Source: Thermomicrobiales bacterium
GTDB taxonomy: Bacteria > Chloroflexota > Chloroflexia > Thermomicrobiales > CFX8
NCBI GenBank assembly: GCA_023954495.1
Contig: JAMLIA010000006.1
Coordinates: 4,097 to 68,096 of the forward strand
DNA: 64,000 nt
Direction: 5' to 3'
Shown: positions 1 through 64,000 of the stretch, piece by piece
How the letters are laid out: the number at the start of each line of letters is the position of its first letter
Numbering within the stretch: the first letter of the stretch is position 1
Notes under the pieces: generated by a model
What the model was told of the DNA's origin: nothing
The model's database searches: none
The model's input: the letters and a program-made list of their open reading frames with translations, nothing else
Program-made: the position numbers and the translations under genes

Positions 1-1
1 C

Positions 2-3000
2 GAGAGTGTCCTGTCGTCGCTGGACTGGCGGCTAGTCGGGCCGTACCGTGGTGGGCGTGTCGTCGCTGTCGCCGGTGATGTCTCAAGCCGCGAGACGTTC
101 TACTTCGGTGCGTGCGCGGGCGGTGTCTGGAAGACGACCGACGCAGGTGTCTTCTGGCACAACGTCTCCGATGGCTATTTCAAGACAAGCGCTGTTGGAG
201 CAATCGCCGTATCGCAATCTGACCCGAACGTTATCTACGTCGGCACGGGCGAAACCTCTATTCGCGGCGACGTTTCGCATGGCGATGGCGTCTACAAATC
301 GACCGATGGCGGAAAGACCTGGACGAACGTTGGTCTTGCCGACACGCGCCACATTGGCCGCGTCCGCATTCACCCGACGAACCCGGACATAGTCTACGTC
401 GCCGCGCTCGGCCATGTTTGGGGGACCAACGAAGAGCGCGGTGTTTTCCGCACCAAAGATGGCGGCAAGTCCTGGGAGAAGGTGCTCTACAAGAGCGATC
501 GCGCCGGTTCTCACGACCTCTGGCTCGATCCGTCGAATCCTCGTGTTCTGTACGCGTCGATCTGGCAGGCACAGCGACACCCCAACGCGTTGTCGTCCGG
601 CGGTGAAGACTCGGGTATCTGGAAGTCGACTGACGGCGGTGACACCTGGGTCGAGCTGACCCGCAAATCCGGTCTGCCGACCGACGCAGTGCTCGGCAAG
701 ATCGGCATCGCGTCATCTCCCGCGCAGCCGGAGCGGGTCTGGGCACTGATCGAAGCGGTCAACGGCGGGCTGTTCCGCTCCGATGATGGCGGCGAGACCT
801 GGGAGAAAGTCAACGTCGAGGCCAAGCTACGCACGCGCGCCTGGTACTACATGCATATCGTCCCCGATCCGCGCGATGCCAACACCGTCTACGTCATGAA
901 CTACAACTTCTGGAAGTCGATCGACGGCGGCACGACGTTCGAGGAAGTACCCTCGCGACACGGCGACGAGCACGACGTCTGGATCGATCCAAACGATACC
1001 CAGCGCATGATCAAGGGTGACGACGGTGGTGCAACAGTGTCGTTTGACGGCGGCCGCAGCTGGTCGACGATCCTGAATCAGCCAACTGCCCAGCTCTATC
1101 ACGTGACGACCGACGATGCGTTTCCGTTCCGGCTCTATGGATCGCAGCAGGACAACTCGGCGATCAGCATCCCGAGCGCCACTGTTGATGGCGCGATCCT
1201 TGAGCGCGACTGGTTTGCACCGGGCGGTGGCGAGTCGGGCTACATCGCGATCAAGCCGAGCAATCCGAACATTATCGTGGCCGGCGCGATTGGCTCCGGT
1301 AACTTCAACGGTCGCCTTATCCGCTTCGATCGCAGCACCGACCAGTGGAAAAACATCACGGTCTGGCCAGATGTTGCCGGTATGGGCAGCGGTGCCGAAG
1401 ACCTGAAGTACCGGTTCCAGTGGACCTACCCGATCTTCTACTCGCGGCATGAAGAGGACACCCTCTATGTCGCTGGTAACCACGTCTTCCGGTCGACTGA
1501 CGACGGTATGTCGTGGGAAGTCGTGTCGGATGATCTGACGCGCAACGATCCGACCAAGCTCGGACCGTCGGGCGGACCGATCACGAAGGACAATACCGGC
1601 GCTGAGGCGTATTGCACGATCTTCGCGCTGGCTGAGTCAATTCAGGAAGCCGGCACGCTCTGGGCTGGCACTGACGACGGGCTGGTCAAGATCAGCAAGG
1701 ATCGCGGCAAGACCTGGGCCGATATCACCCCATCGGATCTCCCCGAGTGGGCGTTGATCTCGATCATCGATCCTTCCCCGCACGACCCGGCGACGGCGTA
1801 TGTCGCAGCCACGCGCTACAAGCTGGATGACACGCAGCCGTATCTGTTCAAGACCAATGACTACGGCGCGACCTGGACGAAGATTACCGATGGCATCCCT
1901 GACGGTGAGTTCACGCGCACGATCCGCGAGGATCCGGCGCAAAAGGGCTTGTTGTTCGCAGGCACCGAGACCAGCGCATACGTCTCATTCAATGATGGCG
2001 AGACGTGGGAGCGCCTGGGCGGCAACGTGCCGGTTGCTCCAATCTACGACCTGATCATCAAGGACAACAGTCTGGTCGTCGCGACTCATGGCCGATCGTT
2101 CTGGATGCTGGACGATCTCACCCCGTTGCGCAATGTCGCGGGCGGCGCTGCCGCTGGCGAAGTTGTGTTGTTTGCCCTCCCGACGAAGGTGCGCTTCTCG
2201 TTGCGCGAAGGGTTTGGCAGCACCCCACGCAAGGGCTACGCGGCCTACCAGGGTGTGAACACGAGCCAGGTTGCTTACCACGAGACCGAACGACCGGACG
2301 GCACCAAGCAGAAGGTCATGCTCGACGGTGGTGACAATCCGTTCGAGGGTGTGGTCGTCACCTACTACCTCGCATCGGAGCCGAAGGAAGCGATCGAACT
2401 GGTCGTTGTCGATAGCAATGGCGATGTCGTTCGCACCATTCGTGGCGAGCAGGCGGAGAAGACACCAACGGGCCAGATTGTCCCCGGCAAGATTGGGGTC
2501 AATCGCGTCTATTGGGATATGCGCTACGAACCGGCTGTAACGCTGGAGGGCCAGAGCCTTTCCGGCTGGGGCGCGCCGGTTGGACCGCGTGTCCTTCCCG
2601 GTGAGTACACGGTCCGTCTGACAGTTGACGGAACGGCCTACGAGCAGTCGTTGACGATCGCCCCGGACCCGCGGCTGGACACTCCCGTCGAGGCTCTGCA
2701 GGAACAGCTCGACCTGCTGCTGAAGATCCGCGACCGGTTGAGCGACACGAACAACGCTGTCACGCGCGTTCGCACCGTCCGAACCCAGATCGAGGACTGG
2801 GAGAAGCGGGTTGAAGGAACAGACGCTGCCGAATCGGTTTCGTCCGCTGGCAAGGAGGCCCGCGAAGCACTCAGTGGTATCGAGACCGAGCTGATCGACA
2901 CGACCAGCGACAGCCCGTTGATGGCACCGGCGCGGCTCTTTGACAAGCTGAATGCCTTGACGGAGTTTGTCGCCAGCGCCGATAGCGCGACACCGAAGCA

Positions 3001-3133
3001 GGGCCACGAAGTGTTCGAGGATCTCTCGACCCGTCTGGATGACCTGCTGGAGACGCTGGATGGCATCATCAGCAGCAAGGTCCGCGCGTTCAACGACGCG
3101 GTCCAGGCTGCGAAGCTGCCGCCCGTCGGCTAG
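2..3133 (+). CDS. BNR/Asp-box repeat (sortilin/VPS10-like) beta-propeller protein, glycosidase-like; 5' end lies outside the window
   Basis: Frame 2 is open from nt 2 and translates as ...GGVWKTTDAGVFW..., ...YKSTDGGKTWTNV..., ...FRTKDGGKSWEKV..., continuing into ORF 482..3133. The S/T-x-D-G-G-x-T-W Asp-box motif recurs more than 8 times. The stop is TAG at 3131..3133. Confidence 0.85.
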   Translation, partial: ESVLSSLDWRLVGPYRGGRVVAVAGDVSSRETFYFGACAGGVWKTTDAGVFWHNVSDGYFKTSAVGAIAVSQSDPNVIYVGTGETSIRGDVSHGDGVYKSTDGGKTWTNVGLADTRHIGRVRIHPTNPDIVYVAALGHVWGTNEERGVFRTKDGGKSWEKVLYKSDRAGSHDLWLDPSNPRVLYASIWQAQRHPNALSSGGEDSGIWKSTDGGDTWVELTRKSGLPTDAVLGKIGIASSPAQPERVWALIEAVNGGLFRSDDGGETWEKVNVEAKLRTRAWYYMHIVPDPRDANTVYVMNYNFWKSIDGGTTFEEVPSRHGDEHDVWIDPNDTQRMIKGDDGGATVSFDGGRSWSTILNQPTAQLYHVTTDDAFPFRLYGSQQDNSAISIPSATVDGAILERDWFAPGGGESGYIAIKPSNPNIIVAGAIGSGNFNGRLIRFDRSTDQWKNITVWPDVAGMGSGAEDLKYRFQWTYPIFYSRHEEDTLYVAGNHVFRSTDDGMSWEVVSDDLTRNDPTKLGPSGGPITKDNTGAEAYCTIFALAESIQEAGTLWAGTDDGLVKISKDRGKTWADITPSDLPEWALISIIDPSPHDPATAYVAATRYKLDDTQPYLFKTNDYGATWTKITDGIPDGEFTRTIREDPAQKGLLFAGTETSAYVSFNDGETWERLGGNVPVAPIYDLIIKDNSLVVATHGRSFWMLDDLTPLRNVAGGAAAGEVVLFALPTKVRFSLREGFGSTPRKGYAAYQGVNTSQVAYHETERPDGTKQKVMLDGGDNPFEGVVVTYYLASEPKEAIELVVVDSNGDVVRTIRGEQAEKTPTGQIVPGKIGVNRVYWDMRYEPAVTLEGQSLSGWGAPVGPRVLPGEYTVRLTVDGTAYEQSLTIAPDPRLDTPVEALQEQLDLLLKIRDRLSDTNNAVTRVRTVRTQIEDWEKRVEGTDAAESVSSAGKEAREALSGIETELIDTTSDSPLMAPARLFDKLNALTEFVASADSATPKQGHEVFEDLSTRLDDLLETLDGIISSKVRAFNDAVQAAKLPPVG

Positions 3134-3152
3134 TTTGTCCAGGTTCACGGCA

Positions 3153-3197
3153 AGATGATGAACGCCACCAGCATTACGCTGGTGGCGTTCATCATCT
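3153..3197. terminator. Perfect 20-bp inverted repeat with a 5-nt loop, likely a bidirectional terminator between convergent genes
   Basis: agatgatgaacgccaccagc-attac-gctggtggcgttcatcatct, followed by gtttcg. It lies between the BNR gene stop (3133) and the solute-binding protein gene stop (3218). Confidence 0.7.
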
Positions 3198-3217
3198 GTT
3201 TCGCGAGGGTCGAAGCG

Positions 3218-4498
3218 TCAGCGCTTCAGAATCTCCTTCGTCTGCGTCTCGGCAGTCTGAATCGCGTCATCCAGCGACTTGGTGCCGAAGAAGGCGACGT
3301 AGATCTCCTCGTTGATGATCGACTCGATCTCCGGCCACTCCGCGATGGCGGGCAGGCTCACCAGGCTCGGGCCGAGATCGAGGAAGATCTGGCTGTTGGC
3401 CGGCGATTTGCCCGGATCGAGGAAGGCGTCCGATTCAGCAACGGAAATGAGTGACGGTACGGTTCGACCGACTTGAGCGGCAACGGTCTGCCCGCCCGGA
3501 CCGATGGCGTATTCAACAAACTTCCAGGCTGCGTCCTTATGCTTGGCATCCTTAGGAATGCAGAACGCATCGCTGTGCAAGGTCGATGCCTGGGTCACGT
3601 CAGCCGGCGGCGGCGCGACATCCCACTCGAAGCCGTCGATCGAGCGGAATACCGGTGTCGAGCGGCGGCTGTTCAGCACCATCGCGATGCTGCCATCCAT
3701 GAAGCGGCTGTCCGGATCCTGCGCGGTGTATGACGCTTCGTCAGGAACGACGCCATGCTCCAGGTTCAAGTCGATGAAGAATTGCAGCGCCTCGCGGGTT
3801 GTCTCGGTGTCGAAGGTGATGCTGGTCGGGTCGTTCGGATCGGCCAACAGGCCACCGCCGTGCGACCAGATGAACGGCGCGGCACGAATGATCGACGGCT
3901 CGAAGCCGAGTCCCCAGACGTCGGTCTTGCCATCGCCATCGGTGTCGCGCGTCAGCGCCTTGGCGGTCTCGACAAAGTCATCCCACGTCCAGTCGTTCGC
4001 CGGCAGCGGGACTCCAGCCTCCTCGAACATCGTCTTGTTGTAGTAGACGACCAGGCTGGACTGGTTGAACGGAATGCACTGCAGCGTATCGTCCCAGGTG
4101 AACGCGTCCATCGGGACGTCGAAGTACTGGTCGGCGCTCAGGTCGTCCGAATCCTCCAGCATCGGGCCCAGTGGCTCAAGGACGCCCTTCTCGACAAACT
4201 GGCCGTTGTGCCGATAGTTGACCAGGAAGACATCCGGCGGACTGCCGCTGGCGAACGAGGCCGACAGGCGCGAGAGGAACGTCTTGCGATCCGGGATCGC
4301 ATTGAGCGTCACTTCGGCGTCCGGGTTCTCCTCAACGTAGGCGTCAATGATTGATTGATATGCCTCGGATTCCTCCGGATCTGCCCAGACCTGCCAGGTG
4401 ATGGGTTCGTTGTCGGCACCACTATCACCTCCACAGGCAGCGATCAGAATAGATAGGCCGAGTAGCATCGACAGGACAATGCTGCTCCGTCGTCTCAT
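3218..4498 (-). CDS. Carbohydrate ABC transporter substrate-binding lipoprotein (family 1 SBP)
   Basis: 426-aa ORF. The N-terminus has a lipobox (LSILIAACGG). The overall composition is SBP_bac_1-like, and the gene lies directly downstream of two MalF/MalG-type permease genes. Confidence 0.9.
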   Translation of the reverse strand: MRRRSSIVLSMLLGLSILIAACGGDSGADNEPITWQVWADPEESEAYQSIIDAYVEENPDAEVTLNAIPDRKTFLSRLSASFASGSPPDVFLVNYRHNGQFVEKGVLEPLGPMLEDSDDLSADQYFDVPMDAFTWDDTLQCIPFNQSSLVVYYNKTMFEEAGVPLPANDWTWDDFVETAKALTRDTDGDGKTDVWGLGFEPSIIRAAPFIWSHGGGLLADPNDPTSITFDTETTREALQFFIDLNLEHGVVPDEASYTAQDPDSRFMDGSIAMVLNSRRSTPVFRSIDGFEWDVAPPPADVTQASTLHSDAFCIPKDAKHKDAAWKFVEYAIGPGGQTVAAQVGRTVPSLISVAESDAFLDPGKSPANSQIFLDLGPSLVSLPAIAEWPEIESIINEEIYVAFFGTKSLDDAIQTAETQTKEILKR

Positions 4499-4561
4499 CT
4501 GGTCCCCTTTTCCCCCTGACGGATGCGCACGTCAGGTAATACAAGAGGGGCACCTTTTCCG

Positions 4562-5455
4562 CTAGCGGAATGGGTTCCCCTCGTCATACTCACGCAGGAA
4601 GTGGCGCTGCGCCACGATGAAGACCGCAATCGCGGGGATGGTCACCAGGACGGCGGCGGCCATCATGAGCGGCCAGTCACTCGGATGCAACTGCTGGAGT
4701 CCCTGCAAAGCCACGGGAAGCGTATACCATTTTGGGTCATTGATATAGAGCAAAGGGTCCAGAAAATTCCCCCAATGGCGCTCGAACGACAGTACGGTGA
4801 CCGCCAGTAATCCTGGTCGCACCTGCGGAATGCCGATAGACCACCAGGTGCGAAACGGTCCAGCGCCGTCGATGCGCGCCGCCTCGAACGCTTCTTGCGG
4901 AACACGGCGAAACGCCCAGAACATGATCAGGACATACAGCGGGCTGCTGCCCATCAGCCCCGGCACGATCAGCGCGCCGAGTGTGTCCAGCACTCCGAGC
5001 CACTTGTAGACCATGAACCGTGTCAGCCAGACCGACATGACCGGGACCATCAGGGCTGCGACGAGGACTGCGACAAACGCATCCCGCCAGCGCTTCGAGA
5101 GCTGCGTCATCGCGAAACCGGCCATGGACGTCGTGAGCAACGTGAGTGGCACGACGGCGATGACGACGATGGCGGAGTTGAGCGCGTAACGGGCCATCGG
5201 CACGATGCGGAAGATGTCGCGATAGTTTCGGAACGTTGCCGGAGCGGGCCACCATTGTATCTGCGCCGGTGTCGGTAGTCCGGTCGGGCGCAGCGACGCG
5301 ATGACGAGCCAGACGAGCGGGATGAGAAACAGCGCCGCAACGACCGCCGCAGCGAGGGGGCGAAGGATCGACAGCCGACTGCGACGGCGTCCGGAAGCGT
5401 TGCGCAGCGTCGAGTCAATCAAAGTAGGCCAGCTTCCAGCGGCGCACGACAGCAA
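4562..5455 (-). CDS. Carbohydrate ABC transporter permease (MalG-like)
   Basis: 297-aa multi-TM ORF with an EAA-loop-like motif (EAARIDGAGPFRTWWSIGIP). The start is uncertain; TTG at 5422 is an alternative. Confidence 0.88.
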   Translation of the reverse strand: MLSCAAGSWPTLIDSTLRNASGRRRSRLSILRPLAAAVVAALFLIPLVWLVIASLRPTGLPTPAQIQWWPAPATFRNYRDIFRIVPMARYALNSAIVVIAVVPLTLLTTSMAGFAMTQLSKRWRDAFVAVLVAALMVPVMSVWLTRFMVYKWLGVLDTLGALIVPGLMGSSPLYVLIMFWAFRRVPQEAFEAARIDGAGPFRTWWSIGIPQVRPGLLAVTVLSFERHWGNFLDPLLYINDPKWYTLPVALQGLQQLHPSDWPLMMAAAVLVTIPAIAVFIVAQRHFLREYDEGNPFR

Positions 5456-6266
5456 ACTGCAGCGCGATTGCGATGCCGGTAATCAGGTAGAGCACTAATG
5501 TCATCGCCGACGCGTAGCCGAAGCGGTGGTAGTCGATCGCGTTTTGCCAGATCCAGAATGGCAGGTAGCTGGTTGCGTAATATGGGCCGCCGTTAGTCAG
5601 GACGACCGTCGCGACGAAGTTGGCCTGGAAGCTGTGAATCGTGTCGCGGAAGACAACCAGCAGGAGCATCGGTGCGAGCAGCGGCAGCGTTACCCGCGTC
5701 ATGATCTGCCAGCGCCCTGCGCCGTCGATCGCCGCTGCTTCCATCATCTCGCGCGGAATGTCCTGCAGCGCGGCCATGAGTAGCACGAACCCCTCACCGA
5801 GTGTCCAGAACAGCGCGATGACGATGGCGATTTGGGCCGAGGTTCCGCCGAGCAGCCATCCGGCCGGCGCGGCACCTGACCCGCCAAACAGCGGCAGAAG
5901 GAAGTTCAGCGGGCCGAAGAGCGGGTTGAAGATGTAGAGCCAGAGCAGCACGTAGGCGATGTCGGGGACGACCGTCGGCGCGTAGACCGAGCCGCGGAAG
6001 AACGTCATCATCCTGCCGGGTCGATGCATCAGGAGCGCGAAGATGAGCGCGCCAAGCAGCCGCAACGGAACTGCCAGCACAACGTAGATGAGTGACGCCC
6101 GCAGGCCGTTGAAGAAGCGGCCGTCGTGCAGCATCTCGCGGATGTTCTTCAGGCCGACCCAGTCCGGTGAGGTGAGCGCGTCGTAGTTCGTGAAGGCGAG
6201 CGGCACGGTCATCAGCGCCGGGATGATGATGAGCAGCAACAGTCCGATCAGAACCGGACTCAGCAT
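5415..6266 (-). CDS. Carbohydrate ABC transporter permease (MalF-like)
   Basis: 283-aa multi-TM ORF with an EAA loop (EAAAIDGAGRWQIMTRVTLP). The N-terminus may begin further upstream at a non-canonical start. Confidence 0.88.
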   Translation of the reverse strand: MLSPVLIGLLLLIIIPALMTVPLAFTNYDALTSPDWVGLKNIREMLHDGRFFNGLRASLIYVVLAVPLRLLGALIFALLMHRPGRMMTFFRGSVYAPTVVPDIAYVLLWLYIFNPLFGPLNFLLPLFGGSGAAPAGWLLGGTSAQIAIVIALFWTLGEGFVLLMAALQDIPREMMEAAAIDGAGRWQIMTRVTLPLLAPMLLLVVFRDTIHSFQANFVATVVLTNGGPYYATSYLPFWIWQNAIDYHRFGYASAMTLVLYLITGIAIALQFAVVRRWKLAYFD

Positions 6267-6433
6267 CGCGGCGAGTTGCAGGTTCCGGCTGCGACCGAGA
6301 TGGCGACGAGGTCGCCGTTGGCGTGGCTTCGATTGTCTGGCCGGTGGGCTAGCAGTAGACAGTGACGCACTCCCCTCTGTCGCGTCCTCGACCTGGAGAG
6401 TATGTCATCTGAGGTGACCGGTGCAGTCCGCAG

Positions 6434-7663
6434 TCACGCATCACCTGCCGGAGCGCTCACCAGATCAGGTTGCGAAACTCTCTGTCTGGGGATGTCAATC
6501 TTCTGTGTGTAGTAGATCGACAGCAGGACGAACGCCGTGCCGAACAGGAACGGGAATTGATACCCCAGTTGCGTCCAGAGCGCCGCGCCAAAGATCGGTA
6601 CGGCCACGGCGGCGACGTGAGCCCATGACACACCCATCGCCAGGCTCGGAGCGATGTCTTCTTTGCGCGCGATCTTGCGCAGGTAGGTTGTGGTCCCGAT
6701 CGAGAATGTGTACAGGAAGTTGTAGCCGAGGTAGAAGAGATAGAGCATCCAGACATTCTGTGACAATGCGAAGCCCAGAAACACGACGAAGTGGCCGCAG
6801 TAGTTGATGGTGAGCATGCGCCGTTCGCCGTAGCGGTCAATGAGCCCGCCGATCCAGCCAGCGGTCCGCCAATTAATCAGCCCGGCGATGATCAGCAGCG
6901 AGGTGATGGCCAACGCGCTGACCCCGAACTGCTCGACCAACACGAACGGGGCGAAGGCGAAGTAGATCTCCTGCCGACAGCCATCCAGGAACGACAGCAG
7001 GTAGTACAACCAGTACTCACGCTTCAGCATCAGCTTGCGCGAGGTGTCGCGTTGCTCGTCAGCATCGACAGGGAAGCGCAGGACCGTCACAGCTCCGATC
7101 ACCGCGCTGACCCCAGCCACCACAAAGACAACGCGGAAGATCGATCCCTGGACGCTTTCAAGGGTCTCGGCCAGACGACCGGCGATCAGCAACGTCATCA
7201 GGACGGCGATCATGCCCAGCATACGACCGGCAAAGCCGACCGAGCTAATACGTCCGAGGACGCTGCCTTCCTGCCCCTGTTTGGCGATGCTCAGCCCGAG
7301 AGCGTATTGCATCTGCATCCACGAGTGGAAGCCGATGCTGCCAACGACGGCGGCGATGATGACAGCCGTAAACGTGTACGTCAGAGCAAACGATGCATAG
7401 CCGATACCCATGATGAGCAGAGCGAGGGCCGTCGCCCGGGCAGCACCGAGGCGCAGCAGGATCGCGGCGACGAAGGCCAGCAGAAAGCCCGGCAGCTCAC
7501 GGAACGCAACGAGATAGCCGTTTTGCGCACCATCCATGCCGATCTCTTCCCGGAAGAAGTTCGGCGACACGGACTGGTTGAATCCCATTGAAAGGCTGAC
7601 AGAGAACGCCGTGATTGCCAGGATGACGAATCCCCGTCGAAACTGTTGGTCAGACATGCCCAC
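6434..7663 (-). CDS. MFS transporter
   Basis: 409-aa ORF with about 12 hydrophobic segments and MFS-like charged loops. It is the last gene of the amidase operon. Confidence 0.8.
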   Translation of the reverse strand: MGMSDQQFRRGFVILAITAFSVSLSMGFNQSVSPNFFREEIGMDGAQNGYLVAFRELPGFLLAFVAAILLRLGAARATALALLIMGIGYASFALTYTFTAVIIAAVVGSIGFHSWMQMQYALGLSIAKQGQEGSVLGRISSVGFAGRMLGMIAVLMTLLIAGRLAETLESVQGSIFRVVFVVAGVSAVIGAVTVLRFPVDADEQRDTSRKLMLKREYWLYYLLSFLDGCRQEIYFAFAPFVLVEQFGVSALAITSLLIIAGLINWRTAGWIGGLIDRYGERRMLTINYCGHFVVFLGFALSQNVWMLYLFYLGYNFLYTFSIGTTTYLRKIARKEDIAPSLAMGVSWAHVAAVAVPIFGAALWTQLGYQFPFLFGTAFVLLSIYYTQKIDIPRQRVSQPDLVSAPAGDA

Positions 7664-7860
7664 TCGCGCGATTCCTCCCCCTGCACACGTACGATTCGGC
7701 AGCGCTCACATCGTGTTCGTGAACGCTGCCGAATTGAAGGTTGCGTTGTGCGTGTGCGAACGGCGGATACGCCGCTGTATCGTACGGGCCAGCTCGGCCC
7801 AGTCAGGACGCGGTTCGCATGATCACTCCGACGGGATGGTAGGCGCGAGCCGCTGTTGCG

Positions 7861-9258
7861 TCAATGTGCTGGCGTTTCGACTTCCGGCGCTTGCCGCCCA
7901 TTCCACGGGCCATCGCGTTCGATGACGCGGGCTGCACGGAAGACGAGCGACTCCATCCACGGGCGTCCCACAATTTGGGTCGCGACCGGGAGATTGTTCT
8001 CGCCGATCCCGACCGGCACGACCATTGCCGGCCAACCGAGGGCGTTGAACGCGCCAGTGAAGCGGGTGTTGCTCTGCACGACACCAATCGGCGGTGCTTC
8101 GTGCGGCATCCCCGGCAGGATCAGCAGATCCAGATCGGCCACGCGGTCTGCAACCCGCTCGCGCAGGATTGTGCGCGCCTGTTGGGCGCGGACAAACGTC
8201 ATCGGCGAATAGGCATAGGCAACGAGCATGCGATCGCGGGCGAAGTCGCCGAGCTCATCGAGGCGATGCTTGAGGAACTCCTCGTACGCCGCCGCGGCCT
8301 CGATGACGAGGATCGTGCCGTAGAGTGCGGAGAGTGCCGACACTTCCGGGATGGCGATCTCGACCAGCGTTGCGCCTGCATCGGCCAGCGCTGCCGCGCC
8401 CGCCTGCAATCCCTCCAGGACCGCCGGTGTGCCCATCGGGCCCGCGCCATCGTCGGTCAGCACGCCGATCTTCAGGCCACTGACGCCCTGCTCGATGGCG
8501 GCCGGGTAGTCATCGACCGGCACGCGGCGCGTTCGAGGATCACCAGCGTCGTAGCCGGCCATGGCTTGCAGCATGATCGCCGCGTCGCCAACGGACCGAC
8601 ACATCGGCCCCATATGATCGAGTGACCACGAGAGCGTCGCTGCCCCACGACCGCTGGCCCGTCCAAAAGTCGGCTTGATACCGGCGATGCCGCAGAGCGT
8701 CGAGGGCATGCGGATCGAACCGCCGGTGTCGGAGCCGGTCGCGCCGAGCACGAGTCCGGCGGCGACGGCAGCGCCCGAGCCACTGCTCGATCCGCCGCTG
8801 TCGTGGGCATGATTCCACGGATTTGCCACAGGGCCGTAATGGGAGTTGTTCGACGCCGGTGAGAAGGCGAACTCCGGCATATGGGTCTTGCCGACGATGA
8901 CAGCGCCAGCGGCATCAAGCAATCGCACGACTTCGCTGTCCTCAGTCGCCACTTTGTCGGCCAGCACGCGAGAACCTGCCGGCGTCGTCTCGCCCTGCAT
9001 GTCCATCAGGTCCTTCACCGCCAGCGGGATACCGTGGAGCGGCCCGCGGTAGTCGCCGCGACCGATGGCCTCCTCGGCTGCTCGCGCCTGGGCGAGCGCA
9101 CGATCCGGTGTCGTCGTCCGGAAGGCGTTCAGAACCGGGTTCGTGCGCTCAATCTCCGCGAGCGACGCTTCTGCCAATTCGACCGGCGACACCTCGCCGC
9201 GCTGAATGAGCGCCGCGACCTCGGCGATCGACTTCCGAAGGAGTGCACGATCAGCCAC
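7861..9258 (-). CDS. Amidase-signature family amidase (GatA/AtzE-like)
   Basis: 465-aa ORF with the amidase signature GGSSSGSGAAVAAG and the GSDTGGSIRMPS motif. It starts at GTG behind an AAGGAGG RBS. Confidence 0.9.
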   Translation of the reverse strand: MADRALLRKSIAEVAALIQRGEVSPVELAEASLAEIERTNPVLNAFRTTTPDRALAQARAAEEAIGRGDYRGPLHGIPLAVKDLMDMQGETTPAGSRVLADKVATEDSEVVRLLDAAGAVIVGKTHMPEFAFSPASNNSHYGPVANPWNHAHDSGGSSSGSGAAVAAGLVLGATGSDTGGSIRMPSTLCGIAGIKPTFGRASGRGAATLSWSLDHMGPMCRSVGDAAIMLQAMAGYDAGDPRTRRVPVDDYPAAIEQGVSGLKIGVLTDDGAGPMGTPAVLEGLQAGAAALADAGATLVEIAIPEVSALSALYGTILVIEAAAAYEEFLKHRLDELGDFARDRMLVAYAYSPMTFVRAQQARTILRERVADRVADLDLLILPGMPHEAPPIGVVQSNTRFTGAFNALGWPAMVVPVGIGENNLPVATQIVGRPWMESLVFRAARVIERDGPWNGRQAPEVETPAH

Positions 9259-9478
9259 GATTCGCCTCCTTCGCTGGTGCTGCGATCAGCGGGTCGAGAT
9301 AGTCAGGAATCTCAACGCCGGTGACGATGTCGTCGATCATTTGCTCGACGGCCAGCGCGCGGGACAGGAAGCCGCGTTCGGCAGTGCGCTGAATGTCCTC
9401 GTCTGAAATAGCAATTCCGGCCGACTTTGTCGCCGCTTTCCAGCGCTCGATCATGGCCTGTTCTCGCTCGTCAGTCAT
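9251..9478 (-). CDS. Small GatC/AtzG-like protein, putative amidase partner subunit
   Basis: 75-aa ORF whose stop overlaps the amidase GTG start by 8 nt. A GAGGAG RBS lies upstream. The sequence has a GatC-like pattern (..AGIAISDEDIQRTAERGF....VEQMIDDIVTGVEIPDYLDP). Confidence 0.55.
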   Translation of the reverse strand: MTDEREQAMIERWKAATKSAGIAISDEDIQRTAERGFLSRALAVEQMIDDIVTGVEIPDYLDPLIAAPAKEANRG

Positions 9479-9499
9479 TCACCCCCCTGCTCCTCTGAA

Positions 9500-10345
9500 C
9501 TACTCCGGTAGCGCAATTGGCGTATCGTCTCGATTACCCCACTCGCCGAACGAACGGTCGTAGTTCGCAACGCGGTCGTACCCCATCAACGTCAGGACAA
9601 ACACTCCGTGCGCCGCACGGATACCACTTTGTCAATATGGTGCAACGGCTTTGCCGCGCGTGACGCCGTTACTTTCAAGCAGGGCCGCGATGTCGCCTGC
9701 GGGCCTGAAGCGCGCGTTGTGGTCCCAATCCATGAACTGTTTCCACTCGATGTGGACAGCACCTGGAATGTAGCCCTCCCGCTGGTTGTTGCGTGCGAGC
9801 GGCTTGCCGGACCACTCCAGGTCGCTCCGGACGTCCAGTGTTACGAAATCGCTCGATCCAAGTAGCGGAAGAATCAGGTCGCAGCTTGTGATGCGCTCGG
9901 CGTGCGCAGATGCGACAAAATCACCCGGGCGCAGCGGCTGCCACTCCTGTTCCACTGGATAGCCCTCCGCTACCCAGGCGATGAGCCCGCCATCTAAGAC
10001 CGCTACGTTTTCGTGACCGTAATACCAGAGAACCCACCAGCACCGCGCTGCCAGTACGCCACCCTGCGAGTCGTAGCAGACAACACGGCGACCGTTGCCA
10101 ACGCCCATGCCACCGAGAATCTCGGTCGCCTGATCTGGCGGGAGCACGCCGATATTGGTTTCGGTGTTGCGAAGATACGGATGGATCGGCATTTGTACGG
10201 CGCCGGGGATGTGTGGGCGCCCCATCGAAACTTCTGCCGCGTCACAATCTATGATCAGAATGTTGTCGGAGCCCAGCTGTGCGGCAAGCTCAGCTGGCTC
10301 AACGAGGAGATCACCACGCGGATATGTCCGCGACGAATCGATCAC
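9500..10345 (-). CDS. Two-domain rhodanese / thiosulfate sulfurtransferase with an in-frame TGA (9632..9634) at the catalytic Cys position; either a selenocysteine candidate or a nonsense pseudogene
   Basis: The gene starts at GTG 10345 behind a GAGGTGG RBS. Read through the TGA, the translation gives ..VAPY[TGA]QSGIRAAHGVFVLTLMGYDRVANYDRSFGEWGN..., where C-Q-S-G-I-R would be the rhodanese active-site loop. The frame stays open to TAG 9500..9502. Confidence 0.8.
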
Positions 10346-10377
10346 GCTGCCACCTCTTTCTTCTGCCGTGTCAACGT

Positions 10378-11211
10378 CTAGCGAACTCGTGTTGCAATGG
10401 TAATGACGTGGGGAAGCGCGACCAGAAATCGGTGCTGCTGAATGGCGCGGTCCACGGCCCGCTCCCAGCGCTTGACCGTGCTGCGATCCACCTGCCGACC
10501 TGCAATGGCGTGCTCGGCCCACACCGTCGTGATCCCCTGAACGTGTTCAGCATGCGGATTGTCGAACACCAGGAGATAGCCACGCACCTGCTCAACATAC
10601 AGCCCGACCTGCACGCAGGCCGATGGCGCTTCGCGCGCAGCCAGCGGAGAGGCATACATCGACGCCGCCGACGCCAGCACGCGGGCGGTGATTGTGGGAT
10701 CCGGGCCGGCTGCAAACGACGAGTATGGATCGTAGTCAGCCATGACCACACGTCCGCCGATGGTGAGTACCCGACAAATCTCTGACAGGACGCGGTTGAT
10801 TGGCGCGACATGCATGAGCAGTCGCTCGGCGAGCACCGCGTCGAACGTCTCGTCCGGGTACGGTAGCGTGTGGCAGTCGGCTGTCACGTAGCGGGCGTTG
10901 TCGAGGTCCAGCATTCTGGCACGGCGCGATGCAATATCGATGAAGTGCGGGTTCAGGTCGAGTCCGTGGATTTCGCCGTTGGCACCGATCCGGTCGGCGA
11001 TCCCCTCCAGCATCATCCCCGGCCCGCAGCCGAGCTCCAGCGCGACCGCGCCAGGGTACAGATGCGCGTCATCGAGAAGGGAATCGCGCAGGGACGCGAA
11101 GCGCTGGTCATCGAGTGACTCCAGGAGACCGGCCGCGATTGGGTTTGTTTGAGCAGCACTGCCCAGCGCCAACTGCTCATAGAGATCGTTTTGCCAGTGC
11201 TCCTGCGCCAA
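10378..11211 (-). CDS. Class I SAM-dependent methyltransferase
   Basis: 277-aa ORF with SAM-binding motif I (ALELGCGPGMM) and the post-I acidic residue (IHGLDLN). Confidence 0.85.
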   Translation of the reverse strand: MAQEHWQNDLYEQLALGSAAQTNPIAAGLLESLDDQRFASLRDSLLDDAHLYPGAVALELGCGPGMMLEGIADRIGANGEIHGLDLNPHFIDIASRRARMLDLDNARYVTADCHTLPYPDETFDAVLAERLLMHVAPINRVLSEICRVLTIGGRVVMADYDPYSSFAAGPDPTITARVLASAASMYASPLAAREAPSACVQVGLYVEQVRGYLLVFDNPHAEHVQGITTVWAEHAIAGRQVDRSTVKRWERAVDRAIQQHRFLVALPHVITIATRVR

Positions 11212-11301
11212 TCAGACCCATCCTTCTCCCGGTTGGAAACCTAACAGAGGTTCGCTCGTGTTTCCATGCCTCGCGCCCGCGTGTCGTGGCTGCGCTTGGC
11301 C

Positions 11302-11649
11302 CTATGCCGCCATCGCGACGGTCATTGCGGCCAGCGACAGGACTGCAACGAGGCTGAGCGTGGCGATTGTCCCAACTCGCTTGCCAAGGCGCTTGCGGAA
11401 AACCGGAGTCAGTCCGAGCGACAAAATAGCGAGTAGACCAAGGATCGGGTGAATGATCGTAATGCGGTCGGCGTCCTCAGAAATGAGGATGATTCCCAGA
11501 ATGACCTGGATGCCAAGCAGTCCGTGAGCGAGCCCGGTGAGCGCTGGTGGCACTGGCCGATCGCGTCGCCCAATGAACAGCATCGCGATGATGACGAAGA
11601 TGTAAATGATAAACAGGCTCTCGCCAAGATACCGGTGAATACTCTCCAT
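11302..11649 (-). CDS. Small hypothetical membrane protein (3-4 predicted TM helices)
   Basis: 115-aa hydrophobic ORF lying divergent to polX. No recognisable catalytic motif. Confidence 0.55.
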   Translation of the reverse strand: MESIHRYLGESLFIIYIFVIIAMLFIGRRDRPVPPALTGLAHGLLGIQVILGIILISEDADRITIIHPILGLLAILSLGLTPVFRKRLGKRVGTIATLSLVAVLSLAAMTVAMAA

Positions 11650-11775
11650 CTGGCCTCCTCGTGTTGCTGCACGGCGCGCAGCGATGCGTGCCGACGCTAC
11701 TGTAGCCTATGCTGACACGATCGTGCGATGCTGAGCGCACGATTCGTGAGATAAAGCGAGACTTCAGCCATTGGA

Positions 11776-13458
11776 ATGAGCCCCATGCTGACGAACAGCC
11801 AGATTGCCGATCATGTGCGGACGTATGCCGACCTGCTGGAAATGGCCGGCGAGAGCGGCTTCCGCCTGAACGCATACCGACGCGCGGCGGACGCGATCCG
11901 ACAGTTTGATCGGGCAGTGGCGCTGGAACCGGACCCGCGAGCCGTCCCGTCAGTAGGACCGGGAATCGCCGCGATCGTGGCTGAGCTGGTGACGACCGGC
12001 CGCTTCCAGCAACTCGATGAGTTGCAAGAGCAGATGCCCGCGTCATTGCTGGGTTTGCTGGATGTCCCCGGCGTCGGGTTGAAGACGGCCGCCCGCCTCT
12101 ATCACGAGCTCGGCATTACCTCCCTGGATGACCTCGATGCCGCGCTCCAAACCGGCAGGTTGTCGACGGTCAAGGGCATGGGGCCAAAGATTCAGGGCCG
12201 CATCGCCGACGGATTGGCATTCCTGCAGCAACGATCAGGCCGGATTTCCATCGGCGTCGCACTCCCGCTCGCCGAGCGGCTGGCGGCGGAGATCGCCACG
12301 GCAACCGGGGCACCGGTCCATATCGTTGGCTCAGTCCGCCGGATGTGCGAGACGGTCGGCAACGTCGATCTGCTTGTCATCGCACCGTCGCCGTCCTCCA
12401 GGTTGGCTGCTGTCGCGCAGCTGCCGGCCGTGGCTTCACAGACTGAGCAGGGCGCGGACTGGGCGACATTCCTGCTTCAGCAGGGGGCGATGCTCAGGGT
12501 CGCGGTTGCGCCGCCAGAGGTTGCCGGCACTGCGCTGATTCGCTGGACTGATCGAGTGAGCACGTCGCCCTGCTCGGCGGTAGCTGACAATCTACCTGTC
12601 GGCAGCAGCGAAGAAGAGGTGTACGCCGCCCTCGGAATGGCATTTATCCCGCCGGAGCTGCGCGAGAATCGCGGCGAGATTGAGGCGGCTCGGCAGAATC
12701 GACTGCCCAGACTGATCGACGTCGAGGATCTGCGTGGTGATTTGCACTTGCACTCGACCTGGTCAGACGGCGCAGGATCTCCCGAGGAGATGGCTGCGGC
12801 AGCTGGAGAGCTCGGGTACGAGTATCTGGCAATCACTGACCATTCCGGCGGGCTCGGTGTCGCGGGTGGTTTGCGACCGGAGCGGCTGACTGAGCAAATC
12901 GACTATGTCCGTGACCTGAACCCGGCTGCCCCGGTACACATGCTGGTTGGCTCAGAAGTTGAAGTGCATCGCGACGGGCGGCTCGACTTCGACGATGATC
13001 TGCTGGCGGCGCTCGATATTGTTGTCGCGTCCCTCCACAGCGGGTTGCGTCAATCTGAGGACCAATTCACGGAGCGTATGTGTCAGGCTATTGCCAATCC
13101 CAACGTCGACATCATCGCCCACCCAACTGGCAGGCTCGTCGAGCGTCGGCAGGGGGCAAGCGTCGATTGGGGGCGTGTCTTCGAGGCCGCGAAGCAGACG
13201 ACGACTGCTCTGGAGATCAATGCCGACCCAGCCAGACTCGACATGACCGACCTGGTTGCTCGTGAAGCGGCGCGTGCCGGCGTGCTGATCACCATTGATT
13301 CCGATGCGCATCATCCGGGATCGCTGCGCAACGTTCGTTACGGAGTGGGCGTCGCGCGGCGCGCATGGATCGAGCCATCGCAGGTAATCAATACATGGAC
13401 TCTGTCCGATGTGCAGGCGTGGCTCGCTGATCGGCAGGTTCCGGGTGGGCGGCACTAG
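11776..13458 (+). CDS. polX: Family X DNA polymerase with a C-terminal PHP phosphoesterase domain (PolX)
   Basis: 560-aa ORF. It has HhH-like motifs (LLDVPGVGLKTAARLY, VKGMGPKIQ) and a GSVRRMCETVGNVDLLV palm motif. The PHP motifs are present (DLHLHSTWSDG, ITDHS, DSDAHH). Confidence 0.9.
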   Translation: MSPMLTNSQIADHVRTYADLLEMAGESGFRLNAYRRAADAIRQFDRAVALEPDPRAVPSVGPGIAAIVAELVTTGRFQQLDELQEQMPASLLGLLDVPGVGLKTAARLYHELGITSLDDLDAALQTGRLSTVKGMGPKIQGRIADGLAFLQQRSGRISIGVALPLAERLAAEIATATGAPVHIVGSVRRMCETVGNVDLLVIAPSPSSRLAAVAQLPAVASQTEQGADWATFLLQQGAMLRVAVAPPEVAGTALIRWTDRVSTSPCSAVADNLPVGSSEEEVYAALGMAFIPPELRENRGEIEAARQNRLPRLIDVEDLRGDLHLHSTWSDGAGSPEEMAAAAGELGYEYLAITDHSGGLGVAGGLRPERLTEQIDYVRDLNPAAPVHMLVGSEVEVHRDGRLDFDDDLLAALDIVVASLHSGLRQSEDQFTERMCQAIANPNVDIIAHPTGRLVERRQGASVDWGRVFEAAKQTTTALEINADPARLDMTDLVAREAARAGVLITIDSDAHHPGSLRNVRYGVGVARRAWIEPSQVINTWTLSDVQAWLADRQVPGGRH

Positions 13459-13686
13459 CCACAATCTCACGCTGGGTATCGCAATTCTGCCGATTTAGGA
13501 GTATTCTGTTTAAGCGATCCGCTCGCAGGATCGGTTGACCGAATCATCGTGTGACAGAACAACCCCATCGCCCGTGATGGACCGCCGCGCGCTCGGGAAA
13601 GCCGCATCGCGCCTGCGGTATTGTTGTGTGTTTCGACCGGTGGTGATTCGTCCGGAATCGTCGCTTCGAGAGGAGGTGTGGTCCTC

Positions 13687-13932
13687 ATGATGGAAACGTA
13701 TCTTCCGGCATGGTGCGAACGAAGCAACCCGGGTCCGGACGGCAGATATTTCGTGGCCTGCTACTTCAACCGTGACGGCCACCCTGTCAGCCGGGCACGA
13801 GCCGAACGCGTTGAGCTGGTTGAGTACGCGCCGGATGGCACGGCGCTGCGTCTGGTTGAAGCAACCGTTGACAACCTCGCCCTTGAGCAGGATGTGGTCT
13901 TCACGAGCGCGGTTCAACACTTCTCAACCTGA
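13687..13932 (+). CDS. Hypothetical protein
   Basis: The ATG lies 7 nt downstream of a GAGGAGG RBS inside ORF 13621..13932. The product is 81 aa with no recognisable motif. Confidence 0.4.
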   Translation: MMETYLPAWCERSNPGPDGRYFVACYFNRDGHPVSRARAERVELVEYAPDGTALRLVEATVDNLALEQDVVFTSAVQHFST

Positions 13933-14125
13933 AATGCTCTACCTGCCGCCACCGCACGCTCAATGAGCGTATTCTTTTCCGTGCCCCGCACGACATGAGC
14001 GGGTGCCCCTCACTACCGATTATCTTCTTCTATCTCTATTCAGTGGCCAGCGATTTGCATCCGTTTCGACAGCGTTGTCCGGGACACCGGCTACGTGGAA
14101 CGCTGCCGCCTGTATCGGCGCGCAG

Positions 14126-14153
14126 TTGACTAACGTTTCGCCTGTCGTATCCT
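14126..14153 (+). promoter_or_regulatory. Sigma-70-like promoter candidate for the ABC-2 exporter operon
   Basis: TTGACT (14126..14131), a 16-nt spacer, then TATCCT (14148..14153), about 50 nt upstream of the ATG at 14201. Confidence 0.3.
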
Positions 14154-14200
14154 GAGGATGTACCCTCTTCGCGGCGAACTGTCGAAATCAAGGAGCACCT

Positions 14201-15202
14201 ATGGCTGGAAACCTCGTCGCGTCATCCAATCATCAGCTTGGTACCAACATGGCTATGCAGGATGACCGCTCTCCTGCTCACGCGACCGATGCAATCATCG
14301 ATGTACGGGGCCTCGTAAAGCAGTACGGATCTCTCACTGCGGTCGATGGCGTCAATCTCCAGGTTATGACAAACGAGATCTTCGGAATTCTGGGGCCAAA
14401 TGGCGCAGGCAAGACCACGACTCTGGAGATGGTCGAGGGCTTGCGTGAGCCGGACGCCGGTTCGATCACCATTGCCGGCATTGATGTCGTCGCCGACCCG
14501 GCAGCGGTCAAGCGTGTCATCGGCGTCCAGCTCCAGTCCACCGCATTGTTCGATCATCTCAGCGCCCGCGAGCTGATCGAGCTCTTCGCTGCGCTCTCCG
14601 GCGGCGACAGTTCTCGCCGTCGGGCTGACGAGCTGATCGCGCTGGTGTCACTGGATGAGAAAGCTGATAGCTACGCAGACCAGCTATCCGGGGGCCAGCG
14701 TCAGCGCCTGTCGATTGCGTTGGCGCTGGTTAATGATCCGTCTGTCGTCTTCCTCGACGAGCCGACGACCGGACTCGACCCGCAGGCACGGCGCAACTTA
14801 TGGGACCTCATCCGCCACCTGCGGGATAGCGGCAAGACAGTCGTGCTGACGACACACTACATGGAAGAAGCAGACGTCCTTTGCGATCGCGTAGCCGTCA
14901 TGGACCACGGCCAGATCATCGCCTGCGACACGCCTCTGGCGCTGATTCAGTCGCTCGACGTCGTTGCGTCGATCAATGCACGGGTGAATCAACCACTCGA
15001 CATCAGTGACCTGCCCGGTGCGCTGGACTCGTCCACGCAGGACGATCAGATCACGGTGAGCACGCGGGATGTGCCGCTGACGCTGACTGCGCTGCTGGCG
15101 CGGGCTGCCGAGCGCGGCGTCCAGTTGCAGAACCTCTCGACATCTCAGGCGACGCTGGAAGACGTGTTCCTGACAATGACCGGACGGAGTCTCCGCGAAT
15201 GA
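14201..15202 (+). CDS. ABC transporter ATP-binding protein (DrrA/ABC-2 exporter type)
   Basis: 333-aa ORF with Walker A (GPNGAGKTT), the ABC signature (LSGGQRQRL) and Walker B (VVFLDEPT). An AAGGAG RBS lies upstream. Confidence 0.92.
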   Translation: MAGNLVASSNHQLGTNMAMQDDRSPAHATDAIIDVRGLVKQYGSLTAVDGVNLQVMTNEIFGILGPNGAGKTTTLEMVEGLREPDAGSITIAGIDVVADPAAVKRVIGVQLQSTALFDHLSARELIELFAALSGGDSSRRRADELIALVSLDEKADSYADQLSGGQRQRLSIALALVNDPSVVFLDEPTTGLDPQARRNLWDLIRHLRDSGKTVVLTTHYMEEADVLCDRVAVMDHGQIIACDTPLALIQSLDVVASINARVNQPLDISDLPGALDSSTQDDQITVSTRDVPLTLTALLARAAERGVQLQNLSTSQATLEDVFLTMTGRSLRE

Positions 15203-16273
15203 GCGCTTTCTGGCAGATGGTCCTTGCCAATCTCAAAATGACTGTGCGCAATCGCGTCGCACTCTTCTGGAATCTCGCATTCCCGCTGATCTTCATTCTG
15301 CTCTTCGGATTCCTGTTCTCCGGCGACGATGTCAATATCAAGGTTGGCATTGTTGGGGCCGATCAATCACCAATGACGAGTCAGGTCGTCGATGCGATGA
15401 AGTCGACCGACGGATTCAGCGTCGAGACAGGTGACGAGCAGGCCGAGCTCGATCGGTTGAAAGACGGCGACCGCTCGGTGGTGGTGGTCTTCCGTGCCGC
15501 CGACAGCAACGGGCAGATCCCGACCGACGTCTATTGGGACTCAACCAGTCCGCAAACCGGCCAGGTGGCGCTCAGCGCAGTGCAGAGCTTCCTCGCGCAA
15601 GCCGGCGCGCCGGATCCGGCTAGTAAGCCGATTGCGGTATCGGTCCACTCCGTCGTGTCGACCGACCTGGACTACATAGACTTCCTGGTGCCGGGTATCC
15701 TGGCGATGACGATCATGAACTCCGGCATCCTTGGGCTCGCGTCGGCGTTCGTCTCGTACCGCGAGAAGGGCATCCTGCGGCGGATCAAGGCTACGCCGTT
15801 CCCACTCTCGTCATTCATCGGTGCGCGCATCGTCAGTCAGTTGATTGTGGCTGTCTTCCAGGCAGTGATTCTGGTGGCGGTGGGAATCGTTGTTGTTGGC
15901 CTGAACATCAACGGCAATCTGCTTTACGCGTTGATTCTCGTGATTCTTGGATCGCTGGCGTTCCTGTCGCTCGGGTTCGTCGTCGCGTCGTTTGCACGTA
16001 ACCAGAAGCAGCCGACTCACTGGCCAACGCGGTCGCGTTTCGATGCTGTTTCTGGCCGGTGTCTTCTTCCCGACTGACGCCGCACCAGCAGTGTTGCAGC
16101 CGATCATCAAGCTGATGCCGCTGCGGTATCTGGCCGACGGCCTGCGCAATGTCATGGTGCTTAACAAGTCATTGCCGGCTCAGTGGCTCAACGTCAGCGT
16201 GCTGGTGTTCACGACCGTGGTCGGGTTCCTGCTGGCGATGAAGCTGTTCCGCTGGGAATCAAACGCGGTGTAA
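15199..16273 (+). pseudogene. ABC-2 type transporter permease, disrupted by frameshift(s) near 16005..16045
   Basis: ORF 15199..16077 (frame 1) carries the N-terminal TM helices. The C-terminal part (..MLFLAGVFFPTDAAPAVLQPIIKLMPLRYLADGLR..) continues in frame 2 (ORF 15947..16273). The linking peptide ADSLANAVAF is readable only in frame 3. Confidence 0.8.
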
Positions 16274-16333
16274 TTCCACCGACGTGTGCCACTGAGTCAA
16301 CACAATGCGCCTGCCTTGGTGTGCAGGCGTATA

Positions 16334-16372
16334 GCGCGGAGGGTGGCGATTGCCGCCCTCCGTCGCGGTTTT
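16334..16372 (+). terminator. Candidate intrinsic terminator downstream of the ABC-2 operon
   Basis: 10-bp GC-rich stem ggagggtggc-gatt-gccgccctcc (16338..16361), followed within 7 nt by TTTT (16369..16372). A second hairpin, cgcctgc/gcaggcg, lies at 16308..16329. Confidence 0.45.
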
Positions 16373-16586
16373 CCGAGGCGGGTGTGACAGGCTCGGCAGC
16401 CGCATCATGCTGCTATTCAATCCATTTACTTGACAATACGGCAAACCTTGACGGTAAGCAATATGCGTATGTACGCTATGTACGTACACCCGCTGGCGAG
16501 GGTGAGAAGTTCCGATGATCGAACGGGTGAGTATTGTATGTCGAAGTTTCGTATGGGGTTGCTGGCGGGCACGATGAGTCTCGCTG

Positions 16587-17291
16587 ATGGCGAGCGTCAT
16601 CGGATCGGCCGCAGCCGCTGACACCTACACCGTCTACGACGGCGACACGCTGAGCCAGATTGCAGAACGCTACGGCATGACGGTCCGTGAGTTGACCTAC
16701 CTCAACGGTATTGACGATCCAGACCTGATTTTCCCTGGGCAGCAGATCGTTCTGTCGGGCGGCGGCAGTGGCGTAGCCGAGGAAGCCGCAGTCGAGTACT
16801 CGAGCGACGACGCGGACACGACCGAGTGGTACGACGAAGGCGTGTCGCAGGGTGGCTCGTTCGAGCTACCGCCGTACTTCCCGCAATGGCAGGTTCGCGA
16901 TCTGCTCATTGATGCGGCAAATCGGTATGGCTGGGATCCGAACCTGATCATGGCGCAGGCGTGGCAGGAGAGCTACTGGAGACAGGACGAGATCTCCTGG
17001 ACCGGCGCGATCGGCGTGATGCAGGTCATGCCGTCAACTGCCGCAGAGATGGAGTCGTGGTACTTCGGCTACGACATGAACACGTTCTACAGCGCCTACG
17101 ACAACATCGAGATGGGTGTCGCCTACCTGTCGGTGCTCTACGAAGAGACTGGCTCGGTCGAGCTCGCGCTGGCCAGCTACTATCAGGGCTGGGGCAGCGT
17201 CCAGCGCGACGGCTTCTTCCCAGACACCCACGAATACGTCGATCGCATCTTCATGTTCCAGCAGATGTTCGCGAACGGCGAGCTGCCGTAA
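16587..17291 (+). CDS. LysM-domain lytic transglycosylase (SLT domain); the signal peptide appears split off by a frameshift
   Basis: The LysM domain reads YTVYDGDTLSQIAERYGMTVRELTYLNGIDDPDLIFPGQQIVL. The SLT catalytic region reads AQAWQESYWRQD...GVMQV. The likely true start, ATG 16538 (MSKFRMGLLAGTMSL..), is in a different frame. Confidence 0.85.
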   Translation: MASVIGSAAAADTYTVYDGDTLSQIAERYGMTVRELTYLNGIDDPDLIFPGQQIVLSGGGSGVAEEAAVEYSSDDADTTEWYDEGVSQGGSFELPPYFPQWQVRDLLIDAANRYGWDPNLIMAQAWQESYWRQDEISWTGAIGVMQVMPSTAAEMESWYFGYDMNTFYSAYDNIEMGVAYLSVLYEETGSVELALASYYQGWGSVQRDGFFPDTHEYVDRIFMFQQMFANGELP

Positions 17292-17524
17292 GCGGGCCAA
17301 CGGCAACACGATACTGTTCACCAAGCGGGCGGCATTCAAGTCGCCCGCTCGGTGTGTTGTTGGCGGGTGATTGGGAGATTCGGGCCGGTGCCAAATGCAG
17401 GTACTGCGGTTCACCACCCCAAGCGCCTGTCATTTACAGCGCGCACACGCGGACTCTCTCCTGCGCCTGACCCAGTCGAACGGCTGAGTCCGATGCAGGG
17501 AAGAACGCTCCCCTGCATGCTCGA

Positions 17525-18304
17525 TTACGTGGCAGGCTGCGTCGGTCGCCCGCCCACCAACAATGCGACTCGGCACACTTCGCGTTGGCGCTCGTCCATG
17601 ATCGACCACGTTTCCGCAACTGACAACGCGAACAGATCGAGTGCCGCGTCCAGCGATTCATCCAGCGGGATGGCTGACGCTGCCAGCGCCGCGAGTTGTG
17701 TGGTGGCCCAGGCGGAACCCAAACGCTCGTTCATGCCTGCCCAGAGGACATTCTCGGATTCGTACAGCCAGCGATGATGGATTGCCAGCTTCGGTGCCAG
17801 GCGAAGCGCGAGTATTGAGCGCTGGATTGCTGCGGCGACAGCGTCGCCGCGTACGCGCGCCGCGACGAGCTTATGTACTTCTTCTGCGAAGCCGGTGATT
17901 TCCTCAGCAACCCAGTCATTCAACCGCGCATCGCCGATTGTGTCCCAACGCCAGTCAATCGCTTCCTGTTGCAATGTCGCGGCCATGCCTGATGCGTCCG
18001 CGACGATCCAGGCGTTGCGCCATCCCGGGACGACCTGTCCGACCTGCGCCGGGTCGATGAACGCTTCGCGAATGTCACTTGGTGAACGCCAGGAGACTGA
18101 CACCAGGTGGTCGCTTGCCACCTGCAGGGTGTAGCTCGGGCCTTCGCCAATTGCGTACAGATCGATGTCGGACGCGGCAGACGCGCGCCCGGAGACATGG
18201 CTACCGGTCAGCAGGACGGCGAGTGCGCCGCTCGCCGTCAGATGTTCAGCTTCGCGCTGGGCGAGGGTTCTGACAGTCGGATCAAGCGTTGTGATCTCTG
18301 GCAT
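17525..18304 (-). CDS. Nucleotidyltransferase-domain protein (KNTase/ANT(4')-like two-domain architecture)
   Basis: 259-aa ORF with the pol-beta-type NTase motif GSHVSGRASAASDIDLYAI and a helical C-terminal half. Confidence 0.65.
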   Translation of the reverse strand: MPEITTLDPTVRTLAQREAEHLTASGALAVLLTGSHVSGRASAASDIDLYAIGEGPSYTLQVASDHLVSVSWRSPSDIREAFIDPAQVGQVVPGWRNAWIVADASGMAATLQQEAIDWRWDTIGDARLNDWVAEEITGFAEEVHKLVAARVRGDAVAAAIQRSILALRLAPKLAIHHRWLYESENVLWAGMNERLGSAWATTQLAALAASAIPLDESLDAALDLFALSVAETWSIMDERQREVCRVALLVGGRPTQPAT

Positions 18305-18307
18305 GCG

Positions 18308-18667
18308 CTACGGAAGCCGACGATCGATCTGATCCAGATCCTCCGCGCACGTCTGGATGCCAGCCTTGTCTGCGGCTGCGTTCGCGCTGGAGTCGGTGCT
18401 GATGAATAGGACACGACCCGGCTCGACGCCGGTTAGCGCCGTCGCGCGGTCAAACGGCCATGTCTCGTCCGCGCCCGGCAGCCAGAGGTCGAAGCGCTCG
18501 GCCAGACCGACGCGTTCGAGTGCGGCGGCGACATTGTTCGCCGACGAGATAGCGCCGCGATGGATACCGCGACCGGCAACCTCTTCAACCGCAGCCGCCA
18601 CCCGCTTGTCGCCAAGGGAGTCCGTGTCAAATAGAACGAGCTCGACCATACTGCACGGCTGGGACAT
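18308..18667 (-). CDS. Short HAD-like hydrolase-fold protein (hypothetical)
   Basis: ATG 18667 lies behind a GAGGGGGA RBS. The product is 119 aa and carries an FDTDS motif resembling HAD motif I. Its stop is 3 nt upstream of the NTase start. Confidence 0.4.
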   Translation of the reverse strand: MSQPCSMVELVLFDTDSLGDKRVAAAVEEVAGRGIHRGAISSANNVAAALERVGLAERFDLWLPGADETWPFDRATALTGVEPGRVLFISTDSSANAAADKAGIQTCAEDLDQIDRRLP

Positions 18668-18747
18668 CCCGTCCCCCTCTCTGTCACATGTCGATCTTCG
18701 CATACAATCGCCCGAATCAGCAGCCGATGTATGCCGGAAGGAACCGC

Positions 18748-19704
18748 ATGATGTCCGCGCGACCACGATGCCTGCAGCCTGGTGCAACGATCGGCCTTGT
18801 CTCTCCATCGAGCCCGACCTCGCGCCCGAGCGACCATATTCGTATTCAGCAGTGGGCCGAAGAGCAGGGCTTTCGGCTGAAATTTTTCCCGCACGCCGCA
18901 GACCGTGCGACATATCTCGCTGGACGGGACGAGGACCGCGCTGCCGACCTGATAGCGGCCTTCGCCGACCCGACAGTGGACGCGGTGCTGACGATCCGCG
19001 GTGGGTACGGTGGCTGGCGGGTCGTGCCGCACCTGGATTTCGACATCATCCGCGCGAATCCCAAATTCTTCTGTGGCTACTCCGACACGACAGCACTCCA
19101 CGTTGCTATGGGCAAGTCCGCTGACCTTGTGTCGTTCTACGGGCCGGCGGCATCCTCGTTCATCAGTCGGAACCGCTCCGCATATTCGCTGCGCCACTTC
19201 CTGAAGGCACTGACCGATCCCGCCCCGTTGGCTGTCATCGAACGGGACCCCGACGATCCGTTTACCTGGGCGATTGCGTCTGGCGTTGCTGAGGGTCCCT
19301 TGCGAGGCGGTTGTCTGTCGCTGCTGGTGCAGTCGCTCGGCACACCCTGGGAGGTGGACTGGGACGGTGCAATCGTCTTCGCCGAGGACGTGAACGAGGA
19401 GCCATACCGCATTGATGCCTACCTGACGCAGCTCAAGCTGGCCGGCAAGCTGGACAACATCGCCGGATTCGTCGTTGGCGAGCATGTGAGCTGCGGTCCG
19501 CGCGAGTTCCGCCCCTCGTACGCCTATGGCACCTATTCAACCGAGGAGGTCTACCGGCACTATCTGGAGCCGCTGGGCGTCCCGGTGATGGTCGGACTCC
19601 CCTGCGGACATGGCAAGCACCTCGCCACGTTGCCGTTGGGTGTGCGAGCTCGACTGGACGCCAGTAATCTCACGCTGGAGATTCTGGAATCGGCGACGAT
19701 CTGA
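18748..19704 (+). CDS. ldcA: LD-carboxypeptidase (peptidase S66, muramoyltetrapeptide carboxypeptidase)
   Basis: Motifs: LQPGATIGLVSPSSP, the nucleophile elbow FCGYSDTTALH, and a C-terminal GHG..H motif. ATG 18748 lies behind a GGAAGGAA RBS. Confidence 0.85.
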   Translation: MMSARPRCLQPGATIGLVSPSSPTSRPSDHIRIQQWAEEQGFRLKFFPHAADRATYLAGRDEDRAADLIAAFADPTVDAVLTIRGGYGGWRVVPHLDFDIIRANPKFFCGYSDTTALHVAMGKSADLVSFYGPAASSFISRNRSAYSLRHFLKALTDPAPLAVIERDPDDPFTWAIASGVAEGPLRGGCLSLLVQSLGTPWEVDWDGAIVFAEDVNEEPYRIDAYLTQLKLAGKLDNIAGFVVGEHVSCGPREFRPSYAYGTYSTEEVYRHYLEPLGVPVMVGLPCGHGKHLATLPLGVRARLDASNLTLEILESATI

Positions 19705-19939
19705 GATGTCAGATCCATCGACGCCTCAAGAGTGCGCCGGTTGACTTGTTGAGACGTCACTTCCGAAGTGTCAACACGGTCTTAACTAGTGAGGCTGCCA
19801 GATATGTGAGGATACAACCGTCAAGGCAGTGTCCAGCGCCGGGACGCTGACACTTGGCAAACCACTCCTCCACCGGTGCAAGCCGGGACACCTCCCACCA
19901 CAACGGCTGGCGGCCCATCGCTGGGTCGCCAGCCGCCTT

Positions 19940-22078
19940 TTACACGTGTCGCGCGGTTCGCTTGTTGGCGACGTAATCGACGAGGATGTACTCGCCGAGG
20001 CGGTCCGGCGTGGCAAAGAACGCGCGACCCTTATTAATCTTCGCCATCTCGGAAACGAACCCGGCCATGTACGGGCTATGCTCCAGCATGAACGTATTGA
20101 TGGTCACATTCTCGCGGGTGCAGCGCATGACCTCCTTGAGCGTCTCCTGCAATGTCTGGTACGTCGGCGGGTAGGAGAACCGCACCTGGCCGTCCTCGAA
20201 GTGCGCTGTCGGTTCACCATCGGTGATGACGATTACCTGTTTATTGCCGCCCTTGTGGCGGGCGAGAAGCTGCCGAGCCATCATCAGGCCGTGCTGCATG
20301 TTCGTGCCGTAGTTGTATTCGTCCCAACTGATGCTCGGCAGGGTCGCCGGATCGAGCCGCGTCGCCACGTAGGAGAACCCGAGGACGTAGAGATTGTCGC
20401 GCGGGAACTGTCCGCGGATCAGGCTGTCGAGCGCTAGCGCGACTTTCTTGGCCGCGGCGAAGCAGCCGTTGTAGAGCATTGATCGGCTCATGTCGACCAT
20501 CAGCACGGTTGATGACTGCGTGATCTGTTCGGTGCGATAGACCTCGAAGTCCTCGGCCGCCAGATGCACTGGCGCACCAGTGCCGTCCCGCCAGACCGCG
20601 TTCATCACCGTCTTCGGCAGATCGAGCAAGAACGGGTCGCCGAACTCATACGGTTTGCTCGTGTCGGTTCGCTCGCCACCCTGGCCTGTGTGGTCGATCT
20701 GGTGCTGGCCGAAGCGATCGCGCTTGAGATGCTGGAAGATATCGGTCAGCGCCTTCTGGCCGATCTTCCGCACACCCTGGGCGGTCATCTCCCAGCCACG
20801 ACGGCCCTTCTTGATGTAGCCTGCATCTTCCAGCAACTGCGTCAGTTGGCGAAGCTGGTCGAGATCATGTTGAAACTCGTCGCCCAGCAACTCGCGGATC
20901 TTCTGATCGTCAACGTCCTCGAGGTCACGCCAGTCGCGGACGCCACGCAGCTGCTCGGACATCTCGTCCATGTCGTGCAGGCGATCCATCAGACGCAGTG
21001 CCTGGTCGAGCGACAAATCCTCATCGCCACGGAACCGATATTGATCGGCGTACGGATTCGGTCCCATCATCTGCGACAGATTCTCGGAGAGCCGCTCCAT
21101 CTGCTGCTGCATGCCGGGGTCGTTCATGACCGCCTGCATGGCATTCCATAGCTCGGCGCGCTGTTCTTGCGACATTGAGTTCATCAGCGACTGCATCGCC
21201 GCCATCTGCTGCGCCATGTGATCCATCAGCTCGTCGAGCGACTTGATGTCGTTGCCGAAGTAGTGCCCCCAGCGGTGCATGAAGCGCTCGAAATCCGGCT
21301 GTCCACCGTTGGCGCGTTCTTCGAGCATGTCGTTCAGCTCAGAGAGCATCTGCTGCATCTCCTGCATCGACTCCGGCGTCATGTTCTGCAGCGACTGCTG
21401 CATCCCCTGGAAGGTCTGCTGCAGCATCTGCTGCTGGAGCTGCTCCAACAACTCCTGGAACTTCTCGCGGGCACGCTGATCCATGAACTCGTATTCGGTC
21501 AGCGCCTTGATCTGTCCGGCCGGATCGGGCGGGAGATTGTCGAGCGCGTCCAGCTTCTTCTGCGCCATGCTTTCCAGCAAGCGCTGCAGCCGCTCGTTGT
21601 CGTCAGCATCGCCTGTCTCAGACTTGTCCTGCTCACCAGTGGATTGCTGCGACTGCTCGCCCGTTTCGCTTGCCTTGTCTTTGCCGTCGGACGACTCGGT
21701 GCTGTTTTCGGGCTGCTGCGTCTGCTGACGACTCTGGTCGAGGCGCTGCTCGATTCCGTCGCGCTCAAGCTGCTGGATCTCTTCGAGGCGCTGCTTCAGA
21801 TCGTCCAGTACCGAGCCGAGGTCGTAGCGATTGAGCTCGCGCTGCCGCATAGCTTTCAGTCGCTCCATCAGCTGGCGGATGCCGGGCATCTGCGTCGAGT
21901 CCTGCTTGTTGAGCCCCTGATTGAACAGCCGCTGCAGAGCACTCTGCAGGTCGCCCTGCGCGAACATATCATCAGATATGGCGTCCATGATGTCGTCAGC
22001 GGTCAGGCCGTCGATCTGCTGCGTGCCGTCCCAGCGAGAGTAGCGGTTGCGCGGGTAGAAGGAGTAGTCGAAGCTCAT
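19940..22078 (-). CDS. VWA-domain protein with a long Q/E/M-rich coiled-coil region (CoxE/NorD-like partner of an AAA+ ATPase)
   Basis: 712-aa ORF. The C-terminal VWA domain has the MIDAS motif VDMSRSM and ..VIVITDGEPTAH. The central ~230 aa are low-complexity (QQMLQQTFQGMQQSLQNMTPESMQEMQQML). Confidence 0.85.
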   Translation of the reverse strand: MSFDYSFYPRNRYSRWDGTQQIDGLTADDIMDAISDDMFAQGDLQSALQRLFNQGLNKQDSTQMPGIRQLMERLKAMRQRELNRYDLGSVLDDLKQRLEEIQQLERDGIEQRLDQSRQQTQQPENSTESSDGKDKASETGEQSQQSTGEQDKSETGDADDNERLQRLLESMAQKKLDALDNLPPDPAGQIKALTEYEFMDQRAREKFQELLEQLQQQMLQQTFQGMQQSLQNMTPESMQEMQQMLSELNDMLEERANGGQPDFERFMHRWGHYFGNDIKSLDELMDHMAQQMAAMQSLMNSMSQEQRAELWNAMQAVMNDPGMQQQMERLSENLSQMMGPNPYADQYRFRGDEDLSLDQALRLMDRLHDMDEMSEQLRGVRDWRDLEDVDDQKIRELLGDEFQHDLDQLRQLTQLLEDAGYIKKGRRGWEMTAQGVRKIGQKALTDIFQHLKRDRFGQHQIDHTGQGGERTDTSKPYEFGDPFLLDLPKTVMNAVWRDGTGAPVHLAAEDFEVYRTEQITQSSTVLMVDMSRSMLYNGCFAAAKKVALALDSLIRGQFPRDNLYVLGFSYVATRLDPATLPSISWDEYNYGTNMQHGLMMARQLLARHKGGNKQVIVITDGEPTAHFEDGQVRFSYPPTYQTLQETLKEVMRCTRENVTINTFMLEHSPYMAGFVSEMAKINKGRAFFATPDRLGEYILVDYVANKRTARHV

Positions 22079-22290
22079 CTGGCGCTCGATTCAGGTAGGT
22101 GATGTAACGGACGGGGACGTTGCTATCTACGGGTGCGGATGCTCGTGTGAGGTTGTGACGTTGTCGTCAATGTCCGGCGCAGATTCGATGTGTCAAGGAT
22201 AAGCCGATGTTCGCGCAGTCGCAATGTCGTGGCCAACGATGCCGTGCGGCTCTGCTCCTCCCGAATCGTGCATCTGGGGGGATGCTTCGT

Positions 22291-22320
22291 TTGACTCGTC
22301 TGCAATTCGACAGGCATAGT
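22291..22320 (+). promoter_or_regulatory. Sigma-70-like promoter candidate for the lipoprotein gene
   Basis: TTGACT (22291..22296), an 18-nt spacer, then CATAGT (22315..22320). A T8 tract follows, and the ATG is at 22376. Confidence 0.25.
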
Positions 22321-22375
22321 TTGCGGTCAGCGCGCACCAACTTGATTTTTTTTGCTCTGGTGCTACCGTCACTTC

Positions 22376-22978
22376 ATGACAAGAGAAGCCCGAAAGCTGA
22401 TTCAATCCATCGTTGTCGTCACGGTCGGGGCGGCACTCTTCGCAACGAGTGCCTGCAACACTGATTCCACGCACGATAGTGCTTCGTCTCCGATATCCAG
22501 CGCAGCGGCAAGCCTCGTGTTGCCAACGCCAATCCAGGACGGAGTCTGGAATGCTCTGACGGTCGAGCAGGCTCGTGCGCTCGCGTCGTTCCCGCTCGCG
22601 ATCCCCGATCCCATGCCTGACTCGCTGCAGCTGACCAACATCGTCGTCATGACGTCGCCGCCGTCCGGCGCGCTGGGTAAGACAAATTACGCCGAAGTGC
22701 ACATTATGAGTACAAGCGGAACTTCAAAGATCGTGCTCACGGAGACGACGCGCGAGACTCAGCTGAACGTGGGTGACTCAGTGACGCGCAGGACGCTCGA
22801 CATCAACGGTACGTCTGTCGACAAGGTTGATGACCCGCGAGGCGATGGTAAGACGACGCTGAGCTATTCGTGGAACAGCAATGGAGTCTGGTATTCAGTC
22901 GTTGCCTTGATGCCTTCGGCGGATGTGACCGAGACGCAACTGGAGCAACTGATCACGAATCTCAACATTGCGGAGTGA
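22376..22978 (+). CDS. Putative secreted lipoprotein (hypothetical)
   Basis: The N-terminus MTREARKLIQSIVVVTVGAALFATSAC has a signal peptide and a lipobox-like TSAC. The remainder is a beta-rich soluble domain. Confidence 0.6.
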   Translation: MTREARKLIQSIVVVTVGAALFATSACNTDSTHDSASSPISSAAASLVLPTPIQDGVWNALTVEQARALASFPLAIPDPMPDSLQLTNIVVMTSPPSGALGKTNYAEVHIMSTSGTSKIVLTETTRETQLNVGDSVTRRTLDINGTSVDKVDDPRGDGKTTLSYSWNSNGVWYSVVALMPSADVTETQLEQLITNLNIAE

Positions 22979-23070
22979 TCTCGTCCGCGGGTAGGAGCGG
23001 GTTGATCAGAGAGCCGAATCGCAGCGAGATATACCTCGCTGCGGTTCGGTGTCGATTGGCCTATCGTAGC

Positions 23071-26000
23071 TCAGAGCGCGCGTGACCACCGGAGCAGCAA
23101 CGCTGCGTCGTTGGCTGGCATCATTCCGAGCATGGCCGAGAAGGAGACCGCGACCTGGAAGCGGACCATCATCGTGAATGCCACCTGCTCCTGGCCGCGC
23201 CGCGCCGCATTCTCGGCGGCCGCGAGCATGCTGCACAGGGAGTTGGCTTCGCGCGCGCTCGTGAGGATCTCCCTCGACAGCCCGCACAGGTCGGCGTGTG
23301 TTGCCACAACGCGGAAGGTGGCTTGTGTGCTGGATGAGTTACCGGCCTGATCGAGTGCGGTCGCGGTGATGCTCTGGTCTCCAGCCGAGAGCGAGCTCGC
23401 CTTGCGGTTCAGGTCTGCGCACGTATCAGACGCTACACCGGAGGTTGCATCGCTGACCGAGCAGGATATGACGATCGTGTCGAGCAGCCCATACGTCCCC
23501 TGGTTGCCGGTAAAGACGACCTCCGGCGCGGTCGCATCACGCTTGACGCTGACCGACTTGGTTGAGCTACCACCGGCGCTCACCGCCGTGCAGGTCAACG
23601 TTCTTTCCGCCGTGTCCTCAGTAACAACTGTCTGGTCGCAGCCGGTCATCGACGTGATGCCCGACTCGTCGTCGGTCACCGTCCAGGTGATCGTGACATC
23701 GCTGGTGTACCAGCCGTCGTTGCCGAGCGTGCCATCGAGCGTCGCCTCGACTGACGGTGCAGTGGCGTCGTTGACGGTGTACGTAAAGTCCGCCGTCGCG
23801 CTGTTGCCCGCGATATCGGTCGCCGTACAGGTGATCATGTGCTCGCCGAGCGACGCTGTGTCAACCGATGGGCAATTCTGCGACGCGACACCGGACAGCG
23901 TGTCCGTTGCATTCGATGTTGCAGTCGCCTCGCTGTTGAACAGGATGACTGTTGGGTCAATGGTCGGGCTGAGCGTCGGAGCCGTTGCATCACGCTTGAC
24001 GGTCACGGATTCAGTCGTGCTGCCACCGTCACTGGCTGCCGTACAGGTGAAGGTCGTCTCGGCAGTATCAGTGTTGATGACCGTCTGATCGCACCCAGTC
24101 ATGACGGTGATGCCTGAGTCGTCGTCAGTGACTGTCCAGGTGATGGTGACATCGCTCGTGTACCAGTCGTCATTGCCGAGCGTACCAGTGACATTCGCGA
24201 CAACCACTGGCGGCGATGGATCGTGGACCAGGTAGGTGATGTCTGCTGTCGCGGAGTTGCCGGCGGCATCTGTCGCGGTGCAGGTGATGGAGTGCTCGCC
24301 GACTGACGATGTATCCACGATCGGGCAATGTTGCGATGCAACGCCCGACAGCGCGTCGTCTGCATTTGGCGTCGCTGACGCCTCACTATTGAGCATGATG
24401 TCCGTCGGCTCGATGGTCGGACTGAGAGCCGGTGCCGTTGCATCACGCTTGAAGGTCACGGACCCGGTCGTGCTGCCGCCGGCGCTCACGGCTGTGCAGG
24501 TGATTGTCGTCCCGGCAGTGTCTTCAGCAACGACTACCCGATCACAGCCAGTCATCGACGTAATCCCGGAGTCCTCATCTGCGACCGTCCATGTGACCGT
24601 GACATCACTGGTATACCAGCCATCGTTGCCGATCGTGCCAGCGACCGTTGCTTCGACCGTCGGCGCTGTGTTGTCGATGACGGTGTAGGTGATTGACGCG
24701 CTCGCGGAGTTGCCAGCGACGTCGGTTGCTGTGCAAGTGATGGTGTGCTCACCGACCGATGACGTGTCAATCGTCGGGCAGCTCTGCGAAGCAATACCGG
24801 ACGCAGCATCGCTGGCGTTTGGTGTCGCGGTCGCCTCGCTGTTGAGGAGAATGACGTCAGGCGCAATCGTTGGATTGAGCGATGGTGCCGTTGCATCTCG
24901 TTTGATCGTGAGCACCTGTGTGGTGACGCCACCACTGCTCGTGACCTGGCAGGTGGAGGAGACGCCATCGGGTCCGACCGAGTCGGTAGTCACGTCAAAG
25001 ACATCGCAGCCCACGACGGACGTGATCGGAGATTCGTTGTCTGAATACCACCACTCGAACGTGACGTTGCTGGTGTACCAGCCGTTGCGGCCTTGCGTGC
25101 CGAAGACCACTGGATGGACGATCGGTGGCGTGCTGTCGACCACGACCAATGTGCCATCGACCCAACTGATCTCGTAGTTTTGGGAGGTCAGACCCTGGCA
25201 GGTGATGGTGTAAACACCGCGTGGTGGGACGGGACTGAGCGCAACTGCGTTTCCGGCCTTGTCCTGCAGCACGCAGCTCAGAGTGCCGTTCAGATTGTTG
25301 ACATCCTCACCGCTGGCGAAGCCATCGTAGGTGACAGCTGCGATGTCCGGCAGGGATGCGGCGTTGTCAGGCACATCGTAAGACGGTGCGGTGATCGTCA
25401 GGTGTTGCGCTAGTACCTCAAGTTGAACTGAGACTGGATCCGGAACCCAGGTGTTGCCAACGTTCGGTGTGAACTGCACAGTCAGTGTGTGCGTTCCAAC
25501 CGGAAGGATCTGGCTTGCGTCGTACGCATCACCGTCAACAGTGACTGCGAATGTGCCACTAACAGGTTGGCCGGCAGCGTCTGTTGCTGTGTAGCTTAGT
25601 GGCACGTCCCCTAGAGCCGTGCCATAGGTGATCGGATCTGGGGCGGGCCAGGAGACAGTGACACCATTCAGGATGACGTATGTCGCCACTAATGACGTCG
25701 CGCCAGCAGCGTCAGATACCGTCACGTTAACTTGGTAGTGGCCGATGGCCGCATATCTGTGCTGGGACCAGATCTTGTAGGTCCCGACACTACCGGCGAC
25801 GGGGATGAGGTCGATGTCATCGACGCCAAGCTCGATCATCATCGGGGATTCCGCCACGGAGAGAGCCGGCGAGCCGTCGCCCCAATCAACCGTAAGACGA
25901 ACTTCATCTTCGGCAAATGGCGCGACCGTCAAACCAGTCACTTCCATCGCTTGTTGCGGCACACCAGATCGAACGTCACAGACCACTTCCGGGGTGCAGG

Positions 26001-28128
26001 TCGTAGCACCAACAAAGACAGACAGATCCAGCGTCGGTTTTTCGACGGATTCGATCATGACGTTGAATTCGGATGACGTCACGAGGCCAAGGGAGTCCGT
26101 GGCGGTGAGACGCACTCCCCAGATACCTGGCTTCGCGAACGACTGCTGAATCGAAGCGCCATTAATCGGATCGCCGAACGGGTTGCAGGCCACGATGCCG
26201 CCGCAGCCAACGATCACGGTCGATGGCTCCTTGAACTGCCAGCTATAGGTGACATCCAGCCCGAGCGGTGAAACACCATGCGCATTGAACGTCATTGGCG
26301 AGTTCAATATCCGCGCACCGCTATATGTTGGCGCAACATGCGGCCCGCCACCGGAGTCGACAACTGATGCCGAATATTGCTCTCCATCGTCACCAACGTA
26401 GTTGATCGACTCAGAGATGGAGCAGGTGCCGTCGTCGATACACGTGCTCGGGTTGATCTCAGGGTCGGACTCTTCGCGCTGCTTTGCTTGAACGAACTGG
26501 TAGGTGCCTTCATCATCCTGCACCAGCCAGGCGAAGCGATTCACATCGTCCCAATCGGTGTAGAAGAGCCGCAATGACGGGCTAGCGGACGGCGGGAAGT
26601 CAATGGCGCGGAGCTCGTTGATGAACCAGTGCCCATGGATTCGCGTGGTTTCGGCGGCCTCCGCTGATGGCAACTGATGTGAAATCGTCTGCGAGTAGAA
26701 GGACTCGCCCGTTTCAGCCTTCGTGACCGAGAAGAGCGGATCTGTTTGGCTGTAAGCGGGAATCTCCGTTGCATTCAGGCACGGCGCAACCGTTGGGCCG
26801 TACTCGGCGTTGTCGCACGTATCAAATCGTGGAGCTGGCAGTGCAGCAACCAGGAACATCGCGAACAGCCCGCCGACCTTGTCCGGATCGTTCACGATCG
26901 ATGCCAGGTCAGGCGTTGTCGACTGCGCAGTCTGAATGTTGTCAGCGAGCCTGACTGGCAGTTCTCCTTCGACGGAGAAGTTGATGATGGCGATGACGGT
27001 GATGATGATGGTCGCAATAATGAATGCGACTGCCAGCCCAGCTGCTACGGCAGTTGACGCGCCACCTGCGATTGCCAGATCGGCCTTGACCGCTTCTGAT
27101 GCGGCTTTCGCCGTCATACCGGAGGCCATGTAGGCCGAGTAGGCCGCTTGAGCCGAAGCCAGGGTGAAGTCTCCGACGTAGCCAGCGAATGGCGCAACGG
27201 CTTCCCAGATCGCTGTCGAACTCGCGAATGCCGAGGCAACGGTGGAGGAAGTTGCTATCCCGTAGCCGATGGCGGCAGCTGCGACACTGCCAGCACTGAA
27301 TGCGATGGCATTCGCCGTACCTCGTGAAATGCGAGCCAGATCTGGCGAGTCGAGGATCTGGTTTTCCCGAGCAAAGCCCCATTTGACGAACTGATCGTAC
27401 TCAGGCGGCATTTGCTGGCAGCCAGTTGGAGACGTGCAGGGCGTGTAGCAGGTCTGCGTCTGGTAGCCGATGTACTCTTCTTCGTATGGCGACGGCGATC
27501 GATAGTCACAGTATCCAATTGGATTCTCGTACACATCGCTCGCAAGAAAATTGACGAGTGCGCCGTGGTCAGCGCCGGTTGCGATCAGGTTGTTGTAGGC
27601 CTCCAGATTGAGCCCTTTCCAGCTCACATATTCGCGGCCAGCACCGATTGCTGCCTCCACATCCTGACGATGCTGAGCTGTCGTGAGCCAATCCACCACG
27701 TTCTGCTGATCTGTGGTGCGGCTCTCAGCCGGCGTCTTGATCGCTACGACAACGAGGCCCCACAGCTCGGCCAGCGCGTCTTCGCGCGCCCAGCTGAGGA
27801 CGGCGTCGCCGTCGTCTGGGTCGAGGCCGTGGACTGCGATGACGGACGCGATTGCCGCGTTCTCCATCGCCCGGATTGACTCGGCCTGTTCAGGAGTGGC
27901 CTCATATTTCCCGAACGTCAGCGTCCCCTCGTTGATCAGTGGGGGTGGTGCGTAAACCGCTGCCGATGCCGGCTCGGCAAAGCGGTACACATACGACATC
28001 ATCATGGCGACGATGAGCAGATAGACGAGTGACCGCGACCAGAGCGGTCTCGTCCTGGATGACCTGCGCCGCCCATTGCGTCGCGTTAACCCTGATGAGC
28101 GCTCCCTCACCTTACGCGCCGTTCTCAT
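23071..28128 (-). CDS. Giant (1685 aa) cell-surface protein: N-terminal signal/anchor, an unknown Cys-rich domain, an internal hydrophobic hairpin, PKD-like and MBG-like domains, four ~151-aa Ig-like tandem repeats, and a helical C-terminal tail
   Basis: Single uninterrupted ORF. The N-terminus has an R-rich stretch followed by LVYLLIVAMMMSYVY..ASAA. PKD-like motifs are present (TVDWGDGSP...HRYAAIGHYQVNVTVSD). The repeats have the consensus D.TAP.V...V.GT.GNDGWYTSDVT.TWTV.D..SGITSMTGCD...KRDATAP.LSPTI. Confidence 0.9.
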   Translation of the reverse strand: MRTARKVRERSSGLTRRNGRRRSSRTRPLWSRSLVYLLIVAMMMSYVYRFAEPASAAVYAPPPLINEGTLTFGKYEATPEQAESIRAMENAAIASVIAVHGLDPDDGDAVLSWAREDALAELWGLVVVAIKTPAESRTTDQQNVVDWLTTAQHRQDVEAAIGAGREYVSWKGLNLEAYNNLIATGADHGALVNFLASDVYENPIGYCDYRSPSPYEEEYIGYQTQTCYTPCTSPTGCQQMPPEYDQFVKWGFARENQILDSPDLARISRGTANAIAFSAGSVAAAAIGYGIATSSTVASAFASSTAIWEAVAPFAGYVGDFTLASAQAAYSAYMASGMTAKAASEAVKADLAIAGGASTAVAAGLAVAFIIATIIITVIAIINFSVEGELPVRLADNIQTAQSTTPDLASIVNDPDKVGGLFAMFLVAALPAPRFDTCDNAEYGPTVAPCLNATEIPAYSQTDPLFSVTKAETGESFYSQTISHQLPSAEAAETTRIHGHWFINELRAIDFPPSASPSLRLFYTDWDDVNRFAWLVQDDEGTYQFVQAKQREESDPEINPSTCIDDGTCSISESINYVGDDGEQYSASVVDSGGGPHVAPTYSGARILNSPMTFNAHGVSPLGLDVTYSWQFKEPSTVIVGCGGIVACNPFGDPINGASIQQSFAKPGIWGVRLTATDSLGLVTSSEFNVMIESVEKPTLDLSVFVGATTCTPEVVCDVRSGVPQQAMEVTGLTVAPFAEDEVRLTVDWGDGSPALSVAESPMMIELGVDDIDLIPVAGSVGTYKIWSQHRYAAIGHYQVNVTVSDAAGATSLVATYVILNGVTVSWPAPDPITYGTALGDVPLSYTATDAAGQPVSGTFAVTVDGDAYDASQILPVGTHTLTVQFTPNVGNTWVPDPVSVQLEVLAQHLTITAPSYDVPDNAASLPDIAAVTYDGFASGEDVNNLNGTLSCVLQDKAGNAVALSPVPPRGVYTITCQGLTSQNYEISWVDGTLVVVDSTPPIVHPVVFGTQGRNGWYTSNVTFEWWYSDNESPITSVVGCDVFDVTTDSVGPDGVSSTCQVTSSGGVTTQVLTIKRDATAPSLNPTIAPDVILLNSEATATPNASDAASGIASQSCPTIDTSSVGEHTITCTATDVAGNSASASITYTVIDNTAPTVEATVAGTIGNDGWYTSDVTVTWTVADEDSGITSMTGCDRVVVAEDTAGTTITCTAVSAGGSTTGSVTFKRDATAPALSPTIEPTDIMLNSEASATPNADDALSGVASQHCPIVDTSSVGEHSITCTATDAAGNSATADITYLVHDPSPPVVVANVTGTLGNDDWYTSDVTITWTVTDDDSGITVMTGCDQTVINTDTAETTFTCTAASDGGSTTESVTVKRDATAPTLSPTIDPTVILFNSEATATSNATDTLSGVASQNCPSVDTASLGEHMITCTATDIAGNSATADFTYTVNDATAPSVEATLDGTLGNDGWYTSDVTITWTVTDDESGITSMTGCDQTVVTEDTAERTLTCTAVSAGGSSTKSVSVKRDATAPEVVFTGNQGTYGLLDTIVISCSVSDATSGVASDTCADLNRKASSLSAGDQSITATALDQAGNSSSTQATFRVVATHADLCGLSREILTSAREANSLCSMLAAAENAARRGQEQVAFTMMVRFQVAVSFSAMLGMMPANDAALLLRWSRAL
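23305..25140 (-). repeat. Four in-frame tandem repeats with a ~453-nt period (150-154 aa each) inside the giant surface-protein gene
   Basis: The landmark string gtgacatc(g/a)ct(g/c)gt(g/a)taccag recurs at 23693, 24146 and 24599, with a diverged copy at 25061. This gives periods of 453, 453 and 462 nt. The antisense shadow ORFs 23366..24088, 24236..24688 and 24689..25177 mirror the repeat. Confidence 0.85.
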
Positions 28129-28568
28129 GTGTACCCTGTCCTCGCAGTTTCTTCATCGTGTCGCTCACTTCCTGGTGATGAACATCTGCTACTCACGCGA
28201 CGTGAGGTCGTGCCCCCTGACGATGTGGATGAACGAACCTGGCAAGTGCGCCGAGAGATCGAGACGTCTGGTCAACCCGCAGGAACGGGCGGAGTGATTG
28301 GAAACATCGGAGTCTGCGCGCACGTCGTTGCCCTTCTCGTCACACAATTGCCAGATGCAAATCCGGTCGCCTGGAGCGGCCGGTCAACGGACACTGCGTG
28401 CGCCAATCTGTCCGGCCACTCCAGGGACTGCATTCAGCGTAGTGAGTGAGGCTGGGGTTGACTTCCGTGCAAGCCGCCAATCTGCGACATATGACATGGC
28501 GGTTTGCACCTATGCCGGAGTGGCGGTTACAGGTATCGACTTGCGAATGGGTGCGTTGAGGAAGTGGC

Positions 28569-31500
28569 TCAGGAGTTGAAGAAGTTGTGGCGGTGCGCCA
28601 GCGCGATGGCCTCAGCCCGGCTGGACACGTCGATCTTTGTGTAGATGTTGGCGGAGTGTCGTTCAACTGTGCGCACACTCATCGAGAGCTCGTGCGCAAT
28701 GTCCTTGTTGCTGCGACCGGCAGCGATCAGTCGCAAGACATCGAGTTCGCGAGGGCTCAGTCCATATTGCGGCGCGGAGTCCGTGTGCAGCGGCAACTGC
28801 GTCTCCGCTGCGTCCACTCGCGCCAACACGGTCTCCGCGCGAATTGGCTCACAGATCCTGCGGACTTCCTGAAGCGCGATTCGGGCTAGCTCAAATTGCC
28901 CAGTCGCTAAGTACAGATCGGCGTAGACCTGCATTGAAACCGCCCGCTCGTACGGCAATGCGCAGGCGGTTGACAGTGAAAGCGACTGATCGAGATGATG
29001 GGCGGCAGCGGCAGCATTTCCTGTGATGATCTCCAGCCGTCCGACTGCGCGGTGGGCCATCGAGAGCAGTAGCGGTTGACGTGGCTCGCTGGCCAGATCG
29101 AGCGCAGTTCGCGCGTGATGCATGGCGGACTCGTTGTCGCCGGTCAGGGAGCAGAATCGCGTCCACAACAAGTGCCCTTCTGCCCGCCCGATCACTGCGC
29201 CGCTCCACTCAACCCAGCGGCCGTGCGCCACGATCCATTCATGAGCTGTCGGCAGGTCTCCCGCATCCATCGCCAGCCCGGCCGCCAATTCCTGAATCAT
29301 GAGCACATCAATGAACCCCTGGTTGCCGGGTTCGGTGGCCGCGCCGGTGGGGAGCAATTCGTGAATGAACTCCCACGCCTCTGCGACCTTGCCCTGATCT
29401 CGCTTCAGCTGAGCCAGCACCGTGCCCAACTTGATATGCCACCATGACACATTTGTTTCTTCGGAGCCGTACGCCTCTTCTGCCGCCTGAATGTCCGACC
29501 AGCGACATTCGAGAAGCGCGAGGTATGAAATTGACGCGACGAGCGGCAGGTTAACCTCTGTCGAAAACGTGCCGACAACCTGTTGGTACATGGCGGCGAT
29601 GTGCTGCGCGAGGAAGCCACGCTCTCTTACCTGCTCGGTGCGATATGGCAAGAGCACGAGCTCAAGCTCTTGCGAGTAGACATCGCCGATCAGCATCCGA
29701 TGGTCAATGGCCTGATACATCGCTCGTGCGGACGCGAACGCTCGGTCTGCGTCGTCCGGTCGACCGACGAGTGCGTACGCGATGCCAAGGCCGTTGTACA
29801 GATCCGCCCAACCGCTGCCGGTGTTGCCACCAAGGTCAGGCGTCAGGCGCGCTCGCTCTGGATCGGGAGGCCAGATCGTCGCTAATGCTTCGCCGATGGT
29901 GAGCGCTTCCTCGATATATCCCAACCAGGCCAGATTGGTGACGACAGTCCCCCATGTGAGGCATATTGGATGATCAGGCTGGTCTGACAACAATCGCGCT
30001 GCCCGACAGTGCAACGCGACTGACTCCTGCGCCTCGGCAATACCTAGCGGTGGAACACCGCACGCATCGAACGCCCCTGCGCGGAGCGCAGCGTCTGTTT
30101 CTCGGCAGGCTGCCTCAGCTTCACGGATGCCCCGTCGCATGTCTCCAAGGAGGAATTGCAGGTAGCCGGAATAGAACGACGCCAGGGCCCTCAATAGCGG
30201 ATCGTCCAGACGCATGGCTGCCGGGAGTACGTCCTGAATCGCCGCGAGGCCGCGCTGAGGATCATCGAAGCGGCGCATGATGCCAGACCAGAACTGGAGC
30301 CAGCTGTATTCGCGCGTGCGATCAACCTCGTGGCGGAGCCAATTCGCGGCAGCGTCGAAATGATCGGCTGCCTCAACCCAGGCGTGTGACCAATGCGCGC
30401 GTCGCCCCGCCTCGATGAGCCATTCGACTGCACGCGGATCGTTGGCCTCCTGATAGTGTTGTGCCACCAGATCGGGCAACGCAGGACGCGATGACGCATA
30501 CGCCTCGGCAATCTTCTGATGCCACAACCGTCGTCGCGGACCGTGCAGGGACTCTACGAGCGCATCGCGAATCAACGCATGATGGAATCGGAGTTGGTCT
30601 GTCGTTTCGCCTTCGTCAAGGATGCGAGCTTCGAGTGCCTCGTCGCAGATATCGAGCAGCGTGGCATCGTCGAATCCGCAAATCGCTGCCCACAGGTCGA
30701 GCGAAACGTTCTCCCCGAGCATGGCTGCGACCTGCAACGCTGAGCGCGCTTCAGGCGTCAGCCGTTGCAAACGGACATCGATCACTTCGCGCAGGCGGTT
30801 GGGAATGCGGAGATGCGCGACATCTGTCAGCACCCAGCGCTCCATGTTACGGGTCAGCGTGCCGCTTTCCTCAAACGAGCGCAGCAACTCGTTGGCAAAG
30901 AGCGCGTTGCCCTGGGTTAGATCAACAAGCATGTCGGCCAACTTCTCGACATCCGGATCTGCAAGGCAATAGCGCGCCTTTACCAGGTCGGCGAGACCAG
31001 ACCGATCAATGGGCTGGAGGGTGAGTCGTTCTGCGTGCGTATCGCGCACGAGATGCGGTAACTGCTGCGCGAGGGGATAGCGCGAGGTGAGCGCATCGTC
31101 GCGATACGAACCAACAATGAGCAGTGGGATTGTCACGGACCGCCGACCGACGAAACGCAGCAGGTCGATGCTCGATTGATCGGACCAATGCAGGTCTTCC
31201 AGTATGAGGCAGATGGGTCGCTGTTTGCTCGCTGCTTCGACAAACACACAGAAGGATTCGAACAGTGCCAGTTGGCTTGGTGCGGCGGCGGCTTGTCCAT
31301 CCGCCCACAACTGGCCAGGCGGAGCGGGAGGTGGATCGCCAACCGGTGGATGCCTCGCTATATGCATTTCCCAGGCGCGAGCAATGCCAATCCAGGGAGA
31401 ATATGGTCGGGATATTTCCTGATCGGAACAGTTGCCGATCAATACGGTGACGTCCTGTGCGGATGCAATGTGGGTCAAATCCTCAAGCAGGGCCGTTTTG

Positions 31501-31655
31501 CCGACACCAGCTTCACCACGGAGCAACACGAGTCCGCCGGTACCAGCGATCGCTTGCGACAAGTGCGCCTTCAGGAGCGTCCGCTCATTGTCTCGGCCAA
31601 CAAGAATTGTGGAGAGCCTCTGATGGGCTTCATATGCATCGCCGCGGTCGTCCAT
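28569..31655 (-). CDS. LAL-type regulator: N-terminal AAA/STAND ATPase, a TPR-like helical middle region, and a C-terminal LuxR HTH
   Basis: 1028-aa ORF with Walker A (GEAGVGKTAL) and Walker B-like (CLILEDLHWSD) motifs. The C-terminal LuxR/GerE HTH reads LSPRELDVLRLIAAGRSNKDIAHELSMSVRTVERHSANIYTKI. Confidence 0.9.
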   Translation of the reverse strand: MDDRGDAYEAHQRLSTILVGRDNERTLLKAHLSQAIAGTGGLVLLRGEAGVGKTALLEDLTHIASAQDVTVLIGNCSDQEISRPYSPWIGIARAWEMHIARHPPVGDPPPAPPGQLWADGQAAAAPSQLALFESFCVFVEAASKQRPICLILEDLHWSDQSSIDLLRFVGRRSVTIPLLIVGSYRDDALTSRYPLAQQLPHLVRDTHAERLTLQPIDRSGLADLVKARYCLADPDVEKLADMLVDLTQGNALFANELLRSFEESGTLTRNMERWVLTDVAHLRIPNRLREVIDVRLQRLTPEARSALQVAAMLGENVSLDLWAAICGFDDATLLDICDEALEARILDEGETTDQLRFHHALIRDALVESLHGPRRRLWHQKIAEAYASSRPALPDLVAQHYQEANDPRAVEWLIEAGRRAHWSHAWVEAADHFDAAANWLRHEVDRTREYSWLQFWSGIMRRFDDPQRGLAAIQDVLPAAMRLDDPLLRALASFYSGYLQFLLGDMRRGIREAEAACRETDAALRAGAFDACGVPPLGIAEAQESVALHCRAARLLSDQPDHPICLTWGTVVTNLAWLGYIEEALTIGEALATIWPPDPERARLTPDLGGNTGSGWADLYNGLGIAYALVGRPDDADRAFASARAMYQAIDHRMLIGDVYSQELELVLLPYRTEQVRERGFLAQHIAAMYQQVVGTFSTEVNLPLVASISYLALLECRWSDIQAAEEAYGSEETNVSWWHIKLGTVLAQLKRDQGKVAEAWEFIHELLPTGAATEPGNQGFIDVLMIQELAAGLAMDAGDLPTAHEWIVAHGRWVEWSGAVIGRAEGHLLWTRFCSLTGDNESAMHHARTALDLASEPRQPLLLSMAHRAVGRLEIITGNAAAAAHHLDQSLSLSTACALPYERAVSMQVYADLYLATGQFELARIALQEVRRICEPIRAETVLARVDAAETQLPLHTDSAPQYGLSPRELDVLRLIAAGRSNKDIAHELSMSVRTVERHSANIYTKIDVSSRAEAIALAHRHNFFNS

Positions 31656-31859
31656 TGAGGCGTCGCCCGTCGGTCAAAGTGGCTGCGTCTGCTCATAGTG
31701 GTCGCTCGTTCGCAGTATAGCAGCCGGTGTTGTTGGCAGCGAATAATTTGCGCAAGTGAGATGCTGTGTGTTGATTGCAGGCGAAGAACAGCGCGGTTGT
31801 CATGCAGCAAAGCACGACGACCGCGCTACTCAGAAGATCGCGCGTTGTTGTGAGATTGT

Positions 31860-33266
31860 CTAGGCCTTGTATTGCGCCCCAGCCCCAGCAGCTCGATCCT
31901 TGTTGAGCCGCCGGTTCAGGTGCAGGCCCTCCAGCACGAACTCGACGCCAGACGCGACGCCAGCCGGGCTACCGGGCAGGTCCAGCTTCTCCAGCGCCTC
32001 GCGGACGCCATCGATATGCGAGACCTGATGGACGTAGTTCATCGCCGGGAGATCGTCGGCGGCATCGACGGTCAGGCCATTGTCGAAGCCGAGGACGAGA
32101 TCGTCGAACTCACGGACGGAGAAGTAGCGGTTGAACGTAGCGATGATCGCACCCTGAATCAGCTTCTCAACGATGCGATCCTCGCGAACCTCGCCCATCG
32201 TTTCCAGCTCGATCTTGCCGGTGGTCGAGGCGATGACCGCTCGCAGATCGGAGATGCGCGGCACGGCCTGCTTCTCGTTCAGCCGGATCGTCCGCTTGAG
32301 CGCGCTGGCAACGACGTTCTCATAATTAGCGATCGACATGCGCACTGAGACACCGGAGCGCTGGCTGATGTCGTGGCTGCGACGGGCCAGGTGCGTGATC
32401 TCGGCGATGATCTCGCGCATGAACTGCGGGACGTACAGATCGACACCGTCGGTCGGCGCGGGCAGCGACTCCTGCGCCATGATGTCCATCTCCAGCTCGA
32501 TCGTCTCCGGGTAGTGTGTGCGAATCTGCGAGCCGTAGCGGTCCTTCAGCGGCGTGATGATGCGACCGCGGTTGGTGTAGTCCTCCGGGTTGGCGCTGGC
32601 GACGACGTAGACATCTAGCGGCAATCGCACGCGGTAGCCACGGATCTGGACATCGCGCTCCTCCATGATATTGAGCAGGCCGACCTGGATACGCTCGGCG
32701 AGGTCCGGCAACTCATTCATGGCGAAGATGCCGCGGTTGGTTCGGGGAATCATGCCGTAGTGGATTGTCAATTCGTCGGAGAGGTAGCGGCCTTCGGCTA
32801 CCTTGATCGGATCGACTTCACCGATCAGGTCAGCGATGGTCGTATCGGGCGTTGCCAGCTTCTCAGCATAGCGCCGCTCACGACCGATCCACTCGATCGG
32901 GGTGTCGTCGCCCTTTTCTGCAATCAGGTCGATGGCGTAGCGGCTGATTGGATTGAACGGATCGTCATTGATTTCGCTGCCGGCGACGATTGGTACGAAT
33001 TCGTCGAGCAGGTTCACGAGGCTACGGGCCATACGTGTTTTGGCCTGTCCACGCTCACCGAGGAAGATGATGTCCTGACCGGAGAGAATCGCATTCTCGA
33101 TCTGCGGCAGCACGGTCTCTTCATAGCCGACGACACCGTCAAAGAGCGGCTGATCGGAACGAAGGCGGGCGATCAGGTTCCTGCGCATCTCTTCGCGAAC
33201 TGGTAGGACGGTGTAGCCGCTGGCGCGCAGTTCGCCTAATGTTTGAGCCTGGTGCTGATCCGACAT
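31860..33266 (-). CDS. ChlI/MoxR-like AAA+ ATPase (magnesium-chelatase subunit I family); presumed partner of the VWA protein
   Basis: Walker A reads FLGERGQAKTRMA, Walker B-like reads GIFAMNELPDL, followed by LLNIMEERDVQIRGY. ATG 33266 (MSDQHQ..) lies behind a GAAAGG RBS; ATG 33314 is an alternative start. Confidence 0.85.
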   Translation of the reverse strand: MSDQHQAQTLGELRASGYTVLPVREEMRRNLIARLRSDQPLFDGVVGYEETVLPQIENAILSGQDIIFLGERGQAKTRMARSLVNLLDEFVPIVAGSEINDDPFNPISRYAIDLIAEKGDDTPIEWIGRERRYAEKLATPDTTIADLIGEVDPIKVAEGRYLSDELTIHYGMIPRTNRGIFAMNELPDLAERIQVGLLNIMEERDVQIRGYRVRLPLDVYVVASANPEDYTNRGRIITPLKDRYGSQIRTHYPETIELEMDIMAQESLPAPTDGVDLYVPQFMREIIAEITHLARRSHDISQRSGVSVRMSIANYENVVASALKRTIRLNEKQAVPRISDLRAVIASTTGKIELETMGEVREDRIVEKLIQGAIIATFNRYFSVREFDDLVLGFDNGLTVDAADDLPAMNYVHQVSHIDGVREALEKLDLPGSPAGVASGVEFVLEGLHLNRRLNKDRAAGAGAQYKA

Positions 33267-33441
33267 AGTGATCGAACCTTTCTGCAACGGTGGGTGAACG
33301 ATTCGGATGCGCAATCCGCTTCACGAGCCGTTGGCATTTTCGAGCGGAGGGCGGAAGAGGTGGCGCACATCAGTCATGTATATGTGACGCGTGCTGCGCT
33401 CAATCGTACTGCCGCGCGTCGGGCTGTCAAGAAAAAACAAC

Positions 33442-34824
33442 TCAGTGGTGCGTCAATCGTTCTGCGAGCGAACGACCGTCCGATGGGACGCCGGTTCGCT
33501 CAGCCTTGGCGTCCAACTGTGCGAAACCACGCTGAACCAGCCGCACGCCCAGAAAGCGGTACGGCTCCGGCTCCCACGGCTTTGGTGCGTGCTGGGCCAT
33601 CGGCAGGCGGACGAGGTCGGTGTCACGACCAAGGATCTGATCCGCGAGCACGCGGCCACTCAGGTTTGAGGTGGCGACACCGGTACCGGTATATGCACCG
33701 GCCATAGCGACGTTCTCGCGCGGATCGAATCGCATCGTTGGCATGTAGTCTCGCGACCAGCCCAGCGCGCCTCCCCACGAGTGCGTGAACTTCACATCCT
33801 TCAACATCGGGAACCACGTGCGCACGTTTTCCTGCAACATGTGGTGGGTCGGACCATGGCGATCGTACTCGTCGCGGATCGCCGAGCCGAAGTGGTACGG
33901 CGCGCCGCGACCGCCGAACATGATTCGGCCGTCGGATGTGCGCGACAGGTAGTTCACCATGAAGCTCATTGATGAAACGCATTCATGTGCGTCCCAGCCG
34001 ATCTCCTGCCAGTCTGACTCCGTGAGCGGCTCGGTCAGCGTGATGAGGGAATAGGCCGGCAGGACTGCGCGGCGCATTTTCGGAAGCTGGCTGATGAATG
34101 CCTCACCTGCCAGAACCAGCGTCTTCGCGCGGACGTGTCCGGTGTCCGTGTGTAGCGCAGGCCACGCTCCGGCCGTGAAGTCGGTGACGCGCGTCTGCTC
34201 GTAGATCGTTGCGCCGCGCTGCTCGACCGCGCGGGCCAGGCCACGGACGAGCTTGCCCGGCTGGATCGTCGCGGTATGTGGCGTATAGATTGAGCCGAGC
34301 GTGTTGGTGACGTTGATCCGTTCGGCGGTCTCTTGCAGATCAAGCTTCTGGTAGTCGTTGGTCAGACCGAACTTCTCGTACGTAGCCCAGGACGACTCGA
34401 TCGACGGCAACTGGTGCTGACCGCGCGCGAGGCGTAGCGAGCCGCCCTTGCGCCACTCGATATCGATTTCTTCCTGCTCCGCCCGCGCGCCGACTTCATC
34501 GACCGCATCCCACATCGCGTGTTGCACAGCCAGTGCGGCGTCGCGACCATAGCGATCTGCCAGTGACGACAGGCCGAGCGGGAAGCCCGATGTGCACCAT
34601 GCGCCGTTGCGACCCGACGCGCCGAAGCCGGCGATCTCAGCTTCGAGGATCGCGATCTTCAAGGTCGGTTCATGCTCGAGCAGATAGTAGGCGGTCCAGA
34701 GCCCGGTATATCCCGCTCCGAGGATGGCCACATCGACGTCGATTGATCCGCGCAGCGCGGGACGCGGCGTGAGATCGTCGCCACAGGTTTCCAGCCAGTA
34801 GCTATAGCTTGCGTAGTTCTTCAT
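33442..34824 (-). CDS. FAD-dependent oxidoreductase (DAO family, gamma-glutamylputrescine oxidase-like)
   Basis: The dinucleotide-binding motif DVDVAILGAGYTGLWTA is present. The product is about 460 aa. ATG 34824 lies behind a GAGGAG RBS. Confidence 0.85.
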   Translation of the reverse strand: MKNYASYSYWLETCGDDLTPRPALRGSIDVDVAILGAGYTGLWTAYYLLEHEPTLKIAILEAEIAGFGASGRNGAWCTSGFPLGLSSLADRYGRDAALAVQHAMWDAVDEVGARAEQEEIDIEWRKGGSLRLARGQHQLPSIESSWATYEKFGLTNDYQKLDLQETAERINVTNTLGSIYTPHTATIQPGKLVRGLARAVEQRGATIYEQTRVTDFTAGAWPALHTDTGHVRAKTLVLAGEAFISQLPKMRRAVLPAYSLITLTEPLTESDWQEIGWDAHECVSSMSFMVNYLSRTSDGRIMFGGRGAPYHFGSAIRDEYDRHGPTHHMLQENVRTWFPMLKDVKFTHSWGGALGWSRDYMPTMRFDPRENVAMAGAYTGTGVATSNLSGRVLADQILGRDTDLVRLPMAQHAPKPWEPEPYRFLGVRLVQRGFAQLDAKAERTGVPSDGRSLAERLTHH

Positions 34825-34905
34825 TGACCGACTCACTCCTCGCATTCCAGTGCGTACCTTGCCTGAGGCGGCATTCTACGGGCATACGCGCCCGCTCGGA
34901 CCCGA

Positions 34906-35838
34906 CTACGGCAGCTCGTCGGTGCGGCGTGCGTCGATGACATAGCCACGGATCGTGCTGGCTGTACTCAATCCGCGTGCACACCAGTCGCGGATCTGAT
35001 GTGTTCTGCGCGCCAGACGATCCGATGCCTCACGGTCGTCCCAACCGCCCAGCTCAGCGAGGACGGCTATGTAACGACCAATCTGAAATTCGAGATCGCC
35101 GCGCAGCGACTGGCGGTATGCGATCTGCACGATGCGCGGAGCGTCTGCGTCATTCGGCACGATGCGCTCGATGGTTGAGACGCGTCGAAGCAAACGGCTG
35201 CCCGAGTACCCGACGCTAATGTTCACAACGAGGTCAAGATGAGCGAGGTGCTCGGCCGGAACCTCCAGCGGGTACGACATGAGTTGGGCGAGCGCATCTG
35301 AAGCAGACGAAGCGTGCATCGTCGTCGCGAGAGGGTAGCCATCGAGGACGGCATCAAAGACACGCCGCACACCATGTCCCCAAAGGTAGATCGGCAAATG
35401 CGCACTGATCTCATTGCACAGCAGATACGCATGCGAAGCCGGAGTAGCCGATAGAAACTCAAATCGCTCATACCAGCCACGCAGGAAGATCGGCGCAATG
35501 TCGTTCGGCAGGAAGTCGAGCAGTGCGGTGAGTAGCGTCGTTTTACCTGCGCCGTGCGGTTCGGCGATGACCATAAGCGAGGCTCGCGCTTCGATCGCCA
35601 GCGTGAGGAACGCGGAGCTGACGACATCGAGTGCTTCGCGTTCGATGAGCCAGATGAGTGAGCGCTGGTTGTGTGGCGTCCAGCCTGATCCCCACCAACC
35701 GAACGGCTGTCCGTAGTCGGATGGGCTGGGTGATGCCGCAGATGCAGTTCCAGTGCTGCCGTGAGGCTGCGTCAACTGATCGCTCCTAACGACGCAGATA
35801 GTACGGCATTGGGCTCGTCTCGTCGCAGGACGTGGCAT
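34906..35838 (-). CDS. Orphan VirB11/CpaF/PilT-like secretion-type P-loop ATPase lacking the usual N-terminal domain
   Basis: Walker A reads EPHGAGKTTLLTAL, the Asp-box/Walker B-like segment reads YLLCNEISA, and the His-box reads TTMHASSASDALAQL. The start is uncertain (ATG 35838, 35871 or 35934). The N-terminus is a P/S/T-rich low-complexity stretch. Confidence 0.55.
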   Translation of the reverse strand: MPRPATRRAQCRTICVVRSDQLTQPHGSTGTASAASPSPSDYGQPFGWWGSGWTPHNQRSLIWLIEREALDVVSSAFLTLAIEARASLMVIAEPHGAGKTTLLTALLDFLPNDIAPIFLRGWYERFEFLSATPASHAYLLCNEISAHLPIYLWGHGVRRVFDAVLDGYPLATTMHASSASDALAQLMSYPLEVPAEHLAHLDLVVNISVGYSGSRLLRRVSTIERIVPNDADAPRIVQIAYRQSLRGDLEFQIGRYIAVLAELGGWDDREASDRLARRTHQIRDWCARGLSTASTIRGYVIDARRTDELP

Positions 35839-35921
35839 TTGCCGTGCGGTGGAAACGCCGCGGGGTCGCATTCCAGACTGTGCGCGTGGGTGGATAGTGG
35901 CTGACGGAGGCTCATGCGCAG

Positions 35922-37190
35922 GTGAAATCCACATCGAAACGGATAGTTGTCGTCCTGCTTGTGCTGCAGTGCGTCATGCTAGCTGGCATGCTCCGCCGCG
36001 ATGGCCCATTCGATCATGTCGGCATGGATTTTCTGACCACCTGGGTTGATGCCAGCATGATTCGCGATGGCGATGCTCACCGGCTGTACGACACCCGCGC
36101 CCAGTGGGAATACGAGCTTCCGGTTATCAACCAGTACGACGTGCATTGGAACGACCGCGTCATGCACCCGTATCTGGCTCCGCCACCGCTGGCGATCCTC
36201 GGTATTCCCTTCACCTTGCTGTCACCGATGGCCGCGCTCGCAATCTGGATGAGCCTGGCGATCGGCGCAGTGTTGCTGGCGCTTCGCAAGCTCTGCTCGT
36301 CGTTCGCGATTGAGTGGAGTGACATCGCGCCGCTCGTTCTTGGGTCGATGCCACTGTTCGCGCTGGTCATGCTTGGGCAGGCCGACGGTCTACTCGTGCT
36401 GGCGTTTGTGGTGTTCCTCGCACAGTTGCGACGCGGTCGAGAAGGTCGAGCTGGCCTTGCGCTCGCTGTGCTGGCGATGAAGCCACAGCTCCTGCTAGCG
36501 CCGATCATCTACCTCCTGGTGACCGGTCGGCGTCGGGCTGTCGTGTCGGTTGCTGTGGCAAGCGCTGCCGAAGCCGCGCTGTCGTTTGCCCTGATCGGCT
36601 GGGGTGGATTGCAGGACGCGTTGGCAGTGTCGCGTCGCATGGGTGGCCCAGCCGGCGATGCCGTGATCCACGTCGCCGGCATGCTCAACATTCGCGCTGC
36701 GGTCGCGCGCTCGCTGCCGACCAACATGGAATTCCTCCAGACGGTCGTCATCGTTGTGCTGACCGCGCTCATTCTGGGCGTCACTGCCCGAATCTGGCGA
36801 CGGGGCGATAGTCATGCGGTCACGCCGATCGGAGCGGGGTTGCTCTGCATCGTGACTGTGCTCACGGCGTTTCATGCGCACTACCATAGCGGCGTGCTCG
36901 CGCTGCTTGGTGTCGGGCTGCTCGCAGTTGGCCTTCGGGAACACGGCGAAGCCCAGGCAGCGCAGCGCCTCGTGACGTTGACGCTGATCACCTTCAGCTT
37001 CGTGCCGTTCGTGCTATTTCTAATCAACGAGTCGACACGCCGACCTGCGGCGCTCGGGACGATCGTCCTGCTCGGTATGTGGACCTGGATGGCCTACAGG
37101 CTTTCGCTGCAGGCGCGTCCCGTTGCGAGCCTGACCGTGCTGGCCAGAGAGACATCACCGTCATCGTCACAACCACACTCGGAGGCGTAG
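35922..37190 (+). CDS. Polytopic membrane protein, GT87/DUF2029-like GT-C glycosyltransferase
   Basis: 422-aa ORF with more than 9 TM segments, a conserved early DFLTTW..D.. loop, and an AMKPQLLLAP motif typical of DUF2029 mannosyltransferase-like proteins. This match is from memory. Confidence 0.65.
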   Translation: MKSTSKRIVVVLLVLQCVMLAGMLRRDGPFDHVGMDFLTTWVDASMIRDGDAHRLYDTRAQWEYELPVINQYDVHWNDRVMHPYLAPPPLAILGIPFTLLSPMAALAIWMSLAIGAVLLALRKLCSSFAIEWSDIAPLVLGSMPLFALVMLGQADGLLVLAFVVFLAQLRRGREGRAGLALAVLAMKPQLLLAPIIYLLVTGRRRAVVSVAVASAAEAALSFALIGWGGLQDALAVSRRMGGPAGDAVIHVAGMLNIRAAVARSLPTNMEFLQTVVIVVLTALILGVTARIWRRGDSHAVTPIGAGLLCIVTVLTAFHAHYHSGVLALLGVGLLAVGLREHGEAQAAQRLVTLTLITFSFVPFVLFLINESTRRPAALGTIVLLGMWTWMAYRLSLQARPVASLTVLARETSPSSSQPHSEA

Positions 37191-37191
37191 A

Positions 37192-37476
37192 TCAGGCCGC
37201 TTGCAAATGGGTCTCGTCGAGGGCACCAAGCTCGCGCAGTACGAGCGCGCGGTGCTTGCAGTAGGAGCGGAACTCGCTACCCCGACAGGTGCAGAGCAGA
37301 TCGCTGTCATACACGGTGACCTCGTAGGCGGTCAGCGGTTGACTCTTGCTGGAGACGGCCCAGTACCGTGGGTCGCCGTTGAGGCGGTAGGCCCGCAGAC
37401 CTTCGCGGTCGGCTTTCTCTGCCATCCGTTGCCAGGTGGAGAGCGGGGTCACCGTCTGTATATGCGTCATCATCAT
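37192..37476 (-). CDS. SWIM zinc-finger protein
   Basis: 94-aa ORF with the CxCx(n)CxH pattern (LCTCRGSEFRSYCKHRALV). Confidence 0.7.
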   Translation of the reverse strand: MMMTHIQTVTPLSTWQRMAEKADREGLRAYRLNGDPRYWAVSSKSQPLTAYEVTVYDSDLLCTCRGSEFRSYCKHRALVLRELGALDETHLQAA

Positions 37477-37976
37477 TTACTCCCGCTTTCTCGTCGAACA
37501 ATTCGACCTATTAATTCTACTAATTTGCACCTGTGACGGCCAGTCACTTTCCGCGTCCACATGCGGAAAACAGGACTTTTCCAAAGACGAACGCAGCGAT
37601 TCAGCCTCGCTCTCTCGCCTGACTACATCTCTGCGTCCGCCTATGGAGTTGGCCTGTCACAGCCGAGAATCGTGCCGCTCGACTGACAGATCAGCGCCGT
37701 TTACTCGTCACTCATTCGTCGCAACCAGATGGTCAGTTATGTGCAGTCGTGACGAAGTCAACGCTGTAAAACACATTGACTTCGTTCGCTGCGGGTCATT
37801 TCCTGCCCGTTGCTATACTGAAGAATGACAGGAGCCCGGTATCCGGTCGGAAGAGACTGCTACAAACATGACCGGACCGCGGAACATCTGAATTGCTCGC
37901 GCGACGATTGCGCGGACGATGCTGCTGAGCGATGTGTGCTCAGTGCCGACGACTGGATGGGAGTGGCGGGATCGGT

Positions 37977-39377
37977 ATGGCGCAGGAGCAGAACTCGTAC
38001 GATGTCCTCTTTCTCGGTGGCGGAACCGGTGGGTACGTCGCAGCAATTCGGGCCGCACAGCTGGGAATGCGCGTAGGGGTCATTGAAAAGGACCTCGTCG
38101 GTGGCACATGCGTCCATCGCGGTTGCATCCCGGCGAAGGCGCTGCTGAAGGGCGCATCGGTAGCCAGCACCGTGAAGGAAGCCGCGAAGTACGGTGTGAC
38201 GCCTGGTGAAATCAGCCTGGACTACGCCGTCACGATGGGCAATGCCCGCAAGGTTGTGGATCAGAACTACAAAGGCATCCAGTTCCTCTTCCGCAAGCAC
38301 AAGATCGATACGATCGAGGGCTGGGGCGTCCTGACCTCACCGAACACGATCAAGGTTCAGACCAAGGACGGGTCGTCAACGGAAGTCACCGCCAAGAACA
38401 TCATTATCGACACCGGCTCAACTCCTCGACCAATCAAGGGGCTCGACTGGGACCCGAAGCGTGTCTTCAATAGCGACCACGCGACGACTGAGCCGTACCT
38501 GCCGAAGCGCGTCATTGTTCGTGGCGGCGGGGCGACCGGCCTTGAGTTCGCCAGCACCTACCGCGACTTCGATTGTGAAGTGACCCTTGTTGGTCGAGTC
38601 GCGCCGAACGAGGACGAAGAGGTCCAGAAGGAGCTCACCCGAGCGTTCCAGCGGCGCGGCATTCGCGTTATCCCGAACGTCCGCCCGACGGCCGAAGACT
38701 TCGAGATCAGCGATGATGGCGTGAAGATGCGCTTCACCGCAGACGGCAAGGATGAAGTCATCGAGGCTGACGCGCTGCTGGTTGCGACCGGGCGCTTCGG
38801 CAACTACGAGGGCATCGGCCTGGAAGAGGTCGGCGTCAAGGTTGTCGATGGCTACATTGCGGTTGATGAGTACATGCGCACGAACGTTCCGGGCGTCTTC
38901 GCCATTGGCGATGTCACCGGGAAGCAGCAGCTCGCGCACACCGCCATGCATCAGGGCGTTGTTGCTGTCGAGCTGATCGCCGGCGAGAAGCCGCACGCGC
39001 TCGACTACGGCAAGATCCCCTGGGTGACCTACTGCTCGCCGGAGATCGGATCTGTCGGTCTCACTGAGCAGAAGGCTCGTGACGCAGGCTACAACGTACA
39101 GACCGGCAAGTTCCCGCTCTCGGCCAACGGCAAGGCCCGCATCGAAGGTGACACCGTCGGTTTCGCCAAGCTGGTGGTCGACGCTGACACCGACCAGATC
39201 CTTGGGGTTCACCTGCTGGGCGGTCACGCGACGGAGTCGATCTCCGAGGCCGGGCTGGCGATGATGTTCGAGGCAACTGCCTGGGAGCTGACGATTACCG
39301 TCCATCCGCACCCGACGATTTCCGAAGTCATTCACGAGGCGGCGCTCGACGTCTTCGGGCGGCCCCTGCACATCTAG
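37977..39377 (+). CDS. lpd: Dihydrolipoyl dehydrogenase (E3)
   Basis: FAD motif FLGGGTGGYVAAIRAAQLG, redox-active disulfide GGTCVHRGCIPAK, and the C-terminal HPHPTISE motif. Confidence 0.92.
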   Translation: MAQEQNSYDVLFLGGGTGGYVAAIRAAQLGMRVGVIEKDLVGGTCVHRGCIPAKALLKGASVASTVKEAAKYGVTPGEISLDYAVTMGNARKVVDQNYKGIQFLFRKHKIDTIEGWGVLTSPNTIKVQTKDGSSTEVTAKNIIIDTGSTPRPIKGLDWDPKRVFNSDHATTEPYLPKRVIVRGGGATGLEFASTYRDFDCEVTLVGRVAPNEDEEVQKELTRAFQRRGIRVIPNVRPTAEDFEISDDGVKMRFTADGKDEVIEADALLVATGRFGNYEGIGLEEVGVKVVDGYIAVDEYMRTNVPGVFAIGDVTGKQQLAHTAMHQGVVAVELIAGEKPHALDYGKIPWVTYCSPEIGSVGLTEQKARDAGYNVQTGKFPLSANGKARIEGDTVGFAKLVVDADTDQILGVHLLGGHATESISEAGLAMMFEATAWELTITVHPHPTISEVIHEAALDVFGRPLHI

Positions 39378-39600
39378 TCGAACGGAAGCAGAACTTCGGA
39401 CGGTCGCCCAGCGGCCGTCCGAAACTACAGGTAGTAAGGAGAAGCCGAGCTCAGAGCAACGTTGTCTACGCAAGTGAATAGCCAATTCGTCGCGGTCGTG
39501 GTTCGCGTTATGCGGAAGCAAAGACACGAATCGACAGCGGCGTGCTCACAGGTGAAGATCCAGTCCAACGGCGGGCTGGAACGGCAAAGGAGGCAGCACT

Positions 39601-40635
39601 ATGGCGAGCAACGGCACAGGCAGTGCGGCAACCGTATCCCACGAAGCGGTGGGAGATCTGTCGCACGATGAACTGCGAAGAATGTATGAGACGATGCTGC
39701 TGGCCAGGCAGCTTGATGAGCGCATGTGGTTGCTGAACCGTAGCGGTCGCGCGCCGTTCGTCGTTTCCGTTCAGGGGCACGAGGCCGCGCAGGTCGGCAT
39801 GGCATTCGCCCTCGATCCCAACCGGGACTGGCTTGTCCCCTACTATCGTGACCTTGCACTCGTTCTCCACTTCGGATATTCCGCACGCGACGCAATGCTC
39901 TCGCTCCTTGCCCGGGCCGAAGAGCCGAACTCCGGCGGGCGGCAAATGCCCGGCCACTATGGCTCCCGCGAGAAGCGCTTCTACATTGGATCCAGCGTCG
40001 TTGGCACGCAGTTCCCGCAGGCAGCCGGTTTCGCACTGGCAGCGAAGATGCGCGGCGAAGACACTGTCGTCGTGACCAGCATCGGCGAGGGCGGCACAGC
40101 GCAGGGCGATGTCCACGAGGGACTGAACTGGGCCTCGATCCATAAGCTCGGCGTCATCTTCTTTGTCCAGAACAACCACTATGCCATCTCGGTCCCGATG
40201 GATCGTGAGATGGCTGTGAAGACGGTGGCCGAGCGTGCAGCCGCGTACGGCATCCCGGGTGTGCGCGTCGATGGCGCGGACGCGGTTGAGGTGTATCTGG
40301 CTGCGCGCGAGGCAGTCGCTCGCGCACGTCGCGGCGACGGGCCAACGCTGTTTGAAGCTGTCGTCACCCGCATGACACCCCACTCGTCTGATGACGACGA
40401 CCGACTCTATCGCAGCCGAGAAGAAGTGCAGAGTTACAAGGAACGCGACCCACTGGTCGTGACTCGCCAGCGCCTGGTCGATCTGGACGTCCTTGATGAA
40501 GTGCACGAGAGCGAAATACTGGCGCGGGTGAAAGCCGCTGTCAACGACGCGACCGAGTACGCCGAGCAAGCCCCGCTGCCCGATCCGAGCGAAGCCTTCA
40601 AGCATGTCTATGCCGAGGTCGGGCAGACGGTCTAG
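39601..40635 (+). CDS. 2-oxoacid dehydrogenase E1 component alpha subunit (TPP-dependent; BCKDH or PDH type)
   Basis: 344-aa ORF with a TPP-binding region (SIGEGGTAQGDVHEGLNWA..FFVQNNHYAIS). A AAAGGAGG RBS lies upstream. Confidence 0.9.
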   Translation: MASNGTGSAATVSHEAVGDLSHDELRRMYETMLLARQLDERMWLLNRSGRAPFVVSVQGHEAAQVGMAFALDPNRDWLVPYYRDLALVLHFGYSARDAMLSLLARAEEPNSGGRQMPGHYGSREKRFYIGSSVVGTQFPQAAGFALAAKMRGEDTVVVTSIGEGGTAQGDVHEGLNWASIHKLGVIFFVQNNHYAISVPMDREMAVKTVAERAAAYGIPGVRVDGADAVEVYLAAREAVARARRGDGPTLFEAVVTRMTPHSSDDDDRLYRSREEVQSYKERDPLVVTRQRLVDLDVLDEVHESEILARVKAAVNDATEYAEQAPLPDPSEAFKHVYAEVGQTV

Positions 40636-40739
40636 CGGCTCGCGCGAGCAGCCGATGTCATCGACGCTGTTGTCGACGACGCATCGCCCGCTCGCAGTGC
40701 TCACCAGCGTGCGCAGATGCACGTAGCGCAGGAGGATAC

Positions 40740-41726
40740 GTGGCAACGAAGCTACTGATTGAGGCGATCCGCGAAGGGCTCCATCAGGAGATGGAGCATG
40801 ACGAGCGGGTGATGATTCTCGGTGAGGATGTCGGCAAGCGCGGCGGCGTGTTCCGCGTCACCGACGGGCTGCAGGAGAAGTTCGGCGAGCTGCGAGTACT
40901 CGACTCGCCGCTGTCCGAATCGTCGATTATTGGTGTCGCGATCGGCGCGTCAGCGAACGGGATGCTGCCGGTTGCCGAGATCCAGTTCCTCGACTTCATT
41001 CATCCGGCAATGAACCAGATCATGAGCGAGGCCGCCAAGACGCGCTACCGATCCGGCGGCGATTTTTCGTGCCCGATCGTGATTCGCGCTCCTTATGGTG
41101 GCGGTATCCACGGAGCGCTCTATCACTCACAGTCGATTGAAGCGCTGTTCACGCACATTCCGGGGCTCAAGGTCGTCGCTCCGATTGATCCATACGACGC
41201 CAAGGGGCTGCTGAGCTCTGCGATCCACGATCCCGACCCGGTCATGTTCCTGGAGCACAAGCGCGCCTATCGCGCGATCCGTGGCGACGTGCCGGACGAG
41301 ATGTACACCGTGCCAATCGGCAAGGCCAGGGTCGTGCGCGAGGGCACTGACATGACGATCATCTCCTACGGCTGGTACGTGCAGGAAGTGCTGGAAGCGG
41401 TCGACGCCTATACGCAGCAACAGCAGGCATCAATTGAGGTCATTGACCTGCGCTCGCTCCGTCCGCTCGACAGCGAAACTATCCTGTCGTCGGTCATCAA
41501 GACCGGCAAGGTAATGATCGTGCATGAAGCCAACAAGTTCGGCGGCCTGGGCGGCGAGATTTCAGCGATCATCGCTGAGGAAGCCTTCCCGTATCTGGAC
41601 GGCCCGATCGTACGAATCGCCGGCCCGGAAGTCCCGGCGATGCCGTACGCCGCGCCGCTGGAGAAAGCCTTCCTGACCTCTGCTGACGACATTCGCGCTG
41701 CCATAGATCGCCTGGCGGCTTACTAG
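40740..41726 (+). CDS. 2-oxoacid dehydrogenase E1 component beta subunit
   Basis: 328-aa ORF with a transketolase-like pyrimidine-binding fold (ILGEDVGKRGGVFRVT, DSPLSESSIIG). It starts at GTG. Confidence 0.9.
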   Translation: MATKLLIEAIREGLHQEMEHDERVMILGEDVGKRGGVFRVTDGLQEKFGELRVLDSPLSESSIIGVAIGASANGMLPVAEIQFLDFIHPAMNQIMSEAAKTRYRSGGDFSCPIVIRAPYGGGIHGALYHSQSIEALFTHIPGLKVVAPIDPYDAKGLLSSAIHDPDPVMFLEHKRAYRAIRGDVPDEMYTVPIGKARVVREGTDMTIISYGWYVQEVLEAVDAYTQQQQASIEVIDLRSLRPLDSETILSSVIKTGKVMIVHEANKFGGLGGEISAIIAEEAFPYLDGPIVRIAGPEVPAMPYAAPLEKAFLTSADDIRAAIDRLAAY

Positions 41727-41751
41727 CCACCCGAACGTGAGGAGGACAACG

Positions 41752-43116
41752 ATGTCCAGTACAACGCAGGGAACGACCATCGCCATGCCGAAGCTTGGCG
41801 AGAGCGTTACCGAAGGCACGCTCGGATCGTGGCTGAAGGCGGTCGGCGATGTCGTCGAGAAGTACGAGCCACTGGTTGAGGTTGTGACTGACAAAGTCAC
41901 GGCAGAGATACCCGCTCCGGTGTCAGGAACAATCGTCGCCATTGTCGGCGATGAGGGCGAGACGATCCCCGTCGGAGGCGCGATCTGTGTGATCAACGAG
42001 GGCGGTGATGTCGCAGTCGCCGAAGCGCCGATCACCGAGGTGCTCGGCGACGAGGCTGCGAGCCAGCAGGCCGCAGCGCCGCCCGCAGCATCAGATCGCC
42101 ACGGCGACGAGGAACGCGCGCGCGCTGACCGTGATGAGCAGGAGATGCTGCGCATCCGATCGTCGCCGATCGTGCGCCGCCTCGCAGAGGAGCATGAGAT
42201 CGACCTGGCGTCCATCGCTGGCAGCGGCATCGGCGGGCGCGTGACCAAGTCCGACATCCTCGCCGAGATCGAGCAACGTCGCCATGCTCCGGTTGCTCCG
42301 GCCCAAGCGCAAGTGCCACCGACGGTACCTGCGCAGCAGCCGGCAACGATCCAGCCGCCGATCGCGCCTCCGCCGCTTCATGCTCCGATCCATCCCGCGC
42401 CGCCGGTTGAGATCTGGCCGGGCGATGAGGTGATCGACGCGAGCATCATGCGCCGCCAGATCGCCGAGCACATGTCCAGATCGGTCCAGACAGCGCCGCA
42501 TGTGACCGTCTGGATGGAAGCCGACATGAGCCAGGTCGTCGCGGTTCGCAATCGCTACAAGGACGAGTTTGCTCGCCGCGAGGGCTTCAGTCTCACTTAC
42601 TTCCCGTTCCTGATTCGCGTCGTGACGCAGGCGCTGCGCGACTTCCCGGACGTGAATGCGGTCTGGGACAACGGTCGGATCATTCGGCGCAAGGCGGTGA
42701 ATATCGGCGTTGCGGTCGCGCTCGAAGATGGCTTGATTGTGCCGGTAATTCACGGCGCGGACGAGAAGAACCTCGTTGGCATCGCCCGGTCGGTGCACGA
42801 TCTGGCGGAGCGCGCTCGCACGAACCGGCTGTCGGCCGACGATGTGCGCGGCGGCACGTTCACGCTGAACAACCCCGGCACGCTCGGCTCGCTGTTCTCG
42901 ACGCCGATCATCGTCCAGCCGCAGAGCGCAATCCTGTCGATGGAGGCCGTCGTCAAGCGTGCAGTCGTCATCGATGACGCGATTGCAATTCGCCCAATGA
43001 TGAACTTGTCACTCTCGATCGATCACCGGCTGCTCGACGGCCTGGCCGCGACGCGGTTCCTGGCGGCAGTGAAGACCAGTCTGGAGTCGTATCCGACTGA
43101 CTCTTCGATCTACTGA
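41752..43116 (+). CDS. Dihydrolipoamide acyltransferase (E2)
   Basis: The lipoyl domain reads MPKLGESVTEGTL...VEVVTDKVTAEIPAP. The subunit-binding domain reads SPIVRRLAEEHEIDLASIAGSGIGGRVTKSDI. The catalytic motif is SIDHRLLDG. A GAGGAGG RBS lies upstream. Confidence 0.92.
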   Translation: MSSTTQGTTIAMPKLGESVTEGTLGSWLKAVGDVVEKYEPLVEVVTDKVTAEIPAPVSGTIVAIVGDEGETIPVGGAICVINEGGDVAVAEAPITEVLGDEAASQQAAAPPAASDRHGDEERARADRDEQEMLRIRSSPIVRRLAEEHEIDLASIAGSGIGGRVTKSDILAEIEQRRHAPVAPAQAQVPPTVPAQQPATIQPPIAPPPLHAPIHPAPPVEIWPGDEVIDASIMRRQIAEHMSRSVQTAPHVTVWMEADMSQVVAVRNRYKDEFARREGFSLTYFPFLIRVVTQALRDFPDVNAVWDNGRIIRRKAVNIGVAVALEDGLIVPVIHGADEKNLVGIARSVHDLAERARTNRLSADDVRGGTFTLNNPGTLGSLFSTPIIVQPQSAILSMEAVVKRAVVIDDAIAIRPMMNLSLSIDHRLLDGLAATRFLAAVKTSLESYPTDSSIY

Positions 43117-43125
43117 TTCTGCTAG

Positions 43126-43899
43126 TCAACCTCGGACGAAGCCGCCTTCCGAGTGAATGATCTGCCCGGTAATCCAGCCCGCCTCGTCGCTGACAAGAAA
43201 CGCGACGAGGCGGGCGCAATCTTCCGGCGTGCCGAGTCGACCCATCGGCGCGTGCTTCAGCAAGCTCGCGCGCAAGTCGTCAGAGATCCAGCCAGTCTCA
43301 GTCGGGCCGGGGTTGACGGCGTTGATCGTGATGCCGCGTTCCGCTAGTGGCGGGGCGAGCGACACGGTCAAGGCTTCAATCGCGCCCTTCGTCGCGGCGT
43401 AGGCGAGCTCGGTCGGCATCGGGCCAAGCGATTGCCCCGAGGTCAGATTCACGATCCTGCCCGGACGACCTGTTGGGTGGCGGCGGGCCATCTCGACGCA
43501 CAGCATCGTTGTCGCGCGCACGTTGACAGCGTAGTGCGCATCGAGATCCGCGCTCGTCAACGACAGCAGGTCAGTCTGATGCGAGACGGTCGCGTTGTTG
43601 ACGAGGATCGTCGGCTGGCCGAGTTCCCGCTCGGCTGCCTCCAGAAGCCGCTGCGCGGCGTCCGGCTGGGAAAGGTCGATCTCTGTGGCGGCGCAGCGTA
43701 CGCCGAGGTTGGACACCTCATCAATCAGGACGCGCGGCATGTCCTGATCGACACCCCAGTCCATCGACGCATCGTACGGTCGCCAATAGGTCAGCATGAT
43801 GTCGATGCCGTTCCGCGCGAAGGCACGACAGATCGCAGCGCCAATACCAGCGCGACGACCCACTCCGGTGACAATCGCGATCGGGGCGCAGTCGCTCAT
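43126..43899 (-). CDS. SDR-family oxidoreductase (3-oxoacyl-ACP reductase-like)
   Basis: Motifs: TGVGRRAGIGAAI, NNA, and YAATKGA (the YxxxK motif). ATG 43899 lies behind an AGGGAG RBS. The longer ORF reaching 44073 is an upstream extension. Confidence 0.85.
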   Translation of the reverse strand: MSDCAPIAIVTGVGRRAGIGAAICRAFARNGIDIMLTYWRPYDASMDWGVDQDMPRVLIDEVSNLGVRCAATEIDLSQPDAAQRLLEAAERELGQPTILVNNATVSHQTDLLSLTSADLDAHYAVNVRATTMLCVEMARRHPTGRPGRIVNLTSGQSLGPMPTELAYAATKGAIEALTVSLAPPLAERGITINAVNPGPTETGWISDDLRASLLKHAPMGRLGTPEDCARLVAFLVSDEAGWITGQIIHSEGGFVRG

Positions 43900-44064
43900 C
43901 ACATTTCTCCCTTGCCGTTGGGCAATCACAGACAATGCCGATGTGTTGTGTCCAGCGTGGCGTCTGTCTTGCGACGTCGATATCGCAACGTCGGGCGTGT
44001 CACGGTTTGCGTACCACCATTGCCCTGGCGGTAGACGTGTGACGATGCTGAAGGACGGACATAG

Positions 44065-44649
44065 ATGATGCATTCTCAGCCGCGAGCTTCCGAAATGAGC
44101 TCTCGCGAGGTCAGACGGAAATCAGATCATCACGCTGGCAGCGTACCAGCCCGGCGGAGTATCCACGCGAACCTGTCGTACCTGCCGGCAGTTGGACTTC
44201 TCCTCGCGTTGATCGGCGATGTTCTCTACTTTGTGAGCGGAGCCCAGGCTTGGATCGTGTGCTCGAATATCCTCATCGGCCTGAGTCTCGTCGCCAGCGT
44301 CCCGGTGGCAATGCTCGGCGTCGTCGCGCACCGAGCAGTTGAACGCGAGCCTCAGTCACACCGCCTGGCAACCGTACACGGGATCGTCAGTGTGGTTGCG
44401 CTGGTGATTGTTTCAGCTGGGTGGGCGATCCGACTCGGAGCAGAGCCGACTATCGGCTCGACGCTGTTAATCTGGTCCGGCGTTGGAGTCATGTTGGTTA
44501 CGTGTCTCGTGGGTGGCGAGATTCCGACTGGGATTGCGCGCCCTGACGTGACGTCTGGCCTCAGTGAGGAGCGCGAATCACTTGGTGAGGTCACATGCAT
44601 TCAGTCGGTGACCAGCCAGGCGAACGAACGGACTGCCGCAAACGCCTAG
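44065..44649 (+). CDS. Hypothetical membrane protein (about 4 TM helices)
   Basis: 194-aa ORF with four hydrophobic segments. The start is uncertain. Confidence 0.45.
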   Translation: MMHSQPRASEMSSREVRRKSDHHAGSVPARRSIHANLSYLPAVGLLLALIGDVLYFVSGAQAWIVCSNILIGLSLVASVPVAMLGVVAHRAVEREPQSHRLATVHGIVSVVALVIVSAGWAIRLGAEPTIGSTLLIWSGVGVMLVTCLVGGEIPTGIARPDVTSGLSEERESLGEVTCIQSVTSQANERTAANA

Positions 44650-44661
44650 CGCCCGACGAAG

Positions 44662-45564
44662 CTACGCTGCAATCGCTGGGACCACCACCTCGTCGGCAAC
44701 GGCCTCTGCCGTCCGGGTCGATCTGAGGGTCAGCATCAGCAGCAGGTTCGCGCCGAGCGCGAGGCACAGGCCCGCAACTGCAAGTGCTGAAACGTGCTCG
44801 CCATAGAAGAGCGCTCCCCAGACCGGTGAAATCGCCGGATTCACGAACGTGGCGACGGCGATGACGAATGCCGGTGCGGAAACCGATGCGCGGTTGTAGG
44901 TCACCGGTGCCAGGATGTAATGGATGCCAACCCAGGCGAGGAGCGTCGGGATCATCCACCAGACGAGGGTTCCGAACGCGCGCCAATCAACGAGCGGGAT
45001 GAGAACCAGACCGCCGACGAACATCGTCCAGGTTGCGGTCGCATCAACCCCAACACGCGGAACCAGACGACGTCCGGCAAGCGCCGACACCGAACCGGCG
45101 ATAGCCGCGATGAGCGCGAGCGCCAGCCCGCCGAGCACGTTCTCGCCGACAGATGAACCACGCCCAGCCATCAAGAGCAGGATGATGCCGGCCGCTCCGA
45201 TGGCCATCGCCGGGAGTGCTCTGGTGGGCACGCGATCGCCGAGGATCGGTCTGGCGATCAGTACCATCCAGAGTGGCAACGATGCGTACGCGAACGCAGC
45301 ATTGCCGATGCCCGCCAGCGTGATCGCTGCCGCCATCAGCGCGTTCGTCGCGCCGTTGGCAATGCCAAATCCGATGGCTTCCAGTCGCAACCGATTGTTC
45401 GGCAGGCGCAAGCGATGTCGCGGCGTCAGAACAGCCAGAACCGCGCCGGATACGAGCAGCGCACTCGCCATCAACGTTTGCGGTAGCGGTTCCCAACAGA
45501 TGACGACGCCACCAAACGACCAGACGAGCTGGCAGAGTCCGAGCATGAGAATCGCGCGGCGCAC
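44662..45564 (-). CDS. EamA/DMT-family transporter
   Basis: About 300 aa with 10 predicted TM helices. Likely starts are GTG 45564 or ATG 45546. The rest of ORF 44662..46185 is a spurious extension that runs antisense into the decarboxylase gene. Confidence 0.75.
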
Positions 45565-45687
45565 GAGAGTATCCTTCTGTGTGCTGGCGGCCAGATATGC
45601 GCAACACCGGTCGGTCGCGCCCGAGACCGGCGGAAGTGTACTCGGCGCGACGGACCTTGCCGAGCGGGATATCAAGGGAGACAGACC

Positions 45688-47088
45688 GTGGATCGAGAAC
45701 TGTACATTGAGCACCTTCGACGCTCGTTTGATGCCGTCGATACCTGGCACGCCGACGGTGCTGCATTGCCTCCTGATTCGACTATGGACGTCGCGCCCGA
45801 GCGTGTTGCCGAAGTGCTCGGCGACCTTACCGCGCGCCTCGCAGATAACTACCCATACGGCCATCCGCGCTATGCGGGGCAGATGCTGAAGCCGCCGCAT
45901 CCGGTGGCGAGCCTCGCCTATGCCATCGCGATGCAGATCAACCCGAACAATCACGCCCTGGACGGCGGTGCTGCGACATCCCATCTGGAGCGTGAAGTCG
46001 TCGCCAATCTGGCCAGGATGTTTGGTTACCCCGACGAACACCTCGGGCACCTCACCAGCGGCGGGACAATCGCCAACATCGAGGCGCTCTGGGTCGCCCG
46101 CTGCCTGCACCCGGATCGCGCAATCGCGGCCAGCGATCAGGCGCACTACACGCACGCACGCGGCAGCGCCGTGTTGAACGCGCAATTCATATCGATCGCC
46201 TCAGATGCAGCCGGACGCATTGATCTTGACGCCCTCGAATCAGAGTTGCGGACTGGTCGAGTCGGTACAGTCGTTGCCACGGCGGGCAGCACCGGGCTAG
46301 GCAAGGTCGATCCGATTCATGAGATCATCCCGCTCGCCCGGCAGTACGGAGCGCGCGTGCACGTCGATGCCGCCTACGGAGGATTCCATACGCTGCTGGC
46401 GCAACGCAGCGAACCGCCGATCGATCCAGCACCGTTCCTGGCGATTGCTGAGGCAGACAGTGTCGTCGTCGATCCGCATAAGCATGGGTTGCAGCCATAT
46501 GGTTGCGGTTCGGTGATCTTTCGCGATCCCGGTATCGGACGCTTCTACGTTCACGATTCGCCATACACTTACTTCACGTCAGACGAGATGCATCTCGGCG
46601 AGATCACGCTCGAGTGTTCGCGGGCCGGTGCTGCTGCAGCCGCGCTGTGGGCGACGTTGGAGTGCATCCCGCTCGAACCTGACGCAGGTCTTGGCGCGAT
46701 CCTGGCGAAGTCGCGGGCGGCGGCGCTGCGGTGGGCTGAGATCATCGAAGCAGATGGACTGTTCAGACTGGTTGTCGATCCCGATCTGGACATTCTCTCG
46801 TTCTATCCGAGTCCGGCTGTCGTCGGTTCGCCATCGGCGAGCGCGCTGTCAGACGCCGCCGATCGCCAGTTTCTCGCCGCCGAGCGCGATACCGAGAGCC
46901 CGATCTATCTGGCAAAGCTCAGCGTTGACCAGCGACAATTGGCGGAACGCGACCCGGAGATCGTCTGGGACCAGCCGACAATGACCGTTATTCGAAGCGT
47001 GTTGATGAAGCCGGAGCACTACGACGCCGTACCACTGCTGCATCAAACGCTCGTGCGCCAGCTAGAATCGCTTTCGGAGGCTGTGTGA
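45688..47088 (+). CDS. PLP-dependent decarboxylase (group II, fold type I)
   Basis: 466-aa ORF with the PLP-lysine motif [15 protein letters not shown] and the [10 protein letters not shown] motif. Confidence 0.8.
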
Positions 47089-47735
47089 TTTTCAATTTCA
47101 ATGCGCCGGTGGCAGATCTGTTTGAGACTCGCGTGACGTTCACGACCTACGGGCGGATCGTCCGCCTGCAGATTCAGGAGTCGTCACTGAAGGTCGGGCC
47201 GCCACGCGGACGCACATACGACCCCACACCGATTCGCAGCGTCGAGCGCCTCAAGATCACGCCCGACGGCGCGTCGGCGATCGTCGACGGCGCGGAAGTC
47301 ATCGACGTGCACAACGCGTTGCATCCAAGTTCAAAGAATCGCGATGGTATCAACGATCTGTCACTCGCCTTCACCTCCAACTACGACAAGATGCGCGCGA
47401 AGCTGGGCGACCATCTCGTCGATGGCATCGCCGGTGAAAGCATCCTGGTGGATTCCGATGCTGCTCCGTCGCTGGAAGAGTTGGCGTTTGGTCTCGAAAT
47501 CGAGACCGAGTCCGGCGACTGGATTGTGCTCGTCGAGGCTTCGGTCGCCCATCCGTGCGTCGAGTTCAGCCGGTTCTGTCTGGGCCCGGAGCGCAGCGAG
47601 CCGCGCCAGCTCAAGGAGACGTTGCAGTTTCTGGACGACGGGATGCGCGGCTACTATCTTGGCCTGCCCGACGTTGAACCAGTCGAGATCGCGCTGGGCG
47701 CGCGCGTGCGCTGGTCGCGCTTCGGCATAGACTAG
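47085..47735 (+). CDS. MOSC-domain-like protein
   Basis: The start overlaps the decarboxylase stop (GTGA). MOSC-like features are present: ..[12 protein letters not shown].., ..[11 protein letters not shown].., ..MRGYYLGL....IALGARV. Confidence 0.5.
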
Positions 47736-48703
47736 GCAGTTGATCTGGCCATAGCGCGAGCATTCAGTACTGCCGCCGTGACGAGGCAGCCCCAGACGAG
47801 CGTCGCTGCCGCGAGATGACTGATGCGGACCCAGTCCGCCAGCTCCAGCCAGATGTTCGCTGCACCAATCAGCGTTTCTATGAGCACGAATCCCAGCGCT
47901 GCGAGTGCGAAGAGCGTGAGCGGTGCGCTTGCCCCGACGTTTCGCACTGACGCGAGCACAAGCCAGATGATCGCGACCAGCGCGAACAGCACCATCCAGC
48001 GATGCAAAACGTGGATGTCGACGAGCGACCAGCCTGTTGGCACGTACTTATCTCCGCATAGCGGCCAAGACGGGCATGCCCAGGCTGCCCCGCTCGAGGC
48101 CGTGTAGGCCCCGGTTAGCAAGAGGATGAACGTTGTCGCGCAGGCCGCCGCCGCCGCGCGCCCGATGGCGGCCGATCCGCGTGCAGTGTCACGTCGTAGC
48201 CGCTTGCTGCCAAACAGCGCGATGACAATCACGACCGCGAAATAGGCTTGCGCCATGCCCAGGTGAGCCGTCACTGCGCGAGGATCGAGTTCGGCAAAGA
48301 CCGTGACAGCGCCGAGCCCAGCCTGCAACAGGACGAGCGCGAGCGCCGACACCGAAAGCCCACGGCGAATGTCATGCGGCGGTACTGTGCGCCAGGCAAC
48401 GATGGTCAGCGCGGTGGTCAGGAGCAGGATCAGGCCGGCGACGACGCGGTGGAGGTACTCGATCGCTGTCAGGTAGGTGAAGGTCGGGATCACCTTGCCG
48501 TTGCAAATGGGCCAGTCGTCGCCGCAACCCATCCCGGCACCCTCGATTCGGACAACGCCGCCGATGAGAATGAGCACGTAGCCCAGAATGACTGTGGTGA
48601 TCCCGAGGTGTTCGAGCGTGACACGTTGCCGGATTCTGGCTAGCCCACGTCTCCAGCCCGCTGATGATGCTCTCTCCGCCACGCCCCGCACCCTTCTGAG
48701 CAC
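47732..48703 (-). CDS. ctaA: Heme A synthase (COX15/CtaA family)
   Basis: 323-aa polytopic ORF with motifs GAGMGCGDDWPICNG and EYLHRVVAG, and a paired second half (HVLHRW.., ISHLAAA). Confidence 0.8.
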   Translation of the reverse strand: MLRRVRGVAERASSAGWRRGLARIRQRVTLEHLGITTVILGYVLILIGGVVRIEGAGMGCGDDWPICNGKVIPTFTYLTAIEYLHRVVAGLILLLTTALTIVAWRTVPPHDIRRGLSVSALALVLLQAGLGAVTVFAELDPRAVTAHLGMAQAYFAVVIVIALFGSKRLRRDTARGSAAIGRAAAAACATTFILLLTGAYTASSGAAWACPSWPLCGDKYVPTGWSLVDIHVLHRWMVLFALVAIIWLVLASVRNVGASAPLTLFALAALGFVLIETLIGAANIWLELADWVRISHLAAATLVWGCLVTAAVLNARAMARSTA

Positions 48704-48804
48704 ACTCGCTCACACGCGAACGGACCCGCCACCGGGAGGGTCCGCTCACATATAGGTACTTATTGGCTTGCGAGGCTATGACCTAGCGCACACGACAGCG
48801 TGCA

Positions 48805-49860
48805 CTAGAGGCCGACCGCGCTCGGTGAACTGCTGGAGAACGCCGCGATCAGGCGCACTGCCTCTTCAAAGTCTGACAAGCGCAGCGTGGCATATGGGGA
48901 GTGGATATAGCGGCACGGCAGCGAGACCGCACCCGCCAGCACTCCGGCGCGCGACCGATGAATCGCGCCGGCATCGGTACCGCCCGGAGCAGGGACCTGG
49001 TACTGATAGCGAATTGAGTTCGCTTCGGCAGTGTCGGAAAGCGCTCGAATGACACGCGGCATCCCGATCATGCCGCTGTCCATGATTCGGATCGACGGGC
49101 CGAGTCCCTGGCGCGTTGGTTGCCGTGCTGCTGGCACGCCCGGCATGTCGGCTGCGACCGTACCTTCAAGCGCGATGGCGATGTCGGGGTCGATGTGGAA
49201 CGCGGCAGTTTGCGCACCACGCAAGCCGACTTCCTCCTGGACAGTGAAGGCCGCCACGACGGTGTACTCCGCCTCTAACCCCTGCAACTCCTCGAGCGCG
49301 CGAATGATGACGGCGCATCCGGCGCGGTCGTCCAGTGCCTTGCCCATGACAACGTCATCGCCGAGCTGTTCGAACCCGTAGGAGATGACGGCTGGCGAGC
49401 CGATACGAATGCCCATGTCGCGCACCTCGTCCGCCGAACGCGCGCCGACATCAATAAAGAGATCCTCAATGCGGAACGGTCGATCGCGATCCTCAGGTCG
49501 CAGGATGTGCGGCGGTGCGGTGCCGATCATGCCGCGGACGAACGTGTCGTTGTCAGTTCGGATCGTGATGGCGTGGGCAGGCACGATGCGCGCATCCCAG
49601 CCACCAATCGTCGTGAAACGCAGGAAGCCGCCATCCTCGATCCAGGTCACCATGAAGCCGATCTCGTCCATGTGAGCGTCGAGCATCAGGACCTTGTCAC
49701 CGGTGCCGCGCTTGATCGCGACGAGGTTGCCGAGCGTATCGACCTGCGTGTCATCGACGTACGGTTCCACGAGCTTCGTGATCTCGTCACGAACCAGATC
49801 TTCAAAGCCCGACGGCCCGACAATCTCCGACAGCGTCCTGAGAACCTCGACTGAATCCAT
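48805..49860 (-). CDS. M42-family aminopeptidase (FrvX/glutamyl aminopeptidase-like)
   Basis: Motifs: VGPSGFEDLVRDEI, MLDAHMDEIGFMV, KALDDRAGCAV and FTVQEEVGLRGA. ATG 49860 lies behind a GGAAGGAAG RBS. Confidence 0.85.
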   Translation of the reverse strand: MDSVEVLRTLSEIVGPSGFEDLVRDEITKLVEPYVDDTQVDTLGNLVAIKRGTGDKVLMLDAHMDEIGFMVTWIEDGGFLRFTTIGGWDARIVPAHAITIRTDNDTFVRGMIGTAPPHILRPEDRDRPFRIEDLFIDVGARSADEVRDMGIRIGSPAVISYGFEQLGDDVVMGKALDDRAGCAVIIRALEELQGLEAEYTVVAAFTVQEEVGLRGAQTAAFHIDPDIAIALEGTVAADMPGVPAARQPTRQGLGPSIRIMDSGMIGMPRVIRALSDTAEANSIRYQYQVPAPGGTDAGAIHRSRAGVLAGAVSLPCRYIHSPYATLRLSDFEEAVRLIAAFSSSSPSAVGL

Positions 49861-50031
49861 TGCGCTTCCTTCCCGTACGAATGCCATGTTCAGTTGCATC
49901 GTCGCATACGTCGTTGCAAGTCGGGCGATACTAGCACTCGAGAACCGGGATCCGATATGAGGGGGACTCGCATGCAGATCATTCGCTTGAGGATGTGTTT
50001 GTCGACATTGAGCAGCGTCACAGAAGAGTCG

Positions 50032-51339
50032 ATGCAACGACTCTTCGACTATCTACGCCGTCCGAGTATCAGCGCCTGGGGAGATGGTATCGGCGAGGTC
50101 GCTGACTACATTGCGGGCATTCTCGAACAGATCGGGTTGACATCGCAGGTCATGCCGACATCTGGCTGGCCGATGGTTGTGGCGCGCTCGGAGCCGGTGC
50201 CGGGCACTCCGACGGTGATGATTTACGGGCACTACGATGTGCAGCCACCCGACCCTATCGAGGCGTGGCTGTCGCCGCCCTTTGAGCCAACTGTGCGCGA
50301 CGGGCGCATTTACGCGCGTGGTGTTGGCGACAACAAGGGTCAGCACTTTGCCAATATCCTCGCAATTGAGTCGCTGCTGCGCGTGCGTGGCTCACTGCCG
50401 TGCAACGTTATCGTGTTGCTTGAAGGTGAGGAAGAGGTTGGCAGCCCGCATATGGCCGAGTTCGTCCGCGAGCATCGCGATCTGCTCGACGCTGACCTCG
50501 TCATCACCAGCGACGGGCCAGTCGACGACAGTGGCCGCTCGATGCTCACTTTCGGTGTGCGTGGCGTACTTTCATTCGAGCTGCGCGCTCGCGGTGCGAA
50601 CCGTGATCTGCATTCGGGTAACTGGGGCGGTGTCGTGCCAAACCCACTCTGGTCGCTCGTGCAGTTGCTCGCGACGATGAAGGATGCCAACGGCACGGTC
50701 ACGATCAACGGCTTCTACGACAGTGTTCGTCCTCTGGGCGATCTGGAGCGCGCCGCCCTGGCTGAGCTGAACGTTGATGTCGAAGGCGTCAAGCAGTCGC
50801 TCGACCTGCGTGATCTTGATGTGCCGCTCGATCGAGGCTACTTCGAGCGCCTGTCGGCCTGGCCGACCTTCACGATCAATGGCTTTCACGGTGGCTATGG
50901 CGGACCCGGCTCCAAGACGGTCCTGCCGCACGAAGGCGTCGTGAAGTGCGATATCCGCATGGTTGCCGATCAGACTGCTGACGAGGTGTTTGCCAAGGTC
51001 GCGGACCATGTTGCGCGCCACGCACCGGATGTGGAGCTCGTCCGGCAGGGCTCAATGGACCCATCGAAGACGCCGCTCGACTCGCCGTTTGCCGGCCCGA
51101 TCGCTGAGGGCATCACACTCGCGCAATCCGAGCGCCCGCTCATCGTTCCGGCGCTGGGCGGCAGTCTGCCGGACTATGTCTTCACGCGCGATCTGGGTAT
51201 CCCGGCGTTTGGCGTTCCGTACGCCAACTCCGACGAATCCAACCACGCGCCAAACGAGAATCTTGAGGTCCGTCGATTCTTTATGGGCATTCGCACTGGT
51301 GCGGCGATGCTCGACCGACTCGGCGCGATGGGCAAATAA
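50032..51339 (+). CDS. M20-family dipeptidase/peptidase
   Basis: Motifs: YGHYDVQP, RGVGDNKG, and LLEGEEEVGS (the catalytic EE). The start is ATG 50032 or 49993. Confidence 0.85.
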   Translation: MQRLFDYLRRPSISAWGDGIGEVADYIAGILEQIGLTSQVMPTSGWPMVVARSEPVPGTPTVMIYGHYDVQPPDPIEAWLSPPFEPTVRDGRIYARGVGDNKGQHFANILAIESLLRVRGSLPCNVIVLLEGEEEVGSPHMAEFVREHRDLLDADLVITSDGPVDDSGRSMLTFGVRGVLSFELRARGANRDLHSGNWGGVVPNPLWSLVQLLATMKDANGTVTINGFYDSVRPLGDLERAALAELNVDVEGVKQSLDLRDLDVPLDRGYFERLSAWPTFTINGFHGGYGGPGSKTVLPHEGVVKCDIRMVADQTADEVFAKVADHVARHAPDVELVRQGSMDPSKTPLDSPFAGPIAEGITLAQSERPLIVPALGGSLPDYVFTRDLGIPAFGVPYANSDESNHAPNENLEVRRFFMGIRTGAAMLDRLGAMGK

Positions 51340-51433
51340 ATGCCGCGTCTATCTGTCGTGAGACGGAAGTTGCGGCTATCATGCACCTGGATTGACTCAT
51401 TGAGGGGTAGGGGTACGAAGTCAAGGAGGACAC

Positions 51434-52621
51434 ATGGCCGATATTCTCGAAGTGCGTAATCAACTGCCGGGCGTGACCGACACCGTCTATCTGAACACCG
51501 GCACCTGCGGACCGTTGCCAATGGTGGCGTACGAAGCAATGCAGGAGGAGATGAAGCACGACCTGACCAAGGCGCGCATCGACTCTGATCATTTCCCCAA
51601 TATCGGACGGAAGCGCAATGACGTCCGAGAGGCGGTCGCTTCGTATGTCGGAGCAGACCCGACCGAGATTGCGGTCACTGCCAGCACGACCGATGGTATG
51701 TACGTCTCGATCATGGGTTATCGCTGGCAGGCGGGCGACGAGCTGTTGCTGAGTAACATCGAGCATCCGGGCGGCATGGTGCCGTCGTTCCTCGCCAAGC
51801 GTCGCTACGGCGTCCGCATCAGGGTCGTTGACATTGGCATCGGCGGTGGGGATCCGGCGGATGTCGTCGCGGCCTTCGAGCGCGCAATCACGCCACGAAC
51901 CCGCATGATCGTCGTCTCGCACGTCTCCTACACGACTGGCGCGAAGCTGCCGCTCAAAGAGCTGGTCGCGATGGCACACGCGCACGATGTACTGGTCGTC
52001 GCAGATGCTGCGCAGTCTTACGGCCCCCTCGATCTCGATCTTCACGACATCGGCGTCGATGCCTATGCCGGGTCGGGCCAGAAGTGGATGTGCGGGCCGG
52101 ACGGCACCGGCATGCTCTATATCCGGGCTGATCGCGTCGGCGACTTCGAGCAGTCGTTCGTTGCCGGCGGCATCACGATGGGCTCGCTCGACTACTTCGG
52201 TGGCTCCTATCAGCCGGCAGCCGGCACGGCGCGCTTCGATACCGCCGGACGCAACACGATCCTGACCGCCGGCCAGGCGGCTGCGACTCGCTGGATCGCT
52301 CAGGATCTGGGCAAAGAGTGGGTGGCAAATCAGGTCAAGGACATGGCCGGCCTCGCATACGACGAACTGTCGCGACTCCCCGGCGTCACGGTCGTGACCC
52401 CGCGAGAGGCGATGGCGGGCCTGATCGCGTTCAACGTGAACGGCATTGCTGGCCCTGACCTTTCGGCGCGCATGGCGCAAGACCATAACGTCACCATCCG
52501 ATACGTCACGAAGTACATCAACAACCCCGAGGCGGCCCGTGTCTCGCTCCATTACTTCAATACGCCCGAGGACATCGGTGCGTTGACCGAAGGCATCCAA
52601 TCGATTCAGGGTACGTTGTAG
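51434..52621 (+). CDS. Class V aminotransferase / cysteine-desulfurase-like PLP enzyme
   Basis: 395-aa ORF with the PLP-lysine region GSGQKWMCGPDGTG. A AAGGAGG RBS lies upstream. Confidence 0.85.
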   Translation: MADILEVRNQLPGVTDTVYLNTGTCGPLPMVAYEAMQEEMKHDLTKARIDSDHFPNIGRKRNDVREAVASYVGADPTEIAVTASTTDGMYVSIMGYRWQAGDELLLSNIEHPGGMVPSFLAKRRYGVRIRVVDIGIGGGDPADVVAAFERAITPRTRMIVVSHVSYTTGAKLPLKELVAMAHAHDVLVVADAAQSYGPLDLDLHDIGVDAYAGSGQKWMCGPDGTGMLYIRADRVGDFEQSFVAGGITMGSLDYFGGSYQPAAGTARFDTAGRNTILTAGQAAATRWIAQDLGKEWVANQVKDMAGLAYDELSRLPGVTVVTPREAMAGLIAFNVNGIAGPDLSARMAQDHNVTIRYVTKYINNPEAARVSLHYFNTPEDIGALTEGIQSIQGTL

Positions 52622-53050
52622 ATGAAGCCGCATCTTCCGACGGTTGAAGAGCTGAACGACTGGTCGCCCGGCTCGCTCGTCGAGCTGCTCGGCATCACGA
52701 TCACCTCGGTCGAGCAGGGCCGGCTGACCGGTGAATGCCCGGTTCGCCCCGAGCTGATGGCTCCGAACGGCTATCTGCACGCGGCAACCGTCGTGGCCAT
52801 CGCCGACACGGTGTCAGGGTTTGGTACTCGCGCTCATCTTCCCGAAGGGGCACTCGGATTCACCACGATTGAACTGAAGTCGAACTTCCTTGGCACTGCC
52901 CGCGCGGGCATGGTGGACTGCGACGCGGTGCTGCGCCACGGCGGCAGAACCACCCAGGTCTGGGATGCGACCGTGACCCATCGCGATACCGGCAAGGTCA
53001 TTGCGCTGTTCCGGTGCAGCCAGATGATTCTGTATCCGGGTCGCGGCTGA
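52622..53050 (+). CDS. PaaI-family hotdog-fold thioesterase
   Basis: 142-aa ORF with motifs NGYLHAATVVAIADTVSG and ..GRTTQVWDATV. The ATG immediately follows the upstream TAG. Confidence 0.85.
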   Translation: MKPHLPTVEELNDWSPGSLVELLGITITSVEQGRLTGECPVRPELMAPNGYLHAATVVAIADTVSGFGTRAHLPEGALGFTTIELKSNFLGTARAGMVDCDAVLRHGGRTTQVWDATVTHRDTGKVIALFRCSQMILYPGRG

Positions 53051-53075
53051 TTCCAGCGCCCCGAGCGCGTACACT

Positions 53076-53121
53076 GAGATATCGCGAGGCGACATCGGCG
53101 TCGCCTGGCGATATCTCTTTT
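53076..53121 (+). terminator. Intrinsic terminator after the thioesterase gene
   Basis: The stem gagatatcgcgaggcgac / gtcgcctggcgatatctc (about 17 bp, one bulge) is followed directly by TTTT (53118..53121). Confidence 0.7.
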
Positions 53122-53138
53122 GCCGTGGAAGGTCGCTG

Positions 53139-53672
53139 ATGAGAGCGCGAGACGTGCGCGGCATGACGACAATCGGTGTTCTTGCCGTCGCCGGATACAT
53201 TGCAACCGTCTTTGCCGCCAACTGGGCCATCGACCGCTGGGGCGCGGTGCCGGTCGGATTCGGGCTGGTCGCCCCGGCCGGGGTCTATTTCGCCGGGCTG
53301 GCTTTCACACTGCGCGACATCACCCAGGATACGCTTGGTCGGTCGTGGGTGCTTGCCGCGATCATCATCGGGGCGTTGCTCTCTGCGTTCGTGTCGACAC
53401 AGTTCGCGCTCGCCAGTGGAGTTGCGTTTCTCTTCAGCGAGCTGTTCGACTTCGCCGTCTACACCCCGCTGCGTGATCGCAACTGGCTGGGTGCAGTCGC
53501 GCTGTCCAACGTCGTCGGACTGATCACGGACTCGGTGCTGTTCCTCTGGATCGCGTTCGGGTCCCTGGAGTTCCTCAACGGCCAGATCGTCGGCAAAGCA
53601 TGGGTAACGCTCGCCGCTGTCGCCGTCCTGCTCGTCTGGCGCAGATACGCCGCGCGTCCGGAGTTGATCTAA
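53139..53672 (+). CDS. yhhQ: VUT-family (YhhQ/DUF165) queuosine-precursor transporter-like membrane protein
   Basis: 177-aa polytopic ORF with motifs FAANWAIDRWG..VPVGFGLVAPAGVYFAGLAFTLRDI and ELFDFAVYTPLR. Confidence 0.75.
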   Translation: MRARDVRGMTTIGVLAVAGYIATVFAANWAIDRWGAVPVGFGLVAPAGVYFAGLAFTLRDITQDTLGRSWVLAAIIIGALLSAFVSTQFALASGVAFLFSELFDFAVYTPLRDRNWLGAVALSNVVGLITDSVLFLWIAFGSLEFLNGQIVGKAWVTLAAVAVLLVWRRYAARPELI

Positions 53673-53710
53673 GAGGTTCTTCGGAGCGCCGGTTCAATAA
53701 GCAGGATACG

Positions 53711-53914
53711 GGACTTTGGCGTGGCTGCGTTCGTCTGTGTCGAACGGGTGGGAGATCGTTCGGTTGCGACCTCAGGATGACAGGAGGCGTGAGGGCCTGC
53801 CGGCTCGGAATACTCGCCATTGCTGGCAATGACGGGCTGCTGGATTGGCAACCTCCCGCTTGTCCTGTCATCTCGAACCGCAGTGAGAGATCTCCCACCC
53901 GTCCGACAAAGTCC
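53711..53914. ncRNA. Candidate structured RNA: ~200-nt rod-like imperfect hairpin (6S-RNA-like layout), alternatively a MITE-like inverted repeat
   Basis: Pairings read directly from the sequence: 53711-18/53907-14, 53739-57/53889-907 (19 bp, 1 mismatch), 53776-85/53863-72 (10 bp), 53786-94/53852-60, and an apical hairpin 53815-23/53826-34. An 18/16-nt internal loop lies at 53758-75/53873-88. The element sits between convergent gene ends. Confidence 0.3.
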
Positions 53915-53938
53915 AGCACGGAGGAGTGACCACCAGCG

Positions 53939-55198
53939 CTACGACAGTGCAACCCGTGGTGAGCGTGCGAACGGGACGGCGAGGGCTGCGCCGACCACCA
54001 TCAGAACCGCCATCATTGGCCAGATCACGCCCGGGTTCGGCAAGTCAAGCCCGATCCCGGCTGCAAACGTTGCGACCGCATACGATCCGCCCCAGACGAT
54101 GCTCGTTGCCGAGAAGTAGCGTCCGCGCAGGTGAACCGGTGCCAGCCGAACCGGCACGACAGCAGTCACCGGCATGAACAGCACCTCACCGGCTGTAAAG
54201 GCGACGAACGCTGCGGCGGCCGAGATGACGCCAAACGTGGGTGTCGCGAGAACGAAGATGAACGCGATCGTCCAGAAGATCGCGCCACCGATAAGCGGCG
54301 GACCGACGCGTCCGCGATTGATCCAGGCAGCGATCGGGATCTGCGTTGAGACCACGATCAGCGTGTTCAGCAGGAACAGCCCGCCGATTGTGCCTTCGCC
54401 GATTCCGGCTTCCTCACGGAGAAACGCCGGGACGCTCATCGTGATCTGGGTGAAGCCAAAGACGAGAATGAACATGATCGTCATCGAGAACATGAACGTC
54501 CGGTCAGCGATGACATCAGCCCAGGTGCCGTGGCGTCCATCTTCGTTGGTCGACGGTAGTCGAATCGCCGGAACCATGCGCCAGACAAGCAGCGCTGCAC
54601 CGGCGATGAGGACAGAGCTGATCAGGAAGAGCATCCGGTATTCGCGCATGCCGCCGCCGGCGACGATCAGTCCGCCGATCATGCCGCCCAGACCGAGCCC
54701 GATGGCGTTGGCAACGTGCAGCACCGACATCGCTTCGGCCACCAGCGCCCGCTTGGTCAGCGATGCGATCGTCGCGTCGGACGCCGGCCAATAAACCTGG
54801 CTTGCGCAATTGAGCACTGCAGTGATGGCGAGGAACGACCATATCGATGTCCCCCACGGATAAATCACTGTGGCGGACGCCAGCGTCACCATGCAGACAA
54901 GAAGCACCGGACGACCGCCGCGACGGTCGATCTGTCCGGCCACAAGCGTCAGGAAGCCGATGCCGCCGAGGCTGGCAATGGCAATGCCGCTGCCAACGAT
55001 GCTGGCGCGCAGACCGACGATCTGCGAGAAGAAGATGACCAGGAACGGGATCGTCATGCCGCGACCCGTCCAGAGCACAAGATTGCAGAACGCCATCAGC
55101 CAGACCGGGCCTGGATGCGTCCCCAGCAGTTCGCGGAGCTTGCCGAACAGCGACGTTCGTTGTGTTGTTGGCGGCTCCTGCGCGACGATGTCCGACAC
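53939..55198 (-). CDS. MFS transporter
   Basis: About 420 aa with 12 predicted TM helices. GTG 55198 lies behind a GGAAGGGG RBS; ATG 55228 is an alternative start. Confidence 0.8.
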   Translation of the reverse strand: MSDIVAQEPPTTQRTSLFGKLRELLGTHPGPVWLMAFCNLVLWTGRGMTIPFLVIFFSQIVGLRASIVGSGIAIASLGGIGFLTLVAGQIDRRGGRPVLLVCMVTLASATVIYPWGTSIWSFLAITAVLNCASQVYWPASDATIASLTKRALVAEAMSVLHVANAIGLGLGGMIGGLIVAGGGMREYRMLFLISSVLIAGAALLVWRMVPAIRLPSTNEDGRHGTWADVIADRTFMFSMTIMFILVFGFTQITMSVPAFLREEAGIGEGTIGGLFLLNTLIVVSTQIPIAAWINRGRVGPPLIGGAIFWTIAFIFVLATPTFGVISAAAAFVAFTAGEVLFMPVTAVVPVRLAPVHLRGRYFSATSIVWGGSYAVATFAAGIGLDLPNPGVIWPMMAVLMVVGAALAVPFARSPRVALS

Positions 55199-55356
55199 GA
55201 TACCCCTTCCCCATGGCGGGATGCACACTCACAGGCATCACGATGCCATGACCGCATGAGTGCGACAATGACCATATGTCGCAAGCGGACCAAGCGCCGC
55301 CTACGAGGAATGTCGCAGATTTTGAGGACTACCGGCGATCCTGAGGGGTGCGTCGG

Positions 55357-55689
55357 CTATTGCGCGCGCACCCGAACCATCATCAGATTCGGGGCAACGT
55401 CCGTAATTGGCGCATCTTCCCAGCGTGCGCCACGCCCTGCAAACAGCTCAACGATGGCACGAATGTCGCTCCGGGACACGCGCCCCATCAACGCCATGTC
55501 GAACGCGATCATCCAGCACGGTCCGCCCGGCGTATCGGGAGCAAACGCCACTCCAATGCGTTGGCGGCCAGGAACTTCGACCCAGTAGACACGATCACGA
55601 TCGACGCCGACCGCTTCACGGTACGGCAATGCGCGCGCAATTGCGGCGATTTCACTGGCCACTGTCTGATTGATTTCCTGGACGACCAT
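55357..55689 (-). CDS. Hypothetical protein
   Basis: 110-aa ORF with codon usage that fits the genome. No recognisable motif. Confidence 0.4.
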   Translation of the reverse strand: MVVQEINQTVASEIAAIARALPYREAVGVDRDRVYWVEVPGRQRIGVAFAPDTPGGPCWMIAFDMALMGRVSRSDIRAIVELFAGRGARWEDAPITDVAPNLMMVRVRAQ

Positions 55690-55831
55690 CGGCGCTGGCG
55701 TGGTGTGCTCCTCTCAGCCTGAACTGTTCACATCCTGGTCGCGTGCCATCGCTGTCGGGGAATAGGCTGCAACCGGTCGCGTTGCAGCAGGTGTACGCGT
55801 CCGGCGACGATCCTACACCAAGGGAGTACAT

Positions 55832-56428
55832 ATGACGGCAGCAGACCTTTGGGATTCTGCGATGGAAGTTGACGATTACGTCAACAGCATGGCGGTGAAT
55901 CGCGATATCTTCGGCGATCGAATCGAGACGACGCAACTGACTGACGAACAGCTCCATGCGTTCAACGACGACCCGGTCAGGATTCTCGTGCTGACTGAGG
56001 ATTTCTGCGGTGACTCGGCGCAGTTCATCCCGCCGGTTGCGCGGCTCGCACGCGAGTCAGCCGACGTGGATGTGCGGATTCTTCGCCGCGATGAGCATCG
56101 TGACCTCGCCGCCTCCTACCTGCGCAAGGATGGCTACCAGGCGATTCCGGTGTTTATCCTGCTCGATCGAGACGGCAGCGAGCGTGGGTATGTCATCGAG
56201 CGACCGCAGGTTGCCTACGACGACATGGCCGCCGAGACGCGCCGGTTCGCAGCCGCTCATCCTGAGCTTGAGGGTGCTACCCGCACCTACGACCGGATGC
56301 CTGACGATACGAAGGTGGCAGTGCGCCAGAACATCGAGGGCTTCCGGGAGCAGCGCACAGTGGCATGGGTCGCGGCACTGTTTGAAGAATTGCGGCAGGC
56401 GGCGAAGACTCCTTCATCGGTGGTCTAG
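55832..56428 (+). CDS. Thioredoxin-fold family protein (CxxS variant)
   Basis: 198-aa ORF. The VLTEDFCGDSAQFIP motif and ..YQAIPVFILLDRDG.. match the thioredoxin-fold layout. An AAGGGAG RBS lies upstream. Confidence 0.6.
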   Translation: MTAADLWDSAMEVDDYVNSMAVNRDIFGDRIETTQLTDEQLHAFNDDPVRILVLTEDFCGDSAQFIPPVARLARESADVDVRILRRDEHRDLAASYLRKDGYQAIPVFILLDRDGSERGYVIERPQVAYDDMAAETRRFAAAHPELEGATRTYDRMPDDTKVAVRQNIEGFREQRTVAWVAALFEELRQAAKTPSSVV

Positions 56429-56524
56429 ATTCTGGCGATGCCTGGCGACATCAGTCGCTGCGCGTGACGTGTATGCTCTACAGCGGTTGTCATATCGACG
56501 ACTCGGAGCAACCGCGCGAGGTAC

Positions 56525-57946
56525 ATGAAACGACGCCGTCTTCCTAATCAATACCTTTCAACGACGGTTCGCCGACGCGGTCGCGTCGCTCAGCCGCGCT
56601 ACCCGCTGCCCCGCTCCAAGGGCGCGCGTTCGTACGCTTCGGACGTTGAGTCGAGTGCCGCCAAGCCGGATCTCGGCCAGACGATGCGCTTGCCCGCGTT
56701 TCTGCGGGCTGCACGGCGTCGACAACCGCGCTCGGTCCGCGTCATCGCCACAGTTCTGCTGCTGTTCCTGCCGCTGGTAATGGCCATCTGGGCCGCGTCG
56801 GTCGTTGTGCCGATCGCTATTGAGGCGCGCAACGCAGCCGGCAAGGTCTTCGTGACCCCAGTAGAACGCGAGCACTTCGCGGACGCGACTGCCCCGCCGC
56901 CTGTAGAACCAGAAGCGACCGCGACCTCGCCGGCCGCGACTGGCACGACGATAGCCGCCGCAGCGACCAGCACGGCTGAGCCAGATGCGACGGCGACACA
57001 GCCCGGCCCGACGCCGACCGCCTACCCTGAATGGGACGGCACGCAGCCGATCAACATCCTGCTGCTCGGCGTTGATGCGCGTGAGGGCGAAGAGGGGCCA
57101 CCGCGCAGCGACACGATGATCGTCGTGCGAGTGGATCCGGTCAACAAGCGTGTTGACATGATGTCGATTCCGCGTGACCTGCTGGTTGAGATCCCCGGGT
57201 ACAGCGCCACGAAGATCAACGCGGCCTACCCGTATGGGGAAGTAAACGAGAACATCCCCGGCGGCGGTCCGACTCTGGCAGCACAGACAGTCGAATACAA
57301 CTTCGGCATCCGGATCGACTTCTTCGCCGAGGTCGACATCATCGGTATGGAGCGCGTCATCGACACGCTAGGCGGCGTCATCATCGACGTGCCTGGCATT
57401 GTCAAGGACGACCAGTATCCGACCGGCGACTACGGCTACACGCGGGTCTATTTCACGCCTGGATTGCAGATGATGGACGGTCCGACTGCCGTGCGCTACT
57501 CGCGCACGCGCCACGACGACGGCGACTTTGCCCGCCAGCAACGCCAGCAACAGGTCCTGATGGCGATTCGTGATCGGGCGATTGGCACCGGCGCGGTGAC
57601 CAAGATCCCGGAGCTTCTGGCTGAGGTCGGCGACTCAGTCCGCACTGACCTGTCGCTGCGCCAGATGCTGTCGCTGGCCCGATTGGGTCAGGAGATCGAC
57701 CAGGCGAATATCTATTCGCACTCGCTGGCTCCCTATGTCGAGGAGTCCTGGATCGATGGCGGCTATTACCTTGTTGGTGACTGGGACTCGCTGCGGTATC
57801 TGGCCGGGAACCTGCCGGATGACACGAACGCAACCCGCCCGATGGATTCCAATCAGGAGCAGCGATCGACCCCAACCCCGACCCCGACCGCGTCGGAAGT
57901 GACGCCGACGGAAACGCCAACGCCGTCGGATCAGCTCGAACCCTGA
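56525..57946 (+). CDS. LCP-family (LytR-CpsA-Psr) cell-envelope phosphotransferase
   Basis: An N-terminal TM anchor is followed by an A/T/P-rich linker. The LCP core reads INILLLGVDAREGE..RSDTMIVVRVD...MSIPRDL..INAAY. The C-terminus has a TP-rich tail. Confidence 0.85.
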   Translation: MKRRRLPNQYLSTTVRRRGRVAQPRYPLPRSKGARSYASDVESSAAKPDLGQTMRLPAFLRAARRRQPRSVRVIATVLLLFLPLVMAIWAASVVVPIAIEARNAAGKVFVTPVEREHFADATAPPPVEPEATATSPAATGTTIAAAATSTAEPDATATQPGPTPTAYPEWDGTQPINILLLGVDAREGEEGPPRSDTMIVVRVDPVNKRVDMMSIPRDLLVEIPGYSATKINAAYPYGEVNENIPGGGPTLAAQTVEYNFGIRIDFFAEVDIIGMERVIDTLGGVIIDVPGIVKDDQYPTGDYGYTRVYFTPGLQMMDGPTAVRYSRTRHDDGDFARQQRQQQVLMAIRDRAIGTGAVTKIPELLAEVGDSVRTDLSLRQMLSLARLGQEIDQANIYSHSLAPYVEESWIDGGYYLVGDWDSLRYLAGNLPDDTNATRPMDSNQEQRSTPTPTPTASEVTPTETPTPSDQLEP

Positions 57947-58740
57947 GTATCCTCGGAGTCCGACGATTCTGTGTGCTGATGAACCCAGTCGCGAGTGACT
58001 GACCGCGCACGGGCGATGGCAGAAGCGGCCCGGGTGGCAGCCTGACCAGCCTTGTCTCCGGCGAATCGGCGTGCGAACTCGACGCTCTCGCGAGCCGTTG
58101 CCAGGTCGACATCAATCTGATCGCGGGTGAGCCCGGCCTCGGTCAGATGTTCCGCCACAACCTCGGGCGATGCCTCGCGACTCCAACGGCTCAGCGTGCC
58201 AAGCACCGGCAGGATGCCGATGACCTTGGAGATGAGCGGAAAGCCGGGCACGAATCGGAGCGGTAATGTCGACGGCGCAGTCGATCGCGTTGCAACCTGT
58301 CGGGCCGCCTCAGGCATCGGGCTGACGCGCTCGTCCAGCGCGAGCGATCGGGCCAACGAGATGTAGGCGGGCGCGCGTCGCATCAGTCCGTTGGCGCGGG
58401 TGCGCAGGTCGTCCGGTTGAGTCAGCGCCGAGCGAACCGCCGCCGCGATATCGGCCTTGGCAATCTGCTCGCTGTCGTACTGGACGAGCACACCATCGTC
58501 GTTGGCGTCGCTGGCGAGAATGCCGCCTAGCACGCTGACCGTCGCGGCCACGGAGCGCCGATCTGCATCGGTGTCGCGGGTTGAGCCTACCGACTCATCC
58601 CAGGTCCAGGTCATCAGCAACTGGTTCTCACCGCGTTGCTCTGCCCAGACACGAATACGTGACTCGCCTGATGTGCCGCTCACGTCAACCAAGGTCTCCC
58701 GTATCTCGCCAATACCGCCTGTCGTAATCCTATCGCGCAC
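57931..58740 (-). CDS. Hypothetical protein
   Basis: 269-aa ORF lying divergent to rpiA. Its 3' end overlaps the LCP gene by 16 nt. No recognisable motif. Confidence 0.45.
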   Translation of the reverse strand: MRDRITTGGIGEIRETLVDVSGTSGESRIRVWAEQRGENQLLMTWTWDESVGSTRDTDADRRSVAATVSVLGGILASDANDDGVLVQYDSEQIAKADIAAAVRSALTQPDDLRTRANGLMRRAPAYISLARSLALDERVSPMPEAARQVATRSTAPSTLPLRFVPGFPLISKVIGILPVLGTLSRWSREASPEVVAEHLTEAGLTRDQIDVDLATARESVEFARRFAGDKAGQAATRAASAIARARSVTRDWVHQHTESSDSEDTQGSS

Positions 58741-58785
58741 GGCGGACGCGATGCGTGGCTCATGGCGTTGCAGTATCCTGCTGCC

Positions 58786-59499
58786 ATGAACATTGATGAA
58801 CGAGTGTTACAGAACACGGAGAACAAACAACGGGTCGCTGAGGCGGCTGCTCGACTCGTGATGGACGGTATGCGCGTCGGGCTGGGAAGCGGCTCGACCG
58901 CCGAACTGTTTGTGCGCGAGCTCGGTCTGCTGGTTGAGCAGGGGCTGCGGCTCCATGCTGTCGCGACGTCCGAGCGCACAGCGGAAGCAGCGCGCGCGGT
59001 CGGGATCATTCTGGAGGAACTTGAAGCACCGCTCGACATTGCGATCGATGGTGCGGACGCCGTGGATCGGCACGCGCTGGGTGCCATCAAGGGGTTGGGC
59101 GGTGCGTTGACCCGCGAGAAGATCGTGGCGTTGGCAGCCCGAGAGTTCGTCCTGATTGTTGACGAGTCGAAAGTCGTCGATCGGCTGGCCGACGCATACG
59201 TTCAGGTGCCGGTTCCCGTCGAGGTGCTGCCATACGGCTGGAAGCTCACTGAGCGCCGCCTGGCCAATCTCGGGACACCGGTTGTTCGTGTGCGTGGGGA
59301 TGAGACGTTTATCACCGACAACGGCAACATGATCCTTGACCTCAACACGCCGTCCGTGGATGATCCGCAGAAGCTTGCAGTTGAGCTCGGTTCGATAACA
59401 GGCGTCGTTGAGCATGGCCTGTTCCTGAACATGGCGCAACGGGCAATTGTCGGGTCAGCCGATGGTGTGATTGAGCTGCAGGTGAGCAAACAGAACTAG
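58786..59499 (+). CDS. rpiA: Ribose-5-phosphate isomerase A
   Basis: Motifs: VGLGSGSTA, IDGADAVD and KGLGGALTREKIV. Confidence 0.9.
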   Translation: MNIDERVLQNTENKQRVAEAAARLVMDGMRVGLGSGSTAELFVRELGLLVEQGLRLHAVATSERTAEAARAVGIILEELEAPLDIAIDGADAVDRHALGAIKGLGGALTREKIVALAAREFVLIVDESKVVDRLADAYVQVPVPVEVLPYGWKLTERRLANLGTPVVRVRGDETFITDNGNMILDLNTPSVDDPQKLAVELGSITGVVEHGLFLNMAQRAIVGSADGVIELQVSKQN

Positions 59500-59609
59500 G
59501 CGGGCCGCACGAGCCACACCCGCGGGCATCGAGCGCGGTGTGGCAGAGGTCGTCGGTCGCCCAACAATCGGAACACGCGAGGGGGGATAAGTTGACGCAA
59601 GAGGTTGGC

Positions 59610-60449
59610 ATGCGCTTTGGCATCGTCAGCGGGACGCGGAAGCCGTTTCCGGAGCTCGTCCAGCGCTGGCAGGAGGCCGAGTCGCTCGGCTTCGACACGG
59701 TCTGGGTTACAGACCACTTCATCACCGGCGACGAGCCGGGTAAAGATCTTGAGCCGATTTACGAAGCGTGGACGGCCATCGCCGGTCTCGCAATGGCGAC
59801 CTCGACAATCCGATTCGGTGTGATGGTCACCGGGAATACGTATCGCAATCCGGCCCTGCTGGCCAAGCAGGCGGTTACGATCGATCACATCTCAAATGGG
59901 CGTCTCATCCTGGGCATTGGCGCGGGCTGGTGGGTGCGTGAGCATGATGCCTACGGCTATGACATGCCCGGGAATCGCGAACTGGTCGATCGTTTCGAGG
60001 AAGCTCTGGAGATCATCACCCGTCTGCAGGAAGACGAGCGCGCGACCGTCAAGGGCAAGTACTACTGGGTGAACGACGCGCCGTTCGAGCCGAAGCCGAT
60101 CCAGAAGCCGCACATCCCGCTCATGATCGGATCGTCCGGCCCACGGATGCTCCGCCTGACGGCGAAGTACGCCGACGAGTGGAATACACGCGGTCCTGTT
60201 GAGACGATCCAGCCGCGGCTGGAAGCGCTCGACCGTGCGCTCGTTGATGTTGGACGTGACCCGAAGACGATCGTGCATTCGGTCTGGCCGGTCGGCGAGA
60301 TGTGGACGTCTGTCGATGATGTCAAGAAGATGATCGTCGAGTATCAGGCAGCCGGTTTCACCGAAGTGATCTTCTCCTGGCCCGGTGACGAGTATGTTGA
60401 AGTGATGCACGAAGTCACTCGCGACGTGCTTCCTGCGCTACGCGGGTAG
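59610..60449 (+). CDS. LLM-class (luciferase-like) flavin/F420-dependent oxidoreductase
   Basis: Motifs: MRFGIV.., GFDTVWVTDHF and RLILGIGAGW. ATG 59610 lies behind an AGAGG RBS. Confidence 0.85.
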   Translation: MRFGIVSGTRKPFPELVQRWQEAESLGFDTVWVTDHFITGDEPGKDLEPIYEAWTAIAGLAMATSTIRFGVMVTGNTYRNPALLAKQAVTIDHISNGRLILGIGAGWWVREHDAYGYDMPGNRELVDRFEEALEIITRLQEDERATVKGKYYWVNDAPFEPKPIQKPHIPLMIGSSGPRMLRLTAKYADEWNTRGPVETIQPRLEALDRALVDVGRDPKTIVHSVWPVGEMWTSVDDVKKMIVEYQAAGFTEVIFSWPGDEYVEVMHEVTRDVLPALRG

Positions 60450-60472
60450 TCACCGCAGCTTCTTCGGACAGG

Positions 60473-61145
60473 ATGGGCGTCGTGTCAAATCGGACGCGGT
60501 TGATCGATATCAGCGTCGCCATCTACCCCGGCATGTGCCAGTGGGTCGGCGAGGAGATCGTGGCGACCGACGTGCTGTCGCAGACTCCTGGCGATGTTGC
60601 CAACGTTACCCGGATCGTCATGACCAGCCACACTGGCGTCCGATCCACCGCGTCACTGTGCGCGGCGGCCCGACTGTCGATCAGGTTCCGCTCGATCGCT
60701 GGATCGGTCCGTGCTGGGTTGCGGACATGGCCCACGTCAGGGACGAAGTCACCGCCGACGATCTGGTTAATGCAGAGATTCCTGCTGACACGTTCCGCCT
60801 GCTGCTGAAAACGAGCAACTCCATCCCTTTGGGCGGCGATCCCGGACACGTTCAGCGATCTTCGTCGGCCTCTCGCTCGATGGGGCCGAGTGGGCCGTAG
60901 CCAATGGCATCAAGCTCATCGGCATCGACTATCTATCAATCGGTCCGTTCCACACGACAGGCACCGAGACGCATCTTGAGCTGCTGGGCAACGACGTCAT
61001 CATCGTTGAGGGGCTTGACCTTCGCGAAGTCGAAGCCGGTGAGTACGAACTCCTGTGCATGCCGTTGAAGCTGCGCAATGGTGATGGTGCACCGGCCCGC
61101 GTTGCATTGCGCGGGCCGCTAGATCCGTTTATGGACGACGAGTGA
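60473..61145 (+). pseudogene. Putative cyclase / kynurenine-formamidase-family gene broken by at least 2 frameshifts
   Basis: The N-terminus (..IDISVAIYPGM...MTSHTGV) is in frame 2. The middle (..GGPTVDQVPLDRWIGPCWVADM...LLLKTSNS) is in frame 1. The C-terminus (FVGLSLDGAEWAVANGIKLIGIDYLSIG...VIIVEGL) is in frame 3 and ends at TGA 61143..61145. Confidence 0.7.
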
Positions 61146-62313
61146 TCAGCCGCTCTGCAGCTGCGTCGATCGTCTCGAGCTTCTTGGCGAAGCAGAATCG
61201 CGCCAGTGGCGGGGCGGTCGCGGGATCGAGATAAAACGCCGACGGCGGGATCGCCGCGACGCCAACCTCTCGTGCCAGGTAACGGCAGAACTCAACATCA
61301 TTATCAAAGCCCCACCGGGTGATGTCCGCCAGCAGGAAATAGCTTCCCTGGCACGCCAATGGATCCAGCCCAGCATCGGAGAGCGCCGCTCGGAGACGAT
61401 CGCGTCGAGCGGCGTATTCGTCGTGCAGCGTCTGATAATAGCCATCACGTGACGCTTGCTCGATCGCCTCGGCCATCGCTTCCTGAAATGGCGTCGCGGT
61501 CGCGAAGACAATGAATTGATGCGCGGCGCGGATTGCGGCATTCAGTCGGGCCGGTCCAATCGTATAGCCGATTTTCCACCCGGTCATAGAGAACGTCTTG
61601 CCGGTCGAGTTGATCGTTAGTGTCCGCTCGGCCATGCCGGGCAGAAGTGCAATTGGCGTGTGCTCGATGCCGTCAAAAACGATGCGATCGTAGACCTCGT
61701 CGCTTAGCACGATGACATCGTGCTCGATGCAAAGCGCCGCAATCGCTTCCAGCTCCGGCTTCGAAAAGACCTTGCCGGTCGGGTTGTGCGGATTGTTGAG
61801 TAACAGCAGGCGTGTCCTGGGGGTGAACGCCGCACGCAGCGCGTCGGTGTCGAACGACCAATCCGGCGGATTCAGGCGCACGACTCGCGGGACGGCACCG
61901 GCCATGACGACATCGGCAACATAGCCATCGTAGAACGGCTCGAAGAAGATCGCCTCGTCGCCGGGATTGAGGAACGCCATCATCGCCGCGAACAGCGCTT
62001 CGGTTGCGCCGGTCGTGACCGTGATCTCGCTGTTGGGGTCAATCTCCTGGCCGAATCGCGCGTGCCAGTCGGCGGCGATGGCAGACCGAAGTCGCGGTGT
62101 GCCGTGGCTGGGTGCGTACTGGTTGTGGTCGGCGGCGATCGCTCGCGCGGCGGCCTCTTTCACGAACTCCGGCCCGGCGAAGTCCGGGAATCCCTGCCCG
62201 AGATTGATCGCCTGATGTTCGGCGGCCAACTGGCTCATCTCGGTGAATACTGATGTCCCAAACTGAGCGATTCGCTGTGCGCCTGCTGTCTCCACAACCT
62301 CCCCTTTCCGCAT
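61129..62313 (-). CDS. Class I/II PLP aminotransferase (YbdL/kynurenine aminotransferase-like)
   Basis: Motifs: NLGQGFPDF, the PLP-lysine region NSTGKTFSMTGWKIGY, and LNNPHNPTG. Confidence 0.9.
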   Translation of the reverse strand: MRKGEVVETAGAQRIAQFGTSVFTEMSQLAAEHQAINLGQGFPDFAGPEFVKEAAARAIAADHNQYAPSHGTPRLRSAIAADWHARFGQEIDPNSEITVTTGATEALFAAMMAFLNPGDEAIFFEPFYDGYVADVVMAGAVPRVVRLNPPDWSFDTDALRAAFTPRTRLLLLNNPHNPTGKVFSKPELEAIAALCIEHDVIVLSDEVYDRIVFDGIEHTPIALLPGMAERTLTINSTGKTFSMTGWKIGYTIGPARLNAAIRAAHQFIVFATATPFQEAMAEAIEQASRDGYYQTLHDEYAARRDRLRAALSDAGLDPLACQGSYFLLADITRWGFDNDVEFCRYLAREVGVAAIPPSAFYLDPATAPPLARFCFAKKLETIDAAAERLITRRP

Positions 62314-62399
62314 CCCTCGGCAGTATAGTCTGCGAAACAGCAAAACAGAGCAGCCAATGGGCCGCCCTGTTGCATCTTGTCCGAGGTTTCGCCGAGTCG

Positions 62400-62906
62400 C
62401 TACATTCTATCGTGGCGATACTTCCCCACCGACCGACTCGTACCGCTTTCGGGGATGTCGAAGACGAGCCAGAGCAAGCGCACGACCGCCCAGGTGATGA
62501 TTGCGATCAGGACCATGGCGAACACCGCAGCCGTGTCGAGAACGCTTCCACCGCTCGACGGATTGGTGAAGATACCGTCGAACGGTCGGACAAACGGATT
62601 CGTAAAGCGATTGACAAAGTTCACGAAACCGTTGGCCGTGTTCGCTTCAAACAGCAGGAACACGATCCGAAGAGCCATAATGATGGCGATCAGGCTGCAG
62701 AAGAACCACAGAATGTTCTCGATCCGTAACAACAGCGCTCGTCGACCGGTAATGTGATCGATGATCACATCTTCACGAACTGAGTGCACTTCATCCACGT
62801 GCGGTTCTCGAACGTAGGCAGTGGTCTGCTCAACAGATCGCTCTCTGTGTGGCGACACGTCGTCCGTGCTGATTCGCTCTTCATCGAAGGGTCGATTTGA
62901 TGCCAT
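62400..62906 (-). CDS. yggT: YggT-family membrane protein with an acidic N-terminal extension
   Basis: 168-aa ORF. The C-terminal ~100 aa hold two TM helices flanking NFVNRFTNPFVRPF, a YggT-like motif. Confidence 0.65.
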   Translation of the reverse strand: MASNRPFDEERISTDDVSPHRERSVEQTTAYVREPHVDEVHSVREDVIIDHITGRRALLLRIENILWFFCSLIAIIMALRIVFLLFEANTANGFVNFVNRFTNPFVRPFDGIFTNPSSGGSVLDTAAVFAMVLIAIITWAVVRLLWLVFDIPESGTSRSVGKYRHDRM

Positions 62907-63055
62907 GCGAGTCCTCCCATTACGTCAACCAGCAGCCGTCGTTGGACGACTGACAGTTCTGTATTGGCAGGCGGCGTGCCACGTCGCGAATGGGAATTAT
63001 GGCAAGAGCCGGTCGCGGTAAACGCGACCGGCTCTCAGTTGAGTGAATTGAATGC

Positions 63056-64000
63056 TTAGTTACCTGTCGAGCGAGGAATTGGCACGTCGATGATGGTCGG
63101 GCCGGTTCGCTCGAACGCATCTCGAATGGCGACGGCCATCTCTTCAGGTGAATTGGCCCGGATGCCGGGGATGCCATAGGCGTCGGCCAGCTTCACGTAG
63201 TCCGGGTTCACCAGGTCGGTCGCCATCACCTTGCCGGAGAAGCTGTGCTGCATTGCGCCTTCGACAGCGGTGTAGGTCGAGTCGTTGAAGATCACGATCG
63301 GGACCGTGACATCAAACTGGATCGCTGTCGCCAGCTCCTGCATCGTGAACTGGAATCCACCGTCGCCAACGACTGCGACGACCGGCGTATCGGGCCGACC
63401 GATCTTCGCGCCGATGGCCGCCGGGACGGAGAACCCGAGCGTGCCGAAGTTCGACGGGAAGAGGTACGTTCGCGGGTGATACACCGGGAACGCATCGTTC
63501 ATGCGATAGCTCATCATTGTCATGTCATGGACGATGATGCCCTCTCGCGGCAGTACGTCGCGCATGGCATCAACGTAGCCGCCGTAGACTGCGTCGGCGC
63601 GAACGTCACGAATGCGATCCCGAACGGCAGCGACCTCGTCTGTAGTCCAGCGTGGCGCGACATCGCCACGTGCTCGCACGGCTTCGAGCAGCGACTCGGC
63701 AGTTGCGCGCGCGTCGGCGACGATACCGATTTCCGGATTTGGATAGTTCAGGTTGATCTCTGATGGATCGATGTCGACGCGGATCATCCGGGATGGCAGC
63801 GGCATCTTCCAGTAGTTCGTCTCCTGCGCACCGAGCTTGGTGCCGATTACAAGCACCAGATCCGACTCCTGCAGGATGTCGTCTGCCGGATTTTCCCCAC
63901 CCCACGGGTCCCAGGCGTGGCCGAGCGCATACGGATGATCGTCTGCGACAACACCCTTGCCCATGACTGAGCAGATGACCGGCGCGCCGATCAGCGACGC
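63056..64000 (-). CDS. Thiamine-pyrophosphate-dependent enzyme (acetolactate synthase large-subunit family); 5' end lies outside the window
   Basis: The TPP-binding motif reads VGDGGFQFTMQELATA...IVIFNDSTY. The frame stays open through nt 64000 (..ASLIGAPVICSVMGKGVV..). Confidence 0.85.
   Translation of the reverse strand, partial: ASLIGAPVICSVMGKGVVADDHPYALGHAWDPWGGENPADDILQESDLVLVIGTKLGAQETNYWKMPLPSRMIRVDIDPSEINLNYPNPEIGIVADARATAESLLEAVRARGDVAPRWTTDEVAAVRDRIRDVRADAVYGGYVDAMRDVLPREGIIVHDMTMMSYRMNDAFPVYHPRTYLFPSNFGTLGFSVPAAIGAKIGRPDTPVVAVVGDGGFQFTMQELATAIQFDVTVPIVIFNDSTYTAVEGAMQHSFSGKVMATDLVNPDYVKLADAYGIPGIRANSPEEMAVAIRDAFERTGPTIIDVPIPRSTGN

Follow-up and report, generated by a model that had tools for sequence, protein, structure and literature searches.

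Does the in-frame UGA of a rhodanese gene, found in a 64-kb stretch of Thermomicrobiales DNA (the window, in whose coordinates all positions are given), end the protein, or is it read as selenocysteine (Sec)? If Sec is not inserted, then a 237-aa product would be released from which the entire active-site loop is missing. In contrast, if codon 238 is recoded during translation instead of terminating it, Sec would be inserted and 43 further codons translated to a TAG at position 9500. The initial annotation had wavered between a selenocysteine sulfurtransferase and a very recent pseudogene. Conservation of the TGA, a tail under selection, the hairpin codons and a published family of predicted selenoproteins support the former, and the gene very probably (at roughly 93%, judged from sequence) encodes a two-domain rhodanese-type sulfurtransferase with selenocysteine as its active-site nucleophile.

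The rhodanese gene and its in-frame UGA

The coding sequence starts at a GTG behind a GAGGTGG motif and carries the TGA in frame at codon 238, followed by 43 open codons before the TAG (Table 1), as had been read initially; the N-termini of orthologues agree with this start. A longer listed open reading frame from GTG 10522 is an artefact, since it runs into the methyltransferase gene upstream and orthologues have their start where 10345 lies. The rhodanese is of full length only when the UGA is read through, and the product then has 281 aa and two rhodanese domains (Pfam PF00581, 2.9e-28, in two stretches). Its best NCBIfam match is an SseA-type 3-mercaptopyruvate sulfurtransferase model, below the cut-off.

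The proposal that the UGA sits on the codon of the catalytic cysteine was borne out by alignment to A. vinelandii RhdA (phmmer, 1e0c, E 7.9e-41), in which it falls on Cys230 of the CQTHHRS loop. The alignment spans residues 13-279, as befits a tandem-domain rhodanese. The active-site loop is U-Q-S-G-I-R, with Sec first in the six-residue C-X4-R cradle loop of the C-terminal domain. In the N-terminal domain an invariant Asp (YDSQGG) occupies the position equivalent to the catalytic residue, and this domain is, by analogy with other tandem rhodaneses, taken to be inactive. By analogy with Cys rhodaneses, the enzyme would shuttle sulfane sulfur, and possibly selenium, via a covalent Se-S intermediate.

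Table 1. Features of the rhodanese locus and its neighbours (window coordinates)
Feature	Position	Strand	Basis or remarks
MFS transporter	6434..7663	minus	MFS_1; distal end of cluster
Amidase-signature enzyme related to AtzE	7861..9258	minus	NF006631, 1.9e-98, below curated cut-off; Pfam Amidase
Small 75-aa protein	9251..9478	minus	End overlaps amidase start by 8 nt
Predicted Sec-containing two-domain rhodanese CDS	9500..10345	minus	281 codons + TAG; sequence, Pfam, RhdA alignment, orthologue N-termini
Predicted true selenoprotein stop, TAG	9500..9502	minus	Sequence; orthologues end 40-45 codons past UGA
Possible lower helix including GA of UGA (uncertain)	9596..9633	minus	GACAAA 9633-9628 / UUUGUC 9601-9596; predicted fold
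Putative SECIS hairpin	9605..9621	minus	Fold, RNAalifold consensus, codon invariance, compensatory changes
UGA codon 238, predicted to be read as Sec	9632..9634	minus	Alignment to Cys230 of RhdA; TGA in orthologues
Shine-Dalgarno-like GAGGTGG	10350..10356	minus	4 nt 5' of GTG; read off sequence
Class I SAM-dependent methyltransferase	10378..11211	minus	Methyltransf_31/11/25; weak similarity to ArsM/UbiE group
115-aa membrane protein	11302..11649	minus	Weak COX15-CtaA-like match, below cut-off

A recoding-type pattern of conservation around the UGA

The UGA, the frame beyond it and the hairpin that follows are conserved in the manner of a recoding signal. TGA occupies the catalytic column in 16 further species-representative genomes (Thermomicrobiales, Chloroflexia and one SAR202), is kept down to ~38% protein identity, and is followed in these genomes by a conserved QxGIRAAHG...ANYD...EWGNR. 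A codon-blind pattern recovered at least 120 metagenome loci, and TGA is present in 116 of the 120 listed. Similarly, about half of the best 120 database homologues (50-88% identity) are annotated with 236-243 aa and end in ...PY just before the UGA column. When orthologues were aligned, as had been proposed, this column held TGA in Sec-type genes and TGC in Cys-type relatives, and the two are swapped among nearest relatives. For instance, the Cys forms L008 and L011 nest within the Sec clade in a neighbour-joining tree. The catalytic-cysteine position and the TGA/TGC swap among nearest relatives thus constitute a Sec/Cys signature.

Downstream of the UGA, the 17-nt UCCGUGC-GGC-GCACGGA folds as earlier described. 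Its core (9620-9606) is a 6-bp stem, CCGUGC/GCACGG, with a GGC triloop, and begins 11 nt past the UGA; the window adds a seventh, U-A pair (9621/9605), which some orthologues lack. The folding energy of the region is ordinary (z = -0.12 vs shuffles), and the hairpin exceeds chance because of the comparative evidence rather than the single sequence. The RNAalifold consensus consists of the 6 core pairs. Across the 16 Sec-type genes, 46 columns hold an invariant degenerate amino acid, and a single codon is used in only five of them, which are the consecutive hairpin codons ATC CGT GCG GCG CAC (+4 to +8), the sole codons without synonymous variation. Given the amino acids, the chance of this codon set is ~0.011 per sequence under the window's codon usage. 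The hairpin codons are identical in 113 of the 116 TGA metagenome loci listed, and the three variants have C-to-U opposite G, so that pairing is retained by wobble. In contrast, close relatives of the Cys type (TGC) reach identical amino acids through different codons, for example CGC for CGT and GCA for GCG in L008, and their stem is broken. In 1.3 Mb of fetched loci there are 132 copies of the hairpin 15-mer, 131 of them exactly 11 nt past TGA or TGC. Additionally, pair 15-29 undergoes compensatory C-G / A-U / G-C changes; the stem is nearly invariant in the clade, and covariation amounts to one pair in three distant sequences together with wobble-compatible variants.

These features suggest that the hairpin may act as a bacterial SECIS, which would recruit SelB-GTP-Sec-tRNA(Sec) to the ribosome. 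Its apical loop is small and contains a G, in keeping with the description of bacterial SECIS elements as stem-loops directly past the UGA with a G in a small apical loop (PMC1088965). A lower helix that includes the UGA is possible: over 15 orthologues 84% of cells are pairable, with no compensatory change and with confounding by coding constraints. The minimal element of the E. coli fdhF SECIS is a 17-nt upper stem-loop, 11 nt past the UGA. The window element likewise lies in the coding region directly 3' of the UGA and again has an 11-nt spacer and a short apical loop with a G in it, whereas it is shorter, has a GGC triloop and no bulged U, and is a putative SelB site. Rfam searches gave it no SECIS family match, either over the whole window (gathering thresholds) or over 9540-9680 (E<=10), and returned noise only.

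Alternative readings of the UGA

The UGA could be decoded as something other than Sec, either by genome-wide reassignment (Trp or Gly) or by near-cognate read-through, stimulated by the hairpin, that inserts Cys or Trp. Structures past a stop codon can stimulate read-through generally, and the inserted amino acid is not identifiable from sequence alone. However, TGA is the ordinary stop for 14 of the 33 other genes in the window, and genome-wide reassignment is therefore absent. The recoded position is exactly that of the catalytic cysteine, where nearest relatives interchange TGA with TGC, and the hairpin has the apical loop described for bacterial SECIS elements. Additionally, the lineage is reported to have SelA, SelB and SelD: all three cultured Thermomicrobiales are listed as SelD+ SelA+ SelB+, with 5-9 selenoproteins each (Peng et al. 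2016, PMC5029168), the positive genera being Sphaerobacter, Thermomicrobium and Nitrolancetus. Decoding as another amino acid is thus very improbable.

No selA, selB, selD or tRNA-Sec turned up in the window (64 kb) or in the loci from Chloroflexi. ARAGORN detected no tRNA-Sec in the window and 19 related loci, tblastn with E. coli SelA, SelB and SelD (NC_000913) gave no match in the window or the Chloroflexi loci, and NCBIfam/Pfam annotation of 40 further window ORFs revealed no selenium-related genes. Over all loci, the sole tblastn match was a selD in a Bacteroidetes MAG (L031), where it adjoins a distantly related Cys-type homologue. For this genome the Sec machinery is thus an inference, as are SelB binding, selenium content, substrate and chemistry of the Sec-rhodanese. 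A scan of the window for other selenoprotein candidates (TGA-interrupted frames that are coding-like on both sides) found only antisense shadows of real genes and is low in sensitivity, because its GC3 filter missed the rhodanese too. In the literature searched, neither experimental selenium incorporation for any member of the family nor a biochemical study of a selenol in a rhodanese cradle was found.

Alternatively, the hairpin could be mainly a regulatory or mRNA-stability element and truncation at the UGA functional, with a 237-aa non-catalytic rhodanese-fold protein as the product. Catalytically inactive rhodanese domains exist, and public annotations all give the 237-aa product: the public copies examined are all entered in truncated form, at 236-243 aa and under the name 'rhodanese-like domain-containing protein' or 'sulfurtransferase', and in one public record the tail is a separate 52-aa fragment. 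However, the truncated protein would be without part of the domain fold, besides the loop. Moreover, the frame is open for 40-45 codons past the UGA in nearly all loci, and in more than 130 sequences this stretch retains its reading frame, its length and its amino acids. Such conservation would not be expected of an untranslated RNA, and functional truncation is very unlikely.

If the gene were a nonsense pseudogene, a recent TGC/TGT-to-TGA change would have killed the enzyme and the downstream frame would have yet to decay. For a single sequence, an intact 43-codon tail is indistinguishable from such a very recent event, and no Sec machinery is visible in the window. However, the lack of decay noted initially in these codons extends across orthologues, in which the tail is under purifying selection while synonymous sites have diverged to saturation: pN/pS averages 0.37 past the UGA vs 0.46 before it, and between the window and L001 the downstream pS is 0.31 and pN is 0. 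The same TGA is present in the 16 other species-level genomes and the 116 metagenome loci listed, at ~38-88% identity, and this divergence also excludes a single clonal contaminant. The hairpin is conserved in the TGA forms, whereas three of the four TGC metagenome loci listed use other codons across it. A very recent pseudogene, the second option of the initial annotation, is rejected on these grounds as scarcely credible. The chance that a sequencing or assembly error at 9632-9634 hides a TGC or TGT, an a priori possibility alone, is negligible, as TGA recurs, together with the specific hairpin codons, in assemblies made independently by many projects on many platforms, and Sanger-era Sargasso Sea reads likewise have TGA and the hairpin.

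Known relatives, occurrence and gene neighbourhood

The selenocysteine reading places the window protein beside known candidates. As had been stated initially, rhodanese-related proteins do feature in surveys of bacterial selenoproteomes, and this family has been published as a predicted selenoprotein. Three Sargasso Sea sequences were published in 2005 as 'Rhodanese-related sulfurtransferase' selenoproteins, the reference publication being a prediction from ocean metagenomes, and a review gives MCY3690685.1 (Sec-rhodanese family) and MQG53192.1 as representative accessions. Membership was assessed by comparison with the Sargasso Sea supplementary sequences (COG2897/SseA-type). The fold and the two-domain type are the same, and Sec lies at the same column within Y-U-Q-x-G-[IV]-R-A-A-H (UxxG), which reads U-Q-S-G in the window and YuQAGVRAAH and YuQGGIRAAH in the published sequences. 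BLASTP against AACY01110644 gave 42% identity over the catalytic domain (E 4e-36), with the Sec position aligned. The hairpin is at the same distance from the UGA in a gapless alignment, and the core CGUGC-GGC-GCA(C/U)G is common to both; in one Sargasso Sea sequence U replaces C in the core, giving a G-U wobble, and the outer C-G pair is changed to A-U or G-C. Because the Sargasso Sea sequences have the same site and hairpin, the window protein belongs to that family. It is a new soil-lineage member of an already published predicted selenoprotein family, and is thus real, not new.

The published members, by which the family has been treated as rare in the literature, are a few low-GC marine fragments (three from the Sargasso Sea and one from GOS), whereas the window holds a complete gene of one high-GC Thermomicrobiales genome. 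Unlike them, it falls in a large clade that comprises 16 further species-level genomes and has a conserved operon of its own. The metagenome loci indicate that further members exist, and the family appears to be widely distributed among Thermomicrobiales/Chloroflexia from soil and among metagenome lineages, SAR202 being one of them. A tblastn search of plasmid records gave no Thermomicrobia among the matches listed or in the summary by organism, the best being Cys rhodaneses at 30-35%.

In comparison to RhdA and other tandem Cys rhodaneses, such as thiosulfate and 3-mercaptopyruvate sulfurtransferases (1e0c, 3hwi, 1uar, 1urh), the Sec-rhodaneses have the same two domains and C-terminal C-X4-R loop, and a double-displacement via a covalent chalcogen-sulfur intermediate is presumed common to both. 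They differ in having Sec for Cys, with a loop of U-Q-S/G-G-I-R vs CQTHHR, CRKGVT or CGSGVT. Other rhodanese selenoproteins are the COG0607 forms 1-3 (including NF041203, 'rhodanese-related (seleno)protein', CxU) and TsoB (PMC13188914, PMC9312934). These share with the window protein the rhodanese fold and Sec in or near the active-site loop, but are single-domain or fusion proteins with another Sec motif, and NF041203 matches the window protein weakly, via its N-terminal domain (33 bits vs a cut-off of 115).

The hairpin and TGA together form a signature (131 of 132 in the expected context) that could correct hundreds of records. Additionally, the natural Sec/Cys pair within one clade (L008/L011 vs L009/L010) offers a clean comparison for the selenol mechanism. 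At 15 nt with a triloop, the hairpin is about as small as SECIS elements get and, being conserved across classes, would lend itself to studying how SelB recognises its target in bacteria other than Proteobacteria and Firmicutes.

One Thermomicrobiales MAG is collinear with the window at ~82% nucleotide identity. The methyltransferase, Sec-rhodanese, small protein, AtzE-like amidase and transporter are co-oriented, tightly spaced and conserved in Thermomicrobiales-related genomes. The methyltransferase immediately precedes the rhodanese in 16 of 19 loci, the small protein is present in at least 8, the amidase (best PDB match AtzE 6c62, 1.5e-71) is downstream in 15, and the MFS transporter is at the same position in 5. 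The 75-aa protein had no match in family and PDB searches and, to judge from its position, may be an AtzG/GatC-like amidase partner. The conserved operon of methyltransferase, Sec-rhodanese, small protein and AtzE-like amidase is a new observation, and the arrangement suggests a shared pathway. More tentatively, and with considerable doubt, gene linkage could mean that the Sec-rhodanese is a dedicated part of a five-gene module (SAM methyltransferase, small AtzG-like protein, AtzE-like amidase, MFS transporter) in which methylation and amide hydrolysis are mechanistically coupled to the transfer of sulfur or selenium by the selenol. Rather than being a general housekeeping sulfurtransferase, the enzyme would then serve a new pathway that breaks down or detoxifies a compound related to sulfur, selenium or cyanide. 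Most metagenome loci are without the operon, and the distant Cys homologues P0078 and P0069 have different neighbours (peptidases); therefore, the operon does not extend to these distant homologues. The 115-aa membrane protein occurs in 8 loci; in the window it lies upstream, and in other genomes it comes after the amidase.

The in-frame UGA and its conservation

Read across its in-frame UGA, the gene encodes a 281-aa product with two rhodanese domains (Pfam PF00581, 2.9e-28) that can be aligned over its full length to tandem rhodaneses of known structure, the top match being Azotobacter vinelandii RhdA (1e0c, E 7.9e-41). The initial annotation had placed the UGA on the catalytic-cysteine codon of a rhodanese, and the 1e0c alignment bears this out: the UGA falls on the catalytic Cys of the RhdA motif CQTHHRS, where the window sequence is [U]QSGIRA. 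The gene anatomy that it described (a GTG start behind GAGGTGG, an in-frame TGA, and a frame open for 43 more codons to TAG) is likewise all present in the sequence. Since TGA is the stop of 14 of 33 other window genes, the codon is not reassigned genome-wide.

A protein search gave 3,910 homologues. In the best 120 of these, about half (50-88% identity) are 236-243 aa long with 82-84% query coverage, and the short homologues inspected end in ...(A/V)PY, the residues directly before the catalytic position. Full-length Cys forms (PYCQSGVRAAHG...) first appear at ~54% identity, and then lower. Orthologue DNA was taken from GTDB representatives (one genome per species, 31 loci). TGA occupies the catalytic codon in 16 further genomes (17 loci, two of them from one MAG), labelled Thermomicrobiales or Chloroflexia plus one SAR202, and in every one it is followed by the conserved Q-x-G-I-R-A-A-H-G...ANYD...EWGNR. 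Cys-type relatives carry TGC at the same codon. For 16 Sec-type genes, pN/pS averages 0.46 before the UGA and 0.37 after it; against its closest relative, L001 (a Thermomicrobiales MAG), the window has pS 0.31 and pN 0 in the downstream part. Selection therefore acts on the tail, which is translated. A recent nonsense pseudogene, which the initial annotation had entertained, and a sequencing error are both rejected, because the TGA is shared by 16 further species-representative genomes and the tail is under selection; on this comparative evidence, the TGA is conserved across species, and decay or error is ruled out.

A hairpin tied to the UGA

The 7-bp hairpin UCCGUGC-GGC-GCACGGA, previously described after the UGA, does fold. 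The 81-nt region folds no more stably than shuffled sequence does (z = -0.12), and the SECIS argument from a single sequence is therefore weak. Among the species-representative loci, ATC CGT GCG GCG CAC GG is identical in every TGA-bearing orthologue, so that the proposed orthologue comparison yields both a shared TGA and a retained hairpin. In a synonymous-site test of 46 alignment columns with an invariant, degenerate amino acid, exactly five use a single codon in all 16 Sec-type genes, while the other 41 vary; these five are consecutive codons, +4 to +8, and make the hairpin stem and loop. Given the peptide IRAAH, the chance of this codon set is ~0.011 per sequence under window codon usage, in which CGT is only 16% of Arg codons. 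In the closest two Cys-type genes, IRAAHG is likewise encoded, but by different codons (L008, ATC CGC GCG GCA CAC; L011, ATC CGC GCG GCC CAC), which break two of six stem pairs. The RNAalifold consensus begins 11 nt past the UGA and consists of six invariant pairs (CCGUGC/GCACGG) capped by a GGC loop; a lower helix, in which UUUGUC would pair with the GA of UGA and the next bases, is possible but lacks support. In E. coli fdhF the minimal SECIS is also a 17-nt stem-loop, with the same 11-nt distance to the UGA; the window hairpin differs from it by a GGC triloop and the lack of a bulge.

A larger, independent sample came from metagenomes, using a pattern fully degenerate for Y-[TGN]-Q-x-G-I-R-A-A-H-G and thus blind to the stop/Cys choice and to the hairpin codons. 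Among the matches listed (at least 120 loci), 116 have TGA and four have TGC. The hairpin codons are identical in 113 of the 116 with TGA; each of the remaining three (two with CAT, one with ATT) has C replaced by U across from a G, which preserves the pair as a wobble. Of the four with TGC, three spell the hairpin region with different codons. Flanking synonymous sites vary freely (TAC/TAT 61/59; all four GGN codons at +2, +3 and +9). In the fetched loci, 1.3 Mb in all, the hairpin 15-mer is found 132 times, 131 of them exactly 11 nt after TGA/TGC. The lone exception, L028 (Thermomicrobiales MAG ABC1.20, ~10715-10750), has the TGA and hairpin with one extra G in the G-run after CAG (TGACAGGGGCGGC), which shifts the frame; the locus is a true pseudogene or the G a homopolymer assembly error.

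Judged from these alignments, the hairpin is a conserved RNA element tied to the TGA, and the conservation seen is the pattern that recoding of a UGA with the help of a cis-acting hairpin would produce. The Sec interpretation is considered right with high confidence (probability about 0.93). By analogy with general bacterial Sec insertion, SelB-GTP-Sec-tRNA(Sec) would bind the hairpin as the ribosome nears, the 11-nt spacer would set the UGA in the A site, and Sec would be inserted as residue 238. The selenolate heading the C-X4-R cradle could then take sulfane sulfur or selenium, and the resulting Se-S (or Se-Se) intermediate would hand the chalcogen to an acceptor. Were insertion to fail, the anatomy predicts a 237-aa fragment without the active-site loop and the C-terminal part of the domain.

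Family, Sec/Cys exchange and Sec machinery

'Rhodanese-related sulfurtransferase' (COG2897, 3 sequences) was among the new selenoprotein families of the Sargasso Sea selenoproteome, with a predicted SECIS for one member (PMC1088965), and was listed later as 'Sulfurtransferase COG2897' (GOS) and 'Rhodanase-related sulfurtransferase, COG2897 (SseA)' (2022 review). The supplementary sequences (...YTYuQAGVRAAHANFVL, ...ATYuQGGIRAAHVFVVL, ...VTYuQGGIRAAHVMFVL) align at the DNA level with the window without gaps, and over the catalytic domain AACY01110644 and the window protein share 42% identity, the Sec positions falling in the same column. Covariation in the stem, missing from the high-GC window clade, is supplied by these low-GC sequences: at pair 15-29 the window clade has C-G, two Sargasso sequences have A-U and the third has G-C, and pair 17-27 is G-U in one. 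In register, 95% of cells pair, versus 14-74% with the 3' arm slid one to three positions. The single-domain COG0607 rhodanese selenoproteins (forms 1-3) and TsoB are distinct families; NF041203 matches the window protein weakly, via its N-terminal domain. The window gene is not a new kind: it adds a new, complete member, from a soil lineage, to a selenoprotein family that was predicted in 2005. What is added here is the family's scale (16 further species-level genomes and at least 116 metagenome loci), quantitative conservation of the putative SECIS, a conserved operon, and systematic mis-annotation of the family as a truncated protein.

Neighbour joining places the Cys forms L008 and L011 within the Sec clade, sister to L009/L010, which fits Sec-to-Cys replacement followed by hairpin loss. 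Unlike the other three TGC metagenome loci, L044 (contig Ga0101943_1000111, TAC-TGC 4462-4467) retains intact hairpin codons, and may be a more recent, possibly very recent, conversion. L021 from SAR202, at 38% identity, has an identical hairpin; the element is therefore either old or moved along with the gene. Near-identical Sec-rhodanese copies sit on two contigs (L005 and L017) of MAG JTS-RE48, which could reflect duplication, strain heterogeneity or a binning artefact.

ARAGORN detected neither a tRNA in the window nor a tRNA-Sec in 19 related loci, and tblastn with E. coli SelA, SelB and SelD gave no match in the window or the Chloroflexi loci. As sel genes need not be linked to client genes, their absence from the window says little. 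The window is collinear with L001 (~82% nucleotide identity over 20 kb). All three cultured Thermomicrobiales members are listed as SelD+, SelA+ and SelB+ (Peng et al. 2016, Table S1; PMC5029168), with nine selenoproteins in Sphaerobacter thermophilus, five in Thermomicrobium roseum and eight in Nitrolancetus hollandicus. The sole sel gene seen in any fetched locus belongs to a Bacteroidetes MAG (RA.bin16, L031 1027-1974): a selD homologue, sharing 47% identity with E. coli SelD, ~8 kb from a distant Cys-type rhodanese homologue. A window aminotransferase of cysteine desulfurase / selenocysteine lyase type may be relevant to the mobilisation of sulfur or selenium; it lies 40 kb from the rhodanese and is unlinked to it in other loci.

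Gene neighbourhood and other window genes

Features of the window and of the rhodanese cluster
Feature	Position	Strand	Occurrence or basis
Rhodanese ORF	GTG 10345; TGA 9634-9632; then 43 in-frame codons to TAG 9502-9500	-	sequence, translation
GAGGTGG	4 nt upstream of GTG 10345	-	sequence
Hairpin	9621-9605	-	
Class I SAM methyltransferase	directly upstream of rhodanese		16/19 loci
~75-aa protein (75 aa in window)	9251-9478; directly downstream of rhodanese, overlaps next gene (amidase start, by 8 nt)	-	at least 8 loci
AtzE-like amidase	7861-9258; after ~75-aa protein	-	15 loci; best solved relative AtzE (6c62, 1.5e-71)
MFS transporter	in cluster		5 loci
115-aa membrane protein	in cluster		8 loci
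1685-aa protein	23071-28128	-	HYR, PKD, bacterial Ig-like domains
1028-aa regulator	28569-31655, adjoins 1685-aa protein	-	AAA ATPase, TPR, LuxR-type (GerE) domain
Complete 2-oxoacid dehydrogenase complex operon	37932-43116	+	E3-like pyridine nucleotide-disulphide oxidoreductase, E1 alpha, E1 beta, lipoyl E2
Class V aminotransferase	51434-52621	+	Aminotran_5, 2.6e-51

Within the window clade the rhodanese lies in a conserved, co-oriented, tightly spaced cluster, and these neighbours are retained around the nested Cys forms L008 and L011. Among the metagenome loci listed (at least 120), only L054 and L081 have this context; many others have thioredoxin-like CxxC proteins downstream and hemA/hemL upstream, and more distant Cys homologues adjoin peptidases. 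The operon is therefore clade-specific, and no basis was found for naming its substrate. The hem/thioredoxin context is itself conserved and differs from the Thermomicrobiales operon: in L036 and ~15 other metagenome loci, two of the CxxC-type proteins lie 0.3-2.5 kb downstream of the UGA. The amidase falls short of the NCBIfam AtzE-family model cut-off. Together with the 75-aa protein, which has no family or structure match, it is arranged like the small and large subunits of the AtzG/AtzE (GatC/GatA-like) pair. Family scans of another 40 ORFs in the window returned ordinary metabolism, transport and cell-surface genes, and the 1685-aa protein is probably a surface protein.

Follow-up and report, generated by a model that had tools for sequence, protein, structure and literature searches.

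What separated two genes that form a tight pair elsewhere in the phylum, and do the genes now lying between them have anything to do with that pair? The question is raised by a locus in the window (the whole stretch of 64,000 nucleotides that was analysed, from a Thermomicrobiales MAG), in which the genes for a ChlI-like AAA+ ATPase and for a VWA/MIDAS protein are on the same strand and split by about 9.8 kb. An earlier reading made from the letters of the DNA alone, referred to here as the sequence-only reading, had drawn attention to this split, and its coordinates for all five genes concerned (VWA, lipoprotein-like, giant, LAL and ATPase) agree with the ORF calls. The features of the locus are as follows.

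19940-22078, minus strand: VWA/MIDAS protein, 712 aa, Pfam VWA_2, downstream partner of the ATPase, putatively Rv0959-type
22079-22351, intergenic: divergent region between the VWA and lipoprotein-like genes, homologous in G001
22352-22978, plus strand: lipoprotein-like secreted protein, 208 aa, orthologues in G001, L135, L136 and L138
23014-23049, intergenic: strong hairpin, predicted by folding, between the convergent lipoprotein-like and giant genes
23071-28128, minus strand: giant surface protein, 1685 aa, with PKD, MBG, Big and HYR domains
28129-28568, intergenic: LAL-giant gap of 440 nt, putative promoter, operator and 5' leader of the giant gene
28569-31655, minus strand: LAL-type STAND regulator, 1028 aa, AAA_16 plus TPR plus C-terminal LuxR/GerE HTH
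31656-31789, intergenic: DNA 5' of the LAL gene, forming the right-hand end of the 8.8 kb insert
31790-31827, minus strand: hairpin directly 3' of the ATPase stop codon, orthologous to a G001 hairpin, marker of the right junction
31860-33266 (or to 33314), minus strand: ChlI-like AAA+ ATPase, 468 aa from the ATG, upstream partner, putatively Rv0958-type

We consider it probable that the locus is a two-layer accessory insert inside an ancestral ATPase-VWA operon, with a cargo that is functionally unrelated to the pair. The split reflects the usual plasticity of genomes rather than a novel functional system.

What are the two partners? The ATPase has Walker A (GERGQAKT) and Walker B-like (FAMNELPDL) motifs, its closest solved structure is ChlI (8osf, E 1.7e-10), and its identity is 58-97% across the order and 67-81% in other Chloroflexota. 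Its Pfam matches are weak (AAA_5, Sigma54_activat and Mg_chelatase) and sources label it either "magnesium chelatase" or "sigma 54-interacting." The VWA protein, by reading, has an intact MIDAS (DMSRS, GTNMQ and TDGEPT, following the DxSxS..T..D pattern), and a Pfam scan of the window's own 712-aa protein returned VWA_2 alone (residues 524-622, 26.5 bits, just below the 27-bit cut-off). The precomputed Pfam matches of its homologues on metagenome contigs L135, L136 and L138 are Mb0984_helical and Rv0959_3rd. A cluster look-up returned no name for either protein, neither satisfied a curated family model (Pfam and NCBIfam scores were all weak), and the literature on mycobacterial Rv0958 and Rv0959 gives a function for neither.

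That such ATPase and VWA partners are normally adjacent was the premise of the sequence-only reading, and the premise is sound. The two families do co-occur, both genes being present in 39 of the 41 genomes examined in the order, and the VWA gene directly follows the ATPase gene in most of 75 evaluable Chloroflexota loci, about nine of which have an enlarged gap or no VWA gene in the sequence available. True spacers in Chloroflexota are mostly 2-40 bp, with an AGGA ribosome-binding site. The two genes are neighbors in both other genomes of the genus (G002 and G003), in eight of about 16 evaluable genomes of the family, and in 19 of 21 sampled genomes from other families of the order, with the genes on separate contigs in G026 and G030. 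Judged from synteny and sequence similarity, the pair is an ancestral two-gene operon, probably of the Rv0958/Rv0959 type, that is conserved across Chloroflexota.

The sequence-only reading had treated the intervening DNA as one block. Comparison with relatives gives a different picture: the lipoprotein-like gene is older and common to the nearest relatives, and only about 8.8 kb is unique to this genome. An orthologue of the lipoprotein-like gene (60% amino acid identity) occupies the same site in G001, as do orthologues in the metagenome contigs L135, L136 and L138, and the site in G002 and G003 is without it. In L136 and L138 the gene is alone at the spacer; L135 has in addition a SurA_N-like gene and the remains (131-190 nt) of a second lipoprotein allele. 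The 208-aa protein itself had no Pfam match. The adjoining region 22079-22351 is homologous in G001, and in the alignment with G002 and G003 homology stops at the VWA start codon; this region is the likely site of the promoter that now drives the VWA gene.

The second layer comprises the LAL and giant genes (about 22979-31790). These two genes were found in this genome only and are not shared by the relatives. Synteny between the flanks and relatives runs right up to the stop codons on either side of the insert; in alignment, window positions 22966-31863 correspond to just 50 bp in G001, and homology to G001 stops at the two stop codons, resuming on the right only at the ATPase hairpin and stop codon. 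That hairpin (stems AGCGCGGU/ACCGCGCU in both this genome and G001) folds at -34.8 kcal/mol (z -3.5). We considered that the insert had split G001's terminator hairpin and dropped this reading because folding shows the hairpin to be intact next to the ATPase gene, with the insert alongside. On the other side, the hairpin at 23014-23049 (-48.7 kcal/mol on the plus strand of 22976-23075, z -4.6) is, from its predicted fold, a probable bidirectional terminator.

Is this spacer occupied elsewhere? Within the family, seven or more other unrelated cargoes occupy it (the distinct sets numbered at least eight), the related genomes compared being non-independent samples. For instance, G007 has GntR, GGT, RraA and a peptide ABC transporter at the spacer, and in G004 there is a PIN toxin pair, made up of a small ORF and a PIN protein. 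Similarly, there is a 228-aa protein in G009 and G014, LemA in G017, an NHL protein in G018, and, in L073 and L078, ORFs with hydrophobic N-terminal segments that we read as putative small membrane proteins. The DAO-ATPase junction is a weak control for this variability: its conservation does not extend beyond the family, and in G007 and G017 it too is enlarged. As neighboring junctions vary too, "hotspot" must be understood as a relative term.

The sequence-only reading had seen no integrase, transposase or tRNA flanking the block, and we agree: a tRNA scan of the whole 64 kb window found none, and a domain search of the block's ORFs found no mobility domain (integrase or transposase). The search for direct repeats at the block borders, which that reading had suggested, yielded neither direct nor inverted repeats beyond chance. 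A classical genomic island or integrative element was rejected, there being no integrase or recombinase, no attachment-site repeats and no tRNA target. Rfam and PADLOC searches returned no matches for RNA families or defence membership; with the known defence models of PADLOC (Avs-like anti-phage STAND, MoxR-VWA conflict) the matches were at HTH level or marginal. Membership in a defence system of either kind was rejected on this negative result, and also because the pair is a core feature of the phylum and not sporadic.

A compositional shift, the other proposed sign of insertion, is present and mild. The insert is lower in GC (60.0% vs 63.0%), its tetranucleotide distance is at the 96th percentile, and GC3 is 0.67-0.70 in the cassette genes vs 0.79-0.82 in the flanks; the cassette's composition nonetheless falls inside the genome's own range. 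Could the arrangement be a chimeric join, an assembly artefact? The MAG consists of 152 contigs with an estimated contamination of 2.7%, and the tetranucleotide distance would be compatible with a join. Such an origin is, however, barely credible: it would take two false joins, each falling precisely at a gene end and leaving perfect synteny on either side, there are real inserts at the same spot in several independent assemblies, and this genome contains paralogues of the giant's repeat domains.

A history that we regard as unlikely is that the whole 9.8 kb entered once, in an ancestor shared with the G001-like lineage, and that the latter deleted the 8.8 kb with LAL and giant, so that the window would represent the older state. 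A composition within the genome's range is in keeping with this, and the paralogues of the giant's C-terminal repeats elsewhere in the genome, at 35-46% identity, fit a long residence. Conversely, the cassette is absent, with no remnant, in all four G001-like sequences (G001, L135, L136 and L138), in these sequences the hairpin cleanly abuts the lipoprotein stop codon, and the GC3 of the cassette is below that of its flanks. As to the number of events, parsimony does not separate a gain here from a loss in the sister lineage as the final step because, given the empty G002 and G003 sites, two events are required under either history.

What, then, does the cassette of the preferred two-layer reading encode? 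The LAL regulator has a Walker A motif (GEAGVGKT) and matches to AAA_16 (E 1.4e-24), TPR_12 and GerE (E 4.5e-18). The giant protein is built of a signal anchor, a conserved N-terminal module with hydrophobic segments, PKD and MBG domains, four OmpL47/HYR-type repeats of approximately 151 aa (a 453-nt period in the DNA) and a helical tail. Its N-module (a helical domain, a Cys-rich loop, the hydrophobic segments and a beta domain) belongs to a family of 452 cluster representatives. The structure predicted for the module had a mean pLDDT of 65, with no Foldseek match in the PDB below E 0.1. Two homologues of the giant, both weak, were found among 40 relatives, and a search for sorting signals in it found no LPXTG, S-layer homology or T9SS signal. 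The best identities, 41% for LAL and 44-45% for the N-module, do not point to a donor. The protein is most likely a membrane-anchored, Ig-repeat-rich adhesin or envelope protein, its role at the surface being suggested by this architecture.

The sequence-only reading had proposed a self-regulated surface-protein cassette, and for LAL plus giant, as opposed to the whole block, the proposal is supported because the N-module recurs beside STAND regulators. A STAND-type regulator is near the N-module homologues in seven of 12 loci, at up to 4 kb in L046, L047, L050, L052 and L141, and the arrangement is identical in one, G017:C22, where a regulator, a gap of approximately 580 nt and an N-module protein follow in the same order. 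Gene order and this recurrence suggest that LAL regulates the giant gene. In the 440-nt gap (28129-28568) an Rfam scan found no match, and a search for a shared operator found no k-mer of nine or more common to this gap and the DNA that precedes the LAL gene.

It had also been proposed that the ATPase, LAL, giant and VWA proteins are one functional unit, with the giant protein as a client that the MoxR/ChlI-like ATPase and the VWA protein would mature or assemble. There is precedent for this in that MoxR-class AAA+/VWA pairs are known to mature particular clients, NorQ/NorD (PMC9976466) being one such pair, and the four genes share a strand. The reading is unsupported, and to us very improbable, because the pair is conserved without this cargo in all other genomes examined, which number in the dozens, and elsewhere unrelated genes fill the same spacer. 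Moreover, N-module proteins elsewhere are not beside an ATPase-VWA pair, and here the supposed unit is divided into separate transcripts by two strong hairpins and by the lipoprotein-like gene, which is convergent.

The two-layer insertion that we favor can be outlined as a sequence of steps. The short ATPase-VWA spacer has become, in one Thermomicrobiales family, a place where accessory genes build up and turn over. The older layer at this locus is the fast-evolving lipoprotein-like gene common to the sister lineage, and the second a self-contained 8.8 kb cassette placed between the lipoprotein-like stop codon and the ATPase terminator hairpin, entry most likely having been via recombination in the conserved flanking genes or via illegitimate recombination, the routes suggested for transfer hotspots that lack an integrase. 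The giant gene is probably switched on by LAL (P-loop, TPR sensor, LuxR HTH) acting on a promoter within the 440 nt that precede it. This cargo would have no functional tie to the pair, and the VWA gene, once split off, would have to use its own promoter. Of this outline, the original adjacency of the pair, the ends of the insert, the differing cargo of other genomes and the association of regulator with giant protein are shown directly, whereas the way in which the cassette entered, its regulation and its place at the surface are deduced. A bolder idea, for which we hold out little hope, is that the spacer past the ATPase terminator hairpin is a family landing site with traceless integration (no recombinase, repeats or tRNA) and that, separately, N-module giants and STAND regulators form an undescribed signal-gated surface class.

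The locus leaves current understanding unchanged. It is of value as a clean, well-bounded case of accessory genes lodged inside a pair that other members of the phylum keep as a tight operon, indicating that co-transcription of the ATPase and VWA genes can be dispensed with, and its variable spacer could serve as a site to mine for strain-specific genes in Thermomicrobiales. Two of its components may merit study in their own right: the Rv0958/Rv0959-type pair, which retains 67-81% identity across Chloroflexota classes and is also found in mycobacteria, and the N-module, often beside STAND regulators.

How does the locus compare with known systems? Like BchI/BchD, NorQ/NorD, CbbQ/CbbO, RavA/ViaA and CoxD/CoxE, the pair in relatives consists of a P-loop AAA+ ATPase gene directly upstream of a VWA gene, and it shares with BchI/BchD-type modules the C-terminal VWA domain with intact MIDAS as well as co-occurrence and adjacency in relatives. 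It differs in that the genes are 9.8 kb apart in the window's genome and that its closest named relatives are mycobacterial Rv0958/Rv0959. The regulator resembles other LAL (LuxR/MalT-like) proteins in its length (approximately 1000 aa), its P-loop AAA_16, TPR and GerE/LuxR HTH, and its position directly upstream of its likely target. That target, however, is a single surface-protein gene and not a sugar regulon or biosynthetic cluster, and the regulator belongs to a family of paralogues that reaches 26 matches in a single genome of the order. The giant protein, similarly, has the tandem Ig-like and beta-barrel repeats, the N-terminal secretion signal or anchor and the same-repeat paralogues in the genome that are typical of large Ig-repeat surface proteins and adhesins (PKD, HYR, Big, OmpL47-type, MBG), from which it departs in an N-module of approximately 590 aa for which neither Pfam nor the solved structures offer a match.

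Hotspots that lack an integrase and lie between recombining core genes have been described (Oliveira et al., 2017, PMC5635113), and the spacer is like them in being an interval between two conserved genes with differing cargo and no integrase, transposase or tRNA. Also, L135 keeps a divergent-allele remnant at the junction, as expected from recombination-driven turnover. The present comparison spans genera of one family, unlike the strains of one species in that work, and the interval, unlike those hotspots, sits inside an otherwise tightly coupled two-gene operon.

Six-frame ORF lists and translations match exactly the gene map of the sequence-only reading, in which a ChlI-like AAA+ ATPase gene and a VWA/MIDAS gene are separated by a block of other genes:

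19940-22078, minus strand, VWA protein, 712 aa
22352-22978, plus strand, lipoprotein-like protein, 208 aa
23071-28128, minus strand, giant protein, 1685 aa
26209-27990, N-module, residues 47-640 of the giant protein (helical domain, Cys-rich loop, hydrophobic segments, beta domain)
440 nt, intergenic gap between the giant and LAL genes
28569-31655, minus strand, LAL regulator, 1028 aa
31860-33266, minus strand, AAA+ ATPase, start taken at the ATG

Pfam/NCBIfam searches gave a VWA_2 match in the VWA protein, where a MIDAS motif (DMSRS..T..D) is readable, and AAA_5, Sigma54_activat and Mg_chelatase matches, all weak, in the ATPase, whose closest solved structure is the magnesium chelatase ChlI (E 1.7e-10) and whose source annotations are "magnesium chelatase" or "sigma 54-interacting". 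That the two are true partners, normally adjacent, had been presumed and is borne out by their co-occurrence and adjacency in relatives. Both genes are present in 39 of 41 genomes of the same order. A scan of a species-representative collection placed the window's organism in Thermomicrobiales (Chloroflexota) and gave 80 loci whose ATPase homologues have 67-81% identity; their sources are Thermomicrobiales, Sphaerobacter relatives, Ktedonobacteria and other Chloroflexota. The VWA gene comes directly after the ATPase gene in all except about nine of the 75 evaluable loci. The stop-to-start spacer is mostly 2-40 bp, often with AGGA within it, the signature of a co-transcribed pair. Because the VWA protein's close homologues carry precomputed Pfam matches to Mb0984_helical and Rv0959_3rd, we infer from those homologues that the pair is of the mycobacterial Rv0958/Rv0959 type; no function for that pair was found described in the literature on those genes.

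Most genomes of the family (G-numbers, with C for contig) also carry a second, shorter VWA paralogue at another locus (G002:C235, G003:C5:265337, G004:C139, G009:C3, G011:C7 and others), with 31-41% identity over the C-terminal half and open frames of about 390-650 aa; the window's genome has a single VWA copy only. In the following few-contig assemblies the ATPase gene is split into several frames or carries stop codons, probably through long-read indel errors:

G003:C5:1243755-1245203, broken ATPase gene
G006:C23:401189-402618, broken ATPase gene
G019:C2:433248-434616, broken ATPase gene
G013:C5:181-1545, broken ATPase gene

G013 has a strongly degraded copy, with several stops and 59% identity, and its main VWA gene could not be located.

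What, then, came to lie between the partners in the window? G001, the nearest genome compared and of the same genus (97% and 94% aa and about 88% nt identity in the ATPase and VWA genes), has 50 bp in place of window 22966-31863, and homology between the two genomes breaks off where the lipoprotein-like and ATPase genes have their stop codons. A hairpin 3' of the ATPase stop codon (stems AGCGCGGU/ACCGCGCU) is orthologous in both genomes, so that the unique segment is about 22979-31790, or 8.8 kb. In G002 and G003, of the same genus, the pair is adjacent and the spacer empty. Metagenome contigs (L-numbers, which also label other loci below) with an ATPase 97-98% identical in aa, and about 80-86% nt identity across the region, fall into two states: the spacer holds the lipoprotein-like gene alone in L136 and L138, and in L135 that gene together with a 246-aa SurA_N-like gene and the remnant of a second lipoprotein allele. 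This remnant (L135 11446-11593), 131-190 nt long and derived from the 3' end of a divergent lipoprotein gene, lies upstream of the complete lipoprotein gene, between the ATPase hairpin and the newly inserted SurA_N-like gene; it is a footprint left by an allele that occupied this junction earlier. G001, G002, G003, L135, L136 and L138 all lack the LAL and giant genes; since the lipoprotein-like gene is present in some of these relatives and those two in none, the block consists of two layers or more. For the last step, gain of the cassette in the window's genome and its loss in the G001-like lineage are equally parsimonious. An assembly chimera, which would make the block an artefact, is unlikely, as it would need two misjoins, both restoring synteny exactly at gene ends. 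The lipoprotein-like gene, present in G001, evolves much faster than its neighbours (60% aa identity to G001 versus 94-97% for the flanking pair), and its paralogues elsewhere, one of them on contig C66 of the window's genome, reach just 23-34%.

The same spacer was surveyed in 20 family genomes, which as relatives are not independent samples, and the pair is adjacent in eight of them (gap <200 bp, tblastn coordinates). Spacer contents include:

G007, 7.9 kb: GntR-FCD, gamma-glutamyltranspeptidase, RraA-like protein, two peptide permeases, binding protein
G004: small ORF, PIN-domain protein and more
G009 and G014: 228-aa protein without Pfam match
G017: LemA gene
G018: 596-aa NHL-repeat protein
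L073 and L078 (other Thermomicrobiales MAGs): 250-300-aa ORFs with hydrophobic N-terminal segments, read from these segments as putative small membrane proteins

In sampled genomes of the order's other families the pair is adjacent at 42-235 bp, except in two with the genes on separate contigs. Different cargoes at one spacer point to a recurrent accessory-gene insertion point in one family, a reading to be taken with caution because of the kinship of the genomes and because the neighbouring DAO-ATPase junction, our control, conserved within this family only, is also enlarged in G007 and G017. Long perfect or near-perfect palindromes, such as repeated CGCAGAGG units opposite their own complements, fill ATPase-VWA spacers of 100-265 bp in other Thermomicrobiales and Chloroflexota (L086, L102, L071, L072, L074, L130) and resemble small repeat elements able to fold into hairpins.

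The N-terminus of the giant protein is Arg-rich, and residues 33-51 form a hydrophobic anchor. Behind these come the conserved N-module of about 590 aa (hydrophobic segments 274-292 and 351-390), PKD and MBG domains, a repeat of about 151 aa in four copies (453-nt period) and a helical tail; Pfam/NCBIfam matches are to PKD, MBG_2, Big_13, HYR and OmpL47-type repeats. The repeats have paralogues of 35-46% elsewhere in the genome, where the N-module has no other copy. Among 1.84 billion proteins searched, the N-module family comprises 452 cluster representatives, 164 of them with E below 1e-30; the module matched no Pfam family, nor its predicted structure (mean pLDDT 65) any solved fold.

In the LAL regulator (AAA_16, TPR and GerE matches) the Walker A motif reads GEAGVGKT, a TPR region is present and the LuxR HTH is C-terminal. 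Within the order its paralogue family reaches 26 matches in a genome (E below 1e-20), with only six in the window's genome; the closest other member is 41% identical to it, and the paralogue on contig C75 of the window's genome 36-39%, depending on the program. The LAL/STAND family is greatly expanded in the order (G005, G006, G011, G018, G019 and others) and was not found in the five genomes of f3, one family of the order.

A STAND-type regulator lies <4 kb from the N-module gene in 7 of 12 loci, far above chance given an LAL-type density of about 1 per 200 kb (some 20 matches in 4 Mb of G017). The order is identical in G017:C22 (AAA_16/TPR/GerE regulator, gap of about 580 nt, N-module protein); L046 has a GerE fragment upstream of the N-module gene on the same strand, and beside the N-module genes of L047, L050, L052 and L141 lie divergent genes for HTH-NB-ARC/AAA_16-TPR proteins. 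This recurrence of gene order supports a regulator-target cassette of the LAL and giant genes, in line with the earlier suggestion of a self-regulated adhesin or surface-display cassette. The 440-nt gap matched no Rfam family and shares no operator motif with the LAL upstream region, and the search for defence systems gave no match. Directly upstream of the N-module gene, two unrelated metagenome contigs have a SnoaL-like gene (L052 5913-6506, L141 961-1488), and L140 has an SRPBCC (Polyketide_cyc2) gene in that position.

The sequence-only reading had also proposed that ATPase, LAL regulator, giant protein and VWA protein could form a single functional unit. Comparative gene content contradicts this: the pair is conserved where the cargo is missing, N-module proteins turn up away from any such pair, unrelated cargo occupies the same spacer elsewhere, and a convergent gene and two strong hairpins would break transcription.

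As already remarked from the sequence, no tRNA, integrase or transposase accompanies the block: the tRNA scan found none in the window and Pfam/NCBIfam no mobility domain in any ORF of the block. Border repeats, which the sequence-only reading had proposed to look for, were sought and not found. GC is 60.0% in the block versus 63.0% in the genome, and among equal-sized windows the block ranks at the 96th percentile for tetranucleotide distance; the cargo has a GC3 of 0.67-0.70 versus 0.79-0.82 in the pair, the cargo values being inside the genome's range (15th-26th percentile of long ORFs). The best reading of the locus is an ordinary islet of accessory genes, loaded with a self-regulated surface-protein cassette, in a spacer that is prone to insertions in this family specifically. 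For integrase-free hotspots, double recombination in flanking core genes has been proposed as the mechanism (Oliveira et al., PMC5635113); the L135 allele remnant is consistent with that route, without proving it, and the profile given above fits such hotspots.
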